Part shown: positions 1 to 64,000 of the stretch, one piece after another
How the letters are laid out: each line of letters starts with the position of its first letter
Position numbering within the stretch: position 1 is the first letter of the stretch
IMG/VR virus record: IMGVR_UViG_3300042398_000319
Location: 1-64,000 of that record
DNA length: 64,000 nucleotides
Origin: a virus
Strand: one strand, 5' to 3'
Notes under the pieces: generated by a model
Databases searched by the model: none
What the model saw: only the letters and a program-made list of their open reading frames with translations
What the model was told of the DNA's origin: nothing
Made by a program: the position numbers and the translations under genes

Positions 1-1
1 T

Positions 2-88
2 CGTCAAACAAAATCGGAAATTTATAGAATGCTCCCATCTATTGCTGAGGGGGTTAACTCCCACAATAGAGAGAAAGGATTAAGGTAA
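2..88 (+). CDS. 3' end of upstream gene (partial), possibly tape measure protein
   Basis: Open frame RQTKSEIYRMLPSIAEGVNSHNREKGLR* ends 4 nt before the next ATG. Product inferred only from position upstream of tail-tip genes. Confidence 0.4.
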   Translation, partial: RQTKSEIYRMLPSIAEGVNSHNREKGLR

Positions 89-92
89 AATT

Positions 93-683
93 ATGTATGG
101 TATCTATGAAAATGGAGAGGTGATTGCTAAATTTACAGCACCGCTAACAATTAAAAGCAATCAGCCAGTCTTCGTTTCAGATACCCTATCACTAAAACGA
201 TTTATTAGCCGTAGGAGTGCTCAACGTTGGGAAATCAACGCTGGCCTTGAGCCTCTTACGACTGATGCTCAGGACCTAATGGTTAATTTAGTGACTAAGG
301 GTTATTCTGAAACAGTGACAATAATTGTGCCCCAAAATTATGGAGCTAAGATGGTTAAAACAGCCACTGGAACTCCTGTAGTTTCTGGTGTAGCTGGACA
401 GAGTCAAGTTGTTATTTCAAGTGGTCTTTCTGGCTTATTGCCAAAGGGCACATTTGTAAAGTTTTCAAATCATTCTAAGGTATATATGACTACCTCTAAT
501 TTAGTAGGTAATGGTGTATTAACATTATTTCCTGCTCTTGTATCAAATGCAACCGGTACAATGACATATAGTAATGATGTGCAAATGCAATGTTTATATG
601 ACACAGACGTAGTAACAGGTATGGTATATAGTGATGGTGTTTTAATGGACACTGGAGAGATAAGGTTATTGGAGAAGTTATGA
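93..683 (+). CDS. putative tail protein (distal-tail-like)
   Basis: 196 aa, beta-rich, first gene of the tail-tip cluster, overlaps the next gene. Function inferred from synteny. Confidence 0.55.
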   Translation: MYGIYENGEVIAKFTAPLTIKSNQPVFVSDTLSLKRFISRRSAQRWEINAGLEPLTTDAQDLMVNLVTKGYSETVTIIVPQNYGAKMVKTATGTPVVSGVAGQSQVVISSGLSGLLPKGTFVKFSNHSKVYMTTSNLVGNGVLTLFPALVSNATGTMTYSNDVQMQCLYDTDVVTGMVYSDGVLMDTGEIRLLEKL

Positions 684-1276
684 TAAAGTTTAGTCAAACA
701 GTTCAAGATATACTAGCACAACCGCTGGTAGAAGCATTTTACTTAGTAGAGGTAATAATGTCTGAAAGTGTTTCTTATAAGTCTACTACATTCTTTAGAG
801 ATGTTACTACAATGAATGGTGCAACACCTATTGCCACATATTTAAGTGATGGTAAAATTGTAAGCATTGATGCTCCCAAATTATCCTCTACAGTTGATAG
901 AGAAATTTTTAAAATTAGTTTTGCAGACCCCAATTTTACTTTTGGGGCTACAATTGATTCAGGATTAATAGGAAAGCTTGTAGACGTTAAAATAGGCTTT
1001 GTCAATCAAACAACTAAACAACCAGAGTTAGATGCAGAAAATGTAATTACAGTGTATCGTGGGAATATTGACTCAAGTGATTATGCTATTAATACTGCAG
1101 AAATAGGTGAAGTTCTTTTAAATGTTGGCTGTTCAAGCCCAATGAATGATCTTGACTTAGTAAAAGCTTTTTATACAACTAAAGATGCTGCATCAACAAG
1201 AGATTCTTCAGATACTGCTTTTGATCAAATCTATGAAGGTTCAGGTATCTTACAACTTAAGTGGGGGAAAGTATAA
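680..1276 (+). CDS. putative tail tip/hub protein
   Basis: 198 aa ending DxAFDQIY...LKWGK, resembling siphovirus minor tail proteins; directly upstream of the gpJ-like gene. Confidence 0.55.
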   Translation: MIKFSQTVQDILAQPLVEAFYLVEVIMSESVSYKSTTFFRDVTTMNGATPIATYLSDGKIVSIDAPKLSSTVDREIFKISFADPNFTFGATIDSGLIGKLVDVKIGFVNQTTKQPELDAENVITVYRGNIDSSDYAINTAEIGEVLLNVGCSSPMNDLDLVKAFYTTKDAASTRDSSDTAFDQIYEGSGILQLKWGKV

Positions 1277-4200
1277 TGGCAGAGTTTATTGCAGCTGCAA
1301 AGTTTATAGGTTCTATCCTAGCTACAGCAGCACCCTACATCACAGCCGCTTCAATTGCTTATCAAGTTACACAAGCTAGAAAGATGCGAAAAGCTGCACA
1401 AGCAGCAGCTGAAGCTAGAAAAGGTTTTGAACTTGTAATTGAAGGCGAAGGAGTGACTTTACCAATTGTTTATGGTAGAGCAAAAATTGGTGGTGTTAGA
1501 GCATACCACAACACAGCAAGTAATTACGTTTATACGACGCCAAATAGTGATAAGGCAATTGTTAGTTCAGGTTTTAATAACAGTATTAATGGAGAAAAGA
1601 ATGAATTCTTATTTTTCCAACAGGCTTTATGCCAAGGTCCAATTAGCAATGTCTATGATGTTGTTTATGATGAGTCTCGTTACTCAGACGATCCAGACCT
1701 AAATTCATCCACTACTATTACGTACGATAACGGTGATGCTGAAAATCCAAATATTTATACAGAAACTAAACTAAAGTCAGGAACTCGTATTGATTTACAC
1801 TATGGTGATTTTGCAGTTGCAGATACTATTATGGCTGCTAATCATCCTGAAAGAGTTAACTCAATCTTTACACAAGTAAAAAATGGACTTGGACTTGCAT
1901 ATGCCTCAGTAGTTATAAAACTAGATAGAGATGATCCAACTTTTAATGCTGTACCAATGTTACAATTTTTTATTGAGGGCAAGAAAGTAAAGAATATCAT
2001 TAGGTCAGGTACTGTTGGAAATTACAGTTATTCAGTAGATCCATTAAGAGCATATTCTAATAACCCTGCTTTATGTTTATTAGACTACTTGCTAGATACT
2101 ACTTCTGGTAAAAATATTGATATTTCATTGATTGACTTAGAGTCTTTCTATAATGCTAAAACTGTATGTGATCAGGTTGTATTACAAGATGCTACTGTTG
2201 GTGGCAAAATTTATTTCCCAACTAATGGGAGCACTGGTGCAGAAGGCATTACTCCTACGTCAGTAACTAGAGATGTTAAGCTTTATGAGTGTAATGCTAT
2301 TATCGATACACAAAAGCCTCTTAGAGAAAACGTAGAAGCTATTCTAGCTACTATGGGTGATGCAAGACTTATTTGGTCTGCTGGTAAATATAAGCTCAAT
2401 TTACAGTATCCAAATAATAATGCTGCAATTGTTCTTTCTGCAGATCTGACAGATGAAGATTTAGTATTAGACAATACTGTTACAATTAATTGGCCAAGCT
2501 CTAGCGAGAGACTAAACCAATGTATTGTAAGATTCCATAATGAATCTGAAAACTTTAAGGAAGATACAGTATCCTGGCCTCCAAAAGTTTCTGGTACTTC
2601 GTTAAGAGGCATTGGCGGATTTAAATACCCAGTAGCAGAAGATGATGGTTGGCCAGATAATGCTGGTGGTACTCTACTTAAGAAATATGCAGTATGGTCT
2701 GGTACAGGTTCTTCTTTTGATCAAACATGGAAATTCTTTGTAAAAGAAACTGGTACATTTAATATTGAATACACTGGTGATAACAGTGCAATAGTTACAA
2801 TAACAACTGCAGATGGCTCCCCTGTGTTCTCAGGAAGTAACTACAATTATCAAGCCGTAAATACAGGAACATTTAATTTAACTGCTAATACAGAGTATCG
2901 TATAAGAATTCAAGGTAATGATGACAATGTGGGTAACAAAGGTGTTGCTGCTAAGATTAGCAAAGGCTCTTTTATTTATTGGACCACTCGTTCGGAAAAT
3001 TACACTGGCTTTTTAACAGTTGTCAATGACGCATCTGTGTTTAATCAAATGAAAGCAGATGATAATGGTATTGACTTGGAGACTGATATCTTTGCTGATG
3101 GTGTAACAGACTACTATCATGCACTAGCAAAAGCTGAAGAACTTGTTAGAGTAAGTAGAACTGCTTTTGGTATTCAATTTAAATATGTTATCAAAGATAA
3201 GTTTTTAGAGCCAGGTGATTTTATTAGGCTAAATAGTGAAACATTAAATTTAGGTTTAGATGGTGAGCTTTACCTTCGTGTTAATGAAGTAAAAATTACA
3301 GAAGAGTCTGTATGTGAAGTAAACGCAACAAGATTTGATTCTACACAATTAGCCTGGAATGTAAATGATAACGAATACATTAGAGCACCTAATGTTTATA
3401 ACTTTGTATTTGGTACTCCTACAAGTTTAGTGTACACTCAGCAAGAAACTGAAATTCTGAATTCTTCAGGAAAATTAACTTGGAACGGAGTAGACACAAG
3501 TGCATTAGACACTTATATTACTTATTACTATATCCCAGGAAATATAGATGTAAATCAAGAGATTATTTGGACTGAACTAGGCAGAACCACAGATACCAGT
3601 TTTAATCTTCCACCATTAACAATTGACAAAACAATTTTTGGTGTTAGGGCATTATCTAAAGCAGGTAAATTGTCTAATATGGCAACTACTGCTCTTGTTG
3701 ATATTGAACCTGCAGTTGTCGTATCTCCTTATACAGTAGTATTGTCTAACGATTCATTGGTATTTACTTGTGATAAGGATGGTAATCCACTTTCTGGGCA
3801 ATTACCCAAGACAATAAATGTTTATACTTATAGGGGCCTTGATTTAGTAACTTCAGGTATTACTTATGGACTTACTCAAACAGGCTGTACTGCGGTAATA
3901 TCTAATGGTGTTATAACAATTTCTAACATTAATAATCTTTATGCAAGCATTGTTGTAACAGTTACAATTGATTCAAGAACTATAACTAAAACAGTATCTC
4001 TTGCTAAAGCAATAACGGGTGCAACAGGCTTAACTGGAGACCCTGGAAATCCTGGTATTAACGGCAATCAATATGCAACAGTAACATTGTACCAATGGTC
4101 TACTGCTACCCCAGGTAATCCAAGTAATGAAAGCGTTTACACATGGGCGACTGGAGTTAATGGGAATTATACAGGTTCAGGAAATTGGTCAACAACTATT

Positions 4201-7110
4201 CCTGCAAACCCAGGAATTCCACAATTACAATTATGGACAGCAACAAAATCTATTTCAGCTATAGCAGGTACAGCTACTACAATAGTGTCTTGGTCTAGTG
4301 GTTATAGCATATCTTCTGTAACAATAAATGGAGCTACAGGAAGCCCTGGAATTAATGGTCTACAAATTGCTAGACCTACTGTTTACCAATGGGCTTTATC
4401 AATACCTGTTTCTCCAGTAGGTACATCTACTTATACATGGGCTACAAATAGTTTTACACCTACGCCTAGTGGATGGAGCCAAGTAATCAATTCTGCACCT
4501 ACTGCTGGTTATACTTTGTGGGCAGCAGTTGTAACTATTTCGGATAATGCCTCAGCTACTACTAGTTCAATAAATTGGACTAATTCAAGTGTTATTGCTT
4601 CAGGTTATGCAGGTACAAATGGTAGTAATGGTTCTCCCGGTCAGCAAGGTGCCTCTGCTAGAGTTTCTTATACTAAAACAGCATTAACCTCTTTGGCATC
4701 TACTCCTTTTAATATTGTTACAGTAGGTAACACCTCATATCCTCCAAACACATCGTGGGGTTCAGATACAGTATGGCAAGGCACTCCTCCAACTATTAAT
4801 GCTGGTGAATCAGTTTATCAATCTGATGGTGTTTACGATCCAGTAACAAATAATACTGTTTGGAATGTACCATATCTATCAGCCTTAAAAGTAGGTAGTT
4901 TATCTGCTATTACAACTAATACAGGTAACTTGACAGTATCTGGTACAATCAAATCTAGTACAGCTGAAATCAGTGGTACAACAATGACTGGTGCTGGTGC
5001 AGTTGTGTATTCAAATGGTCAGTTTGCCGTTGGTAATACTACTAATAATATTACTTATAACGGTAGTGTTATAACACTTAATGGTCAAGTTGTAGTGCCA
5101 AGTAACATTGATACTCGTAATCTTACTATTAAGGATTCAGCAGGAAATGTAATCTTTGGTTCAGGAACTAATCTTGATTATTCAAGAATTACAGCTTCAT
5201 CGGGATGGTTGAATAGTAATATATCTATTGCATCAAATGGTAGTTTGTCTGGAGCAGGTGGAGGTACAGTTACAGCAGCTGGTATTAATGCAGTACAAAC
5301 TAGTTTAGGTAACGCACCTGCTGGTATTTTAAATAATAATATTGGGCTAACTCTCAATTCTAATGGTACATTAAGCGTTTCTGGTGGACCTGTTGCATCA
5401 GGTACAGTTACAGCTGCTGGTATTAGTGCAGTACAAACTAGCCTTGGCAATGCTCCTGCTGGAATATTAAATAGTAATATTAGTTTAAGTAGTAACGGTA
5501 CACTAAACAATGCTGGTGGTGGCACAGTAACAATCAGTGGACTTGGTTATTCAGGTGCATTAGATGCAACTAAAAACATATTTACACAAGGTGCAATTGC
5601 AAGCAGACCTACAGGTGCAGATGGTGATATCTTTTATGCAACAGATATTTTTCAGTTATATCAGAAAATTTCTGGTAGCTGGGTCTTAGCAGCTAATAAT
5701 ACATCTGTAGATGCTTCAGGTGTAATTCGTGGCACCTCTACTGGTGCTGGTACAACTGTTGCAAATAGCCAAATTACTATTTCAGGTGGTGCTATTAACG
5801 GTATTGGTGCAGGTTCAGGTACAGCTGTTGCTAATTCAGCTATTACTATTTCTTCAGGCTCAATTAATGGTATTGGTACTGGTACAGGCACGGTAGTAGC
5901 TAATAATGAAATTAATATTGTTAATGGAGCACTCTCGGGTATTGGTACTGGTACAGGCACGGTAGTAGCTAACAGTGCAATTGCTGTGTCTGGCGGTAAT
6001 ATTACTGGTATTGGAACCGGTAATAATACTGCAGTAGCTAATTCTGCAATTACTATTTCAGGAAACAATATTAATGGTATTGGAACTGGAAATGGTACAG
6101 CGGTAGCTAATAGTGCTATTTCAATTGGTTCAGATGGTACTTTATATGGTGCTGGTGGTGGTACAGTTACCGCTAGTGGTTTAGGTGCTGTTAGAACAGA
6201 CTTAGCAAATGCACCTGCTGGTATTTTAAATAGTAATGTAACACTAGGTACTCTTGGTGCTGGTGGTTTTGCTTACCTAAATACTATTACAAGCGGTAAT
6301 GTCTCTACATACATCTCAGGCGCAGCTATTGGTACGGCTCAAGTTGGTATATTGACTGCTGGAAATATTGGAGCTGGAACTATCGATGCAAGTAAAATTG
6401 CTGCAAATACAATTACTGCCGATAAAATCAATAGTGGTACTGTATTTACAAACTCTCTTCAAGTAGGTAGTTCTCCTTCCGTATCTGGTACTTCAATGAC
6501 TGGATCAGGTGGTATACTAAATAGCACTGGTACTTTTGCTTTAGGTAATAGTTCTACTAACATTAGCTATAATGGCAGTCAAATGACGCTTAATGGTAAT
6601 GTAGTTGCTACTGGAAATATCAATACTAATGCCGTTACAACAGCCGCATATGGCTCTTATAATGGATTTCACAGATGGTGGCAGGGCTCTGTAACCGGAC
6701 CTTTAGTTGACACTTTTGCATCAATCTCATTTTCTGCTAATGCAGGAGATGTGGTATTACTTGAAGCAACCTTTGATCCTAGGGTTAATACACTTTATCC
6801 CTATATTTGGGATGAGTACACCTACATTTCTGTTTTAAGAGCTCAACTTCAGTTTAATGGTGTTGTTGTTACAGAAACAAAAAGTTCTAGTATTACGAAC
6901 TTCGGTGGAATAAGCGACACTAGTCCTATTACAGCTTTAGAAGGCTGGGTAACCTCTAAGGTTATTAGGGCAACAGCAACAGTTAGTACAAGTGGTACTC
7001 AGACTTTAAGTTTAAATGGTTATTCCTATGGGTTAGCAGGTGGTTTTGGTAATGGTGGTTCCTACGCTTTTCAAAACATTGTTTTAAGTGCATTTATTCG
7101 GAGACGCTAA
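1276..7110 (+). CDS. central tail tip / host-specificity protein (gpJ-like) with repetitive C-terminal extension
   Basis: LPIVYG, NNPALCLLDYL and YECNAIIDT segments typical of tip attachment proteins; collagen-like G-x-x stretches and Gly/Ser/Thr repeats. ATG 1276 chosen because of the TAATG overlap. Confidence 0.8.
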   Translation: MAEFIAAAKFIGSILATAAPYITAASIAYQVTQARKMRKAAQAAAEARKGFELVIEGEGVTLPIVYGRAKIGGVRAYHNTASNYVYTTPNSDKAIVSSGFNNSINGEKNEFLFFQQALCQGPISNVYDVVYDESRYSDDPDLNSSTTITYDNGDAENPNIYTETKLKSGTRIDLHYGDFAVADTIMAANHPERVNSIFTQVKNGLGLAYASVVIKLDRDDPTFNAVPMLQFFIEGKKVKNIIRSGTVGNYSYSVDPLRAYSNNPALCLLDYLLDTTSGKNIDISLIDLESFYNAKTVCDQVVLQDATVGGKIYFPTNGSTGAEGITPTSVTRDVKLYECNAIIDTQKPLRENVEAILATMGDARLIWSAGKYKLNLQYPNNNAAIVLSADLTDEDLVLDNTVTINWPSSSERLNQCIVRFHNESENFKEDTVSWPPKVSGTSLRGIGGFKYPVAEDDGWPDNAGGTLLKKYAVWSGTGSSFDQTWKFFVKETGTFNIEYTGDNSAIVTITTADGSPVFSGSNYNYQAVNTGTFNLTANTEYRIRIQGNDDNVGNKGVAAKISKGSFIYWTTRSENYTGFLTVVNDASVFNQMKADDNGIDLETDIFADGVTDYYHALAKAEELVRVSRTAFGIQFKYVIKDKFLEPGDFIRLNSETLNLGLDGELYLRVNEVKITEESVCEVNATRFDSTQLAWNVNDNEYIRAPNVYNFVFGTPTSLVYTQQETEILNSSGKLTWNGVDTSALDTYITYYYIPGNIDVNQEIIWTELGRTTDTSFNLPPLTIDKTIFGVRALSKAGKLSNMATTALVDIEPAVVVSPYTVVLSNDSLVFTCDKDGNPLSGQLPKTINVYTYRGLDLVTSGITYGLTQTGCTAVISNGVITISNINNLYASIVVTVTIDSRTITKTVSLAKAITGATGLTGDPGNPGINGNQYATVTLYQWSTATPGNPSNESVYTWATGVNGNYTGSGNWSTTIPANPGIPQLQLWTATKSISAIAGTATTIVSWSSGYSISSVTINGATGSPGINGLQIARPTVYQWALSIPVSPVGTSTYTWATNSFTPTPSGWSQVINSAPTAGYTLWAAVVTISDNASATTSSINWTNSSVIASGYAGTNGSNGSPGQQGASARVSYTKTALTSLASTPFNIVTVGNTSYPPNTSWGSDTVWQGTPPTINAGESVYQSDGVYDPVTNNTVWNVPYLSALKVGSLSAITTNTGNLTVSGTIKSSTAEISGTTMTGAGAVVYSNGQFAVGNTTNNITYNGSVITLNGQVVVPSNIDTRNLTIKDSAGNVIFGSGTNLDYSRITASSGWLNSNISIASNGSLSGAGGGTVTAAGINAVQTSLGNAPAGILNNNIGLTLNSNGTLSVSGGPVASGTVTAAGISAVQTSLGNAPAGILNSNISLSSNGTLNNAGGGTVTISGLGYSGALDATKNIFTQGAIASRPTGADGDIFYATDIFQLYQKISGSWVLAANNTSVDASGVIRGTSTGAGTTVANSQITISGGAINGIGAGSGTAVANSAITISSGSINGIGTGTGTVVANNEINIVNGALSGIGTGTGTVVANSAIAVSGGNITGIGTGNNTAVANSAITISGNNINGIGTGNGTAVANSAISIGSDGTLYGAGGGTVTASGLGAVRTDLANAPAGILNSNVTLGTLGAGGFAYLNTITSGNVSTYISGAAIGTAQVGILTAGNIGAGTIDASKIAANTITADKINSGTVFTNSLQVGSSPSVSGTSMTGSGGILNSTGTFALGNSSTNISYNGSQMTLNGNVVATGNINTNAVTTAAYGSYNGFHRWWQGSVTGPLVDTFASISFSANAGDVVLLEATFDPRVNTLYPYIWDEYTYISVLRAQLQFNGVVVTETKSSSITNFGGISDTSPITALEGWVTSKVIRATATVSTSGTQTLSLNGYSYGLAGGFGNGGSYAFQNIVLSAFIRRR

Positions 7111-7535
7111 TGAAATTTTATGCAAGAATATCTAACAACATTTTACAACAAGGTTATGGGCTAGATGAAGATTCCTTTGAAGCAACAAAGCAAATATATC
7201 CAGAAGATACATTCTTAGAAACAGACAGTTTATGCGCACCTGATACTCATTATTTTCAGGATGGTGAAGTTATAAAGAAATCAGAAAAACCATCAAATTC
7301 TTGTTTTTGGAATGATACAACTTTTTCTTGGGTAGAAAACTCCCAGCTAAAAGAAGTTGAAGTTAAACGAAATAGACATATGTTGCTATCAAGTTCTGAC
7401 TGGACTCAATTACCTAATAATCCATTGAGTATAGAAAAACAAACAGCTTGGGCAAACTATCGTCAAGAGCTTAGGGATATAACCACACAATCAGGTTATC
7501 CTTTTGATGTTGTTTGGCCAACTAAACCAAATTAA
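7110..7535 (+). CDS. tail fibre assembly chaperone-like protein
   Basis: C-terminal R..LL..SDWTQLP..P...W..YRQELRDI..Q.GYP..V.WP.KP pattern. Confidence 0.75.
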   Translation: MKFYARISNNILQQGYGLDEDSFEATKQIYPEDTFLETDSLCAPDTHYFQDGEVIKKSEKPSNSCFWNDTTFSWVENSQLKEVEVKRNRHMLLSSSDWTQLPNNPLSIEKQTAWANYRQELRDITTQSGYPFDVVWPTKPN

Positions 7536-7542
7536 TCAATTT

Positions 7543-7560
7543 ACCAGGGGACGCTAAAGA
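7543..7560 (+). promoter_or_regulatory. putative phage RNAP promoter, copy 1 (ACCAGGGGACGCTAAAGA)
   Basis: 18-bp motif found four times, always intergenic and on the same strand. Confidence 0.75.
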
Positions 7561-7594
7561 GAGATCCTAGGCTCCCCTAGGTAATATATTATAT

Positions 7595-8053
7595 ATGATA
7601 TTAATAGATAAAATAAGAACATTAGAAGAAATCGATAAATGCCTAGATATTTCATTAGAACTATTTAGTCATTATGAATCAAATGAAATCGGAATAGATG
7701 AAGTTTACTGTAGGGAAAACCTGATAGCTCTTGCTAAACGTGGTGATTTCTTCAGGATTGTTAAATACAATGATGAACTAGTTGGTTGGATGGCTGCAAA
7801 AGTAAGTAGTCCATATCTACACTCTAGAGAAAAAGTATTGTATCAATTATATTACCATTGTAGCTTATCTGGATATTCTGCTGTAAAAGCATTAATTCTT
7901 GTCCATGAAGCAATGATAGAGACTGCTAGAGAAAAGAATATTCGTCTAGTGGTTACGTCTAGTGAACTAGATAACTATGAAACATTCAATCGAGTGTTAC
8001 TAAAACAAGGCTGGATAAAGAGAAACAAAAGTTTAATTTATCCAATTGATTAA
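7595..8053 (+). CDS. putative GNAT-family acetyltransferase-like protein
   Basis: 152 aa with LVGWMAA strand, helix 'ALILVHEAMIETAREKNIRLV' and terminal 'LLKQGW', consistent with the GNAT fold. Confidence 0.5.
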   Translation: MILIDKIRTLEEIDKCLDISLELFSHYESNEIGIDEVYCRENLIALAKRGDFFRIVKYNDELVGWMAAKVSSPYLHSREKVLYQLYYHCSLSGYSAVKALILVHEAMIETAREKNIRLVVTSSELDNYETFNRVLLKQGWIKRNKSLIYPID

Positions 8054-8089
8054 CCTGAACTCCATCTGAGGATCGAGAAGGGAACAAAA

Positions 8090-8527
8090 ATGGCAAGAAG
8101 TAAAATTACGTCTGCATCAAAAGATTTAATATCTGATGATGGTGCAGTATTAGTGTCTGTTATCAAGGGTGAACAGATACACTTAAATTTAACCCTATCT
8201 TGGCTTACTAACATTTCGGATTATCAAATCTTTAGTAAAGTCGTAGAAGCGAATAATGACGGTTCAGGTGCAATTCCTGAAACAGTCAAACCAGGTGGTG
8301 TAATTGTGGATATCCCTTTATTGGATACCGCTGACACTAATAACCAATTTATTATGGTTATTCCAGAGACACTAATTACTGGCTGGTCAACACAACCAAC
8401 ACCAAACAAACCAGTATACGGTTACATCGATTTAGAAATTCGTGATACTGGTATTGGTACTCGTAAACAAGTGTGGAAACCTTTTAGGGGTCTAATTGAA
8501 GTAAGATATTCTCCAACAGAGGTATAA
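8090..8527 (+). CDS. putative virion structural protein (tail fibre attachment)
   Basis: 145 aa, beta-rich, immediately upstream of the long tail fibre. Confidence 0.45.
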   Translation: MARSKITSASKDLISDDGAVLVSVIKGEQIHLNLTLSWLTNISDYQIFSKVVEANNDGSGAIPETVKPGGVIVDIPLLDTADTNNQFIMVIPETLITGWSTQPTPNKPVYGYIDLEIRDTGIGTRKQVWKPFRGLIEVRYSPTEV

Positions 8528-8528
8528 T

Positions 8529-11500
8529 ATGGCTACACAAAATTATGAAGTTACAGTTAATCCTAATGCGATTACACTAGACTTAACAACTCAAAATAAT
8601 ATTTTAACAGTACAGACAGTTGACTACGTAATGTCTTTGTCTCGTACTGGTGGCCAAGGTGCACAAGGTTATAGTGCATACGAAATTGCTGTTCAAAATG
8701 GATATACAGGTACAGCCCAAGAGTTCTCTGATGAGTTAGCTTCAATTGCTGAAAAGTCAGCTCTAGCTGTTGCGTCTGCTGCTGCTGCAGCTACCTCAGC
8801 TACTTCCGCTACTAATAGTGCTACTGCCTCTGCCGCAAGTGCAAGCAATTCTTCTATTAGTGCAGGTGCCGCAAGTGCTAGCGCCAATGCTGCCGCTCAG
8901 AGTGCAGTCACTGCTGCTGCCCAAGCTAATGCCTCTTCACAGAGCGCAACTAACTCAGCAGCTAGTGCCTTAGAATCAAGTAACTATGCAGATGCCTCAG
9001 AAGACAGTGCTATTGACTCTGAGCTTTCTGCCGCTGATGCTGCAGCTAGTGAGGATGCTGCTGCAAGCTCAGAAGCTAATGCTTTATTGTATCGTAATGA
9101 AGCTCAAACTGCTGCAACAAGTGCAGGTACAAGTTCTACTAATGCAAATGCTCAAGCCTTAGCTGCAAGTTTAAGTGCTGCAAGTGCTGCAACAAGTGCT
9201 ACTAATGCAGACAACAGTGAAGACAATGCCGCATCTAGTGCAACATCTGCTCTTAATAGTGCTACAAGTGCCAACACAAGTGCTAACCAAGCTGCTATTT
9301 CAGCTACTACAGCTACTACACAAGCTACAAGTGCTACTAATAGTGCTACTGCAGCTGCCGCTAGTCAAGCTGATGCTTTGGTCTCAAAGAACTCAGCAAG
9401 CGCTAGTGCATCAACTGCTACAACAAAAGCCTCTGAAGCCTCTAATAGTGCTGCTACTGCTTCAACTAAAGCTACAGAAGCGTCTGCAAGTGCTGCTCAA
9501 GCAGTTCTTAGTGCTACCTCTGCATCTACCTCAGCTAGTACAGCTACATTAAAAGCCGCTGAAGCTGCTCAAAGTGCCGCTGATGCTGCCGCTGCCCAAG
9601 CTGCTGCTGAAGCTAGTTTGGCATCCTTTAGAAGTACCTACTTAGGCGAACTCAATGCTGATCCTACCTTAGACGGTAATGGTGATCCAGTAATGATTGG
9701 TGCTGAGTACTTTAATAGCGTAGCGAACAAATTAAAAGTTTACACATCTACTGGCTGGCAGTTCTATGATGCAACCGCACAAACAGCCTCTCAGAATGCT
9801 GCATTGAGTGCTTCTCAAGCCGCTTCTAGTGCTGCTACTTCACAGAGCTATGCTACTACAGCGATTAATAAAGCCGCTGAAGCCGCTACTTCTGCTAATG
9901 CCGCTGATGCAAGTGCTGATGCTGCTCTGGCCTCTGAAAATGCTGCTGAGAGCTCTGAGATTAATGCTAGTGCATCTGAGAACTATGCTCTTAATTACAA
10001 AAATGCTGCTGCAACAAGCGCTGACTTAGCTTCTTCATATGCTTCGGCTTCTGGAGTAAGTGCTACTAATGCTGCAACAAGTGCAACTACAGCAACTACA
10101 CAAGCAACTAACTCTGCTAATAGCGCTACAGCAAGTGCCACCTCAGCTACCAATTCAGCTAATAGCGCTTTAGCGTCTGCTAATTCAGCGACTAATGCTG
10201 CTAATTCAGCCGCTAGTGCCGCTACCTCTGCTAATGATGCAGGTGTCTCTGAAGCTAACGCAGATACCTCTGAAGCTAATGCTCTGGCTAGTGCAAATAC
10301 AGCAACAACCAAAGCTGCTGAAGCTTCTACAAGCGCTACTAATGCAGCCACAAGTGCTACTAACTCTGCGGCAAGTGCTACCTCATCTGCATTAAGCGAA
10401 GGATTGGCTACAACTGCTGCAGCTACTGCAACAACCAAAGCTAGTGAAGCGAGTGTATCTGCAACAAGTGCTAGTGGATCAGCCACAACAGCAACTACTA
10501 AAGCTGCTGAAGCAACTACTGCTGCAACAAGTGCAAACACAAGTGCCACTAATGCCGCAACTAGCGCAACTAATGCAGCTAATTCAGCTTCAAGTGCAAC
10601 TACAAGTTCTGCTTCGGCTAGTACAAGCGCAACTCTTGCAGGTAACTCTGCTAATGCTGCTGCTCTTAGCGAAACTAATGCTGCTACAAGCGCTAGTGCT
10701 GCAAACACATATGCGTCTAATGCCGCTACCTCAGCCAGCTCTGCTGATACTTCTGAGTCTAATGCAGAGATCTATGCAGACAACGCTTTAGCAAGTTCTA
10801 TTGCTGCTGCAAACACAGTTACTACAGTTACTGGTTATGCAAACACAGCAAGCACTAAGGCTGATGAGGCAAGCGCATCTGCTACTAGTGCGGCTAATTC
10901 TGCTACAAGCGCTACTGCATCGGCTAATATTGCAACTACACAAGCTACTAATGCAAGCAACTCAGCAACAGCTGCAAGTACCTCCGCTAGTAATGCAAGT
11001 GCTTCAGCCACAACTGCAACTACTCAAGCTAGCAATGCGGCATCCTCTGCCACCTCTGCAAGTACTTCTGCTAGTGCTGCAAATATTTCAGCTATCAATG
11101 CAGACACATCTGCCACGAATGCTGCTAGTAGTGCTAATACAGCTAACGTTGCTAAAGCTGCCGCTGAAGCTGCCCGTGATCAAGCTCTAGCTGCCTTTGA
11201 TAATTTTGATGATAAGTACTTAGGTGAAAAGGCCTCTAATCCAACATTAGACAACGATGGTAATCCTCTAGTTGTTGGTGCATTGTACTTTAACACTACT
11301 CTACAAGGAATGAGAGTTTATACAGGTACTGCATGGGTTGCCGCTTACATGTCTGGTGATGGTTATTTACTTGCTAGTAATAACCTTTCAGAGCTAACTA
11401 ACGTTGTAACAGCAAGAGCTAATTTAGGTCTTGGTACTTCGGCTTTAGCTAACGGATACAGTCTAGATGGTTTAACAGATGTAACAATCAGTTCAGCTAC

Positions 11501-14500
11501 TAATGGTCAGATCTTAGAATATGAGTCAGCCACTAATTTATGGAAAAATAAAACAATTAATGCGTTACCTGCACAGGCAACACATAATGGACAATTCTTA
11601 ACAACAGACGGAACAAATGCCTCTTGGGCTACTGTAGATGCTTTGCCTCCACAAGCTACTCATGCTGATAAGTTCTTGAGAACTGATGGCACAGCGGCTT
11701 ATTGGGCAACAGTTAATTTGCCTACAAGCGCCTACACACGCACTTCATTTACTGCTACTGCTGGACAAACTACATTTAATGTAACTTATCCGCTAGGTTC
11801 AATTCAAGTTTATGTTAACGGTGTACTGTTAAGAACTTCAGACTATACAGCAACTAATGAAACTTCATTTACATTAAATGTACCTGCTAGTGCAGGAGCG
11901 GCAGTTGATGCCTTTGTATATAATGTTTATGGTGTTGGTCAAGTACTTGCTGAAAATATTATTGGCACAGTTGCTATTGGCTCTGGTGGTACAGGTGCTA
12001 CTACTGCATCTGGCGCAAGAACCAATCTTGGATTAGGTACTGCGGCTACTACTGATAGTACAGCTTATGCTACTGCTACTCAAGGTGCTAAGGCAGATAC
12101 TGCTTTACAACCAGCAACTATTGGTGTATCTGTACAAGGCTATAATGCTAATACCGTAATTGATTCTGCTTACGTGCATACCGACAATAACTACACTACG
12201 ACTGAAAAGTCTAAGTTAGCAGGTATTGCTGCAGGTGCCGAAGTAAACGTTAATGCTGACTGGACTTCATCTTCTGGCGATTCTCAGATTCTTAACAAGC
12301 CTACTTTAGGCACTGCATCTGCTCAAGATGTAGGTTATTTTGCTACTGCTGCTCAAGGTACTCTAGCTGATAATGCAGTAAGCGCTATTACATCTAGTGA
12401 CGGTAGTGTTATCATTAGCCCTACAGGTACAATTAGAGATTTAAGCGTAGGTACAGCCGCAAGTACAGGAAATTTAATTAGCCAAGTTCGTAATGAAACT
12501 GGTGGAGTATTAACCAAAGGTACTGTGGTATACATTAGTGGTGCTGCAGGAAATAAAGCAGTAGTATCTAAAGCTATCGCTACAGGTGACTCTACCTCTG
12601 CGCAGACTTATGGTATGGTTCAGGCAGATATTCCAAATAATCAAAATGGTTATGTCGTTGTTGTAGGTTCAGTTTCTGGATTAAATACAATTGCATATCC
12701 TGATGGAACTCAGTTATATTTAAGTGGTACTACTGCAGGTGGTTATACAAACACTAAACCTTATGCACCAATTCATTTGGTATATGTTGGTGTTGTAACA
12801 TACAGCCATGCTAATCAGGGTACTATTCAGGTTAAGATCCAAAACGGTTACGAGATGGATGAGATCCATGATGTATCTGCGCAGAATCCTACAAACGGTG
12901 ATACACTAGTTTATGTAAGCTCAACTGGGTTGTGGACTAAAACTCCTCAATCTACTTTATCAGTGGCTAGTGCTGCAGCTGTTCCATTCAGTGGTGTTAC
13001 AGGTAAACCTACAACACTGTCTGGTTATGGCATTACTGATGCTTATAGTTCTAGTAATCCCTCTGGTTATATTTCTGGAATTACTTCTAGCAATGTAACA
13101 ACAGCATTAGGATATACTCCTGAGAATGCTGCTAATAAAGGAAACGCTAACGGTTATGCTAGTCTTGATGGTTCAGGTTTAGTACCTGCAAGTCAATTAC
13201 CTAGTTATGTTGATGATGTCCTTGAATACACTAACTTAGCTTCATTTCCTGGAACAGGAGCTACTGGAAAGATTTATGTAGCATTGGACACTAACAAAAC
13301 TTATCGTTGGTCTGGAAGTGCTTATATTTATATTACTAGTGGTGCTGTAGATTCAGTTGCTGGTAGGACAGGAGTTGTAACTTTAAACAGTTCAGATGTT
13401 GGCTTGGGTAGTGTAGAGAACAAGAGTTCTGCTACAATTAGAAATGAGATAACTAGTTCTAATGTAACTAATGCTTTAGGTTTTACGCCTTATAATAGTA
13501 CTAATCCAAGTGGGTATATTTCTGGAATTACTTCTAGTAATGTAACAACTGCTTTAGGGTTTACACCCTATAATGCTACTAACCCAAGTGGGTATATTAC
13601 CAGCGCTGCTTTGAGTAGCTATCTACCGCTAAGTGGCGGAACTCTAACTGGTCAACTAATTATTGGCGCAACCGGGACAGCAAATTCTCCAACTCTACGC
13701 TTAAATACATCAAGCTCTGGTGCGTTTGTGCACTCTCAAGAAAACCTTGCAGCAAACTTGACTACTGGTCAACATATTATTTCTGTTATCGGTAAAACTG
13801 GTAATACTAAAAATAGTGGATACATTGGCTATACGTGGGCTGGTGATGCGTCTAACAGTAACTTTGTAACTATCGGACACTGGGGTGCTGATGATTTACT
13901 CCGAGTTTACGGTGATGGAAATGTTACCGTTGGAAGCAATACCGTTCTTCATGCAGGTAATTACAATTCATATGCCCTACCATTAGGTGGTGGTACTGTT
14001 ACTGGACAGACTTATATTAGTACAAGTGGATACCCTTTACAACTTATTTCTACTCAGCGTTATGCTTTACAAGTACGTAATACAAATAACAATGTTAATT
14101 CTGGTTATGGATGGTGGCTGGCTCACGATGCAAACTCTAATTTTGCTCTCCATGCTGATGGAATTGGTGATATATTAACCGTTGGACGCAATGGATCTTT
14201 TACTGTTAATGGTAATACAGTTTTAAACGCTGGTAACTATACTAGTTATAGCCCATCCTTAACTGGTTCGGGTGCATCAGGTACTTGGGGTATTAATATT
14301 TCGGGTAATGCTAGCAATGCTAGTAGTGCTAATGGTGCTTATCAATTAAGTACTGATACAACCTCAAAAGCTAGTGCACTCCAATATTGGCAAGCTTATG
14401 ATCGTTCAGATATAAATCCAAACAATAATTGGCATTACGCATTACGTATGTCTCATGGTGATGCTGAAACTTATTATTCAGGAACTATTGCATTAGATTT

Positions 14501-16925
14501 TGGCTCAGATATTTTATCTTTTAGGCGCAAAACAAATGGTGTTAATGCGTCTTGGAGAACTATTTTACATGATGGTAATTATAGCTCATATGCACTACCA
14601 CTAAGTGGTGGTACTATGACAGGGCATATTGTGCATGTAAGGGGTAGCCATAACTACTTCGAACGTAGTTCTGGAGTGGCTGTAGGTGGAATGGGCTGGC
14701 ATACAAATGATTCTTTTTATGTTGCAGGTCATCCTGGATATGGGCCTGGTGCAGGAAATGATGTTCGAGTCTATGGCTTTGGAAATAGTCTACACTTAGG
14801 TAACTCAACTTATGGTGATGTTTTAACTATTGCAAATGGTTATACTCAAGGAACAGGTTCTGTTCGTGCACCAATATTTTATGACAGTAATGATACAGCT
14901 TTTTATTTGGACCCTAATGGTACCTCTGTTTTAAATGTACTTTCTAATGCTGCTCTTAGCGATTCAAAACTGTATTTACGCACTAGAGGTGACAACAACC
15001 ATTACTTGTGGAATGCAGAGGATGATTGGGAAGAGCTAGTTGCATATGCTGGTACTGGCTTTAGAGTTGGTAATAGCAATGGTACTACTGCTTCTCTGAC
15101 TTGCTATGGCAATGCTAATGGTAATTATGTGCAAGCAGCAGGGTCAATGCGTGCTCCGATCTTTTACGATAGTGAAAATACGGGTTATTATGTAGATCCA
15201 ACTTCTTCATCAACATCCTTCTATATGAATGGGGGTATGGTAACAACTGCTCCTGGTGGTGCTATATTGATGCGACACGCTGTTTCTGAGGTTGATGCTT
15301 GGTTGTTTATGGAAAACGCCACAAATTGGGGTTTATACTGGAAAAATAATCCTTCTGGAAATCATGTATTAGGAGGATATACAACAGTTGGTGCTGAGTT
15401 ATTCGGTATGTCTGCTGTTAACTCTAGTGGTAATGGAGTTGCAACTACAAATTTTGTAGGTGCTACTTCAGCGGTTGCTCAATGGATGATGTCTAATTAC
15501 ACTGGTTATATATGGTCAGCTAGTACTATATTTGCAGCTGGTGATATGAGGGCCCCAATTTTTTACGATAGCAACAACACTGCGTATTACGTAGACCCAA
15601 ACAGTACCGGCACTTCAATGAATGCCGCAGGAAATGTGACTATTGGTAATGGTAGCGCAAACACGGGCTTATTTATTAACTATGGTGGTGGAGCTGGGGA
15701 CTACGCTGTAGTTGGCCGCTGCTATCAAGCTGGCACCAATAACCAAACCATCCATGTATTTTCAACTGCATGGCAAGGCGGTACGTTACAAAGTACATCT
15801 GCCGGCTCAATCAATTTGGACGGAGCTAACGGAACTACTATTGGCGCGTGGAACAACAATGATATGTGGATTGACAAAAGCGGCAATTCCCAATCTAGAA
15901 CAAGCAGCCGAGCACCTATTTTTTACGATAGCAACAACACTGCCTATTACTCAGATCCAAATGGCACTTCAATATTTAATAGTTTACTTGTAGGCACAAC
16001 TACACGTTGGAACAATGAAATTTTCAACGTAATGCGTAGTACAGATGGCACAGTTAATACTGTACCCGCAGTTGCAAGGCTAATGAATAGTGGCTCTGGT
16101 CGTATTACAAAGTTATTGTTCACAGATAATGCAATCATTGATGGTATTATGTGTATGGTTCCTGTTAGTGCGTCAAATAGTTATTTCTCTCTTGGTTTCT
16201 CAGGTTATACAGAGCAAGGCTTTCAGGTTTATTCAGATGGCCGTACTCAAAGTTCTGCCTCTTCAAGAGCACCAATTTTCTATGATAGCAACGACACTGC
16301 CTATTATGCAGACCCTGCTTCTAGTGGGAAATCAATGTTGTTTAATGGCAATATTGAATGTACTGCCCGCAGTGAATCTTGGGCTGAGGGTATTCGTGTT
16401 AATTGTCCAGGTCCTGGTAATTGGGGTGGTTTACGGTTTACCAGAAGCGGAAGTACAAGTAATTGGGCTATTGGTTACACAGGTTTAAATAGTACCGATG
16501 ATCTTACCTTTTACAGTGGTACATACAGTGCTATTAGACTTAACTTAGATCATTCAGGTAATTTAACAGCAAGCGGTAATATTACGGCTTATTCTGATGA
16601 ACGACTTAAGACTGATTGGAAAGCTATTGAACCTAACTTTGTTGAAAAGCTTTCTAAAGTAAAATCAGGCACCTACACACGTATAGAAGATAACCAAAAA
16701 CAAGCGGGTTCTTCTGCACAAGACTGGCAAAAATTATTACCAGAAGTTGTTAGTGAAGCAGAAGATGATCTTAAAACTTTATCTCTTGCATATGGTAACG
16801 CAGCTCTTGTTTCAGCAGTAGAACTAGCTAAAGAAGTAGTAGATCTAAAGTCTAAACTAAATCAACAACAATCAGAACTAGATGAGTTAAAATCACTAGT
16901 TAAATCCTTGTTAGCAAACCGCTAA
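8529..16925 (+). CDS. long tail fibre protein 1 with C-terminal intramolecular chaperone (peptidase S74-like) domain
   Basis: 2798 aa; about 850-aa Ala/Ser/Thr-rich stalk; 5 RAPIFYD repeats; C-terminal AYSDERLK autocleavage motif followed by a coiled coil. Confidence 0.85.
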   Translation: MATQNYEVTVNPNAITLDLTTQNNILTVQTVDYVMSLSRTGGQGAQGYSAYEIAVQNGYTGTAQEFSDELASIAEKSALAVASAAAAATSATSATNSATASAASASNSSISAGAASASANAAAQSAVTAAAQANASSQSATNSAASALESSNYADASEDSAIDSELSAADAAASEDAAASSEANALLYRNEAQTAATSAGTSSTNANAQALAASLSAASAATSATNADNSEDNAASSATSALNSATSANTSANQAAISATTATTQATSATNSATAAAASQADALVSKNSASASASTATTKASEASNSAATASTKATEASASAAQAVLSATSASTSASTATLKAAEAAQSAADAAAAQAAAEASLASFRSTYLGELNADPTLDGNGDPVMIGAEYFNSVANKLKVYTSTGWQFYDATAQTASQNAALSASQAASSAATSQSYATTAINKAAEAATSANAADASADAALASENAAESSEINASASENYALNYKNAAATSADLASSYASASGVSATNAATSATTATTQATNSANSATASATSATNSANSALASANSATNAANSAASAATSANDAGVSEANADTSEANALASANTATTKAAEASTSATNAATSATNSAASATSSALSEGLATTAAATATTKASEASVSATSASGSATTATTKAAEATTAATSANTSATNAATSATNAANSASSATTSSASASTSATLAGNSANAAALSETNAATSASAANTYASNAATSASSADTSESNAEIYADNALASSIAAANTVTTVTGYANTASTKADEASASATSAANSATSATASANIATTQATNASNSATAASTSASNASASATTATTQASNAASSATSASTSASAANISAINADTSATNAASSANTANVAKAAAEAARDQALAAFDNFDDKYLGEKASNPTLDNDGNPLVVGALYFNTTLQGMRVYTGTAWVAAYMSGDGYLLASNNLSELTNVVTARANLGLGTSALANGYSLDGLTDVTISSATNGQILEYESATNLWKNKTINALPAQATHNGQFLTTDGTNASWATVDALPPQATHADKFLRTDGTAAYWATVNLPTSAYTRTSFTATAGQTTFNVTYPLGSIQVYVNGVLLRTSDYTATNETSFTLNVPASAGAAVDAFVYNVYGVGQVLAENIIGTVAIGSGGTGATTASGARTNLGLGTAATTDSTAYATATQGAKADTALQPATIGVSVQGYNANTVIDSAYVHTDNNYTTTEKSKLAGIAAGAEVNVNADWTSSSGDSQILNKPTLGTASAQDVGYFATAAQGTLADNAVSAITSSDGSVIISPTGTIRDLSVGTAASTGNLISQVRNETGGVLTKGTVVYISGAAGNKAVVSKAIATGDSTSAQTYGMVQADIPNNQNGYVVVVGSVSGLNTIAYPDGTQLYLSGTTAGGYTNTKPYAPIHLVYVGVVTYSHANQGTIQVKIQNGYEMDEIHDVSAQNPTNGDTLVYVSSTGLWTKTPQSTLSVASAAAVPFSGVTGKPTTLSGYGITDAYSSSNPSGYISGITSSNVTTALGYTPENAANKGNANGYASLDGSGLVPASQLPSYVDDVLEYTNLASFPGTGATGKIYVALDTNKTYRWSGSAYIYITSGAVDSVAGRTGVVTLNSSDVGLGSVENKSSATIRNEITSSNVTNALGFTPYNSTNPSGYISGITSSNVTTALGFTPYNATNPSGYITSAALSSYLPLSGGTLTGQLIIGATGTANSPTLRLNTSSSGAFVHSQENLAANLTTGQHIISVIGKTGNTKNSGYIGYTWAGDASNSNFVTIGHWGADDLLRVYGDGNVTVGSNTVLHAGNYNSYALPLGGGTVTGQTYISTSGYPLQLISTQRYALQVRNTNNNVNSGYGWWLAHDANSNFALHADGIGDILTVGRNGSFTVNGNTVLNAGNYTSYSPSLTGSGASGTWGINISGNASNASSANGAYQLSTDTTSKASALQYWQAYDRSDINPNNNWHYALRMSHGDAETYYSGTIALDFGSDILSFRRKTNGVNASWRTILHDGNYSSYALPLSGGTMTGHIVHVRGSHNYFERSSGVAVGGMGWHTNDSFYVAGHPGYGPGAGNDVRVYGFGNSLHLGNSTYGDVLTIANGYTQGTGSVRAPIFYDSNDTAFYLDPNGTSVLNVLSNAALSDSKLYLRTRGDNNHYLWNAEDDWEELVAYAGTGFRVGNSNGTTASLTCYGNANGNYVQAAGSMRAPIFYDSENTGYYVDPTSSSTSFYMNGGMVTTAPGGAILMRHAVSEVDAWLFMENATNWGLYWKNNPSGNHVLGGYTTVGAELFGMSAVNSSGNGVATTNFVGATSAVAQWMMSNYTGYIWSASTIFAAGDMRAPIFYDSNNTAYYVDPNSTGTSMNAAGNVTIGNGSANTGLFINYGGGAGDYAVVGRCYQAGTNNQTIHVFSTAWQGGTLQSTSAGSINLDGANGTTIGAWNNNDMWIDKSGNSQSRTSSRAPIFYDSNNTAYYSDPNGTSIFNSLLVGTTTRWNNEIFNVMRSTDGTVNTVPAVARLMNSGSGRITKLLFTDNAIIDGIMCMVPVSASNSYFSLGFSGYTEQGFQVYSDGRTQSSASSRAPIFYDSNDTAYYADPASSGKSMLFNGNIECTARSESWAEGIRVNCPGPGNWGGLRFTRSGSTSNWAIGYTGLNSTDDLTFYSGTYSAIRLNLDHSGNLTASGNITAYSDERLKTDWKAIEPNFVEKLSKVKSGTYTRIEDNQKQAGSSAQDWQKLLPEVVSEAEDDLKTLSLAYGNAALVSAVELAKEVVDLKSKLNQQQSELDELKSLVKSLLANR

Positions 16926-16957
16926 CTTTTTACTATAGCCAATTTTAGGAGAAAATT

Positions 16958-17323
16958 ATGGCCGTTACATACACATGGAAAGTTACTTCCTTAAAGACAA
17001 AAACCGAAGGTGCTCATCAGAGCGCTGTTGTTCAAACTTACTGGACCAAGACTGGTGTAGATGAGGATGGACACGAGGGTACTTTCTCGGGAGCAACCCC
17101 ATTTACTTCAACAACCATGCCTGAAGGTTCAACCTTTATTCCATTTTCAGAATTGACTGAAGAGATCATTTTGAACTGGATTAAAGCAGTAGTTGTTGGC
17201 GGTTACGAAGAGCACGTAAATGCTCAAATTCAAAAGCAGATTGATGAGAAGCACAATCCAGTAACCGAGGCCCAGATGCCTTGGGCTCCTGCTCCAGAGA
17301 CACCTGCTCCAACACCCGCATAA
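16958..17323 (+). CDS. tail-fibre-associated small protein (paralog of 22480..22827)
   Basis: F.P.S.LTE...W....MPWAPAPE pattern shared with 22480..22827; each follows a tail fibre gene. Confidence 0.65.
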   Translation: MAVTYTWKVTSLKTKTEGAHQSAVVQTYWTKTGVDEDGHEGTFSGATPFTSTTMPEGSTFIPFSELTEEIILNWIKAVVVGGYEEHVNAQIQKQIDEKHNPVTEAQMPWAPAPETPAPTPA

Positions 17324-17353
17324 GGTTAACAACAAAACCAAAAGAGGTACTTA

Positions 17354-20300
17354 ATGAGTATACCACGTAATTTATCTAAATTAGCAGAGGGCACAGATTC
17401 TAGTGGTATACTAGGCATTGCTTATGGCGGTACTGGCGGAAGCTCCCAAGCTGATGCTAAGGCCGCTCTAGGCTTACATGCTGTAGCTACAAGCGGATCT
17501 TACTCAGATCTTCTAAATAAGCCCACAACTGCTAACATTATAGAAAATACAAACTTGTACTTTACGGATGCTCGGGCTCGGGCATCTGTAAGTGCTTCTG
17601 GAAGCCTCAGTTACAATTCAGCAACTGGTGTTTTCAGCTATACAACTCCTTCGACATCAGGAATTAGTGAGGGTACTAACCTTTACTATACAGATGCTCG
17701 TGCTAGAGGTGCTTTAAGTGCCAGTACTGGGATTAGCTATAATTCTACTACTGGTGCTATTAGCACTACTATTACACAATATACGGATACTTTAGCTAGA
17801 GGTGCGGTTAGTGCCTCTGGTGACCTAAGCTATAACTCTACAACAGGTGTGTTTAGTTATACAACCCCCAGTACTTCAGGTATTGTAGAGGGAACAAATC
17901 TTTATTTTACAGATGCTCGTGCTAGAGCATCTATTAGCGTTACTGGTGCTGGTTCATACAATTCAACTACAGGTGTTATTAACATTGTTGGTGGTGTAAC
18001 TAGCTTTAACACTCGCACTGGTGCTATTACTCTGAGTTCAGCAGATGTCACTGGTGCATTAGGGTTTACGCCTTATAATGCTACTAATCCAAGTGGATAT
18101 CTGACTGGCATTACATCAAGTCAAGTTACGACTGCTCTTGGATTTACACCTTATAATGCTACTAATCCTAATGGATATATTACAGGCATTACTAGTTCAA
18201 ATGTAACTACTGCTCTTGGATTTACCCCATATAATGCTACTAACCCTAGTGGGTATATTTCAGGTATTACATCTGGAATGGTTACTACAGCCTTGGGTTA
18301 TACACCTTATAACTCTAGTAATCCAAGTGGATATATTACTAGTGCTGCTTTAGGATCTTACTTGCCACTCTCTGGTGGAACTTTAACTGGGGACTTACGT
18401 CTTTCTACAATACGGGATACTTCTGGTATTTGGATACTAGGTAAGTATGGATCAGAGATTAGTCTTGGGTCAGCAGGTGCTGTTAATGATATTCGCTTTA
18501 ATAGTTCATCTGCTGCTGCATTTGAATATCGAGGTAATTCTATTCTTCATGCGGGTAATTATACTAGTTACACGGATAGTCGCTGGGGTGGGTTTACGGT
18601 TAATCAATTTAACGACCGAAATATTCGATATTATGGCAACTCCACTGCAGATCTTGGTTTTGCAGGTCTTAATAGCAGCGGATCGTTTCGCTGGCAGTTA
18701 TATGGTAATGGCACAGACTACGGATTTTTAAGTAGTGTTTGGGGTTCTTGGGATTTACGTAAGACCATTAATGGCAATTTTCACATTAATGAAAACGTTG
18801 CACTCCACGCAGGTAACTACACAAGTTACGCTCCGACTTTAACTGGCGGGGGTGCATCCGGTACTTGGAGCATTAATGCCACTGGAACGGCTGGGTCAAT
18901 TTCTGGATACAACAACCCTACTACTGCTGCTACTGCAAACACTATTGTTTACCGAGATGGAAATGCGCACATCACGGGAAATTACATTCTTGGATCATAT
19001 TTTAATGCGTCTGCTGGCAATTCAGAAAACCCCACTATTGGTCAAGTTTGGACGCAAAGCACTGGTGATAATTATCTTCGCAAATCAACACCGGGGCACT
19101 TTATTAGTCAGCTTGGTTTAGTTACTACTAGCAATTACAGCTCTTATGCTTTGCCACTTAGTGGAGGTACGCTTACTGGTGATGTTAACACAACAGCCAA
19201 CCTTTCAATTGGTGGCAGATCTATTCGGCCATTTGAGAACAACTCGTTTATTGAGTTTTATGTAGGAGGTGATGCCAATACATATTATCCAGTACGGTTT
19301 GACGTTTATGCATTTTACCACTTTGGTCGCTGGTCAATTTCTCGTAATTATGGCGAACCTGCCCCATGGGACCCAATTGGAACAGGAGCTCACAAAGGGG
19401 GTTTAACCCTTACGTGGGAATGGTCTGGTGATGGAGCTTGGGGTGGTAATGACAAAACAATGCGGGTTGTTCAATTTGCTGAATCCTATACGACAATGGT
19501 TGGAGGTATGGCGTTGTCGGTCAACGGAATTATTGTATGGCTGCGTGGTGGTAATGCATATTATAGATTCCATGGTCCAGGAGGCATTTTAAATGGTGCC
19601 ACCCCTTACTACAGCACATATACAGCTAGTAATGGTTCTACGTTTTCGCCTCGTTCATATAACGCTAGCACAGTAACTTCAGAGGTCACAAACAGAATGC
19701 CTGTTCGTGGTGAGTCTGAGCATTGGGATGGTGGCAATCGTGTTTTACATGCTGGCAACTATAGCTCCTATGCGTTACCTTTAAGTGGTGGTACCGTAAC
19801 AGGCCATTTAATAACAAATCATCAGGGTAACGGTTCTCCAAGCATTACTGTTAATAATGGTGGATCAGAAAATTGGCGAGCAATTAAAGTTACGGCTGCT
19901 GCTGGTGAAGATAATTTTGGAATTGGCTATAGCAATACAAGTCATTCCGTTTTTAGTAGAAATAATTTGTCATTCCACTGCGGGACTGGCGATTCGGTTC
20001 GCTTCCACTCAAATGGTTGGGACACCTTGTTTGAAGTTGCTGGGGCAACAGGAAATGCATGGTTAAAAGGTGGTCTTGGTATAGGTATTATTCCTGACGT
20101 GCGGCTATCTGTTAATGGTGATAGTCATTTTTCAGGAGTAGTGCATTTAGGTGGAACTGCAGGGTCTTATAATAGTTGGGGTTCCCGTGACTACACTACT
20201 AGTGGTAACCGTTATTTCAATGCTAACTCATATAATTTTGATAATTATGGTTATGGTAGCAACTGGTCATTTACATTAAGCGGTGGAAACGGTCAAGCAT

Positions 20301-22477
20301 CTTCTTCATTACGTGCACCAATCTTCTACGACAGCAACAACACAGGTTATTACTTAGACCCAAATGGCAACAGTGCATTAACTACTGCAATATTTTATGT
20401 AAATGGGTCTTCTGATATAACGCTTACGTCAGCTGGCACAAACGCTTCTATGATAAAAGCGGGATCTGGCGATGAGTTGTATGTTGGCGGTAATAATACT
20501 TGGCAAATGCGGTTTAGTGGCGCTAATGTTTTAATGGATAACGGTGGTTATTTGTTAAATGGTGAATCTATTAGATCGCCAATCTTCTACGACAGCAACG
20601 ACACAAGCTATTATTTAGATCCAACTAGCGGCACTACATCATTAAAAGTTGGTGGCGCTTTATCTCAAGGTTCTTTAGTTTCTAGACCTTACGCTGTTTG
20701 GGGCGCAAGTGGCGATTCAACTGGTGCAGTAGTTATTAAACTTCCCGGTGGCACTGGAAATTACGGCATGATTCATGCGGTAATTGATATTTACGAATAC
20801 AACGGAAACAATGTTTCAACAATAATTATTGGCGGTCATAACTGGGCGGGTGCATGGTACAACATTGGTGCTAATGTAACGGGCTACACAAATAAGCCTG
20901 TTCGTTTATGTACTGTTGGTGGGCAATACGCAATTGTTATTGGAAGCGATAGTTCTGTTTGGTCATATGGACAAGTTGTTCTAAGAAAAATTCAGAACGG
21001 TGCGTATTACGCAGGCATTATGGATTTGGGTGGTTCATATAGTATTTATCAAACAACATCTGTTGGCGCTTCTTGGGATTCTGGCGACATAAATAATTTT
21101 AGGTCGACTACAATTACAAGTATTGGTTCTACACGTGCTCCAATTTTTTATGATTACAACGACACCAACTACTATATAGATCCAAATTCAAGTTCTTTGG
21201 TTTATGATTTAAGAGCTGCAAACAGGTTATATGTTGGTAATGGTTCTCAATTGACAATAAACTATGATCAAATCTGGAGAGCAGATGGTGGTCAATTGCA
21301 TTTGCAATACAGTTCAGCTGGTAATATTAATATGTGTAACGGAGGTGGTTATGCCTACTCTGTAACTTCATTACGTGCACCTATCTTTTACGATACTGAT
21401 AATACAGGGTATTACTCTGATCCTGCAAATACTTCTTATATGAATTATTTGATTTTATCTGGTAATTATTATTTCAGACCGAACAATTGGATTCAGATGG
21501 ATAGTGCTGCTGGTATCTACTGGCCAAATCATTATGGTGCACACCTTGAGGCTAACACAGGTAGTACTCACACTCAAATTAAGCTTCGTGGTAGCAAAAA
21601 TAGCTATGGCGGTATTTGGGATGAATACAGTGGTGTTAATATTTCAATGTTTGATAGTGCTGGTAATGGAGGTGTTTATCGTGAAGGTAATGGTAGGTGG
21701 CAAACATACTATCATATGGGTAATGATTGTATGGGTATCGGTACTTCAGGTACTAGTTCTACTTATAGTCTTTACCTAAACAAAGGCGTATATGCACAGT
21801 CTCGTATTGATGCAACAATTTTCTATGATACCAATAACACAGGTTACTATTGTGATCCAAACGATACTAGTAGTTTCTATCGTTTGAACATCAACAATAA
21901 CGTCTACTTTACAAACTATGGTAGAGGTATGGTTGGAGAGTATGCATCAACCAGATACCAAGCAGTGTTTGCTATGGGTGACTCTTATAAAATGTCGGAT
22001 GACGGTACTAGCTTATCTAACATGTACGGTATTGCTTGGTCACACCCTAACACTGGTGGTGCTGCAGGTAATTTAACTGATCATGGTATGTTAATTATTA
22101 ACAATGGTAGTTTCCGTTGTGCTATTTCAAACTCTATTGTTGCTTCTGCTAACATTACAGCTTACTCAGATGAACGACTTAAGACTAATTGGCGTGATAT
22201 GCCAGAGAATTATGTTGATCGTTTAGCTAAAGTTAAAGTTGGTATTTACGACCGTATTGATGAAGAAGACGTAACTCAGGTTGGTGTTTCAGCACAGTCA
22301 TTCCAAGAATTGCTTCCACAAGCAATTATGACGGCTAGTGATGAAATGAAAACTCTTTCGGTTAACTATGGTGGTGCTGCTTTGGCTTCCTCTGTAGAAT
22401 TAGCTAAAGAAGTTGTGGACTTAAAAGCAAGAGTGGCTCAATTAGAGACACTTATTGAAAAATTAATTAAGGAATAA
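17354..22477 (+). CDS. long tail fibre protein 2 with C-terminal intramolecular chaperone domain
   Basis: 1707 aa; NLYFTDARAR, TALGFTPYNATNP and RAPIFYD repeats; C-terminal AYSDERLK plus coiled coil. Confidence 0.85.
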   Translation: MSIPRNLSKLAEGTDSSGILGIAYGGTGGSSQADAKAALGLHAVATSGSYSDLLNKPTTANIIENTNLYFTDARARASVSASGSLSYNSATGVFSYTTPSTSGISEGTNLYYTDARARGALSASTGISYNSTTGAISTTITQYTDTLARGAVSASGDLSYNSTTGVFSYTTPSTSGIVEGTNLYFTDARARASISVTGAGSYNSTTGVINIVGGVTSFNTRTGAITLSSADVTGALGFTPYNATNPSGYLTGITSSQVTTALGFTPYNATNPNGYITGITSSNVTTALGFTPYNATNPSGYISGITSGMVTTALGYTPYNSSNPSGYITSAALGSYLPLSGGTLTGDLRLSTIRDTSGIWILGKYGSEISLGSAGAVNDIRFNSSSAAAFEYRGNSILHAGNYTSYTDSRWGGFTVNQFNDRNIRYYGNSTADLGFAGLNSSGSFRWQLYGNGTDYGFLSSVWGSWDLRKTINGNFHINENVALHAGNYTSYAPTLTGGGASGTWSINATGTAGSISGYNNPTTAATANTIVYRDGNAHITGNYILGSYFNASAGNSENPTIGQVWTQSTGDNYLRKSTPGHFISQLGLVTTSNYSSYALPLSGGTLTGDVNTTANLSIGGRSIRPFENNSFIEFYVGGDANTYYPVRFDVYAFYHFGRWSISRNYGEPAPWDPIGTGAHKGGLTLTWEWSGDGAWGGNDKTMRVVQFAESYTTMVGGMALSVNGIIVWLRGGNAYYRFHGPGGILNGATPYYSTYTASNGSTFSPRSYNASTVTSEVTNRMPVRGESEHWDGGNRVLHAGNYSSYALPLSGGTVTGHLITNHQGNGSPSITVNNGGSENWRAIKVTAAAGEDNFGIGYSNTSHSVFSRNNLSFHCGTGDSVRFHSNGWDTLFEVAGATGNAWLKGGLGIGIIPDVRLSVNGDSHFSGVVHLGGTAGSYNSWGSRDYTTSGNRYFNANSYNFDNYGYGSNWSFTLSGGNGQASSSLRAPIFYDSNNTGYYLDPNGNSALTTAIFYVNGSSDITLTSAGTNASMIKAGSGDELYVGGNNTWQMRFSGANVLMDNGGYLLNGESIRSPIFYDSNDTSYYLDPTSGTTSLKVGGALSQGSLVSRPYAVWGASGDSTGAVVIKLPGGTGNYGMIHAVIDIYEYNGNNVSTIIIGGHNWAGAWYNIGANVTGYTNKPVRLCTVGGQYAIVIGSDSSVWSYGQVVLRKIQNGAYYAGIMDLGGSYSIYQTTSVGASWDSGDINNFRSTTITSIGSTRAPIFYDYNDTNYYIDPNSSSLVYDLRAANRLYVGNGSQLTINYDQIWRADGGQLHLQYSSAGNINMCNGGGYAYSVTSLRAPIFYDTDNTGYYSDPANTSYMNYLILSGNYYFRPNNWIQMDSAAGIYWPNHYGAHLEANTGSTHTQIKLRGSKNSYGGIWDEYSGVNISMFDSAGNGGVYREGNGRWQTYYHMGNDCMGIGTSGTSSTYSLYLNKGVYAQSRIDATIFYDTNNTGYYCDPNDTSSFYRLNINNNVYFTNYGRGMVGEYASTRYQAVFAMGDSYKMSDDGTSLSNMYGIAWSHPNTGGAAGNLTDHGMLIINNGSFRCAISNSIVASANITAYSDERLKTNWRDMPENYVDRLAKVKVGIYDRIDEEDVTQVGVSAQSFQELLPQAIMTASDEMKTLSVNYGGAALASSVELAKEVVDLKARVAQLETLIEKLIKE

Positions 22478-22479
22478 TT

Positions 22480-22827
22480 ATGGCAATTGCATTTACAATT
22501 AAAATTAACGGTATCCGTACCGCTACAGTAAACGGATTAGAAAACACAGTAAAACAAGTTGAATGGACTTTAACTGGTGAAGATGCTGGTCAGAAGTTTG
22601 AATTACCACATACAACAAATCTTGGTGATCCTGACTCTTCCAACTTTGTACCATTGAGTAGTTTGACAGAAGCTGCTGTTATGGCTTGGGTTGAAGCTAC
22701 AGATGAACGCATTCCTAATATCAAAGCACATATCCAATATGTGTTAGAAAAGGAAATTGCTAGAGCATCTCTAACCTCTACACCAATGCCTTGGGCACCA
22801 GCACCTGAAGTACCAGCTGAGGCATAA
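22480..22827 (+). CDS. tail-fibre-associated small protein (paralog of 16958..17323)
   Basis: FVPLSSLTEAAVMAWV...PMPWAPAPE. Confidence 0.65.
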   Translation: MAIAFTIKINGIRTATVNGLENTVKQVEWTLTGEDAGQKFELPHTTNLGDPDSSNFVPLSSLTEAAVMAWVEATDERIPNIKAHIQYVLEKEIARASLTSTPMPWAPAPEVPAEA

Positions 22828-22835
22828 GCTTAATC

Positions 22836-23459
22836 ATGGCTGGATACCTTCAAGGCAGTGGATCAATATCCCTGTCTCAAATTAACTCCGTCTTTGATGG
22901 CCGTGGGCTTAACATAGGGGCTTATAGAGGTACTGCTTGGTATACAGCCGGTGGTGGCTCTGGCACATTTCCAACTTCGGGATCACTTGCTTTTGATTAT
23001 TTTTATGGTAAAGGCCCAAATCCTGCATTTACAGTAGCTTATTCAAGTGGCTTTGGTAATGGTTACTTTATTGATGATGTGTTCTACTCCTTCGGAGAAC
23101 CAGCTGGCGCAGGTATTCGGTGGAATACCAATGGAACTATGGATCAATACGGGTATGATTTTGGATATCAACCTCTTGGGGAAACTTGGGGGAATCCAAC
23201 TACTTCTGGGATAGGCTCAAACTACTGGATTCGGTTTACCCGAACAGCAACAGACGGTTTTGGTGCAGCTGCTGCTTCTACTGCTTCTACTGGTTGGGTT
23301 CAATTAGATTCCCCAGGTAGAGAAATCACTATTTACCAAGCCTCAGCTACCCAAATTAGTGCTACATATACTGTAGAAATATCTTCAAGCTCTTCAGGCT
23401 CACCTGTATTAACTACACGAACTGGTATTACTATTGGACTATCTAATGGTTACCTCTAA
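22836..23459 (+). CDS. putative tail-tip adhesin-like virion protein
   Basis: Gly/aromatic-rich, N-terminal LQGSGSISLSQIN; located after the fibre genes. Confidence 0.45.
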   Translation: MAGYLQGSGSISLSQINSVFDGRGLNIGAYRGTAWYTAGGGSGTFPTSGSLAFDYFYGKGPNPAFTVAYSSGFGNGYFIDDVFYSFGEPAGAGIRWNTNGTMDQYGYDFGYQPLGETWGNPTTSGIGSNYWIRFTRTATDGFGAAAASTASTGWVQLDSPGREITIYQASATQISATYTVEISSSSSGSPVLTTRTGITIGLSNGYL

Positions 23460-23484
23460 TTAAAAGATAATTAAACAAATATAA

Positions 23485-23513
23485 CAGGAAGTCACTACCT
23501 GACATTTAGTGAC
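23485..23513 (+). ncRNA. predicted H-type pseudoknot upstream of RBS
   Basis: S1 CAGG/CCUG, L1 AA, S2 GUCACUA/UAGUGAC (7 bp), L3 ACAUU. Confidence 0.55.
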
Positions 23514-23533
23514 AATTTAAAAAGGAAATTAAA

Positions 23534-23767
23534 ATGGGAAAAAATGAAAAGACCCCTGTAAATATCGATGGCGTAGAATACAAGTATGAGGACATGAGTC
23601 AGCAACAACAAATGTTGTTAAACCATGTTGCAGACTTAGATCGCAAAATTGACTCCTCTAAATTTAACTTGGATCAACTCCAAGTAGGTCGTAACACGTT
23701 CTTTGATATGCTTAAGAAGGCTTTGTCAGAAGAGCAACCAGCAGAGACTCAACCAGTACCTGCTTAA
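23534..23767 (+). CDS. hypothetical protein (coiled coil)
   Basis: 77 aa, AAGGAA RBS, last gene before a terminator. Confidence 0.7.
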   Translation: MGKNEKTPVNIDGVEYKYEDMSQQQQMLLNHVADLDRKIDSSKFNLDQLQVGRNTFFDMLKKALSEEQPAETQPVPA

Positions 23768-23774
23768 AGTTAAT

Positions 23775-23804
23775 GGTCACCCTGTAAAAAGGGTGGCCTT
23801 TTTT
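23775..23804 (+). terminator. intrinsic terminator ending the tail module
   Basis: GGTCACCCT-gtaaaa-AGGGTGGCC followed by T6. Confidence 0.85.
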
Positions 23805-23809
23805 ATCAA

Positions 23810-23851
23810 AAAAAGTGAGAAAAATGACGTATCTATAATGAAGAAATATCA
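23810..23851 (+). promoter_or_regulatory. early promoter-like direct repeat, copy 1
   Basis: AAAAAGTGAGAAAAATGACGTATCTATAATGAAGAAATATCA, identical to 24016-24057; contains TATAAT. Confidence 0.7.
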
Positions 23852-23892
23852 TAATGATAGAGTACTCAATTTAATAACTTTGAAAGATATTC

Positions 23893-24015
23893 ATGACACA
23901 TGTAGATAAACTGGTTATGGCTCTTGGTAATCGCATCCCTAATTCTCGAAGATTAGCTTTAAAGGACTTAACTCCTGCTGCTATTAATCGTTTATTTAGG
24001 ATGAAAAATACCTAG
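23893..24015 (+). CDS. small hypothetical early protein (40 aa)
   Basis: MTHVDKLVMALGNRIPNSRRLALKDLTPAAINRLFRMKNT*, fills the gap between the two repeats; below the ORF-track cutoff. Confidence 0.5.
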   Translation: MTHVDKLVMALGNRIPNSRRLALKDLTPAAINRLFRMKNT

Positions 24016-24057
24016 AAAAAGTGAGAAAAATGACGTATCTATAATGAAGAAATATCA
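24016..24057 (+). promoter_or_regulatory. early promoter-like direct repeat, copy 2
   Basis: 42-bp exact copy of 23810-23851; similarity continues imperfectly for about 30 bp (AGTACTCAATTTA). Confidence 0.7.
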
Positions 24058-24101
24058 ATAAAGATAAAGTACTCAATTTAGTAAACTTAAGGAAAGTTAA
24101 A

Positions 24102-24365
24102 ATGTTAAAAGTATTAATTGCAGTGTCTATTGCATTATTGTCTAGTACCGCCATGGCATCTAAACATGAAAAGTATGTAGATATGTTAATAGAAGAAGGA
24201 GTTTTTAAAGTAGAAGAAAAGGCTAAAGTTATCTGTCAAATGGATGCTTTAGAGGCTTCATTCTATGCTTTCGATAAGGAATTAAAGAAAGCAAAAGACC
24301 CCTTTGCTGTTAAACCAGTAGATCCCTACAAGGTTATAGCAGTATGTAATAAGAAACACAACTGA
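24102..24365 (+). CDS. hypothetical exported protein
   Basis: Signal-peptide-like MLKVLIAVSIALLSSTAMA; AAGGAA RBS; the TGA stop lies in the hammerhead core. Confidence 0.7.
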   Translation: MLKVLIAVSIALLSSTAMASKHEKYVDMLIEEGVFKVEEKAKVICQMDALEASFYAFDKELKKAKDPFAVKPVDPYKVIAVCNKKHN

Positions 24366-24407
24366 TGAGTCTTTATGAGACGAAACCGCTGAGAAGCGGT
24401 CTTGTGT
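24356..24407 (+). ncRNA. type I hammerhead ribozyme
   Basis: Stem I ACACAA/UUGUGU; core CUGAUGA; stem II GUCU/AGAC; GAAA; stem III CCGCU-GAGA-AGCGG; GUC cleavage triplet, predicted cut after C24401. Confidence 0.92.
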
Positions 24408-24434
24408 ATTTTCCCCTTAACTATGGAGTTTAAA

Positions 24435-24923
24435 ATGAAAAAGTTCTTGATCGCAGTGTCTTTAAGTGTTGCCGCAGTATCCTCTTTTGCAGAAGAATCT
24501 TTCTGTAAACATAAAGAAGTACTTAAGGTAGGCACTTATGGTGCATTAGCAGGTGCAGCAGCATCTTTGTTAATCCCTGGTGCAGGTCCAGTAATTGCTA
24601 CAAGTATTCTTACAGGTACAGTAGTAACTACAGGTAATGTAGCAGTGTGTGCGTTTGATGAGAAGGATCGTAAGGACAAATTAGCTGCATTCAAAAAAGC
24701 TAACTCTGAACCTACATCTTTTGATAAAGCAGTGGCTAAGCCTGTAGAAGATCGTAGCATAACTGATAAAGCTGTAATCAGCCTTACTCAGGACTACGTC
24801 AATGCAGTTGTTAAGCCAGTAGAAGATCGTAGTATTAAAGAGCAAGCAGTTGTTACAATTTCACAAGGCTACACAAAAGCCCAAGAAAGTGTATCAAAAG
24901 CTTACAGTAACCTTACTAAATAA
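24435..24923 (+). CDS. hypothetical exported/membrane protein with glycine-zipper-like segment
   Basis: Signal-peptide-like MKKFLIAVSLSVAAVSSFA; GALAGAAA..PGAG; KPVEDRSI repeated twice; GGAG RBS before ATG 24435. Confidence 0.7.
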   Translation: MKKFLIAVSLSVAAVSSFAEESFCKHKEVLKVGTYGALAGAAASLLIPGAGPVIATSILTGTVVTTGNVAVCAFDEKDRKDKLAAFKKANSEPTSFDKAVAKPVEDRSITDKAVISLTQDYVNAVVKPVEDRSIKEQAVVTISQGYTKAQESVSKAYSNLTK

Positions 24924-24931
24924 GAGGATAT

Positions 24932-25027
24932 ATGTCAGAAACTTTCTTTGATATGGTATTGGCGGTTATAATTGCACTTGTGCTTGTACTCGCTATTCTT
25001 CACGGTTTGGATGCATTAATTTACTAA
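24932..25027 (+). CDS. small membrane protein (31 aa)
   Basis: MSETFFDMVLAVIIALVLVLAILHGLDALIY*; GAGGA RBS. Confidence 0.55.
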   Translation: MSETFFDMVLAVIIALVLVLAILHGLDALIY

Positions 25028-25036
25028 GGATCTGTT

Positions 25037-25144
25037 ATGACATACTTTGTTTATAACAAAAAAGGTTATTTGATTACAACTACTACAAGTGTAGAAGAAC
25101 TGAATAAGTTCCTACCTGAACTAGTAGATGTAATTATTTACTAA
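25037..25144 (+). CDS. small hypothetical protein (35 aa)
   Basis: MTYFVYNKKGYL...IIY*; AAGGA RBS. Confidence 0.5.
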   Translation: MTYFVYNKKGYLITTTTSVEELNKFLPELVDVIIY

Positions 25145-25147
25145 TCC

Positions 25148-25222
25148 TTCTCGGATAGAGAGACCCTCCAGGGTATGTACTGGACTTTCTCAGCAGAGAG
25201 ACCTCTTGGGGTAAGTACCAAG
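25148..25222 (+). ncRNA. tandem structured RNA motif (two units of hairpin plus mini-pseudoknot)
   Basis: Each unit is TTCTC-N4/5-GAGAG-ACC-Y-stem-GGTAWGTA-stem. The stems covary: TCCAG/CTGGA versus CTTGG/CCAAG. Confidence 0.65.
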
Positions 25223-25245
25223 TTCTTTTAATTTTTGGAGTTAAA

Positions 25246-25491
25246 ATGAGTAAATTTCTTTTGTTAAACCCGCTGTATGGAGATAACTTCGGAATTACAG
25301 CGCAAGAAATTATTGAATCATTAGAGGAATTTGGTCTTACCTACATCTTCTCAAATGACACTAAAGGTATACCGGCAATTTATGCCACAAGTAGATCTAA
25401 AGAGTTAATTGAAAGAATGTGTAATGAAGTACAACTTGATGGTTCTATCATCGAGTTTACTACAATCTATGACCAAGTAATCGAGGATTAA
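25246..25491 (+). CDS. hypothetical protein
   Basis: 81 aa, GGAG RBS. Confidence 0.7.
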   Translation: MSKFLLLNPLYGDNFGITAQEIIESLEEFGLTYIFSNDTKGIPAIYATSRSKELIERMCNEVQLDGSIIEFTTIYDQVIED

Positions 25492-25494
25492 ATA

Positions 25495-25749
25495 ATGCCT
25501 AGACTAACTTTAAAAGCTGGTGATTATACCATTGAAGCCGTTCAGTACAATGCCTTTGACTCTGTTGAAGTAACTGTATATGATGACTTCTTACAAGCTG
25601 TAGTATCTCCTAAATTGTATGATGTTAAATCAGCATACATGACTGGAGAAAGTGTAGCTTCTGTTCTTACAGAATCTGCGGAAGATTTCCGTAGAATCTT
25701 TAAAGCAGTTGAAGATCTAGTCTTTGTAGATAAAAAACTTGGAGTTTAA
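25495..25749 (+). CDS. hypothetical protein
   Basis: 84 aa, GAGGA RBS. Confidence 0.7.
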   Translation: MPRLTLKAGDYTIEAVQYNAFDSVEVTVYDDFLQAVVSPKLYDVKSAYMTGESVASVLTESAEDFRRIFKAVEDLVFVDKKLGV

Positions 25750-25750
25750 A

Positions 25751-26005
25751 ATGTGCAATAAATGCTTATTTAATCCTTCACCAGTTAACATTTCAGATGA
25801 AGAAGGTTATGTTTATCAAGTTGGTAAAGAGATCTACAATTATGTTAAGGCTAAACACGAGCCACATTCTTTAGATTTCTTTAATCATGTTGGTAAGGAA
25901 CTTGATCTCTGGAAAGCTAACCCTTTAGCAAATGTCAATCAACGATTTAAGAGAATTGGTCATGTCAACACAATCAGGTACAGCGGGAAAGTCCAAGAAG
26001 TATAA
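25751..26005 (+). CDS. hypothetical protein
   Basis: GGAG RBS before ATG 25751. Confidence 0.65.
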   Translation: MCNKCLFNPSPVNISDEEGYVYQVGKEIYNYVKAKHEPHSLDFFNHVGKELDLWKANPLANVNQRFKRIGHVNTIRYSGKVQEV

Positions 26006-26162
26006 CATATTTCAAATTCTACTTGTAGAATGGTTTATGTACTTCGTAATACTAGTACTACTAGATGGAGACACTAACAGCATGGAGGAATGTGCTGGTG
26101 GTGCTTTCATGTTGTTAGCGCTAATACGAGGCTTCCTTTTTATAAAGAAACAGAAATCTTGA
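25962..26162 (+). CDS. small membrane protein
   Basis: Two hydrophobic segments; start uncertain. Confidence 0.45.
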   Translation: MSTQSGTAGKSKKYNIFQILLVEWFMYFVILVLLDGDTNSMEECAGGAFMLLALIRGFLFIKKQKS

Positions 26163-26195
26163 ACTCCCTGCCAGCGGGAGTATAATCTAGCTGGC
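26163..26195 (+). ncRNA. predicted H-type pseudoknot
   Basis: S1 ACUCCC/GGGAGU, L1 U, S2 GCCAGC/GCUGGC, L3 AUAAUCUA; starts right after a stop codon. Confidence 0.7.
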
Positions 26196-26233
26196 TTTTC
26201 TTATCAAAAATAATAATAACAATAAAGGTATTT

Positions 26234-26323
26234 ATGAACGTTTGGAAAGCATGTCTTATTGTAGGTTTAATTTATCTAGCACGTAAAGTTGTAACTTACA
26301 TGGAGAATGCGGAAGCAGAATAA
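26234..26323 (+). CDS. small hypothetical protein (29 aa)
   Basis: MNVWKACLIVGLIYLARKVVTYMENAEAE*; AAGG RBS; immediately upstream of the RNAP gene. Confidence 0.45.
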   Translation: MNVWKACLIVGLIYLARKVVTYMENAEAE

Positions 26324-26327
26324 AGGA

Positions 26328-28508
26328 ATGACTATAGTTAATAATATATTAGAGAATTTAGTTTCAGATCTTAGAAAAAGACAAGCAGTCTTAAGATCAG
26401 ATCGTAATATTTACACGCATTATCTTAAAGAAGTAGACCCTACTACTCTAGTTGATGTATCGTATCCACACATATTACGAGGTTTAGAAAGACAAGCTAC
26501 TCTAGTAGATATTGTAGCCACCATTGGTCGAAGAGTAAGGCAAATGCTTAATCTTCCTAATGATACTGTGTCAGATGCACAGGTTGGTTGGTTCATATGT
26601 ATTGCTTATATTGAGTGTAATATCCTTACATTCCGATTAAAGTATACCTATAAGAATGGAAAGAAAAGTAAATACAAAGCTTACTTCCTACAGGTTAAAG
26701 ACTGGAAGGCAATTGAACAACTCTGGAGTTTAATTGACCAAAGTAAAGTAGATATCTTTCCATTAAGAGAACAGACTAAGCCTTGGACATCTGCATTTAA
26801 TGTTAATGGTTCACCCATTATTAAGAAAGGCCACCCTAGTGCACTGTCAAAGTTTAGGACTTCAGACAAGCAAGCATTGTTTGATACTCTAAATAAATTA
26901 CAAGCTATTGGATGGCGAATTAACAAGGATGTGTTTACTGTGTATCAGCACTTTTTACATAATCCTTGTCACAATAGCCCTTTCAAGTTACACACAGAGA
27001 TTGATGAAGAGAAGAAACAATCACTTTTGATTGAAGCACAAGGCATTGAAAGACTAGCATTAAATCATCTTGATAATGCTTTTTATCATGTCTATAACTT
27101 TGATTTCAGAGGTCGAGTTTATGTAAATACAGCGTTTCTTCACGAACAATCTAGTGATAATGCAAAGGGCCTACTGTTGCTAGACAAATCAACACCACTA
27201 GGTGAAAACGGTCTGTTCTGGCTAAAGGTACATACGTCAAATTCTTTTGGAAATGACAAGGTGACGCTAAAGCAGAGGGCTGAGTTTGTAGATGAGAATA
27301 TTAATCTATTCTTGTCATATGCAGATAAACCTACTGTTAATCAAGGATGGATGGAAACAGATGCTCCATTTTCTTTTTTAGCTGCTTGTTATGAGCTTAA
27401 GAAAATTAAGAACTGGTTAATGGATGGTAATAACTTAGAAGATTATCCTTGTTCTTTACCTGTATATATTGATGGTTCTAATAACGGTGTCCAGCATCTA
27501 GTTGCTATGTCACAAGATGAAGAGATTGCACCACTAGTTAATTTAGTACCACAAGATACCCCAGGTGATGTGTACATGTATATTGCTAAATACGCATGGA
27601 AACGTTTAGAGGAGCTAGCAAGTCAGCTAACACAAGAGGAACGTGATCAATTTGATAGTGTATACAGTAAGGCTAAAGAGTTACAAAAAGCTTACTTTGA
27701 TGCACCTGAAAAGAGTGAACAAAAATCCTTAGCTTATGCTGCTGCCCAAGAGTGGCGTAATCAGAATCGTTCTATTAGAGAAAAGTTGTTTGCTGTTTAC
27801 TGGCTTAATATTGATAACCCAAAAGATCAACGTAAAGTAGTAAAGAGAAATGTAATGACTCTCGGTTACGGTGGTACTGCGTACGGCATGGGTCAACAAA
27901 TTATTGATGATACCCGTGATATGTCTGAGTATCTTCGTGACAAGGAACACCTCTGGGGTGCTATGTTAGGTGATTTGGTATTTGAGACTTGTTATGAAAA
28001 ACTCAAAGGGCCAGCAACAATGTTACGAATGTTTCAGGACTTAGCGGATAGATCTAATAACAAAGATGTATTCCTACAATGGACTACTCCAGTAACAAAC
28101 TTTCCTGTAGTTCAAGCATATAGAAAACCATCTATTGTTAGAACTAAATTAAAGTACGGTGAAGAAGAACTTAAAGTTCAACTTCAAACATGGGAAGAAT
28201 CAACTATTGATAAAGATTCCCAGAGAACAGGTGCAGCACCAAATATTGTTCACAGTTTTGATGCAGCACACTTGACTATGACTGTATTGTCTGCTCCATA
28301 TGAGATGACTGTTGTTCATGATTCTTTCGGTACCCTGCCTGGAAACATGGATGACTTATTTTATAGAGTAAGAGATCAGTTCGTAGAGTTTTACAAGAGT
28401 AAACCTTTAGAGAAATTACTGGCTGAACTTAATTGTGAAGACCTTATTCCTGAGAGGGGTAATCTCGATGTAAAACAAATATTGTACTCAGATTATGCTT
28501 TTTGTTAA
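26328..28508 (+). CDS. T7-like single-subunit DNA-directed RNA polymerase
   Basis: DFRGRVY, motif A DGSNNGVQH, motif B RKVVKRNVMTLGYG, APNIVHSFDAAH, motif C VHDSF; AAGGA RBS before ATG 26328. Confidence 0.95.
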   Translation: MTIVNNILENLVSDLRKRQAVLRSDRNIYTHYLKEVDPTTLVDVSYPHILRGLERQATLVDIVATIGRRVRQMLNLPNDTVSDAQVGWFICIAYIECNILTFRLKYTYKNGKKSKYKAYFLQVKDWKAIEQLWSLIDQSKVDIFPLREQTKPWTSAFNVNGSPIIKKGHPSALSKFRTSDKQALFDTLNKLQAIGWRINKDVFTVYQHFLHNPCHNSPFKLHTEIDEEKKQSLLIEAQGIERLALNHLDNAFYHVYNFDFRGRVYVNTAFLHEQSSDNAKGLLLLDKSTPLGENGLFWLKVHTSNSFGNDKVTLKQRAEFVDENINLFLSYADKPTVNQGWMETDAPFSFLAACYELKKIKNWLMDGNNLEDYPCSLPVYIDGSNNGVQHLVAMSQDEEIAPLVNLVPQDTPGDVYMYIAKYAWKRLEELASQLTQEERDQFDSVYSKAKELQKAYFDAPEKSEQKSLAYAAAQEWRNQNRSIREKLFAVYWLNIDNPKDQRKVVKRNVMTLGYGGTAYGMGQQIIDDTRDMSEYLRDKEHLWGAMLGDLVFETCYEKLKGPATMLRMFQDLADRSNNKDVFLQWTTPVTNFPVVQAYRKPSIVRTKLKYGEEELKVQLQTWEESTIDKDSQRTGAAPNIVHSFDAAHLTMTVLSAPYEMTVVHDSFGTLPGNMDDLFYRVRDQFVEFYKSKPLEKLLAELNCEDLIPERGNLDVKQILYSDYAFC

Positions 28509-28512
28509 GTTT

Positions 28513-28530
28513 ACCAGGGTACGCTAAAGC
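28513..28530 (+). promoter_or_regulatory. putative phage RNAP promoter, copy 2 (ACCAGGGTACGCTAAAGC)
   Basis: 16/18 match to the consensus; directly after the RNAP gene and before the replication module. Confidence 0.7.
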
Positions 28531-28535
28531 ACAAT

Positions 28536-28566
28536 GGTATGCATTTTTGTGATGTATACCTTTTTA
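28536..28566 (+). terminator. intrinsic terminator-like hairpin after RNAP gene
   Basis: GGTATGCAT-ttttgtg-ATGTATACC followed by T6. Confidence 0.6.
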
Positions 28567-28604
28567 TTAAAAATTGGAAATTAAAAGTAAGGAACTAAAA
28601 AGCT

Positions 28605-29111
28605 ATGGCTATTTTGAAAAATGTTGAGTTATTCTACCCACGTCTTGATCCCAAGAAACCAAATGCTCGATTTAATAAAGAGCAACCTACATGGGAAGTT
28701 CAGATTCGAACTCGAGACAAGAAAGTTAAAAATGAGTGGGCTGCACTCAACTTGAAGCCTAAGACTGTAGAAGATGATGACGGTAAGGTATTTTATTCTG
28801 TTACTCTTCGCAAGAAGTCTAAAAAGAAAGATGGTGAAGTTAATCAACCTGTAAAGGTTATTGACGGTGGCCTAAATGATATTAACCCAATGAGCATTGG
28901 TAATGGCTCAATTGGTAATGTCCGTATCTTTCAATATGAGTATGGTGATGAGAAAAAGATTGCCTCTATGTTGATGGCAGTTCAAATTACTAAACTTAAC
29001 GAGTACATTCCAAAGGCATCTGATGATGAATTTGAAATGACTGAGACAGAGATTGTCCGTGTAGCAGATGCTGACGGTGGTGACGATGATGAGGATGACA
29101 ATCCTTATTAA
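28605..29111 (+). CDS. single-stranded DNA-binding protein (T7 gp2.5-like)
   Basis: IGNGSIGNV and AVQITKL motifs; acidic tail ending in an aromatic residue. Confidence 0.8.
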   Translation: MAILKNVELFYPRLDPKKPNARFNKEQPTWEVQIRTRDKKVKNEWAALNLKPKTVEDDDGKVFYSVTLRKKSKKKDGEVNQPVKVIDGGLNDINPMSIGNGSIGNVRIFQYEYGDEKKIASMLMAVQITKLNEYIPKASDDEFEMTETEIVRVADADGGDDDEDDNPY

Positions 29112-29118
29112 TTAAATT

Positions 29119-29142
29119 TAGGGGACTTCGGTCTCCTATTTT
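29119..29142 (+). terminator. terminator-like hairpin with UUCG loop
   Basis: TAGGGGAC-TTCG-GTCTCCTA followed by TTTT. Confidence 0.7.
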
Positions 29143-29157
29143 ATCAAAGGAAATTAA

Positions 29158-29337
29158 ATGGCAAATATTATTGCAGGTTTAGTTGGTATAGCTGTTGTAG
29201 TAGCCTCTATCTACGGATGGATTGCAAACTTTATAGCTATATTAGCAATGAATGCTGATACCCCATTAGGTTGGGTTATTGGTCGTATTATCGGTGTCTT
29301 TGTACCCTTTATTGGAGCAATTCTTGGTTACTTCTGA
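29158..29337 (+). CDS. small membrane protein (59 aa)
   Basis: MANIIAGLVGIAVVVASIYGWIANF...GRIIGVFVPFIGAILGYF*; AAGGAA RBS. Confidence 0.65.
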   Translation: MANIIAGLVGIAVVVASIYGWIANFIAILAMNADTPLGWVIGRIIGVFVPFIGAILGYF

Positions 29338-29565
29338 ATACACGCTGACGTTCACTGATCCTATTAGTGAATTTGAAATGCTTCTCTTATGTAAACTTGG
29401 AGATGACTTTTCATACAATAAAGACTTTACTGTCTGCACAATTGAAACCCCAATGAGTGAAAGAGAATTCCTTAAAGAAGTCTCTGAAATTACTGTAGTA
29501 GAAAATATTGGGTTAATTCAGCATTTAGTAACAATGGAACCCGATTGGTTAACTTATAATTCATA

Positions 29566-29865
29566 ATGATTGCATATAAACTTTTTAAGAAAAGAAAAGA
29601 TGGTACTTATGGACCATTGTTTATTAATCGAAAACAGAAAATACAATCAGGTGTATTGTATGGGGCAGAGTCTCATCCTACTGTAGGTTATGCCTATCGT
29701 CCGGGATGGCATTGCTGCTCCACACCTAATGCACCACACTTGAGCCTTAAAAATAGAGTATGGTGTAAGATTGAAATTCAAGACTATACAAGACATCAAC
29801 GACCTGAAAGTCAAGGTGGTCTCTGGTATACAGCAAATTATATGCGTATTCTAGGAGAACTATGA
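29566..29865 (+). CDS. hypothetical phage protein
   Basis: 99 aa; AYKLF, RPGWH and QGGLWY segments. Confidence 0.7.
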   Translation: MIAYKLFKKRKDGTYGPLFINRKQKIQSGVLYGAESHPTVGYAYRPGWHCCSTPNAPHLSLKNRVWCKIEIQDYTRHQRPESQGGLWYTANYMRILGEL

Positions 29866-30131
29866 GTAACTTAAACCAACTTGCTAAAGATTACTGGAAT
29901 GATGAACTTGAATGTGAAGTAATTGAAGAGGGTGACTGGGTTAATGATTTCAAAGACTATTACTTTCGTATAGATATCATTAAGTATCAAGACAAATATT
30001 ATCGAATTAGTATGAAAAGAACTGGAAGTTATTATACTGAATACTTCTTCAATGAAGATAGCTTTGTAGCAGAAGAAGTAACTAAAGTTGAAAAAGTAGT
30101 AACAGTAACATCATGGGAACGTGTAAAATGA
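29862..30131 (+). CDS. hypothetical protein
   Basis: 89 aa, AGGAG RBS, overlapping neighbours. Confidence 0.7.
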   Translation: MSNLNQLAKDYWNDELECEVIEEGDWVNDFKDYYFRIDIIKYQDKYYRISMKRTGSYYTEYFFNEDSFVAEEVTKVEKVVTVTSWERVK

Positions 30132-30541
30132 AACAACGAACAATCTACCTTGCAGGTCCAATGGAACACGTATCGCTTGACGATGCAAAAGGTTGGCGTG
30201 ATATTGCTACTCAATTACTTAAGCAAGCAGATCAAAAAGTTCTTGATCCTACTCGTAGGGTTCATGAGTTTCAACCGAAGTACATGAAGAGAATCTTTGA
30301 ACTAGATCTTCGTGATATTCAAGAGTCAGACTTGATTCTTGTTAATTTAGACAATCCTAAAATTGCTAAACACGGTACTTCAATGGAAGTGTTTTATGCT
30401 TCTTATGTACTACGTAAACCAGTAATTGCATTTAAAGCGGATGCCTCTACTATTCATCCATTTTTTGAATCTTTAGTAACTGAATGGAGATCAACAGTAG
30501 ATAAAGCCTGTGACACTATTATCACGGAGTATATCGAGTAA
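30128..30541 (+). CDS. nucleoside 2-deoxyribosyltransferase-like protein
   Basis: IYLAGPM, DLRDIQESDLILV, GTSMEV and KPVI motifs. Confidence 0.8.
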   Translation: MKQRTIYLAGPMEHVSLDDAKGWRDIATQLLKQADQKVLDPTRRVHEFQPKYMKRIFELDLRDIQESDLILVNLDNPKIAKHGTSMEVFYASYVLRKPVIAFKADASTIHPFFESLVTEWRSTVDKACDTIITEYIE

Positions 30542-30731
30542 TGCCATTCTTTGTTACTTACGTAGATCCTGATGATGAGAATATAGAGCATAATATTCCT
30601 ATTAGTAAAGCAACTCAGGAGTGCGTTTTTACTAGTTTAAAACAAGTAGCAGTTAAAGTGAGAGATGTTAAAGCTCACTATCCAAAATTAAAAGTTAGGG
30701 TTTATCATGCAAGCCTTTGGGAAGAAAATTA

Positions 30732-30995
30732 ATGCCATATATTAGACAAGATTTTAAACAATTTCTACACACAAAAAGTGTAGCGGAAGTAGGTGATTTG
30801 TGTACTACTCCAGGAGAATTAAACTTTGTTATTACTTCAATTGTACGAGATTACTTCAATCGTACAGATAAAGGTAATTACCAAGCTATTAATGATATTG
30901 TAGGTGCTCTAGAAGGTGCTAAGATTGAATTTTATCGAAGGGTAGCAGCACCGTATGAAGATCTTAAAATTAAAGAAAATGGGGATGTGTATTAA
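30732..30995 (+). CDS. conserved hypothetical phage protein
   Basis: MPYI...GELNF...GALEGAKIEFYRRVAAPYED.K...NGDVY. Confidence 0.7.
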   Translation: MPYIRQDFKQFLHTKSVAEVGDLCTTPGELNFVITSIVRDYFNRTDKGNYQAINDIVGALEGAKIEFYRRVAAPYEDLKIKENGDVY

Positions 30996-31157
30996 TGAAA
31001 TTCACAGTAACCACAGTAAAAGAAAATGAAGACGGTAGTGCTAATGTTGTTCTAGACTTAGATAATGAAGCACGAGAGTATTTACTAAATTATGCCTTCA
31101 TCCATATGATGAAAGATGCAATTGCTGAAGGTCAACTTTATCAGGTAAAGGATTAAA

Positions 31158-31718
31158 ATGTATATACCAGTTTATGAAGTATACTCTTATGATGATAATA
31201 GAGGTGTAGTAGGAACATATAATGATTTTGAAAATGCTGTAGAAGCATGGAAAAATAATATGAATTTCTTTACTATTAAATGTGTGTGGCCAACTAGTGT
31301 AAAGAATCGTTCTAAGGAATTAAACACAATCCAAGCCATTAATAACTATCGTAATCTATTAAACGATTGGAGAATAGAAGATGGTGATGATGAATGGGAA
31401 GTCGATCAATTGATGAAATATCTTAAAGAAAATCCTCAAAAGAAAGATGCCATTAACCCTAGCCATTATCAAGGCTATGTAATGGATTTACAGTGGCTAG
31501 AAACTATGCAGTATCTACCAAGCTTTAGAGATCCTGCTTGCTTCAAAGCTGCAGTTGAACTACAAGTACGAAAGTATTTAGACCGCTTAGGTGGTAAAGA
31601 TGCTGAACAACAGGAATTAGGTAAAGCATTGTGGTACTTAAAGTTCCTACTTGCTTACACTAAGAATAACAATCAACCAATCCGTATTAAAGATATTGAA
31701 AAAATTTTAAATGAGTAA
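31158..31718 (+). CDS. DUF3310/SaV-like domain protein
   Basis: C-terminal DAINPSHY...KYLDRLGGKD...LGKALWYL. Confidence 0.65.
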   Translation: MYIPVYEVYSYDDNRGVVGTYNDFENAVEAWKNNMNFFTIKCVWPTSVKNRSKELNTIQAINNYRNLLNDWRIEDGDDEWEVDQLMKYLKENPQKKDAINPSHYQGYVMDLQWLETMQYLPSFRDPACFKAAVELQVRKYLDRLGGKDAEQQELGKALWYLKFLLAYTKNNNQPIRIKDIEKILNE

Positions 31719-33588
31719 TCTAGTATTTGACATCGAAAGCGATGGTCTACTAGACACCGTAAGTAAAGTTTGGATGATCGTGACAAATGACACTGTTACA
31801 GGTGAGGAATTAATCTTTACTGATTATGATTCTCAATATCCAAGCTTAGAACAAGGCTTACAACACCTATCGAAAGCAACAAGTTTAATTGGTCATAACA
31901 TTATTGGCTATGATTTACTTGTTCTCCGAAAACTATACAATTGGGCTCCGAATAAAGAGACTAAACTTTTTGATACAATGCTATTGTCTCAGGTAGTTGA
32001 CTATGATCGATTTAACGGAAAACATTCTCTAGCTGTATGGGGTGAGTACCTTGGGCAATCTAAAGTTGAGCATGAAGACTGGAGTCAGTATTCAGAAGCC
32101 ATGCTACATCGGTGTAGAGAAGACGTAAAAATTAACGTAAGAGTTTTTAAGTTCATTAACAAAGAACTAAAAGGTATGTTTGAAAAGAAACAATATCTTA
32201 AAACCTCTATTAAAAACGAACATTTAACTGCACAATTTTGTGCGGATGCAGAATATATAGGATGGCAATTTGACAAAGATGCTGCTACAAAACTATTGGC
32301 TGCTATGGAAGCTCAGATGGCAGAAGTTCAAGCTATCATTGAGCCAAGGCTTAGTGTTGAAACTAAAATCATTGATAAACAGCCTAAGTCACCACGATGG
32401 ATTAAGAACGGTAATTATGATTCCGTTACTGCTCGATATTTTAATATTGATCCTTCTAATGGCAGGGATGTACGTCTGGTAGAAGGTGAATATCAAAGGT
32501 TTGAATATGTACAACCTGATTTGGGTAACATTGACTCAGTTAAACTTTATCTACATAAAATTGGCTGGGTTCCTGACGACTGGAACTGGAAAAAACAAGG
32601 AAACGAGTTTATTAAGGTATCTGAAAAGCTAACAACTAGTTCACTTGAAAAGTTAGGTGAGATAGGTATGTTAATTGACAGGTACTACACTACTCGATCT
32701 AGACATTCTATTTTGTCTGGATGGATGGAGAACTTAGATGAGAATAATCGATTACATGGTAGTTGTTTTACTATCTCTACTCCAACTGGTCGTGCTAGAC
32801 ATAGCGGTATTGTCAATGTTCCAGGCGCTGATTCCGAGTGGGGTGCAGATATTAGAAAGTTATTTATTGCCACTCCTGGCTATACAATCATTGGCGCTGA
32901 TTCTTCTGGTAATCAATTTAGAGCTTTATGTCATTATCTAAAGAATGATGAGTATACAAATGAGGTTCTGAATGGAGATGTACACCAAAAGAATGCTGAT
33001 GTGCTTACAGCAGTAATGACTGAAGAGCAAGCAAACTTTCCTAAAATTATTAAAGATCCAACTATATCTCGTAAATTAGCAAAGCCATTCATTTATGCTT
33101 ATTTGTTTGGTGCTGGTGGTGAGAAAGTTTCTTTAATTCTAACTGGTGTTCGTAATGCTAAATTAGGTAATAAAGTTAAAGCTGAATTTGCAAAGCGTAT
33201 TCCAGGACTAACCCCATTGATCAAACGTATTAATGCAATTTATAACAAGACAGAAAATCATGGTAATCCGTGGATTCCTGCACTAGATGGCCGTAAGATT
33301 CCTTGTGAATCTGCCCATAAGTCTCTTAACTACTTACTTCAGAGTTGTGAGGCTATTACATGTAAAGCAGCTACTGCTCTTACTTATGTTCGACTCCAAG
33401 AGGAAAACATACCATTCAATCCATTGATATTCTATCATGATGAGATTGAATTTGAGGTTCCTACTGAGTATGCTGAAAGAGCCGCTGAGATTGCTAAGAA
33501 AGCTTTCCAGGATGGCCCTAAGTTATTTGGTGTGGAAATTATGGACGGTGAATCTAAAATTGGTAATAATTGGTATGATGTACACTAA
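31711..33588 (+). CDS. family A DNA polymerase (T7 gp5-like) with 3'-5' exonuclease
   Basis: FDIESDG, GHNIIGYD, GADSSGNQFR, RKLAKPFIYAYLFGAG, LNYLLQS and YHDE motifs. Confidence 0.95.
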   Translation: MSNLVFDIESDGLLDTVSKVWMIVTNDTVTGEELIFTDYDSQYPSLEQGLQHLSKATSLIGHNIIGYDLLVLRKLYNWAPNKETKLFDTMLLSQVVDYDRFNGKHSLAVWGEYLGQSKVEHEDWSQYSEAMLHRCREDVKINVRVFKFINKELKGMFEKKQYLKTSIKNEHLTAQFCADAEYIGWQFDKDAATKLLAAMEAQMAEVQAIIEPRLSVETKIIDKQPKSPRWIKNGNYDSVTARYFNIDPSNGRDVRLVEGEYQRFEYVQPDLGNIDSVKLYLHKIGWVPDDWNWKKQGNEFIKVSEKLTTSSLEKLGEIGMLIDRYYTTRSRHSILSGWMENLDENNRLHGSCFTISTPTGRARHSGIVNVPGADSEWGADIRKLFIATPGYTIIGADSSGNQFRALCHYLKNDEYTNEVLNGDVHQKNADVLTAVMTEEQANFPKIIKDPTISRKLAKPFIYAYLFGAGGEKVSLILTGVRNAKLGNKVKAEFAKRIPGLTPLIKRINAIYNKTENHGNPWIPALDGRKIPCESAHKSLNYLLQSCEAITCKAATALTYVRLQEENIPFNPLIFYHDEIEFEVPTEYAERAAEIAKKAFQDGPKLFGVEIMDGESKIGNNWYDVH

Positions 33589-34186
33589 TCTGAAAGACTT
33601 TATGGATAACTTATCCTTGGTTAAAACTATTGAATCACAAAAAACATGTGCAAATGCAGCATTAAATTTGTTGCATATGGTTGATCCCGACTCTTGTCTT
33701 TTAGGTGGAGCACCTAGAGATTGGGCTTTAGGTAAGGTGGCTAAAGATCTGGACGTTTACCTTCGTCCATTTCCTATGGAAAGTAAAGATAGTACTATTG
33801 CTCGTATTACTCAGGCATTAAGTCTTGAGCATAATGAGATTGAAGATGTTACTAACGACTCTTACTATATGCAGAGTAAAGACAATGGGGTTCTTGGAGT
33901 ATTAAATGTAAAGAATTGTTTTATGCCAATACAAATTGTGTTGTGTGATAGAGCACCTTTAGAGATGCTATACACTTTCCATTGTAGCTTGTCTCAGGCA
34001 TATTATGTGCGTGATCATGGTTGGGACTATCCTCTTAACTCTGATGCATATCGGTTAGAGACTACTATGGAGTTTGACATTGGTAAACAATTCCAAGTCA
34101 ATCTGATCAAGAAAAATAGCGATCCAAGATATATTGCTAAAATTCAAGCTAAATATCCTAATTATACACCAGTATACGAAGCATGA
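33575..34186 (+). CDS. nucleotidyltransferase (CCA/poly(A) polymerase head-like)
   Basis: LLGGAPRDW...KDLDVY signature; start uncertain. Confidence 0.65.
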   Translation: MMYTNLKDFMDNLSLVKTIESQKTCANAALNLLHMVDPDSCLLGGAPRDWALGKVAKDLDVYLRPFPMESKDSTIARITQALSLEHNEIEDVTNDSYYMQSKDNGVLGVLNVKNCFMPIQIVLCDRAPLEMLYTFHCSLSQAYYVRDHGWDYPLNSDAYRLETTMEFDIGKQFQVNLIKKNSDPRYIAKIQAKYPNYTPVYEA

Positions 34187-34674
34187 ATGTTTTCTTCTTA
34201 GACAAAGACCCTGCAGAATGTGCTAAGGGTCACTACGATACTCATGTAGTAAAGATGATTCTAGAGTCAGCTCAGTTATTGTCTACTGCTCATCACTTGT
34301 GTGGTGATGGTGGACCATATAAAGTTACTCACCAGAATCATCCTTCAGCTGTATGGGTTAGACAATCGGTGGCTCATTATAGTTGGTTGTATATTCTTAT
34401 GCTAGAGCTAGGTAAGGAATATACACACCGATTTGGTAAAAAACATAAGACAATCCGAGAACACAAGGACTCTTTGTTCTTTACACCAAGAGACATTAAA
34501 GCACTAGGGTGGCAAGACCCACCTTTAGCTATGCCCGAGCATTGTCAATTAGATAGTGCCGTTGAATCCTATAGAAATTATTATTTAACAGAAAAGATAA
34601 ATTTAATGAAATACACAAAGAGGAATGCCCCTTGGTGGATGCAAAAACAGATCGCTACGATTCCCTCTATTTAG
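34183..34674 (+). CDS. pyrimidine-dimer DNA glycosylase-like protein
   Basis: MNVFFLD..CA..H.D.HVVKMILESAQLLSTAH...HPSAVW...AMP...YRNYY. Confidence 0.7.
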   Translation: MNVFFLDKDPAECAKGHYDTHVVKMILESAQLLSTAHHLCGDGGPYKVTHQNHPSAVWVRQSVAHYSWLYILMLELGKEYTHRFGKKHKTIREHKDSLFFTPRDIKALGWQDPPLAMPEHCQLDSAVESYRNYYLTEKINLMKYTKRNAPWWMQKQIATIPSI

Positions 34675-35048
34675 ATCTAGCAAAAAGAATTGCTCTAATG
34701 TCCTATGCTGAGAAGCGTAAAGTTGGAGCAATTGCAGTAAAGAATAACAATATACTCAGTTTCGGGTTTAATGGGACACCTAAAGGCTTTCCTAATAAAT
34801 GCGAGAATGAGTATAATAAAACATTATCCTATGTAATTCATGCTGAAGCAAACCTTGTATCTAAGGCGGCTGCAGAAGGTTTGAGTTTAAAAGGATCAAC
34901 AGTATATGTAACAACTGCCCCTTGTGACAATTGTTCCTTATTACTTATCCAATCTGGTGTTGAGAGAGTTGTTTTCTCAGACAGATATAAAACAGATTCA
35001 GGTATTTTAACATTAATCCACAGTAATATAAGAGTACAACAAAAATGA
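34632..35048 (+). CDS. dCMP deaminase
   Basis: GFNGTP, HAEAN and PCDNC zinc motifs. Confidence 0.9.
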   Translation: MVDAKTDRYDSLYLDLAKRIALMSYAEKRKVGAIAVKNNNILSFGFNGTPKGFPNKCENEYNKTLSYVIHAEANLVSKAAAEGLSLKGSTVYVTTAPCDNCSLLLIQSGVERVVFSDRYKTDSGILTLIHSNIRVQQK

Positions 35049-35229
35049 AAAAATCACTAGTATATCAGGTTCCATCAGCAACATACACTTATCCTCGTGG
35101 TGATAAGTATTTGTATCTTAGTTTTGTAGATCGTCCTACAATTATTAAATACAAAGTTCGAAATAAAGTAGGTCAAAAGCTCCTTGCTCGTGTTAAAAAG
35201 TATGGCTATGAGAAAGTAACTTACCCAGT

Positions 35230-35931
35230 ATGATTGCATTAGTAGACGGAGACGTTCTACTTTATCAGGCTATCTGGGGTACTGAAGACGTAGAAGAAGC
35301 TAAAATTAAATTAGACGAAGTTCTTCAAGCTGTTGTTGAAAACACCTTTTGCACTGATTACCTCATTGCAATTGGTGGTCCTAATAATTGGAGAGAAGAA
35401 TTTTTTTCAGAGTATAAAAAGAGTCCTTCGAGACTCGCATCTAAGAAAAATAGATCAGAATATTTTGATGAATTAAAAGAATGGTTTTGCCATCACCCTA
35501 ATGCTGTAGTTGCCCACGGATTTGAAGCAGATGACTTACTCCGAATTTGGTCACTAGAAGCTATTAGGGATGGTGATCCTTATATTGTGTGCACAATCGA
35601 CAAAGACCTAGATTGTATTCCTGGTAAACACTTTAAACCAGGACGAGATGAATATTATGAAGTAGATGAAGAGTCAGCAGACACTCACTATTGGAGACAG
35701 ATACTTACTGGCGATGCAGTAGATAATATTCCTGGACTTAATAAAGTAGGTCCAGTGAAGGCTAATAAGATCTTAGAGGGCTGTGATAATAATAAGAAAA
35801 GAAAGGCAGCAGTAATAAATGCTTACAAACAACATTATGGTGACCAGTGGAAACCTTATTTACTTGCCAATGGCAGGTTAATCCACATCTGGCGCTATAT
35901 TAATGACCACTTCCAAATCAAAGAAGGATAA
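35230..35931 (+). CDS. 5'-3' exonuclease (T7 gp6-like)
   Basis: DGD, EADD, DKDL and GDAVDNIPG motifs. Confidence 0.9.
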   Translation: MIALVDGDVLLYQAIWGTEDVEEAKIKLDEVLQAVVENTFCTDYLIAIGGPNNWREEFFSEYKKSPSRLASKKNRSEYFDELKEWFCHHPNAVVAHGFEADDLLRIWSLEAIRDGDPYIVCTIDKDLDCIPGKHFKPGRDEYYEVDEESADTHYWRQILTGDAVDNIPGLNKVGPVKANKILEGCDNNKKRKAAVINAYKQHYGDQWKPYLLANGRLIHIWRYINDHFQIKEG

Positions 35932-36346
35932 CGGACACTGGAACTTTCCTGAGCAACTAGATCATGAAAATGCCTTTGGTTTTATCTATTTAATCAAAGA
36001 TACAACTACAGGTATGATGTATATCGGTAAAAAGATTTTCAGAGGTACTGGTAAACTCAATCGAGGTAAGCCAAGTAACTGGAGGGTCTATACAAGTTCA
36101 TCTAAGGATATTAATGCACTAATCGAAGAAAGAGGTATTAATTCCTTTGAGTTTTATGTGTTAGAACAATACTATACTAGAGGTGGTTTAAGTTGGGCAG
36201 AAACATGGTCACAATGTCATGTAGAGGTACCTACTAACAATCATATTTGGTATAACCGTTTTATTGACAAAGTTCAATGGAGATCTTCTGAGGTAGTCTC
36301 AGTGAGACATCGTAGAAGGTTAAATAAACTAGCAGGTTTAAAATAA
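35903..36346 (+). CDS. GIY-YIG-like endonuclease
   Basis: GFIYLI...MYIGKK...W..YTSSS...YN. Confidence 0.65.
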   Translation: MTTSKSKKDNGHWNFPEQLDHENAFGFIYLIKDTTTGMMYIGKKIFRGTGKLNRGKPSNWRVYTSSSKDINALIEERGINSFEFYVLEQYYTRGGLSWAETWSQCHVEVPTNNHIWYNRFIDKVQWRSSEVVSVRHRRRLNKLAGLK

Positions 36347-36520
36347 TGAGATTAATTGGTTTTGTATTTGGTTTATGTTCTCTGGGAGTTCTTCTCACAC
36401 AGGCTATAAACTTATTGTCAACAGATGTATGGGGTTCATCAGATTTTTTGTTAATGTCTGTAGCCCTCAGTTTTATTTCAACAGGTTGTTTTGCAGTTAA
36501 TAAGGTATTAAACAATTAAA

Positions 36521-38149
36521 ATGGGAAAAATAGTTGTAAAGGATCAACCATGCCTAAGTGAAGACTGTGGTAGTAGTGATGCTAGACAGGTATATGAAGA
36601 TGGAACATCATACTGTTTTTCATGCAGAGGGTGGTTTCCAAATCAAGAAAAGGATACTTTTGTGTCAATTAAAAAGGAAAGTTATGGTAATGAAACACTA
36701 GGGGAAATTGCCAGTTATGCCGTAAGAGGTTTTGAAGATCGAAAGATCAAAAAGAAAATTACTGAATATTTTAATGTAAAGGTTACGGTAAATGAAAAGG
36801 GCGAAGTGGATTCGCATTATTACCCCTATGGTATTAATGAGATTACGGGCTATAAGAAACGTATTCTCCCAAAAGAGTTTACAGTTATCGGCAAGATTAA
36901 AAGTCTATTTGGACAAATGCAAGCGGGTAATGGGGGTAAACAGCTAGTAATTACCGAAGGTGAAATTGATGCATTAACAGTATCTCAAGCTTGGTTTGAT
37001 AAGTATGAAAAGATCTACCCAGTAGTATCTATTCCCTCTGCAAGCCAAACTAGTATTCTCCTTAACAATCGTGACTGGTTACGTAACTTTGACTCTGTAA
37101 TTATTTGGTTTGATAATGATGAGCCAGGCAAAGAGGCTGCTGATCGTGCTGCAAAGATTATTGGTTTTGACAAAGTAAAAATTGTTAAAAACACTAAACT
37201 TAAAGATGCTAATGAACTGTATCTTAAAGAAGGACACATGGCTGTTCTTGCACAGATTTGGGATGCACAGCCTTGGAGCCCAGTAGGTATTGTTAACTCA
37301 GCAGATACTTGGGATTTATATAAAGCAGAGTCAGAGATTGACTATGTGCCTTGGCCAGACTTTGCAGTAGAACTTAATAAAAAGATTTATGGTAGGTGCC
37401 TAGGTTCTATTACTGTACTTTGTTCAGGTACAGGTATGGGTAAGAGTTCATTCTTAAAAGAAGATCAATATCATTTACTTCAAACAACAAATGAGAAGAT
37501 TGGTATTTGTTCTTTGGAAGAAAGCGTCTCTGAAACAGTTGAAGGCATTATGGCATTACATCTAAACAAGCGTATTCAATTGCCTGATGTTGAAGTCAAT
37601 GAAGAAGAAGAGCGTACTGCTTGGTCAGAAACCATGGGTACAGGTAGAATTATGTTCCTAGACCATCAAGGTTCTATGGGAGATGATTCATTAATAGACA
37701 AGATGGAGTTTATGGCCTTAAGTGGGTGTAAATTTATTTATCTTGATCACATTACTATTGCAGTATCAGATGCTGAGGATAATGATGTAAATCGAGCTAC
37801 AGATAAGCTTATGTCAGACTTACTGAAGCTAGCTAAACGACATAGTGTGTGGATTGGTGTTGTTAGTCATTTAAGAAAGACAAACAATAACCAGAAGTCA
37901 TTTGAAGAGGGTGCTGTACCTTCAGACGATGATTTAAAAGGTTCAGGCTCATTAAAGCAAATTGGTGCACAATTAATTGCTATTAGCCGTAACAAGCTAG
38001 AGACTGACCCTATTCAACGACACACAAGTAAGTTATGGGTTTTAAAAGATCGTTGGACAGGTAGAACTGGCCCAATGGGTCAATACAGGTTTATAGAAGA
38101 TACTGGTAGATTAATTAACAGTGATTCATTTGAGGATTTAACAATATGA
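36521..38149 (+). CDS. DNA primase-helicase (T7 gp4-like)
   Basis: Zinc finger C..C / CFSC, TOPRIM EGEID and FDND, Walker A GTGMGKS, LDH, SHL and LKGSG motifs. Confidence 0.95.
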   Translation: MGKIVVKDQPCLSEDCGSSDARQVYEDGTSYCFSCRGWFPNQEKDTFVSIKKESYGNETLGEIASYAVRGFEDRKIKKKITEYFNVKVTVNEKGEVDSHYYPYGINEITGYKKRILPKEFTVIGKIKSLFGQMQAGNGGKQLVITEGEIDALTVSQAWFDKYEKIYPVVSIPSASQTSILLNNRDWLRNFDSVIIWFDNDEPGKEAADRAAKIIGFDKVKIVKNTKLKDANELYLKEGHMAVLAQIWDAQPWSPVGIVNSADTWDLYKAESEIDYVPWPDFAVELNKKIYGRCLGSITVLCSGTGMGKSSFLKEDQYHLLQTTNEKIGICSLEESVSETVEGIMALHLNKRIQLPDVEVNEEEERTAWSETMGTGRIMFLDHQGSMGDDSLIDKMEFMALSGCKFIYLDHITIAVSDAEDNDVNRATDKLMSDLLKLAKRHSVWIGVVSHLRKTNNNQKSFEEGAVPSDDDLKGSGSLKQIGAQLIAISRNKLETDPIQRHTSKLWVLKDRWTGRTGPMGQYRFIEDTGRLINSDSFEDLTI

Positions 38150-38365
38150 GATACGCCATATTTGCCTTTGATGAATCAATTAATAAGTATAGTGAGTTTA
38201 TATATGATGATTATGAAGAATGTGAAACAGCACTAAGTATCTTTACTGATTACGAAGTTCCTGCGTTTATATGTGTTTCAGATGAGTCGATGAATGGTAA
38301 GATTGCAGAGGTGTTATTACGTCCTGGATCTTGCTTTAATGCCTAACAATAAAAATAAGAAAATA

Positions 38366-40363
38366 ATGAAATACTACGACATTGAAATTGATTTAGAAAA
38401 GGATAATCTTCTAACAGACTACGCCTTTGACATGGTCTTGGAGTTTTATGCACAGAATGCTGAAACTTCACCACAACAAGTTTATGCAAGGGCATGCCGT
38501 GCATGGAGCACATTTAAAGGTCAAACAGACTTAGCTTTAGCCCAAAGACTGTATGACTACATATCTAACAAATGGTTTATGTTTGCCTCACCAGTTTTGT
38601 CTAATGCACCTGACATCGATGGTAAAGGCAAAGGTATGCCAATCTCATGTTTTCTAACTTATGTACCTGATACTGTCCCTGGTCTTATTGATCATAGTTC
38701 TGAAATTCGCTGGCTATCAGTTATGGGTGGAGGCGTTGGCGGCCACTGGAGTGATATCCGGAGTGTGTCTGATATTGCTCCTGGTCCCATACCTTTTCTT
38801 TCAACTATTGATGCTGATATGACTGCCTACAGGCAAGGAAAAACACGCAAAGGATCTTATGCTGCATATCTCGATATTGACCACCCTGATATTCTTGAAT
38901 TTGTTAGCATTAGGGTACCCACAGGTGACAATAATCGTAAGTGCCTTAACTTACACAACGCTATTAATGTCACTGACTCTTTCATGGAAGCTGTCAAAGA
39001 AGGTAGAGAATATGAACTTGTTGATCCAAAGAAAGGACCCACAGGGGAGTTTCTCGATGCTCGAAAAGTATTTGGAAAGTTACTGGAGACTCGCTTTCGC
39101 ACAGGTGAGCCTTATCTTAATTTCATCGATACCGCTAATGATGCATTACCACAACAGCTAAAAAGCAAAGGATTAAAAATTCACGGAAGTAATCTGTGTA
39201 ATGAAATCCATTTACCTACAGCTGAGGGTCGAACTGCAGTATGTTGCCTAAGCTCTGTTAACCTAGAGTACTTTGATCAATGGAAAGACACTAGTATGGT
39301 TGCTGACTTAGTAACTATGCTAGACAATGTACTAGAATACTTTATTGAAAATGCTCCCGCAGCACTACATAGAGCTATTCTTTCAGCAAAGAGTGAGCGT
39401 TCTATTGGTCTAGGTGCAATGGGTTTCCATAACTACTTGCAAAGTAAAGCCATTCCTTTTGAGAGTGAATTGGCAAGTAAATTAAATATTGAAATCTTTA
39501 AACACATCAAAACTGAGGCAAGGAATGTATCTAATTCCCTAGCCGAAAAGCGTGGACCTGCTCCTGATATGAGTCCACTAATGATTCGTCATTCACATTT
39601 GCTAGCTATTGCTCCAAATGCCTCCTCTGGTATTTTGCTATCAACCTCACCTTCTATTGAGCCAAATAAAGCTAATGCTTACACTCATCGTACTCGTGCA
39701 GGATCTTTTCTAGTTAAAAATAAGTATCTTGAGCAATACTTAGAGGGTATCAATCATAATACGAGTGAAGTATGGTCAAACATTATTACTAATAGTGGTT
39801 CGGTTCAACACCTACCTTTCTTAGATAATAATGCAAAGGCTGTATTTAAGACTAGTTTCGAATTAGATCAGAATTGGATTGTAAAGCATGCTGGTGATCG
39901 GCAAAAATATATTTGCCAAGGTCAATCAGTAAACTTGTTCTTCCCTGCAGGTGTTGATCGCTCTGTAGTTAAGAATGCTCATATTTATGCGTGGGAAGCT
40001 GGGCTCAAAGGTCTGTATTACTTACGTACAGAGGCTAAAGTTCGTGCCGAGAATGTTTCACAAAAGGTTGAGGAAAACAAATTGAAAGAAGTTAAAGAAA
40101 CTATTATCTATGGAAAACCAAACTGCCCCCAATGCACAATGGCAAAGTCCTTGCTTGAATCAAAAGGAATTGCTTATTCTTATGTTGACATCACTACAAC
40201 AGGTAAGTCAGCAGCAGAAATTACTGGAAGAGCAGATGTCCGTTCTCTCCCACAAGTTTACCTTGATGGAACGTACGTTGGCGGATTTACGGAACTCTAC
40301 GCTAAACTCACTACCCCAAGTGAAGTTGTAGAAGATAACGAATGCAAGGCATGTGAAGGTTAA
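38366..40363 (+). CDS. nrdA: class Ia ribonucleotide reductase alpha subunit with glutaredoxin domain
   Basis: ISCF, SNLCNEI, IAPNAS, GLKGLYY; Grx-like YGKPNCPQC...LPQV...VGGF segment before terminal CKACEG. Confidence 0.93.
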   Translation: MKYYDIEIDLEKDNLLTDYAFDMVLEFYAQNAETSPQQVYARACRAWSTFKGQTDLALAQRLYDYISNKWFMFASPVLSNAPDIDGKGKGMPISCFLTYVPDTVPGLIDHSSEIRWLSVMGGGVGGHWSDIRSVSDIAPGPIPFLSTIDADMTAYRQGKTRKGSYAAYLDIDHPDILEFVSIRVPTGDNNRKCLNLHNAINVTDSFMEAVKEGREYELVDPKKGPTGEFLDARKVFGKLLETRFRTGEPYLNFIDTANDALPQQLKSKGLKIHGSNLCNEIHLPTAEGRTAVCCLSSVNLEYFDQWKDTSMVADLVTMLDNVLEYFIENAPAALHRAILSAKSERSIGLGAMGFHNYLQSKAIPFESELASKLNIEIFKHIKTEARNVSNSLAEKRGPAPDMSPLMIRHSHLLAIAPNASSGILLSTSPSIEPNKANAYTHRTRAGSFLVKNKYLEQYLEGINHNTSEVWSNIITNSGSVQHLPFLDNNAKAVFKTSFELDQNWIVKHAGDRQKYICQGQSVNLFFPAGVDRSVVKNAHIYAWEAGLKGLYYLRTEAKVRAENVSQKVEENKLKEVKETIIYGKPNCPQCTMAKSLLESKGIAYSYVDITTTGKSAAEITGRADVRSLPQVYLDGTYVGGFTELYAKLTTPSEVVEDNECKACEG

Positions 40364-40364
40364 T

Positions 40365-41315
40365 ATGGCTACACTAACAGAGTTTAATAAAACATACAAA
40401 CCTTTCTTACATGACTGGGCAGTTGATATCACAAAGAAACATGAAGAAATTCATTGGACTGAAGATGAAGCTGACTTGTCTGAAGATGTGTCTGACTGGA
40501 AACTAAAACTTGATGAAGGCGAAAAAGAGTTTATTACAAATATTCTCCGATTGTTTACTCAAGGTGATGTTCAAGTCGGACAAAATTATTACGACTATTT
40601 AATCCCAAAGTTTAAGAACAATGAAGTACGTGTTATGCTTGGTTCCTTTGCTTCTCGTGAAGGTACACATCAACGAGCATACGCACTACTAAATGACACA
40701 CTTGGATTGCCTGATGAAGAGTATCACAAGTTTCTAGAGTATAAAGAGATGTCCGAGAAAATTGACTTTATGCAAAGTAATGATACTAATAGCCAGACAG
40801 GTGTAGCACTTGCTCTTGCTAAGGGTGTTATGAATGAAGGTGTAGCTTTGTTTGCCTCATTTGTTATGTTACTGAATTTCCAACGATTTGGTAAAATGAA
40901 AGGCATGGGTACTGTAGTAGAGTGGTCTATTCGTGATGAAACAGTGCACGTAGAGGGTGGTGCTCGATTGTTCCGAGAGTTTTGTAATGAACACCCAAGA
41001 ATTATCAATGATGAACTTAAGTCTAAGATTTATCAGATGGCAAGAGACGCAGTTGATCTTGAAGATAAATTTATTGAACTTGCCTTTGCTAATTACAAAA
41101 TTGAAGGTATTAGTAAAGAAGATGTAAAGAGTTACATTCGCTATATTAGTGATCGTAGACTACTACAACTAGGTTTAAAGACTATCTTTGACCATCGAGA
41201 CAATCCAATGCCTTGGCTAGACTGGGTTCTCTCAGGTGTCTCTCATGACAACTTCTTTGAGAAGCGTGTTACAGAGTACAGTGTTAATGGCATGAACGGA
41301 GATTGGGACTGGTAA
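40365..41315 (+). CDS. nrdB: class Ia ribonucleotide reductase beta subunit
   Basis: EGTHQRAY, EGVALFASF, RDETVH and NFFE motifs. Confidence 0.95.
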   Translation: MATLTEFNKTYKPFLHDWAVDITKKHEEIHWTEDEADLSEDVSDWKLKLDEGEKEFITNILRLFTQGDVQVGQNYYDYLIPKFKNNEVRVMLGSFASREGTHQRAYALLNDTLGLPDEEYHKFLEYKEMSEKIDFMQSNDTNSQTGVALALAKGVMNEGVALFASFVMLLNFQRFGKMKGMGTVVEWSIRDETVHVEGGARLFREFCNEHPRIINDELKSKIYQMARDAVDLEDKFIELAFANYKIEGISKEDVKSYIRYISDRRLLQLGLKTIFDHRDNPMPWLDWVLSGVSHDNFFEKRVTEYSVNGMNGDWDW

Positions 41316-41995
41316 TGACTCCATCGGATAAAATTAAACTAACAAATATGGTTGATCAAGGTGTTAACCATACACTAGCTACTTTAGATATAACAGATCG
41401 AGAAGAGATTATGAATCACTTTGAGAGAGTGGCATTGTCTATTGTAGAGGGCTCTAACCCTGAAGACTCTGAAGAGTTAGTAAAATTCTTTTCAGTGTAT
41501 CTTCAGAAAAAGGCTGATAAGTTAGGTGTTAAACGTAGTTACGCAGATGAGCAAAAATAATAATAATAATTGGCAGGAATTAGAACGTGAAGAAAAGCAA
41601 TTTAAAGATGAGCGAACCTCTCATTCAGACAGACACAAACGACCCTATAAGCGAGAGCGACAGCAAGGACGTTGGTGGGACGAGTACAGCTCAGAAGAAG
41701 ACGAAGATGACTCTATTGGAGGAAATCAAAACAATAGTTAGTAAAAGCACAGTTCATGTGTCTGAGTTTAGGTTAGTTGTAGATGAAATTAATAAAACTA
41801 CTACTCAGCTTATTGAAGATCTATGGCCTACTGGTATTACATTCATTGTAAGCGGAACAGATTTAGTTGCACTAAATGAACTAAACAATAAAATTATTAA
41901 TCGGTCAGGATCTATTGGTCGATGGAAGGTAACACTTCCAGCTGATATTATTCTAGAACCCGCAGAGTTATTTATTTCAACTAAGGAATTATCAC

Positions 41996-42679
41996 ATGAG
42001 CAAACTATTCGGTTGCCAGTTCAACAAGTACTCAAGTGTGCTTAACGCTAAAGCTAAACCTAAATCGCCTGAAGCACCAGACTCCCCTAATCCACCTCAA
42101 CCTGTAACTCAGGAAGATAATGATGGGGGCTATTACTGGTTCGGTAAAAATATTATGCGTAATGGCGTAATGTATCTTATGGGAGAAATAGAAGACGATT
42201 CTGTACAGCCTATTATTATGGCTATTATGGAATATAACCTAATGGCTAAACAGGATCAACCAGATAAACTTGTATTGTTTATTAACAGTCCAGGTGGATT
42301 TGTTTCCTCAGCATACCATTTAATTGATACTATTAAACAGTCCAATATTCCAGTAGTTACTATTGGTACTGGTGAAGTAGCTTCAGCAGGTGTTATGTTG
42401 TTGATGTCAGGAAATAAGGGTATGCGCTTTATTACTGAAAATTGCTCTGTAATGTCACATCAATTCTCTCGTGGAGTTGTTGGTAAAGAACATGAGATAG
42501 CTGCAGCCTCAAAAGACTTTCATCTAGATTCGCTAAGAATGTTAAATCATTATCGCAAATGTACAGGTAAGTCTGTTACATATATTCGTAAGCATTTGTT
42601 ACAACAATCAGATTGTTTCTTCTCTCCAGATGAAGCAGTTACACATGGTATTGTAGATGAAGTAATTAAGAATCCGTAA
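41996..42679 (+). CDS. ClpP-like protease subunit
   Basis: INSPGG, VASAG (catalytic Ser), MSHQ and EAVTHGIVD motifs. Confidence 0.85.
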   Translation: MSKLFGCQFNKYSSVLNAKAKPKSPEAPDSPNPPQPVTQEDNDGGYYWFGKNIMRNGVMYLMGEIEDDSVQPIIMAIMEYNLMAKQDQPDKLVLFINSPGGFVSSAYHLIDTIKQSNIPVVTIGTGEVASAGVMLLMSGNKGMRFITENCSVMSHQFSRGVVGKEHEIAAASKDFHLDSLRMLNHYRKCTGKSVTYIRKHLLQQSDCFFSPDEAVTHGIVDEVIKNP

Positions 42680-42683
42680 ACCA

Positions 42684-42717
42684 AGCCCTGACTAGAAATA
42701 GTTGGGGCTATTTTATT
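42684..42717 (+). terminator. intrinsic terminator-like hairpin
   Basis: AGCCCTGACTA-GAAA-TAGTTGGGGCT followed by ATTTTATT. Confidence 0.7.
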
Positions 42718-43642
42718 AAGGAACACATGATAAGTGAAAAAGATATTGAAGATTGGTTACATTATGAATTAAAAGAAGTGTCTAAAGAAATCAATGATAA
42801 CTATTGGAAATTCTCTGCCTCATTTGGCACAGATAAGGAATTACTCATGCAATACGAGAGTAGTGTAAATAGGCTAAAACGTATTTTAGAAAGACTTAAT
42901 GGTAACAATCCCAACTGAAAACTATAAACTATTGCTTAAACTTTTAGATCGATTTAAAGAGGAACGTGAAACAAATGATAAAATGAGTCAATTCGAAAAT
43001 GGATATGCTTGTGCTAGTCATTATGCTTATGACGCACTTTACGAAGCATTAGAATCATTACCTAAATTAAATAAGGTTTGTGCATTATGTAAGAAGGATG
43101 TAACAGATGGCATCTAATGAACTACTATATAAGTCTAATAAGATATGGAAAGAGTTTAAAGCTCTTAACTCTACTGCAAACTTTGAATGGCTTCCTGAAG
43201 AAGATAATTTTTACTTTTATAGTGATCGTATCATGAATTTAGCAATAAATGAGATCGATAAGAAACGTAAAGAAGTTATTGAAGCAAGAGGCGGTAGATT
43301 TTATTATAGTGATGGCTACAACCCTCGTTGGAATACAAAGAATCGTGTTAGAAACTTTTTAATAAGTGAAATAAAAAATGAAACAGTTAGCAGATCTAGC
43401 GTTACAAGTAATGGACGAGTTCACGGAGTTGAGCAAGGTCAACAACTTTAATTCAGACCTAGAATTTCAACATGATGCATTTTATGTAGCTGTACGTGTA
43501 TTAAGAAACAGTCATCTGTTTTTTGAATATAACCCTTACACATGGGAAGATACAAGACTACTACAAGATACTTTAGATATACTAGAGTATGGTCCTGTAC
43601 CTAAAGCGCATTATGAAGTGTTTACTAAAATCTTAAATAGAG

Positions 43643-43972
43643 ATGCCACGCCCTAAAAAGGTAACGATTGTTAAACCTGTTTGTTCCCCTGAATTAACAG
43701 AGTTAATAAGAAGACGAAGAGCACAAATGTTAATACATTCGTGTATCTATTATGAGCTAAATGAAAGTATAATCTCTGATCATCAGTGGCAAGCATGGGC
43801 TGATGAGCTACAACAACTACAAGAAAAACACCCAGATTGTTTAAAAATTGATTTTTACGACTGGGAATTTAGAGATTGGGATGGTGCTACTGGAGCACAC
43901 CTACCACATAGGAACCCTTGGGTTTTCCAGAAAGCAAATTATATTTTAAATCTTTCGAGAGAGAATAAATGA
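43643..43972 (+). CDS. stand-alone protein resembling the N-terminal domain of NAD-dependent DNA ligase
   Basis: IYYELNESIISDHQW...ELQQLQEKHP resembles the LigA YY..D.P.ISD.EYD..L..LE..HP segment. Confidence 0.5.
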   Translation: MPRPKKVTIVKPVCSPELTELIRRRRAQMLIHSCIYYELNESIISDHQWQAWADELQQLQEKHPDCLKIDFYDWEFRDWDGATGAHLPHRNPWVFQKANYILNLSRENK

Positions 43973-45312
43973 TCACAATTCAAGAATTGCAAGTTAAGTT
44001 TCCTGTAGTATTAGAGCTTCTCCGCCTGTCAAGAAATTGGCATTCACGAGAACAAAAGGCTTATGAGTTTCATCCGATTATTAAAGAGATCATGAAGACT
44101 CATGTACCCCAAGATTATCGTTTGTTAGCATTAGAATATCCTCATCAATCAATTAAAGATGCAAGTAATGTTGCGTTTACTCGTGATGAGCGTTCAGGTA
44201 TTAACGATCGTCAGACTGTTACCACCTTTGGTCGCTATGTTCGTAGAATGTTCCCTCAATTGAAGGATCATGAAATTCGTGACTATGCTACTAAATGCCG
44301 TAATGATACCTATGAGATCTGGGACACACAAGACGGTATTATCACCAGCGTACAGTTAGGTCCACGTTCTTGCATGACATGGGATTCTAGCTATACTCCT
44401 GGCCATGAGTATTATGACCCTAGCTGTAAGCATCCTTACATGGTTTATGCTCCAGAGTTAGGTTGGAAAACTGCAGTTAGGCTTGATCCAGACACACGTA
44501 CAATTAATGGTCGTGGCTTGGTATGGCACTCTGAGGATGACAAAGAAAAATACTTTGTTCGTACTTATAAGAGGGGTAACGACTATAGTTATGCTGATGA
44601 GGCATTAGAGTACTGGTTGAAAGAGTCTGGTTATAAGCATGTAGATGGCTGGCCTTATGAGACGCCATTGAAACTAATTAGTTATGGTCATGACTTTTTA
44701 GCTCCGTATATTGATGGTGAAGTACAACGAGTAAGTAAGTGTAGTACTCGTGTATATAAGGGCGCACATTACAATCTTTACATTGTTGAAGATGGTGACT
44801 ATGAGTGTACTCAAACAGACGGTGAAACATGTTCTAGTGAAACTGAGCATTGTAGCTGTTGTGATGAGTACTACCATCCTGATGATATGAGAAGTACTTA
44901 TGATGACGGTGATATCTGTGAGGGTTGTGCAGAGAATCATTATGTTAGGGCATACACAGATAGTACTCGATATACAGAGTTAGTAAGCGAAGACGAAGTA
45001 GTTGAGTATCAAGGTAATTACTATCATAGAGATAATCTGGATCATCATGAGTTAGTTGAACTTCATAATGGTGATGTCGCTAAAAGAGATCATACATATG
45101 AAACTATTTCTGGTGAGTATGTGTTAGATGAAGAAATTGGCCCAAATGGAGATTGGGTTTTGATTGATAGCCTTGCTTATCCCAAGAGCGAGTTATTTTA
45201 CTGTAATGGATCTAATGAATGGTATTTAAAGGATGATGTTACCCCAGTAGAAGTAGATGGAAAAGAATATCATCCAGAGAATGTTCCCGAAACAGAAAGT
45301 GAATCAGAATGA
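43969..45312 (+). CDS. hypothetical protein with CxxC motifs
   Basis: 447 aa; SCM, APYID and CSCC...CEGC motifs. Confidence 0.7.
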   Translation: MITIQELQVKFPVVLELLRLSRNWHSREQKAYEFHPIIKEIMKTHVPQDYRLLALEYPHQSIKDASNVAFTRDERSGINDRQTVTTFGRYVRRMFPQLKDHEIRDYATKCRNDTYEIWDTQDGIITSVQLGPRSCMTWDSSYTPGHEYYDPSCKHPYMVYAPELGWKTAVRLDPDTRTINGRGLVWHSEDDKEKYFVRTYKRGNDYSYADEALEYWLKESGYKHVDGWPYETPLKLISYGHDFLAPYIDGEVQRVSKCSTRVYKGAHYNLYIVEDGDYECTQTDGETCSSETEHCSCCDEYYHPDDMRSTYDDGDICEGCAENHYVRAYTDSTRYTELVSEDEVVEYQGNYYHRDNLDHHELVELHNGDVAKRDHTYETISGEYVLDEEIGPNGDWVLIDSLAYPKSELFYCNGSNEWYLKDDVTPVEVDGKEYHPENVPETESESE

Positions 45313-46448
45313 AAACTCAATTAATTAAAGACTTGGAATTCGCATTGTCCCTGAAGAGACCACATGGTGGCACAGGTGTTACTATGCTTTGTAACTATAT
45401 CGTAGAACGTGTTGGTGAGGGAGATCTCTCAGTAGACTTTTGTGGCAATATACATGTGGACATGCGTGATGACTCATCTAATGAAACATTATTCACTGCT
45501 CACGTAGATACTGTCCACCGTGAAGATGGTGATAACGTGTTTAAATATGAAGGTCAATATCTGTTAGCTGACGGAGGTAAGCCTCTCGGTGCTGACGATG
45601 GTGCTGGCGTGGCTTTACTTCTTCATATGATTGATAACAGAGTACCTGGCTACTATGTGTTCTTTCAAGGTGAAGAAAAAGGTGGTATTGGTTCTAGCTG
45701 GCTTGCATTAAATGATCCAGGACTAGTTGGACAATTTAAACGAGCTATCACATTCGATCGTAAAGGTAATCATAGTATTATTACTCATCAAATGTGTGGT
45801 CGTACTTGTTCAGATGATTTTGCCTATGCATTGGCAGACGCTTTGAATGATGCTTGCACAGACTTTATGTTTGTACCAGATGATACAGGCGTTTACACTG
45901 ATACTGCTGAGTTTGCTGATATCATTCCTGAATGTACTAACATTAGTGCTGGTTATTACTCTGAGCATACACCAAATGAGAAGCTTGATATTTGGCATTT
46001 AAAAGATTTAGCTGAAGCTGTATTGAAAATTAACTGGGATTCTCTTGAGGCTGTTCGTGATCCAAGTGTACCTGATCCAGATGAGCTTAAGACTAATTAC
46101 ACATCTTTCCCTACTTATAACAAAGATGCGTATGGTTATAGTAATTATGGCTCTAAGTATGATTATCAATATGACTATGAAAATGATCCAGTAGGTCCAA
46201 CAACTTATACTGAAGAGGCTACAACATTAATTGACTGTTTAGCAGACGCTAAGTTTGGTTTGAAAACAGAATTATTAGAGATGGTAGCTACATTTATTCA
46301 TCCTGAGCATCCTGAGACTGCAATTAAGTTTCTTAATAGAAACGCATTGACAGAAGAAGTTATTCTTGATGCAGAAGATATGCTACGTGTAGGATATGAA
46401 GATCATCAAGTTATTGAGTATTTGTTTGACATTTTGTATAAGGAGTAA
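45309..46448 (+). CDS. M28/M20-like zinc metallopeptidase
   Basis: AHVDTV, LGADDGAG, GEEKG, FDR, YTD and GYY.EH motifs. Confidence 0.8.
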   Translation: MKTQLIKDLEFALSLKRPHGGTGVTMLCNYIVERVGEGDLSVDFCGNIHVDMRDDSSNETLFTAHVDTVHREDGDNVFKYEGQYLLADGGKPLGADDGAGVALLLHMIDNRVPGYYVFFQGEEKGGIGSSWLALNDPGLVGQFKRAITFDRKGNHSIITHQMCGRTCSDDFAYALADALNDACTDFMFVPDDTGVYTDTAEFADIIPECTNISAGYYSEHTPNEKLDIWHLKDLAEAVLKINWDSLEAVRDPSVPDPDELKTNYTSFPTYNKDAYGYSNYGSKYDYQYDYENDPVGPTTYTEEATTLIDCLADAKFGLKTELLEMVATFIHPEHPETAIKFLNRNALTEEVILDAEDMLRVGYEDHQVIEYLFDILYKE

Positions 46449-46608
46449 TTTGGATTGAATAAGATAGCACATAGACTAATGAGAGAGCAGGATAAACTCG
46501 TTAAGCGTTTCTTGTTATTAAGTTTAATTCAAATATCAGGGGAAGCAACTCTTGATACACTAGATGAGTTAGCAACATTGAGAAAAGATATTTCTAGGAT
46601 AATCGAGA

Positions 46609-49600
46609 ATGAACGCCAAGAAAAACATTAAGCTAGATAATATAATTATTGCTTATAACCGTTTCAAGCCAGAAAGTGATGGGACAATTAAAGTTCAGTT
46701 ACTAGATAGAAACACACGACAAATACTTGCACAAATTTATGTCAAGAGAATTTTGTTGTCCAAAACATTTGAAGAACTTCAGGTGTTTATGAGATTTAAA
46801 TTTAAAAAAGACTTTAACTTTATTTTACCTAAAACATGGACATTCTTAGGAAACACAGTATGAAAGTAGTTTATACTCTTGAAGACTTATTTGGCTACCC
46901 AATTGGAGATGTTACAGAGGATCCAGCGACAAATACATTTAGTGTTTATCACTATAACTCTGATAGAAGTTATCAGTCGTTTAAGACCAAAGAAGAAGCT
47001 GAAGTATTTTTAAATAGGATTGAATATGATCTCAGATGAAGAGCATGCAAAAGTAGTTGAGTTAGTTTATGCACATGACTATTACCTGCATATTTTTAAT
47101 GCAGTAAGAAAGTCTTATGCTGATCGTAATATGAAAACTAATACGCCATATTTCTGGCATGACTTTTGGGTTGATTTACCAGATACTCTAGCAATTCGCA
47201 GAGCACCCTTCTTTCAAATTTGTGACCTAGCAGAAAGAATTTATGACACTGAGCGAGATATGTGAAAAACATAAAGATGAAATTCCAGAGTTCTTAGAAC
47301 GTTGGGATATGTCTAGTGCGCTATTCGATGATCTCTATAACTATTACTTTGACGAAATGCCATATGGTATTAAGAAGGCTAGAACTGGAGATCCTGAAGA
47401 GTGGATCTGTGAAAGGTTTAACGATGATGTTTATTGTGAAATGGATTTAAAACTACCATGAGTGATGTGGAAAGATTCTATGAAGCTGCTAGAGCTAAAT
47501 TCCCTGGTTCTCGACCTTGGCATCAATTAGAGCCTATGGAACAAATGCATATTGTGCAAGCAATTAATATTATTCTTGGAGTGATATCACGATGATTGAA
47601 AAATTTACTTATGATGTCTATTACAAGACAAACTATAAGCCGCTGTATTTAGAGGTAGAAGTAGAGTACATGCCTGAAGAAAAGGGTGCTGCCGAATGGA
47701 ATACTGGATTAAAAATAGACCCAGACTATGCAGAAGTTGTTTGTGTACTAAGTGCTACACTTAAAGGAGTTGATATTGTAGACATTCTTGTTGACAATAT
47801 TATTGATGATATTAAAGAGTATTACTTAGCAACACTTGAGGAAAGAAAAAATGACACAGCCTACTTTGACTAGAAAACATTATCAACGCTTAGAAAAGAT
47901 TATTGCAGAACAAATTAGCTTTGCTGAAGAATTTGCTGCCACAATAAAAGGATCTGAATCTTTTTATTATGAAAAAGCAGATAAGGCTGATACTAGTAGT
48001 GATAGCAAGCATGCATTTATAATGTTAAATCATGCAAAGACTAATCGTAGATTTTTTAAGAAAAAGCTTAAGACATTAGTTGAATTACAAACAGTTATTA
48101 AAAGTCAATTAAAATGAAAAACTTTAAACTACTTAATTGTATGAGGGCAGACTGCAGGTTTACTATTACTAACACATCCAGGACTGCAGGTTATAGTGCG
48201 CCTGTTTATGATAAAGAGGGAAAGAATATTGCAGTAGATTTAAGCATAACCACTGGTAATCTAAATTGTTCTGCTTGCAATCGAAAATGGTCTTTTAAAG
48301 ATACCTATGATGATACTATTTATGAGGAAATAAAATGAGTGGTTGGTTAATTGCACTTACAGGCGCTATCTACACCTATGTAGCTGCTGAACAGTTTTAC
48401 CTAGGTAACATGGGTATGACGATTGCATACACGGGTTATGCATTTGCTAATATTGGCCTATGGATGTTAGCATCATGAAATGGCTATGTAGGACTAAGGA
48501 TAACCCTGACAAAAAGTTTAAGACCCGTAAAGAGGCTATTGAATGGGCTAAACTAAATGCTAATGGTATTTACATTATATGGAAACTAAAAAATGAACGA
48601 GAGAAAGCTACTAGCTAATGTAATGCGTACACCTGACGGTACTGTACTTCAGTCATGTCATATTCACGACTATGTAGAGCATATGGATGCAAATGGTCGA
48701 TTGTATATGATTGATGGTGGTGTACAATACATTAGGCGTACTTGGTATGAAGACGACAACGGTGAAGACCTTTCAGTTTTTACTGATGATCCTCACTCTA
48801 AGATCCGTGATTGGTTCCGTTGGGGTACATATGGTAAAGAAGGTAAAGGGCCCCTTACATGGAAAAAGCTTAAGTTCTTGTCTACGGATCATATTCAAAA
48901 GATTCTTGATGAAGGTTATGCTCGTGCACACTTGACAAAAGTGTTTCAGGATGAATTAGCATTCCGTAAGGGAAAACCATTAGCTATCTTGGTTAATGGG
49001 ATTGGAGGTGAGTTCTACAAGGCTTCTCATGATAGTTTTAATTATCATCTAAGAGGCATTTGTGCTAGCCATGAAGGTAGGCCTGATCTAGTAAACCAAT
49101 GGATCTTATCAAGCGCTATTGTTGAACAGTTATCTGATAATACTTATGAGACACTTAATACAATATACAATGTTATTTCGTTAGAAGAGGCAGAAGTTGA
49201 GTCGTTACAATTTAGACTTATCAACTAATAGATTTACTATTCAGATTGATACAAATGGTAAGTATGGCTGGTTTGAAGACAAGATCTATGGAGATGAAAA
49301 CGGAGGTGGTCTTTGGTTTGATGAAAACATGAAACTAAAAGACTATGACGGTGTTTATTTCTTGCCTGATCATGTAAGAAACCAACTTATGAAAAACAAT
49401 TTTATCACCCAGGAGTTTTATGAAAATTCATCCGCATCATGACTTAATTATTGCTTATCTTGAAGATAAAGTAATTCAATATAAGAGTTTTACTGAGTGG
49501 GTTGATATTCCTACATTGACTGCATTTGGAGGTGCATTGCCTCCTTTTCATCATAACACGGAATATCGATTGAAGCCAGTAGTTAAGCCTAATTTTAAAT

Positions 49601-51873
49601 TTAAACTAAAAGCGAGGATGGTTGGCAAAGACATTGCTCTTCGTATTTCAGAGCATTGGGAGAATGACAATGTTGAATTTGAGTTTGATGGTAACACACA
49701 AGAATTAGTTTCAGTAACTTTAATTAAATAAGGAATTTAAATGCGTTTAGTTAAGCAATTCACACGTTTCGTTTCTGGTAGCCGTAAAAGCTTTCAAATT
49801 TATGCTGGTTGTGTTGCTACTTCTATTGAAGAGTTTTACACCACCAATGATAAGCATATGATGAAAGTTATTGTAAATGGAAAGAGTGTAGTAGGCCAGT
49901 ACAATGAACAAATTTTTAATATCATTGAAGATAACTTAGATACACCTGCTCCATTTGTATTTTATAACCTAACAAATAAAATCACTATGATTGCATGTAT
50001 TCCCGATATGTGGGAAGACCTAGACTTAGTAAAGACAGTATGAAAGTTTTAATTGGTGAATACCGTTACGATGACCAAGATCGAGAGATTGATGTCACAA
50101 TTGATAACTATGACATTTGGAGTCTAGACCACACACTAGCGCATATTATTCACCCTGCATTAGTTAAGTTTAGACAGAAGCTAAGCGGAGCCCCTAAGGT
50201 AGATGACGAAGATGTGCCTGATGAACTTAAAAGCACTAGCGCACCTCCTACTGAGCATTCTTGGCAAAGTGATGCAAACTACTTTAAGAGATGGGATTGG
50301 GTGCTTGATCAAATGATCTGGTCTTTTGCTCAAAAGCTAGATGATAATCATGATGCTCAATTTTACTCAGGTTCAACTGATTTTCAGTTTATTAAATCTA
50401 GAGACTATCCTTTTCATGTAGAAGCAGTAACGGGCATAGATGATACTTTCAAGATTGATATGGAAGGTCTAGAAAAACACGAGGCTCGAATTCAAAACGG
50501 ATTTAGGCTATTTGGAAAATACTATGAAGGACTATGGGACTAATATGAGTAAAGGATCTACGCCAAGGCCATTTAGCGTGGCTCAAGAGCAGTACAATGA
50601 AAGATGGGATTTGATCTTTGGTCGTGATAAAGGTCAAAAAGAACGTGATAAAGAGTTTGATAAAGCCCAGGATGCCTTAGATGAGAAGGCTGAGAATGCT
50701 AGGCAATTAGGTTTAGACTATGACACTTGAGTTTGTACCTACTAACCAAACTTGGGTTGTTCAATGTCCTAAGCATGGTGAACATTCACATGTTATTAGG
50801 AGCACTATTAAAGGTCATGAAGGACTATGGTGTCAAATTTGTTGGACTGAAAGCCTAGGTGAACCATTGCCTGGGGAATTTAAGAGGATAACTGTAGAAT
50901 GATACACACAGATGAAGATGATGAGTTTGATCGTGTTAAAAGGGAGAACGCTATGCGTGAAGTTCAGAGGTTAGGTCAAGAAATAGAAGCTACAGGTCAA
51001 CCCTATCACTTTGAGTCTAGAGCAGAGTGGAAGAGTTTAACTGAAAAAGAAGTTGTGAATAACTTTGGTAGGTACTATGATGGAGACACTTGGTTCATTG
51101 CTAGAGACCTTGAGGCTTACATTAGGCAGAAGAATTCATGAGGGCAATAGACGACCAAGAGACAATTGAAGTACTAGACTTTATTAAGCTAGCTATTTTA
51201 AATGAACGTGAGAAATGTGCAGGTCTCCGTAAAGAAGTAGAGTTAGTCGGTAAACACTCTAGAGACTACGAGGATGGCTTCTGGGACGGTATAGCTAAGT
51301 ATGAAGACTTAATCAGATCAAGGAAAAAACCATGAAAGTTAAAGAACTTATTGCAGAATTAAGTAAGTTAGATCCTGAGTTAATGATTGTCAAATCAGGA
51401 TACGAAGGTGGCATGGCTGAAGTGACAGGCTCAGGGTTGTGCCGTGTTAGGTTAAATGTGAATAAAGAGTGGTATTATGGACCTCATGAGTTATTGTGTG
51501 ATACCTTGGGTCCTGATGAGGCATTAACCGAAGAAGGTACTAGAGTAGTATTTATTAGTTAAAGGAACAAATGTTAAATTTTAAATCAGTTGTGTTAGTT
51601 GGAATGTTGAGTATTTCTACAGTCTATGCAGCTGAAGAGTATTCTAAAAGAATCCTTAATGTTTACTGTAATGATGTTAATCAAGTAGTTGATAAACTAG
51701 GTGGCGCAGGAAACATAGATACAGTATGGTTAGATCGAGATGAGAATGTATGGTTTAGTTTTAAAGGAGAAACCAATAAAGTAGCTATAAGTGTTATACC
51801 AAAGAATAACCGTAAAGAAATGTGTATTGTAAGCTATGGTATAGAGATAAAAGGTAAAAAACCTCATATCTGA
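46609..51873 (+). other. cluster of about 20 small, tightly packed hypothetical CDSs
   Basis: Overlapping 60-211 aa + strand ORFs (e.g. 47592..47873, 48593..49228, 49420..49731, 49995..50543, 51571..51873); no function recognised. Confidence 0.7.
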
Positions 51874-51874
51874 C

Positions 51875-51892
51875 ACCAGGGGACGCTAAAGA
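51875..51892 (+). promoter_or_regulatory. putative phage RNAP promoter, copy 3
   Basis: Exact ACCAGGGGACGCTAAAGA upstream of the cell wall hydrolase gene. Confidence 0.75.
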
Positions 51893-51908
51893 ATAACAAG
51901 GTATTCAT

Positions 51909-52370
51909 ATGACAGCTAAAAAGATAGTTTTCTCTATTTTAGCATTATTCTTAGTGTTTTTTGTATTTAATACAGAAGACATAATTGATAACAGAGTAGA
52001 GATAGATAACGATGAAGTAGAGTGTTTGGCTAGAAACATTTACTTTGAAGCTAGAAACCAACCGATAGAGGGCCAAGAAGCTGTAGCTCATGTAACTTTA
52101 AACCGACTTAAGTCAGGTAAACATGGGGACAGTATTTGTCAGGTAGTATATCAACCTTATGCTTTCTCTTGGACTCTTAAGTCTAAGGCTGTAATGAAAG
52201 AGATTAAAGCAGAGGCACTAGCCAGAGATGTAGCATTTAAGACATTATTAGGTCATACAAAGGACCCTACTAACGGTGCTACCCACTATCATGCTACCTA
52301 TGTTACTCCTCACTGGAGTAAGAAATTAGAGAAGAAGGTTAAAATCTCTTCTCATATATTTTATGAATAA
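51909..52370 (+). CDS. SleB-like cell wall hydrolase (Hydrolase_2)
   Basis: CLARNIYFEAR, AVAHVTLNR, ICQVVYQ..FSW, GATHYHA and HIFY motifs; N-terminal TM segment. Confidence 0.9.
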   Translation: MTAKKIVFSILALFLVFFVFNTEDIIDNRVEIDNDEVECLARNIYFEARNQPIEGQEAVAHVTLNRLKSGKHGDSICQVVYQPYAFSWTLKSKAVMKEIKAEALARDVAFKTLLGHTKDPTNGATHYHATYVTPHWSKKLEKKVKISSHIFYE

Positions 52371-52398
52371 AGGTTTGTAGAGACCTTAAAACTCTACA
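52370..52398 (+). ncRNA. predicted H-type pseudoknot
   Basis: S1 AAGGU/ACCUU, L1 U, S2 UGUAGAG/CUCUACA, L3 AAAA; begins at the stop codon. Confidence 0.65.
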
Positions 52399-52402
52399 GG
52401 CT

Positions 52403-52488
52403 CCCCTCCAGGGTACTCTTTAACTGATCTCTTCGGGGGTTGGTTAGAGGGTACTCTGGAGGGGTCATCCTTCTTTTTTTTTTTTTTT
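52403..52488 (+). terminator. 29-bp RNA hairpin with UUCG loop followed by T15
   Basis: Arms 52403-52431 and 52436-52464 pair completely (7 G-U pairs); T run at 52474-52488. Confidence 0.75.
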
Positions 52489-52496
52489 GAAAAAAT

Positions 52497-52514
52497 ACCA
52501 GGGGACGCTAAAGA
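52497..52514 (+). promoter_or_regulatory. putative phage RNAP promoter, copy 4 (late module)
   Basis: Exact ACCAGGGGACGCTAAAGA, continuing GAGA as in copy 1; upstream of the packaging genes. Confidence 0.75.
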
Positions 52515-52769
52515 GAGAATCCTATCCAAAAGGGGGATTTAGGGGGTTAATATTAAAAGAGTAACTTAATAGCGGTAGCATTAAGGTACATTAATTATTG
52601 TTGTTGTTAATTAAAAATAATATTATAAAATATTTTTAAAGGAGTACTTTAAAGAGTACTTTAAAATATTATTTTAAATATCATTCTGTAACACTTGTGT
52701 AGAGACACTATCCATTTCGGATAGAAGGTGTCTCCCGGTGTCTATGGATTTATACTAAAGGAATTTAAA

Positions 52770-53057
52770 ATGGAATCAATCGTACAAGTAGCTATTGTTG
52801 TGTTAAGCACAGGTGCCTTCTGGACCTATCTACATAACAAAGATAAACAGCGCCAAGAGGCCCATGATAAGCTTACTGAATTGCTTATGTCTGAAGTTAA
52901 GAAGCTTGAAGGCAAAGTTGATAAGCTTTTAAGGGACAAAGAAGAGTTGCTCACTATGATCTCTGATTTAAAGATTCAACTTCATAGCAATAACATTGTT
53001 CCTGTTGTTAAAGCCCCTGCTAAAACAGCTAAGAGAAACACTAAGGCTATCGTTTAA
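52770..53057 (+). CDS. membrane-anchored coiled-coil protein
   Basis: N-terminal hydrophobic helix then heptads; AAGGAA RBS before ATG 52770. Confidence 0.6.
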   Translation: MESIVQVAIVVLSTGAFWTYLHNKDKQRQEAHDKLTELLMSEVKKLEGKVDKLLRDKEELLTMISDLKIQLHSNNIVPVVKAPAKTAKRNTKAIV

Positions 53058-53069
53058 GAAAGTAATATT

Positions 53070-53468
53070 ATGACTACCTCAACAAACAAAGAGGTCAAAG
53101 ATACCTCAACTGGGGTAGTTCAAGACCCAAATGTGTCAGAGAGAACCCGTGGTGGACTTAGACCTGGACAGGGTCGCCCAAAGGGAACTACCACAATCTA
53201 TTCAAAAGAATCAGTTAAGAAGCTTCAAACACTAGGATTTGACCCCATTGAGAAACTTGTGGATCACTACTACAAGGTGCAGGATAAGATTAATGCTATG
53301 GAGAGTGGCCAAACAAGGTACTCTGCAGTGGCCTTAGCGAACCTCTTGAACATCCAGACAAGTGTGATGAATACGCTCATGCGATATGGTTACAGACAGG
53401 TGCCTGAGAAGAGTGAACAAGTAATTGAAGATAAAAAGCCGCTTAAGATTGTCTTCACAAATGAATAA
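53070..53468 (+). CDS. putative terminase small subunit
   Basis: RGGLRPGQGRPKG motif, FDPIEKL; upstream of TerL. Confidence 0.65.
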   Translation: MTTSTNKEVKDTSTGVVQDPNVSERTRGGLRPGQGRPKGTTTIYSKESVKKLQTLGFDPIEKLVDHYYKVQDKINAMESGQTRYSAVALANLLNIQTSVMNTLMRYGYRQVPEKSEQVIEDKKPLKIVFTNE

Positions 53469-53535
53469 TTAAGTATACACTGAAATAAAATAAATAAAAT
53501 TATTACAGTTACGTATACAATAAAAAGGAATACAT

Positions 53536-53742
53536 ATGAGAGTACAATCAGCAGCAGAATACAGCATTGAATACTACACAGATGCTATAATAAAGCTCAA
53601 GGAAGCCTCCAATAAGATCTTTCAAGAAGGCATTCAAGCACGATACGAGTTAGCTCAGTTCAATAAGAAACTTGAAGAGCTTAGACAATGTAATAAGAAG
53701 AAGGACATCGTAACCAAAGATAAGGTTGATGTGATCGTTTAA
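53536..53742 (+). CDS. hypothetical protein
   Basis: 68 aa with AAGGAA RBS. Confidence 0.6.
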   Translation: MRVQSAAEYSIEYYTDAIIKLKEASNKIFQEGIQARYELAQFNKKLEELRQCNKKKDIVTKDKVDVIV

Positions 53743-55068
53743 ATGTCAAATGAAATTAAATTACACAGAGGTCAGTCTGAAGTATTAAAGTATTTGTTCT
53801 CAGAGAAGGGTGGCACTAGATATGCTGCTACAGTAGCTTCACGAGGTTTTGGTAAGAGTTACCTTGCTAGTGTTGCCGCTACAATGGCTGTTCATGAGTT
53901 GCTAGAGATGCCTGAAGATGTTCCTAATAAGAATGTCTCGATTATCTGTCCAACATACCAACAGTCTTTAGATATTTATTGGCCTCTATTAGCCTACAAC
54001 CTAGGCTTAGAGGATTATGCTGAGAAGTCATCTCAGACAGCTGGAACATTCTGGTTTCAGAACAATGTAAAGCTTAAGCTATGGTCCTATGAAGCATCTG
54101 AGAGGATGCGGGGATCAGGTCAGTACTTTGTTGTTGGAGATGAGGTCTCTGACTGGACTGGTCAGCCAGGACTTAAAGAGTCTTGGGAATCTATCATTCA
54201 ACCCGCTATGACTACACGTTGGGCAGGTAACCATAAGGCCCTTATTATCGGTACACCTAAGGGTATGAATTACTTCTACGACATGACTAATTTTGAGTCT
54301 ATGGACAACCGTTGGAAGACCTTTAGATATACCTATAGGGACTCTCCATATCTATCTGTGGAAGAGATCGAGAGGACTAAGCGTCTGATTGACCCTATGA
54401 AGTTTGCTCGAGAGTATGAGTGTTCCTTTGAGGACTCTGGTGCTAAGGTATTCTACATGTTTGATCGTAAGACTCATGTGACTGCTGATCTACCTTACTT
54501 CAATGTAGAGACAACAAACAAAGAAGATGTCCATGTGGCTATTGACTTTAACATCGGCATTATGGCTGCTGTAGTCTTTGCTGTTAGAGCTGGACAGATT
54601 CATATCTTAGAGGACATGCAAAATGTTCTCGATACAGAACAATTAGCTAAGAAGCTTAAAGGTCAATTCAAAGATAAAGGTCATAGGGTATTTGCTTATC
54701 CAGACCCTGCGGGAAGAGCTAGGAAGACTAGTGCTGTTGCTGGGGCTACTGACTTCTCTATCTTAGAGTCTCATGGCATTATCTGTAGAGCACATAAGGC
54801 TGCTCCCCCTATTGTTGACTCTGTAGCTGCTGTTAATCGTAAGTTTAAAAATGCTCATGGAGACATAGACATGTATGTACACCCTAGGGCAGAGCATACT
54901 ATTCGTTCACTAGAGAGAACTGTATGGGTTGAGAACAATCCAAATACAGCACAGATATCTAAGGCAGAGAACGTAGAACACTGGACAGATGCTCTTCGTT
55001 ATGCTGTTGAATACTTATTTCCTGTTCGTTCAGGTACTAAGACAGTTACTAAAGGCTTTATGTTCTAA
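53743..55068 (+). CDS. terL: terminase large subunit
   Basis: Walker A SRGFGKS, Walker B VVGDE, IGTPKG, nuclease IDFN and HWTDALRY. Confidence 0.93.
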   Translation: MSNEIKLHRGQSEVLKYLFSEKGGTRYAATVASRGFGKSYLASVAATMAVHELLEMPEDVPNKNVSIICPTYQQSLDIYWPLLAYNLGLEDYAEKSSQTAGTFWFQNNVKLKLWSYEASERMRGSGQYFVVGDEVSDWTGQPGLKESWESIIQPAMTTRWAGNHKALIIGTPKGMNYFYDMTNFESMDNRWKTFRYTYRDSPYLSVEEIERTKRLIDPMKFAREYECSFEDSGAKVFYMFDRKTHVTADLPYFNVETTNKEDVHVAIDFNIGIMAAVVFAVRAGQIHILEDMQNVLDTEQLAKKLKGQFKDKGHRVFAYPDPAGRARKTSAVAGATDFSILESHGIICRAHKAAPPIVDSVAAVNRKFKNAHGDIDMYVHPRAEHTIRSLERTVWVENNPNTAQISKAENVEHWTDALRYAVEYLFPVRSGTKTVTKGFMF

Positions 55069-55142
55069 ACCAAAGGATTATAAATGAAAACCAAAAAGAA
55101 ACCTCATAAAGAGAGTTATCCCAAGCGTAAAGGTAAGTAATC

Positions 55143-55433
55143 ATGGCTATTGAATATCGTGGTGAAACCTTTGAAGGTTACAATAAACCAAAGAAAACCC
55201 CAGGTAATTCAACTAACTCACATGCAGTGTTAGCCAAGGAAGGTAGCACTATTAAGCTTATTCGCTTTGGTGCTCAGGGTGTTACTGGATCTCCTCCTAA
55301 AGATGGAGAGTCAGACTCCTATCAAGCACGTAGAGAAGCCTTCTATGCTCGTCATAAGGCTGATATCCAGAAGGGTAGAATGAGTGCTGCTTACTGGGCA
55401 TGGGTAGTTAAGTGGACAAACAAATTTAAATAA
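55143..55433 (+). CDS. conserved hypothetical phage protein
   Basis: YNKPK...KLIRFGAQG...FYARH...SAAYWA. Confidence 0.7.
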   Translation: MAIEYRGETFEGYNKPKKTPGNSTNSHAVLAKEGSTIKLIRFGAQGVTGSPPKDGESDSYQARREAFYARHKADIQKGRMSAAYWAWVVKWTNKFK

Positions 55434-55490
55434 CAATCTGATAGTCAAGTGATTAAGTTCATGAGATATTCAGCAAGAACCCACCTTAGG

Positions 55491-55517
55491 GCTGTTGTCG
55501 CTACAGTAAAAGGCGTC
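55491..55517 (+). ncRNA. predicted H-type pseudoknot just 5' of the tRNA-like element
   Basis: S1 GCUGU/ACAGU, L1 U, S2 GUCGCU/GGCGUC (one U-U mismatch), L3 AAAA. Confidence 0.45.
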
Positions 55518-55522
55518 ACTAG

Positions 55523-55591
55523 AGTGGTATAGTTCAATAGGTAGAATCAGACGTTATCTCTGGAATGTGAGTTCGAGTCCCACTACCGCTC
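55523..55591 (+). ncRNA. tRNA-like element / pseudo-tRNA
   Basis: Acceptor AGTGGTA/TACCGCT, D arm GTTC-AATAGGTA-GAAT, T arm GTGAG-TTCGAGT-CCCAC; short anticodon arm with non-canonical loop CGTTATC; no encoded CCA. Confidence 0.65.
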
Positions 55592-55624
55592 TTCTTATAA
55601 CTGGCGTTAGCCAAAAGGATTACA

Positions 55625-56014
55625 ATGTTTTTAATTAACTATATACCAATGTGGTTAGTATTTATTGTCTTTATGGTAGGCTTGCTAGGCTTTGTAATTA
55701 AAGAGTTCGACCGTTATAGGCCTATTGCTGTAGGCTTAATCTTTGCTGCATTGTTTATTGCAGGATATAAGTCTTGTAATAATGTCTGGGAAGCTAGGGT
55801 TAAATCACTAGAAGAACAAATAGCAGCATTAGAGGCTAAGAAGTCTGAGGTTAATACACAAATAGTAACCAAAATAGTAACTAAAGAGAAGATCGTTAAA
55901 GAGGCTGCTGATGTGCAGATCCAATACATTGACCGTGAGATTGTTAAATACAATGATCAATGCAAGATCCCTCCAGAGGTCATTACAATACACAATAAGG
56001 CGGCTACACAATGA
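55625..56014 (+). CDS. Rz-like inner-membrane spanin
   Basis: N-terminal TM segments plus coiled coil; overlaps a downstream lipoprotein gene. Confidence 0.7.
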   Translation: MFLINYIPMWLVFIVFMVGLLGFVIKEFDRYRPIAVGLIFAALFIAGYKSCNNVWEARVKSLEEQIAALEAKKSEVNTQIVTKIVTKEKIVKEAADVQIQYIDREIVKYNDQCKIPPEVITIHNKAATQ

Positions 56015-56274
56015 AGAAGCTTATACTATTGTTTACTTTAGCATTATCAGGATGCTCTACAGTAGTTCCTGTAGTGGCCAAATTCCCAGAGGCACCTAAA
56101 GAGTTACTTACTCTATGCCCTAAACTAAAGGTAGCAGACGAAAAGCCTGAGCTATCAGAACTCACAAAGACTATTGTGACTAACTATTCCGAATATCACT
56201 TATGTGCTAACCGTGTTGAAGGTTGGAGTGAGTGGTATACACAACAAAAGAAACTGTTTGAGGCGCTTAAATGA
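56011..56274 (+). CDS. Rz1-like outer-membrane lipoprotein spanin
   Basis: Lipobox LSGC; Pro-rich. Confidence 0.75.
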   Translation: MKKLILLFTLALSGCSTVVPVVAKFPEAPKELLTLCPKLKVADEKPELSELTKTIVTNYSEYHLCANRVEGWSEWYTQQKKLFEALK

Positions 56275-56885
56275 TACTAACACTAGATCAGCTTAGACAA
56301 CTTATTCCACGTAATAAGCATGTCACATATTGGCATCATGCCTTAGAACAACTCCTACCCGACTATGGTATTGATACCGAGAAGCGTATTGCAGCATTCG
56401 TAGCTCAATGTGCTCATGAGTCAGGCGAGTTTACAATGATTAAAGAAAATCTCAACTATCGTTGGGAGACACTCCGAAGAATCTTCCCTAAGTACTTCCC
56501 TAATGATGAACTAGCAAAGCAGTTTGCAGGTAAGCCTGAAGCTATCGCTAATAAGGTTTACGCTAATCGTATGGGTAATGGAGATGAAGCTTCAGGAGAT
56601 GGATATAGGTACTCTGGTAGAGGCCTAATACAGTTAACAGGTAAAGATAATTATTTTTGGTTTGCTGAGTCTATTGGTATTTCCGCAGAGGAAGCTAGTG
56701 AGTACATGAGTACCTTTGAGGGTGCTGCACAGAGTGCTTGCTGGTTCTGGGAAACTAATAACTTAAATAAATGGGCAGATCAAGGCGATATAGAGACATT
56801 AACAAGAAAAATTAACGGAGGTACCATTGGTATCGAGGACCGTAAAAAGCACTATGCACATGCACTCCATGTACTAGGTGTGTAA
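56271..56885 (+). CDS. endolysin, glycoside hydrolase family 19
   Basis: FVAQCAHES, ENLNY, GRGLIQLTG..NY, ACWFW and INGG motifs. Confidence 0.9.
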   Translation: MILTLDQLRQLIPRNKHVTYWHHALEQLLPDYGIDTEKRIAAFVAQCAHESGEFTMIKENLNYRWETLRRIFPKYFPNDELAKQFAGKPEAIANKVYANRMGNGDEASGDGYRYSGRGLIQLTGKDNYFWFAESIGISAEEASEYMSTFEGAAQSACWFWETNNLNKWADQGDIETLTRKINGGTIGIEDRKKHYAHALHVLGV

Positions 56886-57037
56886 ATGTCTACTACTCTT
56901 CTTACCTTAGTGTTAGCTGGTTATGACCCTAAAGCCCCCGTCTGTGAGAGATGGACATGGCAGGGACCCGTTTATAACCGTAAGGTCAGTTGTTTAAAGT
57001 GGAAGAACAATGACAAAACGGATAAAGGGAAAAGAAA

Positions 57038-57532
57038 ATGATTGATCCAATGACAGCTCTTGCTGGTATACAATCAGCAATTAGCATGGTTAAGAAGGCT
57101 AGTGCCGTAGCCAATGATCTGGGCTCATTAGCCCCTATGATCGGTAAAATGTTTGATGCTAAGAGTACAGCTACTAAGGCTCTTATCGAGGCTAAACAAT
57201 CTGGCAAAGGCTCTAATATGGGCACTGCACTGCAAATCGAAATGGCTCTTGAGCAAGCTCGAGCATTTGAAGAAGAGTTAAAAATGCTCTTTATGCAGAC
57301 AGGTAAGATAGATGTATGGAATAAAATTAAGTCTCGCCAAGCTGAGATGGATCGTGATGATGCCATTGCTATGCGAAAGCTTAAGGATGCAGAGAAGAAA
57401 GCTAAAGAGGATGAAGAGTATTATACACAAATAGCTATTGCTGTTGGTGCTTTATTCTTTGTACTGTTTCTCTTGTTTGTTGGTATTAACGAACTTAGCA
57501 ATCTATGTCCTCCAGGTGGGTGTGGACGATGA
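57038..57532 (+). CDS. hypothetical membrane protein
   Basis: MIDPMTALA N-terminus, helical body, C-terminal TM segment. Confidence 0.7.
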   Translation: MIDPMTALAGIQSAISMVKKASAVANDLGSLAPMIGKMFDAKSTATKALIEAKQSGKGSNMGTALQIEMALEQARAFEEELKMLFMQTGKIDVWNKIKSRQAEMDRDDAIAMRKLKDAEKKAKEDEEYYTQIAIAVGALFFVLFLLFVGINELSNLCPPGGCGR

Positions 57533-57674
57533 ACGAGTATCAGAAGACTTTTGATTTATCTTTGAGAATCATTGTATATGGCCTAGTGGCATTATACTTC
57601 TTGGGATTTCTAAAATACCTACCAGATGATCTCGCAGAGAAACTCGTTAACCTATTACTAGGAAAGATTGGACT

Positions 57675-58223
57675 ATGACAGAAGAAAAGAAACCTCTAAG
57701 CAGAAGCGAAAGAGAAGCTCTACTAAAAGATAAGGCTGGCTGGGTTATTACAGTGCTTGCTGCATTGCTAGCTATTAACACTCTTATGGGTGGCTCTAAT
57801 AGTTCTAAAGTGTTAAACAACACAATCGAAGCAAACAACACATGGGCGTTTTATCAGTCTAAGGATATTAAAGGTCGCCTAGCTGAGATCTCTAAAGAGA
57901 ATGCTCTAGCTAAAGGTAACACCGTTAAGGCAGAAGAATTACAAAAGAAAATCGATAGATATGAGTCTGAACCTGCTACAGGCGAAGGTAAGAAAGAACT
58001 TATGGCCAAGGCTCGTAAGCTAGAGGCTGAGAGAGCAGTAGCTAAACAGCGCTCACCATTCTATACTTATGCAGGGTCACTATTCCAGATTGCTATCGTA
58101 TTATTAACCGCATCTATTCTTGCTGTTAATCGTAATCTATTCAGAGCCAGTATTGGTGTAGGTGCTGTAGCATCACTGCTAATGTCACAAGCCGTATGGT
58201 TGTGGCTACCACTAACAATTTAA
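57675..58223 (+). CDS. DUF4337-like membrane protein
   Basis: LAALLAI...WAFYQSK.IK...FQIAIVL; three TM segments. Confidence 0.65.
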   Translation: MTEEKKPLSRSEREALLKDKAGWVITVLAALLAINTLMGGSNSSKVLNNTIEANNTWAFYQSKDIKGRLAEISKENALAKGNTVKAEELQKKIDRYESEPATGEGKKELMAKARKLEAERAVAKQRSPFYTYAGSLFQIAIVLLTASILAVNRNLFRASIGVGAVASLLMSQAVWLWLPLTI

Positions 58224-58232
58224 GGAATTCTT

Positions 58233-58676
58233 ATGTCAGAAGAAATTAAGGACGAGGCTCCTAAGAAGGAAGAAGAAAGTTGGATCCAGAAGAAGTGGCG
58301 TCCAATGATGGCAGTAATGTACATGTGTGTATGTGCCTCTGACTTTATCTTGTTTCCTATTATGTTTACAATTGTACAGTTCTGGGAAACTGCTGTTCAG
58401 AATGATGCCTTTAGACAGTGGGCTCCATTGACCCTTCAGGGTGGTGGATTATTCCATATGGCTATGGGTGCTGTACTAGGTATTACTGCATGGTCAAGAG
58501 GTCAAGAGAAGATGGCGGGAGTAGCATCAACACCAACTCCAAGTCAGCCTATGGCTACCCCTCAAAGTGCTCCTATGCAACAAGCTTCGCCACCTCCAGC
58601 ACCTGCACAACCGCAGGTAACTACAGGCTATGGCGGTAAGTTAGCTCCTCCACCCTCAGATCATCCTCCTATCTAA
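58233..58676 (+). CDS. putative holin (GTA 3TM-holin-like)
   Basis: WRPMMA...FH.AMGAVLG..AWSRGQEK. Confidence 0.65.
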   Translation: MSEEIKDEAPKKEEESWIQKKWRPMMAVMYMCVCASDFILFPIMFTIVQFWETAVQNDAFRQWAPLTLQGGGLFHMAMGAVLGITAWSRGQEKMAGVASTPTPSQPMATPQSAPMQQASPPPAPAQPQVTTGYGGKLAPPPSDHPPI

Positions 58677-58685
58677 AGGATTAAA

Positions 58686-58868
58686 ATGAAACAATTAGTA
58701 TTACTATTTGCTCTTATGTTTATTGCTCCTACTGTTTATTCAGCAGAGCCAACAACAAAGAAGGTCTGTAAAGAGACTAAAGACCCTAAGACTGGTAAGT
58801 CTAAGGAAGTCTGTAAAGAAATTAAAGTTCATAAAAAGCTAGAGGGTACTGAAGTACCAAAGAAGTAA
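58686..58868 (+). CDS. small exported protein
   Basis: Signal peptide; two Cys; KVHKKLEG. Confidence 0.6.
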   Translation: MKQLVLLFALMFIAPTVYSAEPTTKKVCKETKDPKTGKSKEVCKEIKVHKKLEGTEVPKK

Positions 58869-58879
58869 GGATTTAGCTA

Positions 58880-59605
58880 ATGCAAAAAACCCGTAAAGTT
58901 CCACGTAAACAAGCTCAAGTATCACATATTGAGGATTACCAATCTAATGTTAAAGTTATTAAGGCCCCAAGGCCATTCCACGTTCAACCTAAGAATGACA
59001 AGCAGGACAATCTCCTTACTGCAATTCGTCACTACCCTATCACTGTCACTATTGGCTGCGCTGGTACAGGTAAAACTTATTGCTCCTCATCTATGGTAGC
59101 ATCCTTGTTCTTAACAGGCAAGTATGATAAAATAATTTTAAGTAGAGCTAACGTAGCTACGGGAAAATCTTTAGGACATTTTCCAGGGACCATCGCTGAT
59201 AAGATGGCTCCTTGGTTAATGCCTATTACTAGTGTTTTAGAGAAGTCTTTCGGGTTAGGCTTCTATCAATACTTAGTAAACAAAGGTTCAATCGAGATCC
59301 AACCACTAGAAACTATTCGTGGTCGATCTTATGAAAACTCACTTGTCATTGTAGACGAGTGTCAGAATTTAACATTTGAAGAGTTAAAGGCAATTACAAC
59401 ACGCCTTGGCGAGAACTCTAAAATGGTCCTCTGTGGCGATCCTGCCCAGAGTGATATTAACAGTGGTAAGGACATTTTAAAATTTGTCCAACTATGCAAG
59501 AAACATAACATTGACATTCCTATCATCGAGTTTGGTGTAGACGATATTGTTCGCTCAGACATCGTTGCAAAGATTGTTAGGATGCTTATGGAGGAGAAAC
59601 TTTAA
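58880..59605 (+). CDS. phoH: PhoH-family ATPase
   Basis: GCAGTGKT, RGRS, DECQN, TRLGENSK, GDPAQSD and DIVRS motifs. Confidence 0.92.
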   Translation: MQKTRKVPRKQAQVSHIEDYQSNVKVIKAPRPFHVQPKNDKQDNLLTAIRHYPITVTIGCAGTGKTYCSSSMVASLFLTGKYDKIILSRANVATGKSLGHFPGTIADKMAPWLMPITSVLEKSFGLGFYQYLVNKGSIEIQPLETIRGRSYENSLVIVDECQNLTFEELKAITTRLGENSKMVLCGDPAQSDINSGKDILKFVQLCKKHNIDIPIIEFGVDDIVRSDIVAKIVRMLMEEKL

Positions 59606-61228
59606 ATGGCAAACCTAACAACGACCCCATCAAAGGCTAAGACAAAGAGCCTAGGGGATCCAAATGCAGCATACGAGTCTATGCGCCCTCTCTGGGAAAA
59701 GGCCAGAGCTGTTCTTAATGGACAACAACATGCAAGAGCATACGATGATGTAATTGATACTGCAACATACAATAACTTGCTTTTGCCTTTCTCTCCAACA
59801 ATGACTGCACAACAGTATAACTTCTATCGTGCTGAAGGTGAGCTTCCTGGACTAACCGCACAATACGCTAAAGTTCTTGTTGGTGGATTGTTACGTAAAC
59901 AAGCGGCTATCGAACTTCCAGAGAATGTATTTCCTGAAGGAACTGAAGACTGGATTCGTACTTCTTTTGGTGCTGATGGTACTTCATTACATGGCTTCTT
60001 AGATGCGGCTATTTGGGAAGAGCTACAGTCATCAAGAGCTTGGTGTTTAGTAGACTATCCTACAGTTGCTAACCCAGATGCTCTCACTATGGAAGAGGCT
60101 AAGGCTTTGTCTCCATATGTAATGCTTATTCAAGCAGAGAACATTATTAACTGGCGTAGAGGTCAAGACCGTAATACAAACAAACAAGTATTAACAAGTT
60201 TACTTTTCCGCTACTACATGGAAGACTATTCTAAAAATGAATTCCACCCAGACTATGTAGATACTGTTACTCACTATCACTTAGATGAGTCAGGACTGCT
60301 TGTTGTAGATACCTACACACGAGACACTAATGAGTCTGTAAGCGTTATTAATGGTAACGTTACATCTAAGTATCAAACAGACAATGCTAATGCAGCATGG
60401 GTAAAGACACGTACAGAAGTACCTTTGATGAACGGTGAGAGAATGAACTTTATTCCTGCCTATCCATTGAATGGTCAAATTGACCCTGTTGAGCCAATCC
60501 TGCAATCACTGATTGATCGTGAAATTGCTCTGTACAACAAGGTTAGTCGTCGTAATCACTTGCTCTATGGTGCCGCTACTTACACTCCAGTAGTCATGTC
60601 AGATATGACTGATGAAGAGTTTGAAAACATTGTAGAGGCAGGTTTAGGTTCATGGATTAAACTCCGTGCTGGAGACGATATTAAAGCCTTAGATACACCA
60701 ACAGGTGCATTAAAGGATATGGAAAAGAGTATCGAAGCTACTATTGAAGAAATGGCTCGTATGGGCATTCGGATGCTTTCACCAGAGGGTTCTTCAGGTG
60801 AGTCAGGCGTAAGTCTAGAAATCCGTAATGCTGCTCAGACTGCTCAACTAGGTATGCTTAATACACGTATCTCAGAAACAATGAGACAGATCATTGCAGT
60901 AATGCTTAAGTGGAAATATAATATCGAAGTTCTTCCAACAGATATTAAGTTCACATTAAGCGCTGACTTTAACCCTACTCCTGTAGGCGCAGACTGGATG
61001 AGACTAGTTACAGAATGGTACCAGCAAGGTATTATTCCACGTTCTACATTTATCTCTATTGCTAAATTCAATGATGTACTCCCAGCTGAATACAACGATG
61101 AAGAAGGTGTTGCAGAGATCCAGAGTGATCCTCTTGTAGACACTAAGGCAATGAGTATAGACTCTTCAATTGCGGATACAGATAATATGCGCCCTAATAA
61201 TAGGGATGATGATAACGATAACGTATAA
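59606..61228 (+). CDS. portal protein
   Basis: 540 aa; LVDYP, PY...AENIINW, ESG.SL and SADF segments typical of DUF4055-like portals; between TerL and the MuF gene. Confidence 0.8.
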   Translation: MANLTTTPSKAKTKSLGDPNAAYESMRPLWEKARAVLNGQQHARAYDDVIDTATYNNLLLPFSPTMTAQQYNFYRAEGELPGLTAQYAKVLVGGLLRKQAAIELPENVFPEGTEDWIRTSFGADGTSLHGFLDAAIWEELQSSRAWCLVDYPTVANPDALTMEEAKALSPYVMLIQAENIINWRRGQDRNTNKQVLTSLLFRYYMEDYSKNEFHPDYVDTVTHYHLDESGLLVVDTYTRDTNESVSVINGNVTSKYQTDNANAAWVKTRTEVPLMNGERMNFIPAYPLNGQIDPVEPILQSLIDREIALYNKVSRRNHLLYGAATYTPVVMSDMTDEEFENIVEAGLGSWIKLRAGDDIKALDTPTGALKDMEKSIEATIEEMARMGIRMLSPEGSSGESGVSLEIRNAAQTAQLGMLNTRISETMRQIIAVMLKWKYNIEVLPTDIKFTLSADFNPTPVGADWMRLVTEWYQQGIIPRSTFISIAKFNDVLPAEYNDEEGVAEIQSDPLVDTKAMSIDSSIADTDNMRPNNRDDDNDNV

Positions 61229-61231
61229 TAA

Positions 61232-61272
61232 GGACATCCTTGATGTAGTTATTATGCGACATTAAGGAGTTC
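61232..61272 (+). promoter_or_regulatory. hairpin occluding the RBS of the MuF-fusion gene
   Basis: TCCTTGATGT (61237-61246) pairs with ACATTAAGGA (61259-61268), covering the AAGGAG Shine-Dalgarno. Confidence 0.5.
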
Positions 61273-61274
61273 AA

Positions 61275-64000
61275 ATGCCAACACCAATTAATACAGATCT
61301 TTATGATCGTATTATACAACACTTGGCTGATACAAGGCTATACGAGGCGGAAACCTCTACTAATGTAAGTAGGGGCATCCGTAGACATCAAAAAAGACTT
61401 AGAGATTTACTAAAGTCTAATATTAAAGCTGATGTTAAACCAGAAGTTACAAGGGCTACTCGTGAATTACACATGATAGTTGATAACTCTGTTACTGATT
61501 ATGCAGGAGCAGCAGTTAACTTCCATTCTAATAACCTAGATAGAAGTGCAGGTAACTTTTTTAGGGTTCAAAGGCCTAGAGCTAGTGACGCTATTCCTAA
61601 ACTAATTGGACCTAATATCAGTGCCTCTAAAACACTTAGAGAACATTTTGATACAATTGGTACAGCTGAATTAGCTAGAATTGATGGAAAAATTAAGTTA
61701 GGCCTGGCTGATGGTAAATCAACTAAACAAATCTTGGATGAGGTAATTCGTACTACTGCGCTTACTGAAGTACAGGCTAAGGTTCTTGTTAGAACAGCAA
61801 TTACCAATACTCAATCTACTGCAATGAATTTAGTAATGAGTCGTAATGAAGAGCTATTAATTGGTTACAGATTTACTGCTGTTCTTGACAATCGTACTTC
61901 TCCTATTTGTGCACACCACGATGGTCAGGTATATAAGATTAATGATTTAAGGTTTAGGCCCCCACTTCACTGGAACTGTCGTAGTTCTATGGTTCCTATT
62001 CTAAAGAATAAAGAACAACTACTAAAATCTCTTGAAGAGAAAGAGGATAGTAGACTTAAAGCTAATAAATTAAAAGAAACAAATCCAACATTACTTGATG
62101 GTAACCCACCTCCAGTAGAAACCTATAGTATTTGGCTTAAACGTCAACCTATGGCTGTGCAGGTTAAGCATTTAGGCAGTGAAGAAAAAGCTGGACTTTT
62201 ACAGAAAGGTGCACTAGAGGTAAAGGCGTTTACTACTGCTAAAGGTCAACAGCTAAGTATTGCGGCATTAAGAAAGCTTGATAATGCAAGAACACTGTGG
62301 TTTCCAACTAGACAAACTGCTGTATCTAAGGCTGAAGAAAACTTATTTCAGCTTAATGTAGCTAGACCTAATGAGTTACTACGAAATACAGAGGCTCAAA
62401 GACAATTAAGAGAGATGTATATAGCTGACTCAGATAATGTGGCTCAAGCTATTTCTTTGACAGACTATCGTGGTACTACACTAGCAGGTAAACGATCAGT
62501 TAGGATTAGATCTAACAATGAGTTTGATGAACGTAACAATAGCTTTGATCCATTTACTGGTGAACAAAGTTCTACACTATTGTATGATCCTGACTATATT
62601 ACACTTCAAGAACGACTTGACTTTGTTAAGAACTCAAAGGCTTTATCACAAGATCAAAAAGTTTGGATCAGAGACTTTGTGGAGAGTCTTGATGAGTCAG
62701 TATCTGTTAATCAACAAACCGCTGTAGCTGAAAATCTTCGTGTTGTGTTTGAACGATACAACAATAACAAAGAACCTTGGGTTAACTTCATGAACGTTGT
62801 TCGTGGAGAGATGCAGTACTCTGTTGTTAATACTAGTCGTATTCTTGATCGTAGGTCTAGAGCTAGATCTCAACAGTTTGACTCTTATGGGGTTGCCGGT
62901 GAGCCAGCTAAAGTCCAGATCTTTGGTAGATACTACACGTTTGATGAAATTACAAATAACACACTGTTAAACCAAAGATATAAAGAATCATGGGAAACTC
63001 GTCTTGGTAGACCTCTAGCCCGTAGACTTCTTTACACTGGACGTACCCCTCTTTATACATGGTTTAGAGGTCCGCTAACTAGGGATACAAAATCTTTTAG
63101 TAAACGACTTGAAACATTTGTCAGAGAAGAAATTCCGGGTGGAGCTTTATGGCTAGATCGTAATAAACCAAAAGAAGGTTTAATTGCACAGTTTATTAGA
63201 GAAAAGAAAGAAAGCTGGAGAAGAATTCTAGATTTAGAATTTTTGTACAAAGGTAATAAACAAAGTTATCTACAGCAATATATTGAAAACAAAACAAATG
63301 ATAAGTTTATTGTTGATGCATTATCAAGGGTAATTAGCGTTGTAGCAGATGGTAAATCTACTGACTATGACACATTGGCAATTAACATTGGTAAAGAACT
63401 AAGAAGCAACTGGAAGTATCCAGAGTTTCCTTTCTTTAAATCAACATTAAAAGATTATCATGAGGATGGCTCACAAATTTTAACTGCGTTAAGAGACTCA
63501 GGTTATATTAGAGTAGTTAAAAGAGGTAAGACGAGAAGATCAGTTGTAGACCTAGAGACAGGTCGTGCAAGTGGTCCGTGGAGGGATACTATCAGCCGTG
63601 AAGTTCAAATTCTAAATAAAGATATGCTTGATCTTCAACGGGTTAATAGGTCATTGATTGTAAGTCAACGTATAGGTATTGTAAACGATAGAGACCGACT
63701 CTTTGTTAGGCCTGGACAGAAAACTTATTTTGATGCTAGAGGTAGAAATACTGGGATCCCTATTATTACCCGTAGAGCTAATGCTAACTATGATAAGATA
63801 CTAATTGATAATGATTTTGCTAATATGCTTAATCATACTATGGCTACTAAATACGAAGTTGATAATGAATATGCTGGATTCATGGAAGATGTTGTGCGCT
63901 TTAGAGATCCCCGTGGGAATGTAAAGAAGTATGATGACTTAAATGACTTTAGAAAACTTATTTTAACTCGTGGTGATCAAGGCTATAGTTTTATACAAAC
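61275..64000 (+). CDS. MuF/SPP1-gp7-like head morphogenesis protein with large C-terminal extension, probably a T7-like RNA polymerase (partial, runs off window)
   Basis: AAGGAG RBS, open frame of at least 908 codons; MuF core RFTAVLDNRTSPICAHHDG...PPLHWNCRS; distal part resembles the RNAP N-terminal domain. Not in the ORF track. Confidence 0.85.
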   Translation, partial: MPTPINTDLYDRIIQHLADTRLYEAETSTNVSRGIRRHQKRLRDLLKSNIKADVKPEVTRATRELHMIVDNSVTDYAGAAVNFHSNNLDRSAGNFFRVQRPRASDAIPKLIGPNISASKTLREHFDTIGTAELARIDGKIKLGLADGKSTKQILDEVIRTTALTEVQAKVLVRTAITNTQSTAMNLVMSRNEELLIGYRFTAVLDNRTSPICAHHDGQVYKINDLRFRPPLHWNCRSSMVPILKNKEQLLKSLEEKEDSRLKANKLKETNPTLLDGNPPPVETYSIWLKRQPMAVQVKHLGSEEKAGLLQKGALEVKAFTTAKGQQLSIAALRKLDNARTLWFPTRQTAVSKAEENLFQLNVARPNELLRNTEAQRQLREMYIADSDNVAQAISLTDYRGTTLAGKRSVRIRSNNEFDERNNSFDPFTGEQSSTLLYDPDYITLQERLDFVKNSKALSQDQKVWIRDFVESLDESVSVNQQTAVAENLRVVFERYNNNKEPWVNFMNVVRGEMQYSVVNTSRILDRRSRARSQQFDSYGVAGEPAKVQIFGRYYTFDEITNNTLLNQRYKESWETRLGRPLARRLLYTGRTPLYTWFRGPLTRDTKSFSKRLETFVREEIPGGALWLDRNKPKEGLIAQFIREKKESWRRILDLEFLYKGNKQSYLQQYIENKTNDKFIVDALSRVISVVADGKSTDYDTLAINIGKELRSNWKYPEFPFFKSTLKDYHEDGSQILTALRDSGYIRVVKRGKTRRSVVDLETGRASGPWRDTISREVQILNKDMLDLQRVNRSLIVSQRIGIVNDRDRLFVRPGQKTYFDARGRNTGIPIITRRANANYDKILIDNDFANMLNHTMATKYEVDNEYAGFMEDVVRFRDPRGNVKKYDDLNDFRKLILTRGDQGYSFIQ

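Follow-up and report, generated by a model that had tools for sequence, protein, structure and literature searches.

Clusters of hammerhead ribozymes in the intergenic regions of phages and prophages were described in 2011 (Perreault et al. 2011, PLoS Comput Biol, PMC3088659). These phage hammerheads flank single genes, and several of them cleave in vitro (PMC3088659). The same study proposed that they convert long phage transcripts into gene-length mRNAs and called their biological function unproven; no mention of stop codons was found in it (PMC3088659). One example, HHphage of the haloviruses HF1 and HF2, belongs to the early region of a lytic virus, where it precedes a start codon by a few nucleotides on a polycistronic early transcript. 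Its predicted cleavage site is no more than 3 nt from a mapped 5' end (PMC3088659).

A complete type I hammerhead occupies positions 24356-24407 on the plus strand of the window, the 64,000-nt stretch of viral DNA that was analysed. All of its parts were assigned to the base by reading of the sequence and with a descriptor script (Table 1). The element shares with the hammerheads of PMC3088659 a consensus core, three helices and a seat between small phage genes near the next start. That study stresses type II forms, pseudoknot contacts and multi-ribozyme arrays, whereas the window element is a single type I copy. It further differs from the published set in its location, the early region of a Naomviridae-like lake phage, in its open 6-bp stem I and in the conserved A residues that flank it. 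Like HHphage, it is an early-region hammerhead placed shortly before a start codon. In HHphage the core has an atypical insertion and high salt is needed; the window element, by contrast, has a core that is consensus throughout and takes in the stop codon of the upstream gene. The window element is a further instance of the phage hammerheads described in 2011 (PMC3088659), and the locus itself is ordinary.

Table 1. Features of the hammerhead and its early-gene surroundings, in window positions.
Feature	Position	Strand	Remarks
42-bp element with TATAAT, two exact copies	23810-23851, 24016-24057	+	100% identical; candidate early promoter, function inferred
Upstream early ORF	24102..24365	+	87 aa; signal-peptide-like N-terminal segment; ends ...KKHN-UGA
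A 5'-adjacent to stem I	24355	+	Class-invariant (column 5, alignments A2 and A3); candidate tertiary-contact nucleotide, role inferred
Stem I 5' strand, ACACAA	24356-24361	+	Coding sequence
Core strand C3-A9, CUGAUGA	24362-24368	+	Invariant across orthologues
Stem-loop II, GUCUUUAUGAGAC	24369-24381	+	13-nt hairpin; 4-5 bp from G-C; U-rich loop; class-conserved U24373 and A24375
Core strand G12 A13 A14 A15.1, GAAA	24382-24385	+	Invariant
Stem-loop III, CCGCUGAGAAGCGG = CCGCU-GAGA-AGCGG	24386-24399	+	14 nt, GC-rich; 5 bp plus A15.1-U16.1
U16.1 and C17	24400, 24401	+	Predicted scissile bond C24401/U24402, placed by hammerhead consensus
Stem I 3' strand, UUGUGU	24402-24407	+	Predicted 5'-OH end of downstream RNA; class-conserved A at 24408
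Shine-Dalgarno GGAG of downstream gene	24425-24428	+	23 nt past predicted cleavage site
Downstream early ORF	24435..24923	+	162 aa; signal-peptide-like N-terminus; Gly/Ala-rich hydrophobic segment; internal 75-nt tandem repeat

The topology is type I because stem I is open and bears the 5' and 3' ends, and stems II and III are closed by loops. The core agrees with the hammerhead consensus throughout, with CUGAUGA, GAAA, the A15.1-U16.1 pair and a C at position 17, where H is required. Standard pairs adjoin the core (10.1-11.1, 1.1-2.1 and 15.1-16.1), and the three helices radiate from it; stem I is 6 bp long. The upstream ORF, whose last three codons, AAA CAC AAC, supply the 5' strand of stem I, stops at UGA 24363-24365, and this triplet is also U4-G5-A6 of the core. 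A second in-frame UGA follows at 24366-24368, also within the core strand. The downstream ATG (24435) lies 33 nt past the predicted cut, and the leader at 24402-24470, which contains the Shine-Dalgarno sequence, is predicted to be unstructured. The first-pass annotation had described a complete type I hammerhead with all core nucleotides and three stems, and this is borne out by the sequence, the fold, the orthologues and a model from which the window was left out. Its reading of the ORF stop as the UGA of CUGAUGA, with the 5' strand of stem I as coding sequence, was confirmed and holds in the orthologues as well; the predicted cleavage after C24401, about 23 nt before the next ribosome binding site, likewise agrees with the position of GGAG.

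The window is part of a complete viral record in IMG/VR, 76,946 bp long, with direct terminal repeats and 38% GC; the same DNA is present in many lake-water metagenomes. Its single-subunit, T7-like RNA polymerase (733 aa, 26307-28508) has as closest named relatives those of the roseophages DSS3_VP1 and DSS3_PM1 (Naomviridae), at 50% amino acid identity. Tail genes, small early genes, RNA polymerase and replication genes follow one another in the same order in the window phage and in the DSS3 roseophages. The genome that hosts the ribozyme is a freshwater relative of the Naomviridae roseophages. A DNA similarity search of 23500-25500 against named phages gave no match. No hammerhead of this class was found in the 18-kb region around the RNA polymerase of DSS3_VP1, and none in the more distant RNA polymerase relatives.

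The early block begins after a strong terminator-like hairpin at 23775-23798. The 42-bp element with TATAAT is kept at 88-95% in many contigs with a related RNA polymerase. Its second copy lies 45 nt upstream of the ORF that starts at 24102, which places the ribozyme between the first and second gene behind the element, and this copy is a candidate for feeding the ribozyme-bearing transcript. Neither flanking protein matched a credible family in Pfam or PHROG. No Rfam match at E <= 1 was obtained for 24900-26350, which includes the tandem motif at 25157-25218.

Several tests were made of the element against chance. A descriptor search for the core, GAAA, U-H and three helices returned one match only in the complete 76,946-bp genome. 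Among 300 shuffled genomes five contained a loose match, and none a match with helices as long as those observed. At minimum free energy, 24350-24412 folds into the three-way junction (z = -3.1), and 0/200 shuffled sequences folded equally well. The hammerhead remains both the minimum free energy and the centroid fold in contexts of 141 nt and 191 nt, with pair probabilities of 0.6-1.0. An independent covariance model, R2, was built from alignment A3, which holds 24 unrelated IMG/VR contigs; the window sequence and its orthologues were left out. This model scored the window element at 70.9 bits (E = 4.6e-18), its sole credible match in the window and in the genome. We consider it very probable that 24356-24407 is a genuine, selected hammerhead.

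The Rfam models responded less clearly. The first-pass annotation had proposed an Infernal search with the Rfam hammerhead models as a check, and over the window none of them (RF00163, RF00008, RF02276, RF03152 and others) reached its gathering score. RF00163 (Hammerhead_1) and RF00008 (Hammerhead_3) describe the same ribozyme class and core as the window element. In E-value mode RF00008 gave the top match, 33.5 bits against a gathering score of 48.5, in the wrong register; its alignment wrongly takes upstream coding sequence as a helix. The lower-scoring match of RF00163 also lay below its gathering score and was dropped by clan competition. A sister-class member in contig L038 reached 27.4 bits with RF00163, for which the gathering score is 34. 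Eukaryotic and viroid sequences, in which stem I and loop II are arranged differently, dominate the Rfam hammerhead models. RF03152 (RAGATH-1) is type I and phage- or metagenome-associated, like the window element, and is the sole Rfam model that aligned all three helices correctly, in the right register, at 25.6 bits in E-value mode against a gathering score of 56.3. In the RAGATH-1 consensus, stem II is a single pair and a 5' hairpin is present; the window element has a stem II of 4-5 bp and no convincing 5' hairpin. Membership in RAGATH-1 was ruled out by the score and by these two differences.

IMG/VR holds 26 contigs with RNA polymerases 46-93% identical to that of the window phage and six more distant ones at 31-33%. 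The cassette is common to four distinct contigs, L004 (= L037), L009 (= L036), L010 and L012. In all four the hammerhead occupies the same location, and K(K/Q)HN-UGA closes the upstream ORF within the core. The upstream protein, used as a query, returned a narrow family of six clusters only. Five are full-length, 60-99% identical and all end K(K/Q)HN; the sixth is an aberrant 80-aa variant. Five further metagenome contigs, one from a marine assembly, encode the upstream family, and in all of them the ribozyme is flush with the end of the ORF and scores 67-73 bits with the independent model. Taken together, the ribozyme and its stop-in-core geometry are present in 10/10 loci of the upstream family, window included.

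Sequence comparison of the loci that were fetched with the upstream gene shows that the RNA structure is what is maintained. In 9/9 of them the element is identical to the window at 49-51 of 52 nt, whereas the 240-nt flanks of the same nine loci are 55-80% identical upstream and 80-87% downstream. The changes are limited to three. An A-to-G at the first pair of stem I converts A-U to G-U and keeps the pairing, and a compensatory change in stem III converts C-G to U-A; both are found in L004, L009 and L159. The third, a G-to-U in loop II, is towards the class consensus. The nearly constant element between divergent flanks is under purifying selection for its RNA structure.

In two contigs, L001 and L011, whose RNA polymerases are 87% identical to that of the window phage, a homologue of the downstream gene follows a different 36-aa mini-gene and a plain spacer, and the ribozyme is missing. 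The ribozyme is therefore dispensable for the downstream gene. The other RNA polymerase relatives have only the promoter-like element in common with the window. Absent from L001, L011 and these relatives, the ribozyme is thus an accessory that goes with the upstream gene.

An exact search of IMG/VR with the core and stem II of the element returned seven stretches, among them unrelated contigs in which three or four hammerheads of this kind stand in tandem. A core-only pattern (CTGATGAG, 11 free bases, CGAAAC), in which no pairing was imposed, matched at least 118 IMG/VR stretches. Among the matches listed, all three helices of a complete type I hammerhead were present in 100/138 distinct core-only matches, and at least 134 distinct type I hammerheads were found in at least 88 viral loci. 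Stem I is exactly 6 bp in 120/140 of the matches listed, and hairpin II is 13 nt in 125/140. By its sequence, the window element falls into this very common class of phage type I hammerheads, in which stem I has 6 bp and hairpin II 13 nt. Among the matches listed, 13/16 pairs of the class alignment vary on both sides, and the covariation score is 0.80, compared with 0.19 for shuffled and 0.06-0.10 for slid alignments; both values refer to rows that the script had pre-selected for pairing. Among the matches listed, 85/116 class members have 20-39 nt between the predicted cut and the following start codon, a range that includes the 33 nt of the window. The match at 9311-9435 of contig L152, with a 4-bp stem I and very long loops, is probably false as a hammerhead.

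Some bases outside the core are also conserved. In the gap-free alignments A2 and A3 of the matches listed, no variation occurs at the A directly before stem I, the A directly after it is near-invariant, and loop II has a conserved U and a conserved A. All of these are present in the window as A24355, A24408, U24373 and A24375. Natural hammerheads need a tertiary contact between stem I and loop II at physiological Mg (PMC3088659), and the four nucleotides are candidates for forming it. Contigs with several hammerheads often reuse one stem I hexamer, and there is also a general preference for certain hexamers (GGTTAA in 13 loci), among the matches listed. A shared stem I as a means of circularising excised segments was considered. 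It is inapplicable to the window, where the ribozyme is a single copy, and is weakened by the general hexamer preference.

Among the matches listed, 113 class members are preceded by an ORF of at least 50 aa, and the position of its stop codon was recorded for each. The first-pass annotation had implied that a stop codon in the catalytic core is a rarity. This did not hold: among the matches listed, 66/113 upstream ORFs (58%) end on the ribozyme and 23/113 (20%), in 23 different loci, end exactly on the core UGA, the commonest single position. Another 18 of those listed end on a triplet that overlaps the first base of stem I, mostly uAG from the conserved A-G; seven end on a UAA inside stem I, and 11 within stem II. 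The stop in the core is thus a habit of the class and not a peculiarity of the locus. Only one stop in 113 among the matches listed lies past the cut site, and it belongs to the doubtful L152 match. Cleaved messages therefore keep whole ORFs. The core-UGA frame is used by 48 of the 66 overlapping ORFs among the matches listed (binomial p = 7e-11 against one third), whereas ORFs that stop further upstream have no frame bias (11, 15 and 21 per frame, among the matches listed). The habit of stopping on the ribozyme would follow from minimal intergenic space, from a complete ORF being kept after cleavage and from ribosomes being kept off the ribozyme.

Hammerheads cut by transesterification after C17; the upstream RNA then ends in a 2',3'-cyclic phosphate and the downstream RNA begins with a 5'-OH. 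The two genes are probably co-transcribed, judging by their shared strand and the absence of a convincing terminator. The early transcript would fold into the three-helix junction and cut itself between C24401 and U24402, turning one bicistronic early RNA into two messages. The upstream mRNA would keep its complete ORF and stop codon, 36 nt before the new 3' end. It would end in the compact body of stem II and the GC-rich stem III, a plausible shield against 3' exonucleases. The downstream mRNA would begin with a 33-nt unstructured leader bearing the Shine-Dalgarno sequence, and its 5'-OH would make it a poor substrate for decay pathways that need a 5'-monophosphate. With a shielded 3' end on one message and a 5'-OH start on the other, the two may have different lifetimes. 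A ribosome on the last codons or the stop of the upstream gene must unwind stem I and the core, so that termination and folding or cleavage are mutually exclusive at any instant. We think it likely, from the conservation and placement of the element, that the ribozyme cleaves in vivo and separates the two early cistrons.

Four freshwater metatranscriptome runs contain parts of the early region, as assembled contigs. None of these contigs covers 24064-24436. One contig of run X20 covers 24437-24901, with its boundary 35 nt past the predicted cut, and the assembled contigs contain no joints or end pile-ups.

Two of the readings that compete with this proposal deny the locus a working ribozyme, and both are hardly credible. 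A chance match, or an inactive relic without present function, would account for Rfam scores that stay below the gathering thresholds; moreover, with very many windows scanned, rare chance motifs are to be expected somewhere. Such a match would not be expected to exceed all 300 shuffled genomes or to reach an E of about 5e-18 with an independent model. Nor would it keep every core position at consensus, carry a compensatory change and retain 94-98% identity where its flanks have fallen to 55-87%. The hairpin at 24385-24400 with its U-rich tail might instead be an intrinsic transcription terminator that resembles a hammerhead incidentally, and a simple scan does list ACCGCUGAGAAGCGGU with the tail CUUGUGUAUU as terminator-like. 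However, the stem is short (6 pairs) and the tail CUUGUGUAUU is broken by G residues. The tail is also the 3' strand of stem I; across the class this strand covaries with its 5' partner, and in most of the members listed it is not rich in U. A terminator would moreover leave the invariant CUGAUGA, GAAA and stem II unexplained.

The remaining readings accept an active hammerhead and dispute what it is for. It might chiefly be the portable 3' boundary of a mobile cassette, made up of the upstream gene and the ribozyme, that gives the RNA defined ends at any place where the cassette inserts, or ends for RtcB-type ligation, and does not serve this operon. We regard this as very unlikely. It agrees with the ribozyme accompanying every known copy of the upstream gene (10/10), with the relatives that have a different mini-gene and a homologous downstream gene but no ribozyme, with an early region composed of a mosaic of cassettes downstream of a common promoter element, and with the frequent reuse of one stem I hexamer in multi-hammerhead contigs among the matches listed. 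However, the upstream gene and the ribozyme physically overlap, so their co-inheritance is unavoidable and says little about function. Only a single hammerhead is present in the genome, so that excision or circularisation of a segment is impossible here, and the hexamer reuse is partly a general sequence preference (GGTTAA, 13 loci, among the matches listed). Somewhat less improbable, though still unlikely, is a translation-gated switch in place of a constitutive cutter. Ribosomes terminating at the core UGA, or at the tandem UGA behind it as a backup, would hold the hammerhead unfolded; the cut would come only once upstream translation stops, or be timed after its first rounds, and the fate of the downstream mRNA would be coupled to it. 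The last three codons and the stop form the 5' strand of stem I and the first core strand in 10/10 family loci. When 24350-24378 was forced single-stranded in folding, as under a terminating ribosome, the hammerhead could not form. The class statistics point the same way, with 66/113 upstream ORFs ending on the ribozyme and 48/66 of these in the core-UGA frame, among the matches listed. The overlap is explained equally well, however, by genome compaction together with selection against ribosomes crossing the ribozyme or the cut site. The frame bias arises in part because conserved ribozyme nucleotides supply ready-made stops, in the A-G before and in stem I and in the core UGA. An alternative hairpin that could lock the ribozyme was sought by folding of the locus, and none was predicted; the hammerhead dominates the ensemble. 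Cleavage is irreversible, and transient occupancy by ribosomes can therefore delay the cut but not prevent it. Cleavage that separates the two early cistrons, whether or not it is timed by ribosomes, remains the reading we favour.

The first-pass annotation had proposed that the ribozyme processes an early polycistron and that terminating ribosomes could modulate the cleavage. This proposal fits both the anatomy of the locus and the statistics of the class, and the first-pass interpretation as a whole is partly supported; the further statement that processing takes place "without RNase III" is pure conjecture. A regulatory role of translation in cleavage is plausible, although we give it a rather low probability. 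If the frame bias of the upstream stops and the near absence of stops past the cut, among the matches listed, reflect function, the same idea, extended to the class, would have the ribozyme serve at the same time as a stop module for translation of the upstream gene, with terminating ribosomes gating or timing self-cleavage; this is a tentative reading of rather low probability. Equally tentatively, the stop of such a module would be supplied by the uAG at the first stem I base, by a UAA in stem I or by the tandem UGA-UGA of the core.

The window hammerhead is a well-supported addition to the freshwater relatives of the Naomviridae, where none had been annotated and where it is missed at the curated Rfam thresholds. 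The survey of the class provides a consensus and two regularities, a tight spacing of 20-39 nt to the next start and a strong tendency of upstream ORFs to stop on the ribozyme in the core-UGA frame. These regularities make the function of phage hammerheads more testable, in particular the coupling of termination to self-cleavage. If the ribozyme does double as a stop module, each cistron would be freed from the polycistron only after it has been translated, and translation-coupled mRNA processing would be general in phages.

Nucleotides conserved in the ribozyme often serve as the stop codon of the upstream ORF in the class survey of type I hammerheads from IMG/VR, among the matches listed. 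Stop codons were surveyed in viral contig loci L033–L153. Among the matches listed, 48/66 upstream ORFs ending on a hammerhead use the frame of the core UGA, a strong bias. The stops supplied by ribozyme nucleotides among these matches are the core UGA (23), uAG at the stem I base (17) and UAA in stem I (12).

The same hammerhead class is arrayed in unrelated viral contigs with one copy per gene junction. Three copies are found in L034/L035, four each in L038, L040, L068 and L095, five in L072 and six in L083. Copies on one contig often have the same stem I hexamer but different stems II and III; GGTTAA occurs three times in L034 and GTCTAA four times in L040. Overall, too, a few hexamers are frequent, with GGTTAA present in at least 13 loci. 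A common stem I might allow the ends of an excised segment to re-pair for ligation or circularisation. In L038 a conserved 'ACCCUAAAUUA' box lies between each of the four tandem hammerheads and the next start codon, and the start codons after these hammerheads lack an obvious Shine-Dalgarno sequence. The box may serve as a leader signal for a phage in whose host Shine-Dalgarno sequences are not used.

The starts of the two genes flanking the window's ribozyme are 78% identical in DNA, and the N-termini of both products resemble signal peptides. The two genes are possibly paralogues that have diverged, or they may have an export signal in common. Neither of them falls in a Pfam or PHROG family. 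A tandem duplication inside the downstream gene produces a repeated 'KPVEDRSI...' peptide, and product length varies at this repeat (162 aa in the window, 136–146 aa in relatives).

Coordinates of sequence features in the window and in locus L038
Feature	Location	Positions	Remark
42-bp element with TATAAT	window	23810-23851, 24016-24057	exact duplicate, head of early region
42-bp element, third copy	window	23367-23383	partial
Starts of ribozyme-flanking genes	window	24097-24128, 24430-24461	
Tandem duplication in downstream gene	window	24726-24797, 24801-24872	72-75 nt, 71% identity
Two-unit tandem motif	window	25157-25180, 25195-25218	AGAGAGACC, short stem, GGUAWGUAC
tRNA-like gene	window	55523-55591	36.6 bits
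Boxes downstream of hammerheads	L038	111-140, 491-510, 905-923, 1274-1308	

Stem sequences differ between the units of the two-unit motif, which is immediately upstream of ORF 25246; no Rfam match to the motif was obtained at E ≤ 1. The window's only Rfam match at the gathering threshold is the tRNA-like gene, in which the anticodon region is shortened in the alignment.

A small gene follows each copy of the 42-bp element. Because the element is kept at 88–95% in many RNA polymerase-related viral contigs with otherwise different early genes, it is, on sequence grounds, a promoter-like element of the early region, common to relatives and placed ahead of swappable cassettes. Contigs in freshwater metatranscriptome assemblies (runs X20–X23) represent several early genes, either from this phage or from strains close to it (window 23500-26300). 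In one X20 contig the promoter-like element at 24016 is linked to another upstream gene, in an arrangement like that of viral contig L012. Such a joint would fit cassettes that vary between strains occurring together.

Follow-up and report, generated by a model that had tools for sequence, protein, structure and literature searches.

A MuF head protein fused to a T7-type RNA polymerase in a long-tailed phage: a probable virion-carried transcription enzyme

Virion RNA polymerases and MuF cargo proteins

Virion RNA polymerases (RNAPs) are known from N4-like phages, in which the protein is a giant of 3500 residues, from crAss-like phages and phage P23-45, in which it is of the two-barrel type, and from jumbo phages, in which it is multisubunit. 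The promoters of N4 are DNA hairpins. In coliphage N4 (Schitoviridae), gp50 carries a T7-family polymerase domain within a larger protein that is packaged, injected and transcribes the early genes, and a second T7-like polymerase of the phage takes over after it (PMC5512222). RNAPs of the gp50 type are always fused to a zincin peptidase domain and occur only in N4-like short-tailed phages, which were also the only phages with virion RNAP modules in the survey of Iyer et al. (Iyer et al., 2017; PMC5512222). In Thermus phage P23-45, gp96 is a virion RNAP fused to the tape-measure protein and gp64 is a non-virion RNAP; the virion enzyme transcribes the pre-early genes, including the gene for the non-virion RNAP, and there are two DNA motifs, one per enzyme (Chaban et al., 2024; PMC10770324). 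Among jumbo phages, AR9 and PBS2 have deoxyuridine DNA (dU-DNA) and multisubunit RNAPs of two kinds, one carried in the virion and one not (PMC5312081).

MuF is a virion-associated domain that has repeatedly been fused to delivered effectors; the fusions are late virion genes and their products are predicted to be packaged with the DNA (Iyer et al., 2017; PMC5512222). Described MuF cargoes include toxins, RNases, ADP-ribosyltransferases and alarmone synthetases (PMC5512222). No description of a T7-type polymerase as MuF cargo was found in the literature, including the 2017 survey.

The MuF-RNAP fusion described here is encoded in IMG/VR record IMGVR_UViG_3300042398_000319, a genome of 76,946 bases, positions 1 to 64,000 of which form the window that was analysed. 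Like gp50, it holds a T7-family polymerase domain within a larger protein, and a second T7-like polymerase would take over from it. The two differ in that gp50 has about 3500 residues and no MuF domain, whereas the present protein has 1473 residues, a MuF carrier and a long-tailed phage as its source; Pfam detects only Phage_Mu_F and RNA_pol on it, and no zincin domain. Its polymerase is structurally much nearer to the T7 and mitochondrial enzymes (Z 33 against 19 for N4), and the candidate early promoter (class E, below) is a linear 27-nt element in contrast to the N4 hairpins. By analogy, the MuF-RNAP would work like gp50, but it is not a member of the gp50 family.

Long-tailed morphology, a structural protein fused to an RNAP, a second free RNAP and two motif classes are shared with P23-45. 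Both P23-45 enzymes, however, are two-barrel homologues of cellular RNAP and the carrier is the tape-measure protein, whereas here the enzymes are T7-type and the carrier is MuF; the fusion lies outside the class of two-barrel RNAPs on tape-measure proteins, and the resemblance is a functional one. AR9 and PBS2 are alike in combining dU-DNA with two polymerases of their own, given that dU-DNA occurs in DSS3_VP1 and DSS3_PM1, to which the present phage is related (PMC8323127), but AR9 has multisubunit enzymes whose fold is unrelated to that of the enzymes described here. With its N-terminal MuF domain, C-terminal enzyme and late virion gene, the fusion falls within the published definition of MuF-cargo or polyvalent virion effectors (PMC5512222), the type of SPP1 gp7 and Mu gpF, and differs from the described set in its T7-type polymerase cargo. 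The RNAPs of T7 and SP6 have the same fold from N-terminal domain to C-terminus, the same catalytic motifs, and short repeated promoters before operons comparable to class L below, but they are free, early-expressed enzymes and not virion proteins.

The fusion gene and its product

The first-pass annotation had pointed to an unannotated open reading frame of at least 908 aa after the portal gene. This frame starts with ATG at 61275, is stop-free over 908 aa to the window end and, rather than ending soon after position 64,000, runs on to genome position 65696 for a total of 1473 aa (Table 1). The gene product is one polypeptide composed of a MuF module, a helical linker and a complete T7-type single-subunit RNAP. 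In the head module the order of genes is portal, MuF-RNAP, a 231-aa open reading frame without a family match and major capsid protein, as in DSS3_VP1, and the portal gene is the upstream neighbour of the fusion gene in 33 related loci as well as in DSS3_VP1. The late operon that contains the fusion gene also holds the terminase, PhoH and portal genes. The genome also encodes a long-tail module and a tape-measure protein of 2056 aa. The habitat from which the phage was recovered is lake water.

Table 1. Positions of the fusion gene, its domains and motifs, and related features (window and genome numbering coincide).
Feature	Position	Strand	Remarks
MuF-RNAP fusion gene	genome 61275-65696, 4422 nt; window part 61275-64000 (first 2726 nt)	+	one continuous frame
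MuF-RNAP stop codon	genome 65694-65696	+	
MuF / SPP1-gp7-type minor head module, aa 1-340	61275-62294	+	Pfam, phrog_241, BFVD folds
Helical linker domain, aa 341-553 (about)	62295-62933	+	between MuF and polymerase
RNAP N-terminal (promoter-binding-type) domain, aa 554-908	62934-64000	+	VIA-align, hhalign
DGRGR, codons 927-931	genome 64053-64067	+	18-22 codons past window end
Motif A, D1070	genome 64482-64484	+	ENDASSSGAQ
Motif B, K1138-G1147 (K1138, Y1146, G1147)	genome 64686-64715	+	KAAKAQNMVSFYGAG
Motif C, H1387-D1388	genome 65433-65438	+	IHDAFF
Portal protein gene	59606-61228	+	adjoins MuF-RNAP gene on upstream side
Free 733-aa T7-type RNAP	26307-28508	+	Pfam RNA_pol E 4e-82
Terminator ending tail module	23775-23798		
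Class E early promoter-like element, copy 1	23813-23839	+	AAGTGAGAAAAATGACGTATCTATAAT; directly after terminator
Class E, copy 2	24019-24045	+	identical to copy 1; about 60 nt before ORF starting 24102
Class L (T7/SP6-like) promoter-like element	52497-52514	+	ACCAGGGGACGCTAAAGA; heads late operon with MuF-RNAP gene
Class L element, 2 mismatches	28513-28530	+	directly after free RNAP gene, before replication genes
Further class L copies	7543-7560, 51875-51892, genome 69418		

A MuF core had been proposed at about 61870-61985. Pfam places Phage_Mu_F (PF04233) at aa 137-239 (61683-61991; E 5e-12 to 7e-12) with 46-51 bits against a curated cut-off of 29.6, and the HWNCRS sequence at aa 232-237 (61968-61985) lies within the proposed range. 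HWNCRS is invariant in the fusion, and the invariant MuF residues of the family are C212, P230, H232, C235, R236 and S237. Furthermore, phrog_241 (head morphogenesis) matches aa 4-453 at E 1e-51, and the fold of the N-terminal part matches minor capsid, head morphogenesis and MuF proteins in BFVD, among them a MuF-ADP-ribosyltransferase fusion of Xanthomonas phage Xp12. An above-threshold profile, an H-x-N-C-R core and a gene directly after the portal are thus found together, as in MuF and SPP1 gp7 proteins, and the genome Pfam scan found one MuF domain, that of the fusion. Foldseek gave no match in the PDB for a model of the N-terminal 560 aa, and no solved MuF structure was found by sequence either. 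The linker is predicted to fold confidently except for aa 344-354 and has no match among solved structures.

The RNAP module comprises residues ~554-1473. Similarity to polymerase had been noted from about 63360, but the RNAP fold starts earlier, at about aa 554 (62934), and aa 554-908 correspond to T7 RNAP from about residue 30 to just before DxRGR. A DxRGR motif was expected some 15-25 codons past position 64,000, with motifs A, B and C to follow; all four are present (Table 1), and D927-R931 and H1387-D1388 align with D421-R425 and H811-D812 of T7 RNAP. R931, D1070, K1135, K1138, Y1146, G1147, D1365 and D1388 are invariant in 27-32 relatives with identity down to 18-25%. The Pfam RNA_pol profile (PF00940) matches aa 1054-1434 with 27.1 bits (cut-off 22; 29.5 bits in the genome scan), and phrog_414 (RNA polymerase) matches at E 6e-21. 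A search with the single sequence finds T7 RNAP in the PDB at E 1e-4, and one with the profile of the family at 1e-16.

The anticipated structural match to a single-subunit RNAP was obtained with the AF2 model of the polymerase (pLDDT 83.6, pTM 0.77). Foldseek matches this predicted model to T7 RNAP at E 1e-19, and VIA-align superposes model residues 221-1132 on T7 RNAP residues 32-882 (Z 32.9, rmsd 3.5 A, 528 residues), with 14-18% identity in the structural alignment. Mitochondrial RNAPs score Z 27-30 and the N4 mini-vRNAP 18.9, the N4 entries PDB 2po4 and 9pnt lying between 16 and 19; by these relative scores, from which nearness to each enzyme was judged, the modelled polymerase is T7/mitochondrial-like and not N4-like. 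The C-terminus reads DWYGIGP and differs from that of T7 RNAP, which ends in ...FAFA. The module has the profile matches, the DxxGR motif and motifs A, B and C of T7-like RNAPs and, in prediction, their right-hand fold with a T7-type N-terminal domain, and the fused polymerase is complete and apparently catalytically competent.

The fusion is widespread. Database searches returned 302 related proteins, nearly all of 1450-1600 aa, and both Pfam domains occur in most of the best 120 of these 302. In a library clustered at 50% identity the polymerase begins at aa 610-680 in every full-length relative (1400-2070 aa), and MuF is present in four distant relatives that are 23-26% identical. At least 557 IMG/VR contigs carry the fusion. 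The 41 loci that extend far enough upstream all have a single unbroken frame, which is complete in 39 (1451-1498 aa) and truncated by a contig end in two; the MuF HxNCR motif is present in 40 of them, DxRGR in 41 and IHD[AS]F in 40. Contigs from independent lake DNA and RNA libraries span the gene and the domain boundary free of indels or joints; the gene's presence in two metatranscriptome libraries was not accepted as proof of transcription. Megablast of the gene against the phage collection gave no match, and a viral-contig scan with the distant relative P0188 found no relative.

The cultured roseophages DSS3_VP1 and DSS3_PM1 carry the fusion at 47.5% identity, with YP_010105321.1 as a protein accession, and in these and in the contigs it is annotated merely as a head or "head morphogenesis protein". 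The C-terminal part of the polymerase is 59% identical to that of DSS3_PM1, whereas the portal reaches 46% and the free RNAP 50% against DSS3_VP1, and is by sequence comparison among the most conserved proteins of the lineage. In two papers on DSS3_VP1, virion proteomics is not reported and RNA polymerase is never mentioned.

Two polymerases and two classes of promoter-like element

The Pfam scan of the genome found two single-subunit RNAPs, one fused and one free, as had been proposed, and the free enzyme is 50% identical to DSS3_VP1 gp080. The fused and free polymerases had been said to share colinear blocks that ended in a QG at the same offset. When the 908 aa inside the window were compared with the free RNAP by BLASTP, no alignment was significant (best E 0.54) and no colinear block was reported; in another pairwise BLASTP the match of the polymerase half to the free RNAP was weak (E 3e-4). 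The homology becomes visible in a profile-profile comparison: hhalign of the two families gave a probability of 98.2% (E 3.8e-14, 620 columns) and recovered four blocks in the proposed register, pairing fused with free residues at T700/D68 (the IGK/IGR block), G732/G94, T826-G827/N167-G168 and F848 onward/L191 onward. The QG at the window end and that of the free RNAP do not align, and their resemblance is due to chance. A single free RNAP accompanies a single fused one in DSS3_VP1 and in each of three long relatives, while the partial record of EBPR siphovirus 1 has the fused enzyme only, split by an HNH gene, so that a two-polymerase relay may not be universal.

Two classes of promoter-like element accompany these genes. 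Class E is a 27-nt element upstream of the free RNAP gene that is conserved as far as DSS3_VP1, and exactly two copies open the early region both in this genome and in DSS3_VP1. Its 23 specified bases occur exactly in 62 viral contigs. In 30 of the 32 loci that leave 3 kb or more of room, a gene for a free RNAP follows on the same strand at a distance of 1-7 kb downstream, a linkage that holds even where the free RNAP is only 36-38% identical. Class L has five intergenic copies against none expected, and its elements precede middle and late operons. Together, classes E and L fit a polymerase relay. The enzymes can be assigned to the classes by logic, the fused one presumably to class E and the free one to class L.

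Class E ends in a perfect TATAAT, and host sigma-70 RNAP is therefore a possible reader. No TTGACA-like hexamer, however, lies 16-18 nt before the conserved TATAAT, and the sole match in a sigma-70 scan, ATGACG-17-TATCAT (9/12), was set aside as it is not conserved in DSS3_VP1. Because the 11 specified bases that precede the end with the TATAAT do not vary among phages with free RNAPs of only 36-50% identity, and a conserved sigma-70 -35 is absent, class E does not, from its sequence, look like a sigma-70 promoter.

A virion-carried polymerase and its alternatives

It is probable that a polymerase of the phage's own travels in the capsid and serves to activate a second one that is free. The explanation that we find best, and consider likely, is that the MuF-RNAP is packaged and ejected and starts early transcription, after which the free RNAP takes over. 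The class L element at 52497 would drive late expression of the fusion gene along with the genes for terminase, portal and capsid. By homology with SPP1 gp7, the MuF module would dock the protein at the portal inside the procapsid, such that a few copies are packaged with the DNA. In the next infection the MuF-RNAP would leave through the tail with the genome and begin to transcribe from the tandem pair of class E elements at the start of the early region, and the early messages would include that of the free 733-aa RNAP. From the placement of the motifs, the free RNAP would then read class L before the replication, lysis, packaging/head and tail operons. Delivery is made more credible by the conservation of the fusion, the late-operon position after the portal, and the conserved early element upstream of the free RNAP gene. 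The first-pass interpretation is supported overall, with MuF as a delivery tag, injection and host-independent early transcription as its inferred parts.

Published accounts of MuF proteins also arrive at their ejection largely by inference. To pass a long tail tube, the folded polymerase module of ~920 aa would need to unfold, which counts against ejection, and cleavage of the polypeptide could free the polymerase in the producing cell, which counts against packaging. The record contains a 107-bp "direct terminal repeat", which was rejected as a physical genome end as it falls within the gene for the tape-measure protein and arose from overlap in the assembly; it can therefore not be claimed that class E enters the cell first.

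The fusion could also be real and active while its polymerase acts in the cell that produces the virions, perhaps transcribing late or in step with packaging, or is cleaved from MuF before assembly, with host RNAP starting infection at class E. The TATAAT of class E and the late-operon position of the gene would suit such a role, the two DSS3_VP1 papers report no virion proteomics, and T7 has its own polymerase gene expressed by host RNAP at T7 early promoters. Proheads would, however, take up a late enzyme tied to the phage's only head-docking module, the late stage of infection would have no need of two polymerases of one type, the fusion is kept intact in hundreds of genomes, and class E is unlike a sigma-70 promoter. 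On balance we regard this alternative as unlikely, though the most serious of those considered. Less probable still is that the MuF-RNAP is packaged and ejected mainly for a mechanical task, in which transcription pulls the DNA in or the protein pilots the DNA end and early messages are secondary. Transcription-driven genome internalisation is established for T7 and N4, and from SPP1 gp7 the enzyme would be expected at the portal, the site of the last-packaged and first-ejected DNA end; long-tailed phages, however, generally deliver DNA without transcription, and a mechanical task would be compatible with early transcription rather than exclusive of it. Finally, that the polymerase half is an inactive, degenerate remnant serving as structural cargo, or the fusion an assembly or frameshift artefact, might be suggested by the low RNA_pol score (27-29 bits) and the weak BLASTP match to the free RNAP, but is already contradicted by catalytic residues that are all invariant across the family, a predicted model that superposes end to end on T7 RNAP, a C-terminal part conserved above the portal and the free RNAP, and one frame in all 41 related loci and in the cultured phages, with no indels in independent samples.

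A stronger form of the packaged-and-ejected explanation would have the fused enzyme alone recognise class E on the incoming genome, dU-substituted in at least part of the lineage, and switch on the free RNAP, which would make the whole Naomviridae-like group independent of host RNAP. This can be put forward tentatively, with slightly more doubt than confidence. The lineage of the present phage includes the dU-DNA Naomviridae, and a deaminase homologue matching Naomviridae is present. Of the open reading frames scanned, none was recognised as a homologue of the HD/YfbR-type dTMP phosphatase of DSS3_VP1, so dU-DNA is not claimed for this phage and the link to it is weak. Speculatively, a carried polymerase may allow a start on DNA that host RNAP reads poorly, which could possibly explain how infection starts in the dU-DNA Naomviridae.

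If the packaged-and-ejected explanation is correct, a T7-type enzyme on the common MuF docking domain would offer phages a new way to a virion RNAP, and a very economical one. The two short promoter classes could be paired with the two compact polymerases as orthogonal expression tools. On the stronger form, virion-borne transcription would have evolved independently for a third time, in a much more compact shape, and two new orthogonal polymerase-promoter pairs would be gained. The design is widespread, being shared by two cultured roseophages and 557 or more viral contigs, and the question can be tested in an existing system, DSS3_VP1 on Ruegeria pomeroyi. On the stronger form, Naomviridae-like aquatic long-tailed phages would run a self-contained two-polymerase cascade without host RNAP.

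Frame, domains and predicted architecture of the fusion

The first-pass annotation proposed that a MuF head protein is fused to a second T7-like RNA polymerase (RNAP), in a frame starting at 61275 and continuing past 64000. Within the window this frame is uninterrupted to the last base (908 aa), and in the whole 76,946-base viral record, whose first 64,000 bases are the window, it runs on to genome position 65696 with a product of 1473 aa. The proposed MuF core corresponds to Pfam Phage_Mu_F at aa 137-239 (61683-61991), with a score exceeding the curated cut-off, and aa 4-453 match phrog_241 ‘head morphogenesis’ in PHROGs (5e-52). On the full-length fusion, Pfam RNA_pol also exceeds its cut-off and phrog_414 ‘RNA polymerase’ matches at 6e-21; the protein belongs to both PF00940 and PF04233. 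The DxRGR motif predicted just past the window end is found there as DGRGR, and the expected motifs A, B and C are present (see table). In phmmer, DGRGR aligns with T7 D421-R425 and IHD with T7 H811-D812. A profile of the fusion family matches T7 RNAP (1e-16), yeast mitochondrial RNAP (4e-9) and N4 RNAPII (7e-5).

The genome holds one MuF domain, inside the fusion, and exactly two polymerase domains. The free RNAP, a separate 733-aa T7-type polymerase (26307-28508), matches Pfam RNA_pol at 4e-82. Colinear blocks between fusion and free RNAP, listed in the first-pass annotation, were not recovered by pairwise BLASTP of the two proteins. Comparison of the fusion-family alignment (A1) with the free-polymerase-family alignment (A3) by hhalign (probability 98.2%, E 3.8e-14, 620 columns) places four of the blocks in the same register; the closing ‘QG’ is a coincidence.

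Feature coordinates in the phage genome
Feature	Position	Strand	Remark
Fusion gene start (ATG)	61275	+	47 nt past portal gene 59606-61228
DGRGR	residues 927-931 of fusion		18-22 codons beyond window end
Motif A, ENDASSSGAQ	D1070 of fusion		
Motif B, KAAKAQNMVSFYGAG	K1135, K1138, Y1146, G1147 of fusion		
Motif C, IHDAFF	H1387, D1388 of fusion		
Class E copies	23813-23839; 24019-24045	+	exactly two in genome
Class L copies	7543-7560; 28513-28530; 51875-51892; 52497-52514; genome 69418	+	five, intergenic, versus 0 expected by chance
dCMP-deaminase-family protein	34632-35048		37% identical to DSS3_VP1 dCTP deaminase
Nucleoside 2-deoxyribosyltransferase-like protein	30113-30541		
ClpP-type protease gene	41996-42679		
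109-aa ORF	43643-43972		

An AlphaFold2 model of fusion aa 340-1473 (mean pLDDT 83.6, pTM 0.77) has T7 RNAP chains as its top PDB matches in Foldseek (E 1e-19), the outcome anticipated in the first-pass annotation. In VIA-align the model superposes on T7 RNAP with Z 32.9 and rmsd 3.5 A over 528 residues, compared with Z 27-30 for mitochondrial polymerases and only 18.9 for N4 mini-vRNAP. Since model residues 221-1132 superpose on T7 32-882, the polymerase module is predicted to span approximately aa 554-1473, T7-type N-terminal domain included. The N-terminal 560 aa have a confident predicted fold (pLDDT 86.7) that has no match among solved structures and resembles predicted MuF, minor capsid and head morphogenesis proteins of many phages, one match being a MuF-ADP-ribosyltransferase fusion. 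From these fold matches and the VIA-align span, the predicted layout is MuF (1-340), a helical linker (341-553) and a T7-type RNAP (554-1473).

Conservation and relatives

The polymerase part of the fusion, used as query, returned 302 proteins of at least 810 aa, nearly all 1450-1600 aa long. Both Pfam domains occur in most of the 120 listed of these 302 proteins, and the sole label given to relatives that carry a name is ‘SPP1 gp7 family head morphogenesis protein’. Throughout a 50%-identity protein library the polymerase begins at aa 610-680 in every full-length relative (1400-2070 aa), and MuF is still present in four relatives just 23-26% identical. At least 557 IMG/VR contigs encode the fusion. 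Each of the 41 loci whose upstream DNA is long enough has a single unbroken frame (39 complete, 1451-1498 aa; two ended by the contig edge), with MuF HxNCR in 40, DxRGR in 41 and IHD[AS]F in 40. The upstream neighbour is the portal gene in 33 loci. Residues R931, D1070, K1135, K1138, Y1146, G1147, D1365 and D1388 are invariant in the aligned family. Independent DNA and RNA libraries from lake water contain contigs that span the gene, bridge the MuF-polymerase boundary and show neither indels nor joints there.

Longer forms of the fusion are the proteins P0131 (1821 aa), P0138 (1890 aa) and P0144 (2073 aa). The polymerase match of P0131 and P0144 falls into two to three stretches, which may reflect insertions such as inteins or extra domains; in P0144, MuF and RNA_pol are the only domains that Pfam detects. 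Pfam RNA_pol also matches, at E 1e-12 to 1e-21, a set of proteins just 520-600 aa long (P0231, P0233, P0236 and some ten more). These align with the fusion only in its motif A-B region and may represent single-subunit RNAPs of exceptionally small size.

Among deposited phages, full-length matches are confined to the cultured roseophages DSS3_VP1 (VP1) and DSS3_PM1 (Naomviridae; 47.5% identity), where the homologue is annotated ‘head morphogenesis’ or ‘minor head protein-like’. A distant relative, EBPR siphovirus 1 (JF412302.1 gp47-gp49), also matches; there an HNH endonuclease gene divides the gene (6040-11413) into 1052-aa and 431-aa ORFs just ahead of motif A. The arrangement resembles the insertion of a homing endonuclease or an intron into a conserved gene. 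This partial record yielded no free RNAP. The window phage shares with VP1 the free RNAP (50% identity), a T7-like DNA polymerase, primase-helicase, ribonucleotide reductase, and portal and capsid genes. It also has a counterpart of the VP1 dUTP-making enzyme of the dCMP-deaminase family; no homologue of the HD-type dTMP phosphatase was found among the scanned ORFs of this phage, and deoxyuridine-DNA is therefore not claimed for it. The VP1 description, which reports dT-to-dU substitution (PMC8323127), and a 2025 enzymology paper (PMC12697855) mention no RNA polymerase. A survey of polyvalent and MuF-fused proteins describes virion RNAP modules in N4-like phages only, fused to a metallopeptidase (PMC5512222), and no account of a MuF-RNAP fusion turned up in full-text search.

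Elsewhere in the genome, the ClpP-type protease gene lies in the replication/metabolism region, distant from the head genes, and the 109-aa ORF encodes the NAD-binding N-terminal domain of a DNA ligase and nothing more. A 107-bp exact repeat (1-107 = 76840-76946), given in the record as a direct terminal repeat, was rejected as a physical genome end because it falls within the tape-measure gene, at its 3' end; it represents an overlap from circular assembly.

Two families of promoter-like elements

Class E and class L are two kinds of promoter-like non-coding element. Class E reads AAGTGAGAAAA-N-T-N-A-N-G-N-ATCTATAAT. The pair sits in a 42-nt perfect repeat (23810-23851 and 24016-24057), comes immediately after the terminator closing the tail module (23775-23798) and heads the early region, 2.3-2.5 kb upstream of the free RNAP gene. 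Marine VP1 also carries class E twice in the equivalent place, despite proteins only 35-58% identical. The exact 23 specified bases occur in 62 viral contigs, and of the 32 loci where 3 kb or more of sequence is available, 30 have a free-RNAP gene 1-7 kb downstream on the same strand, a pairing kept even where the free RNAP is only 36-38% identical. No conserved sigma-70 -35 element was found upstream of the class E TATAAT. Class E may be the promoter used by the putatively capsid-borne polymerase. The small early ORF 24402-24923 contains a tandem 75-nt repeat (71% identical) at 24726-24872; its N-terminus resembles a signal peptide, and a neighbouring ORF at 24102 has a similar N-terminus.

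Class L, ACC(A/G)GGG(G/T)ACGCTAAAG, precedes tail genes, replication genes, a cell-wall hydrolase and the packaging/head operon, which includes the fusion gene itself. The replication-gene copy lies directly 3' of the free RNAP gene, and 8 close relatives keep class L at the corresponding position of the tail module. The related, T7/SP6-like ATAGG(G/T)(T/G)(G/A)CG(T/C)TAAAGAG occurs at least 12 times in VP1; its resemblance to the SP6 promoter serves as a lead. The free RNAP probably uses class L as its promoter.

A proposed polymerase relay

VP1 and three long metagenomic relatives likewise have one free and one fused polymerase, and the two conserved non-coding families are compatible with a relay between such enzymes. 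The fused enzyme would be produced late, be packaged by way of MuF and enter the cell together with the DNA. It would then transcribe from class E, leading to expression of the free polymerase, which would transcribe from class L. This four-step wiring is the simplest; the anatomy alone is observed, and we infer packaging, ejection and promoter assignments.

Functionally, the nearest systems are Thermus phage P23-45 and the N4 relay, in which virion gp50 is followed by RNAPII. P23-45 has a two-barrel polymerase, fused to its tape-measure protein, that transcribes pre-early genes; among these is the gene for a second polymerase, which is not a virion component (PMC10770324). Unlike the P23-45 polymerase, the fusion is not a two-barrel enzyme. 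In contrast to N4 gp50, it lacks the gp50 peptidase and the gp50 size, belongs to a long-tailed phage and is structurally nearer T7 than N4. The fusion is outside both families. It conforms to the MuF-cargo pattern, and its cargo is of a kind with no earlier description in the literature searched.
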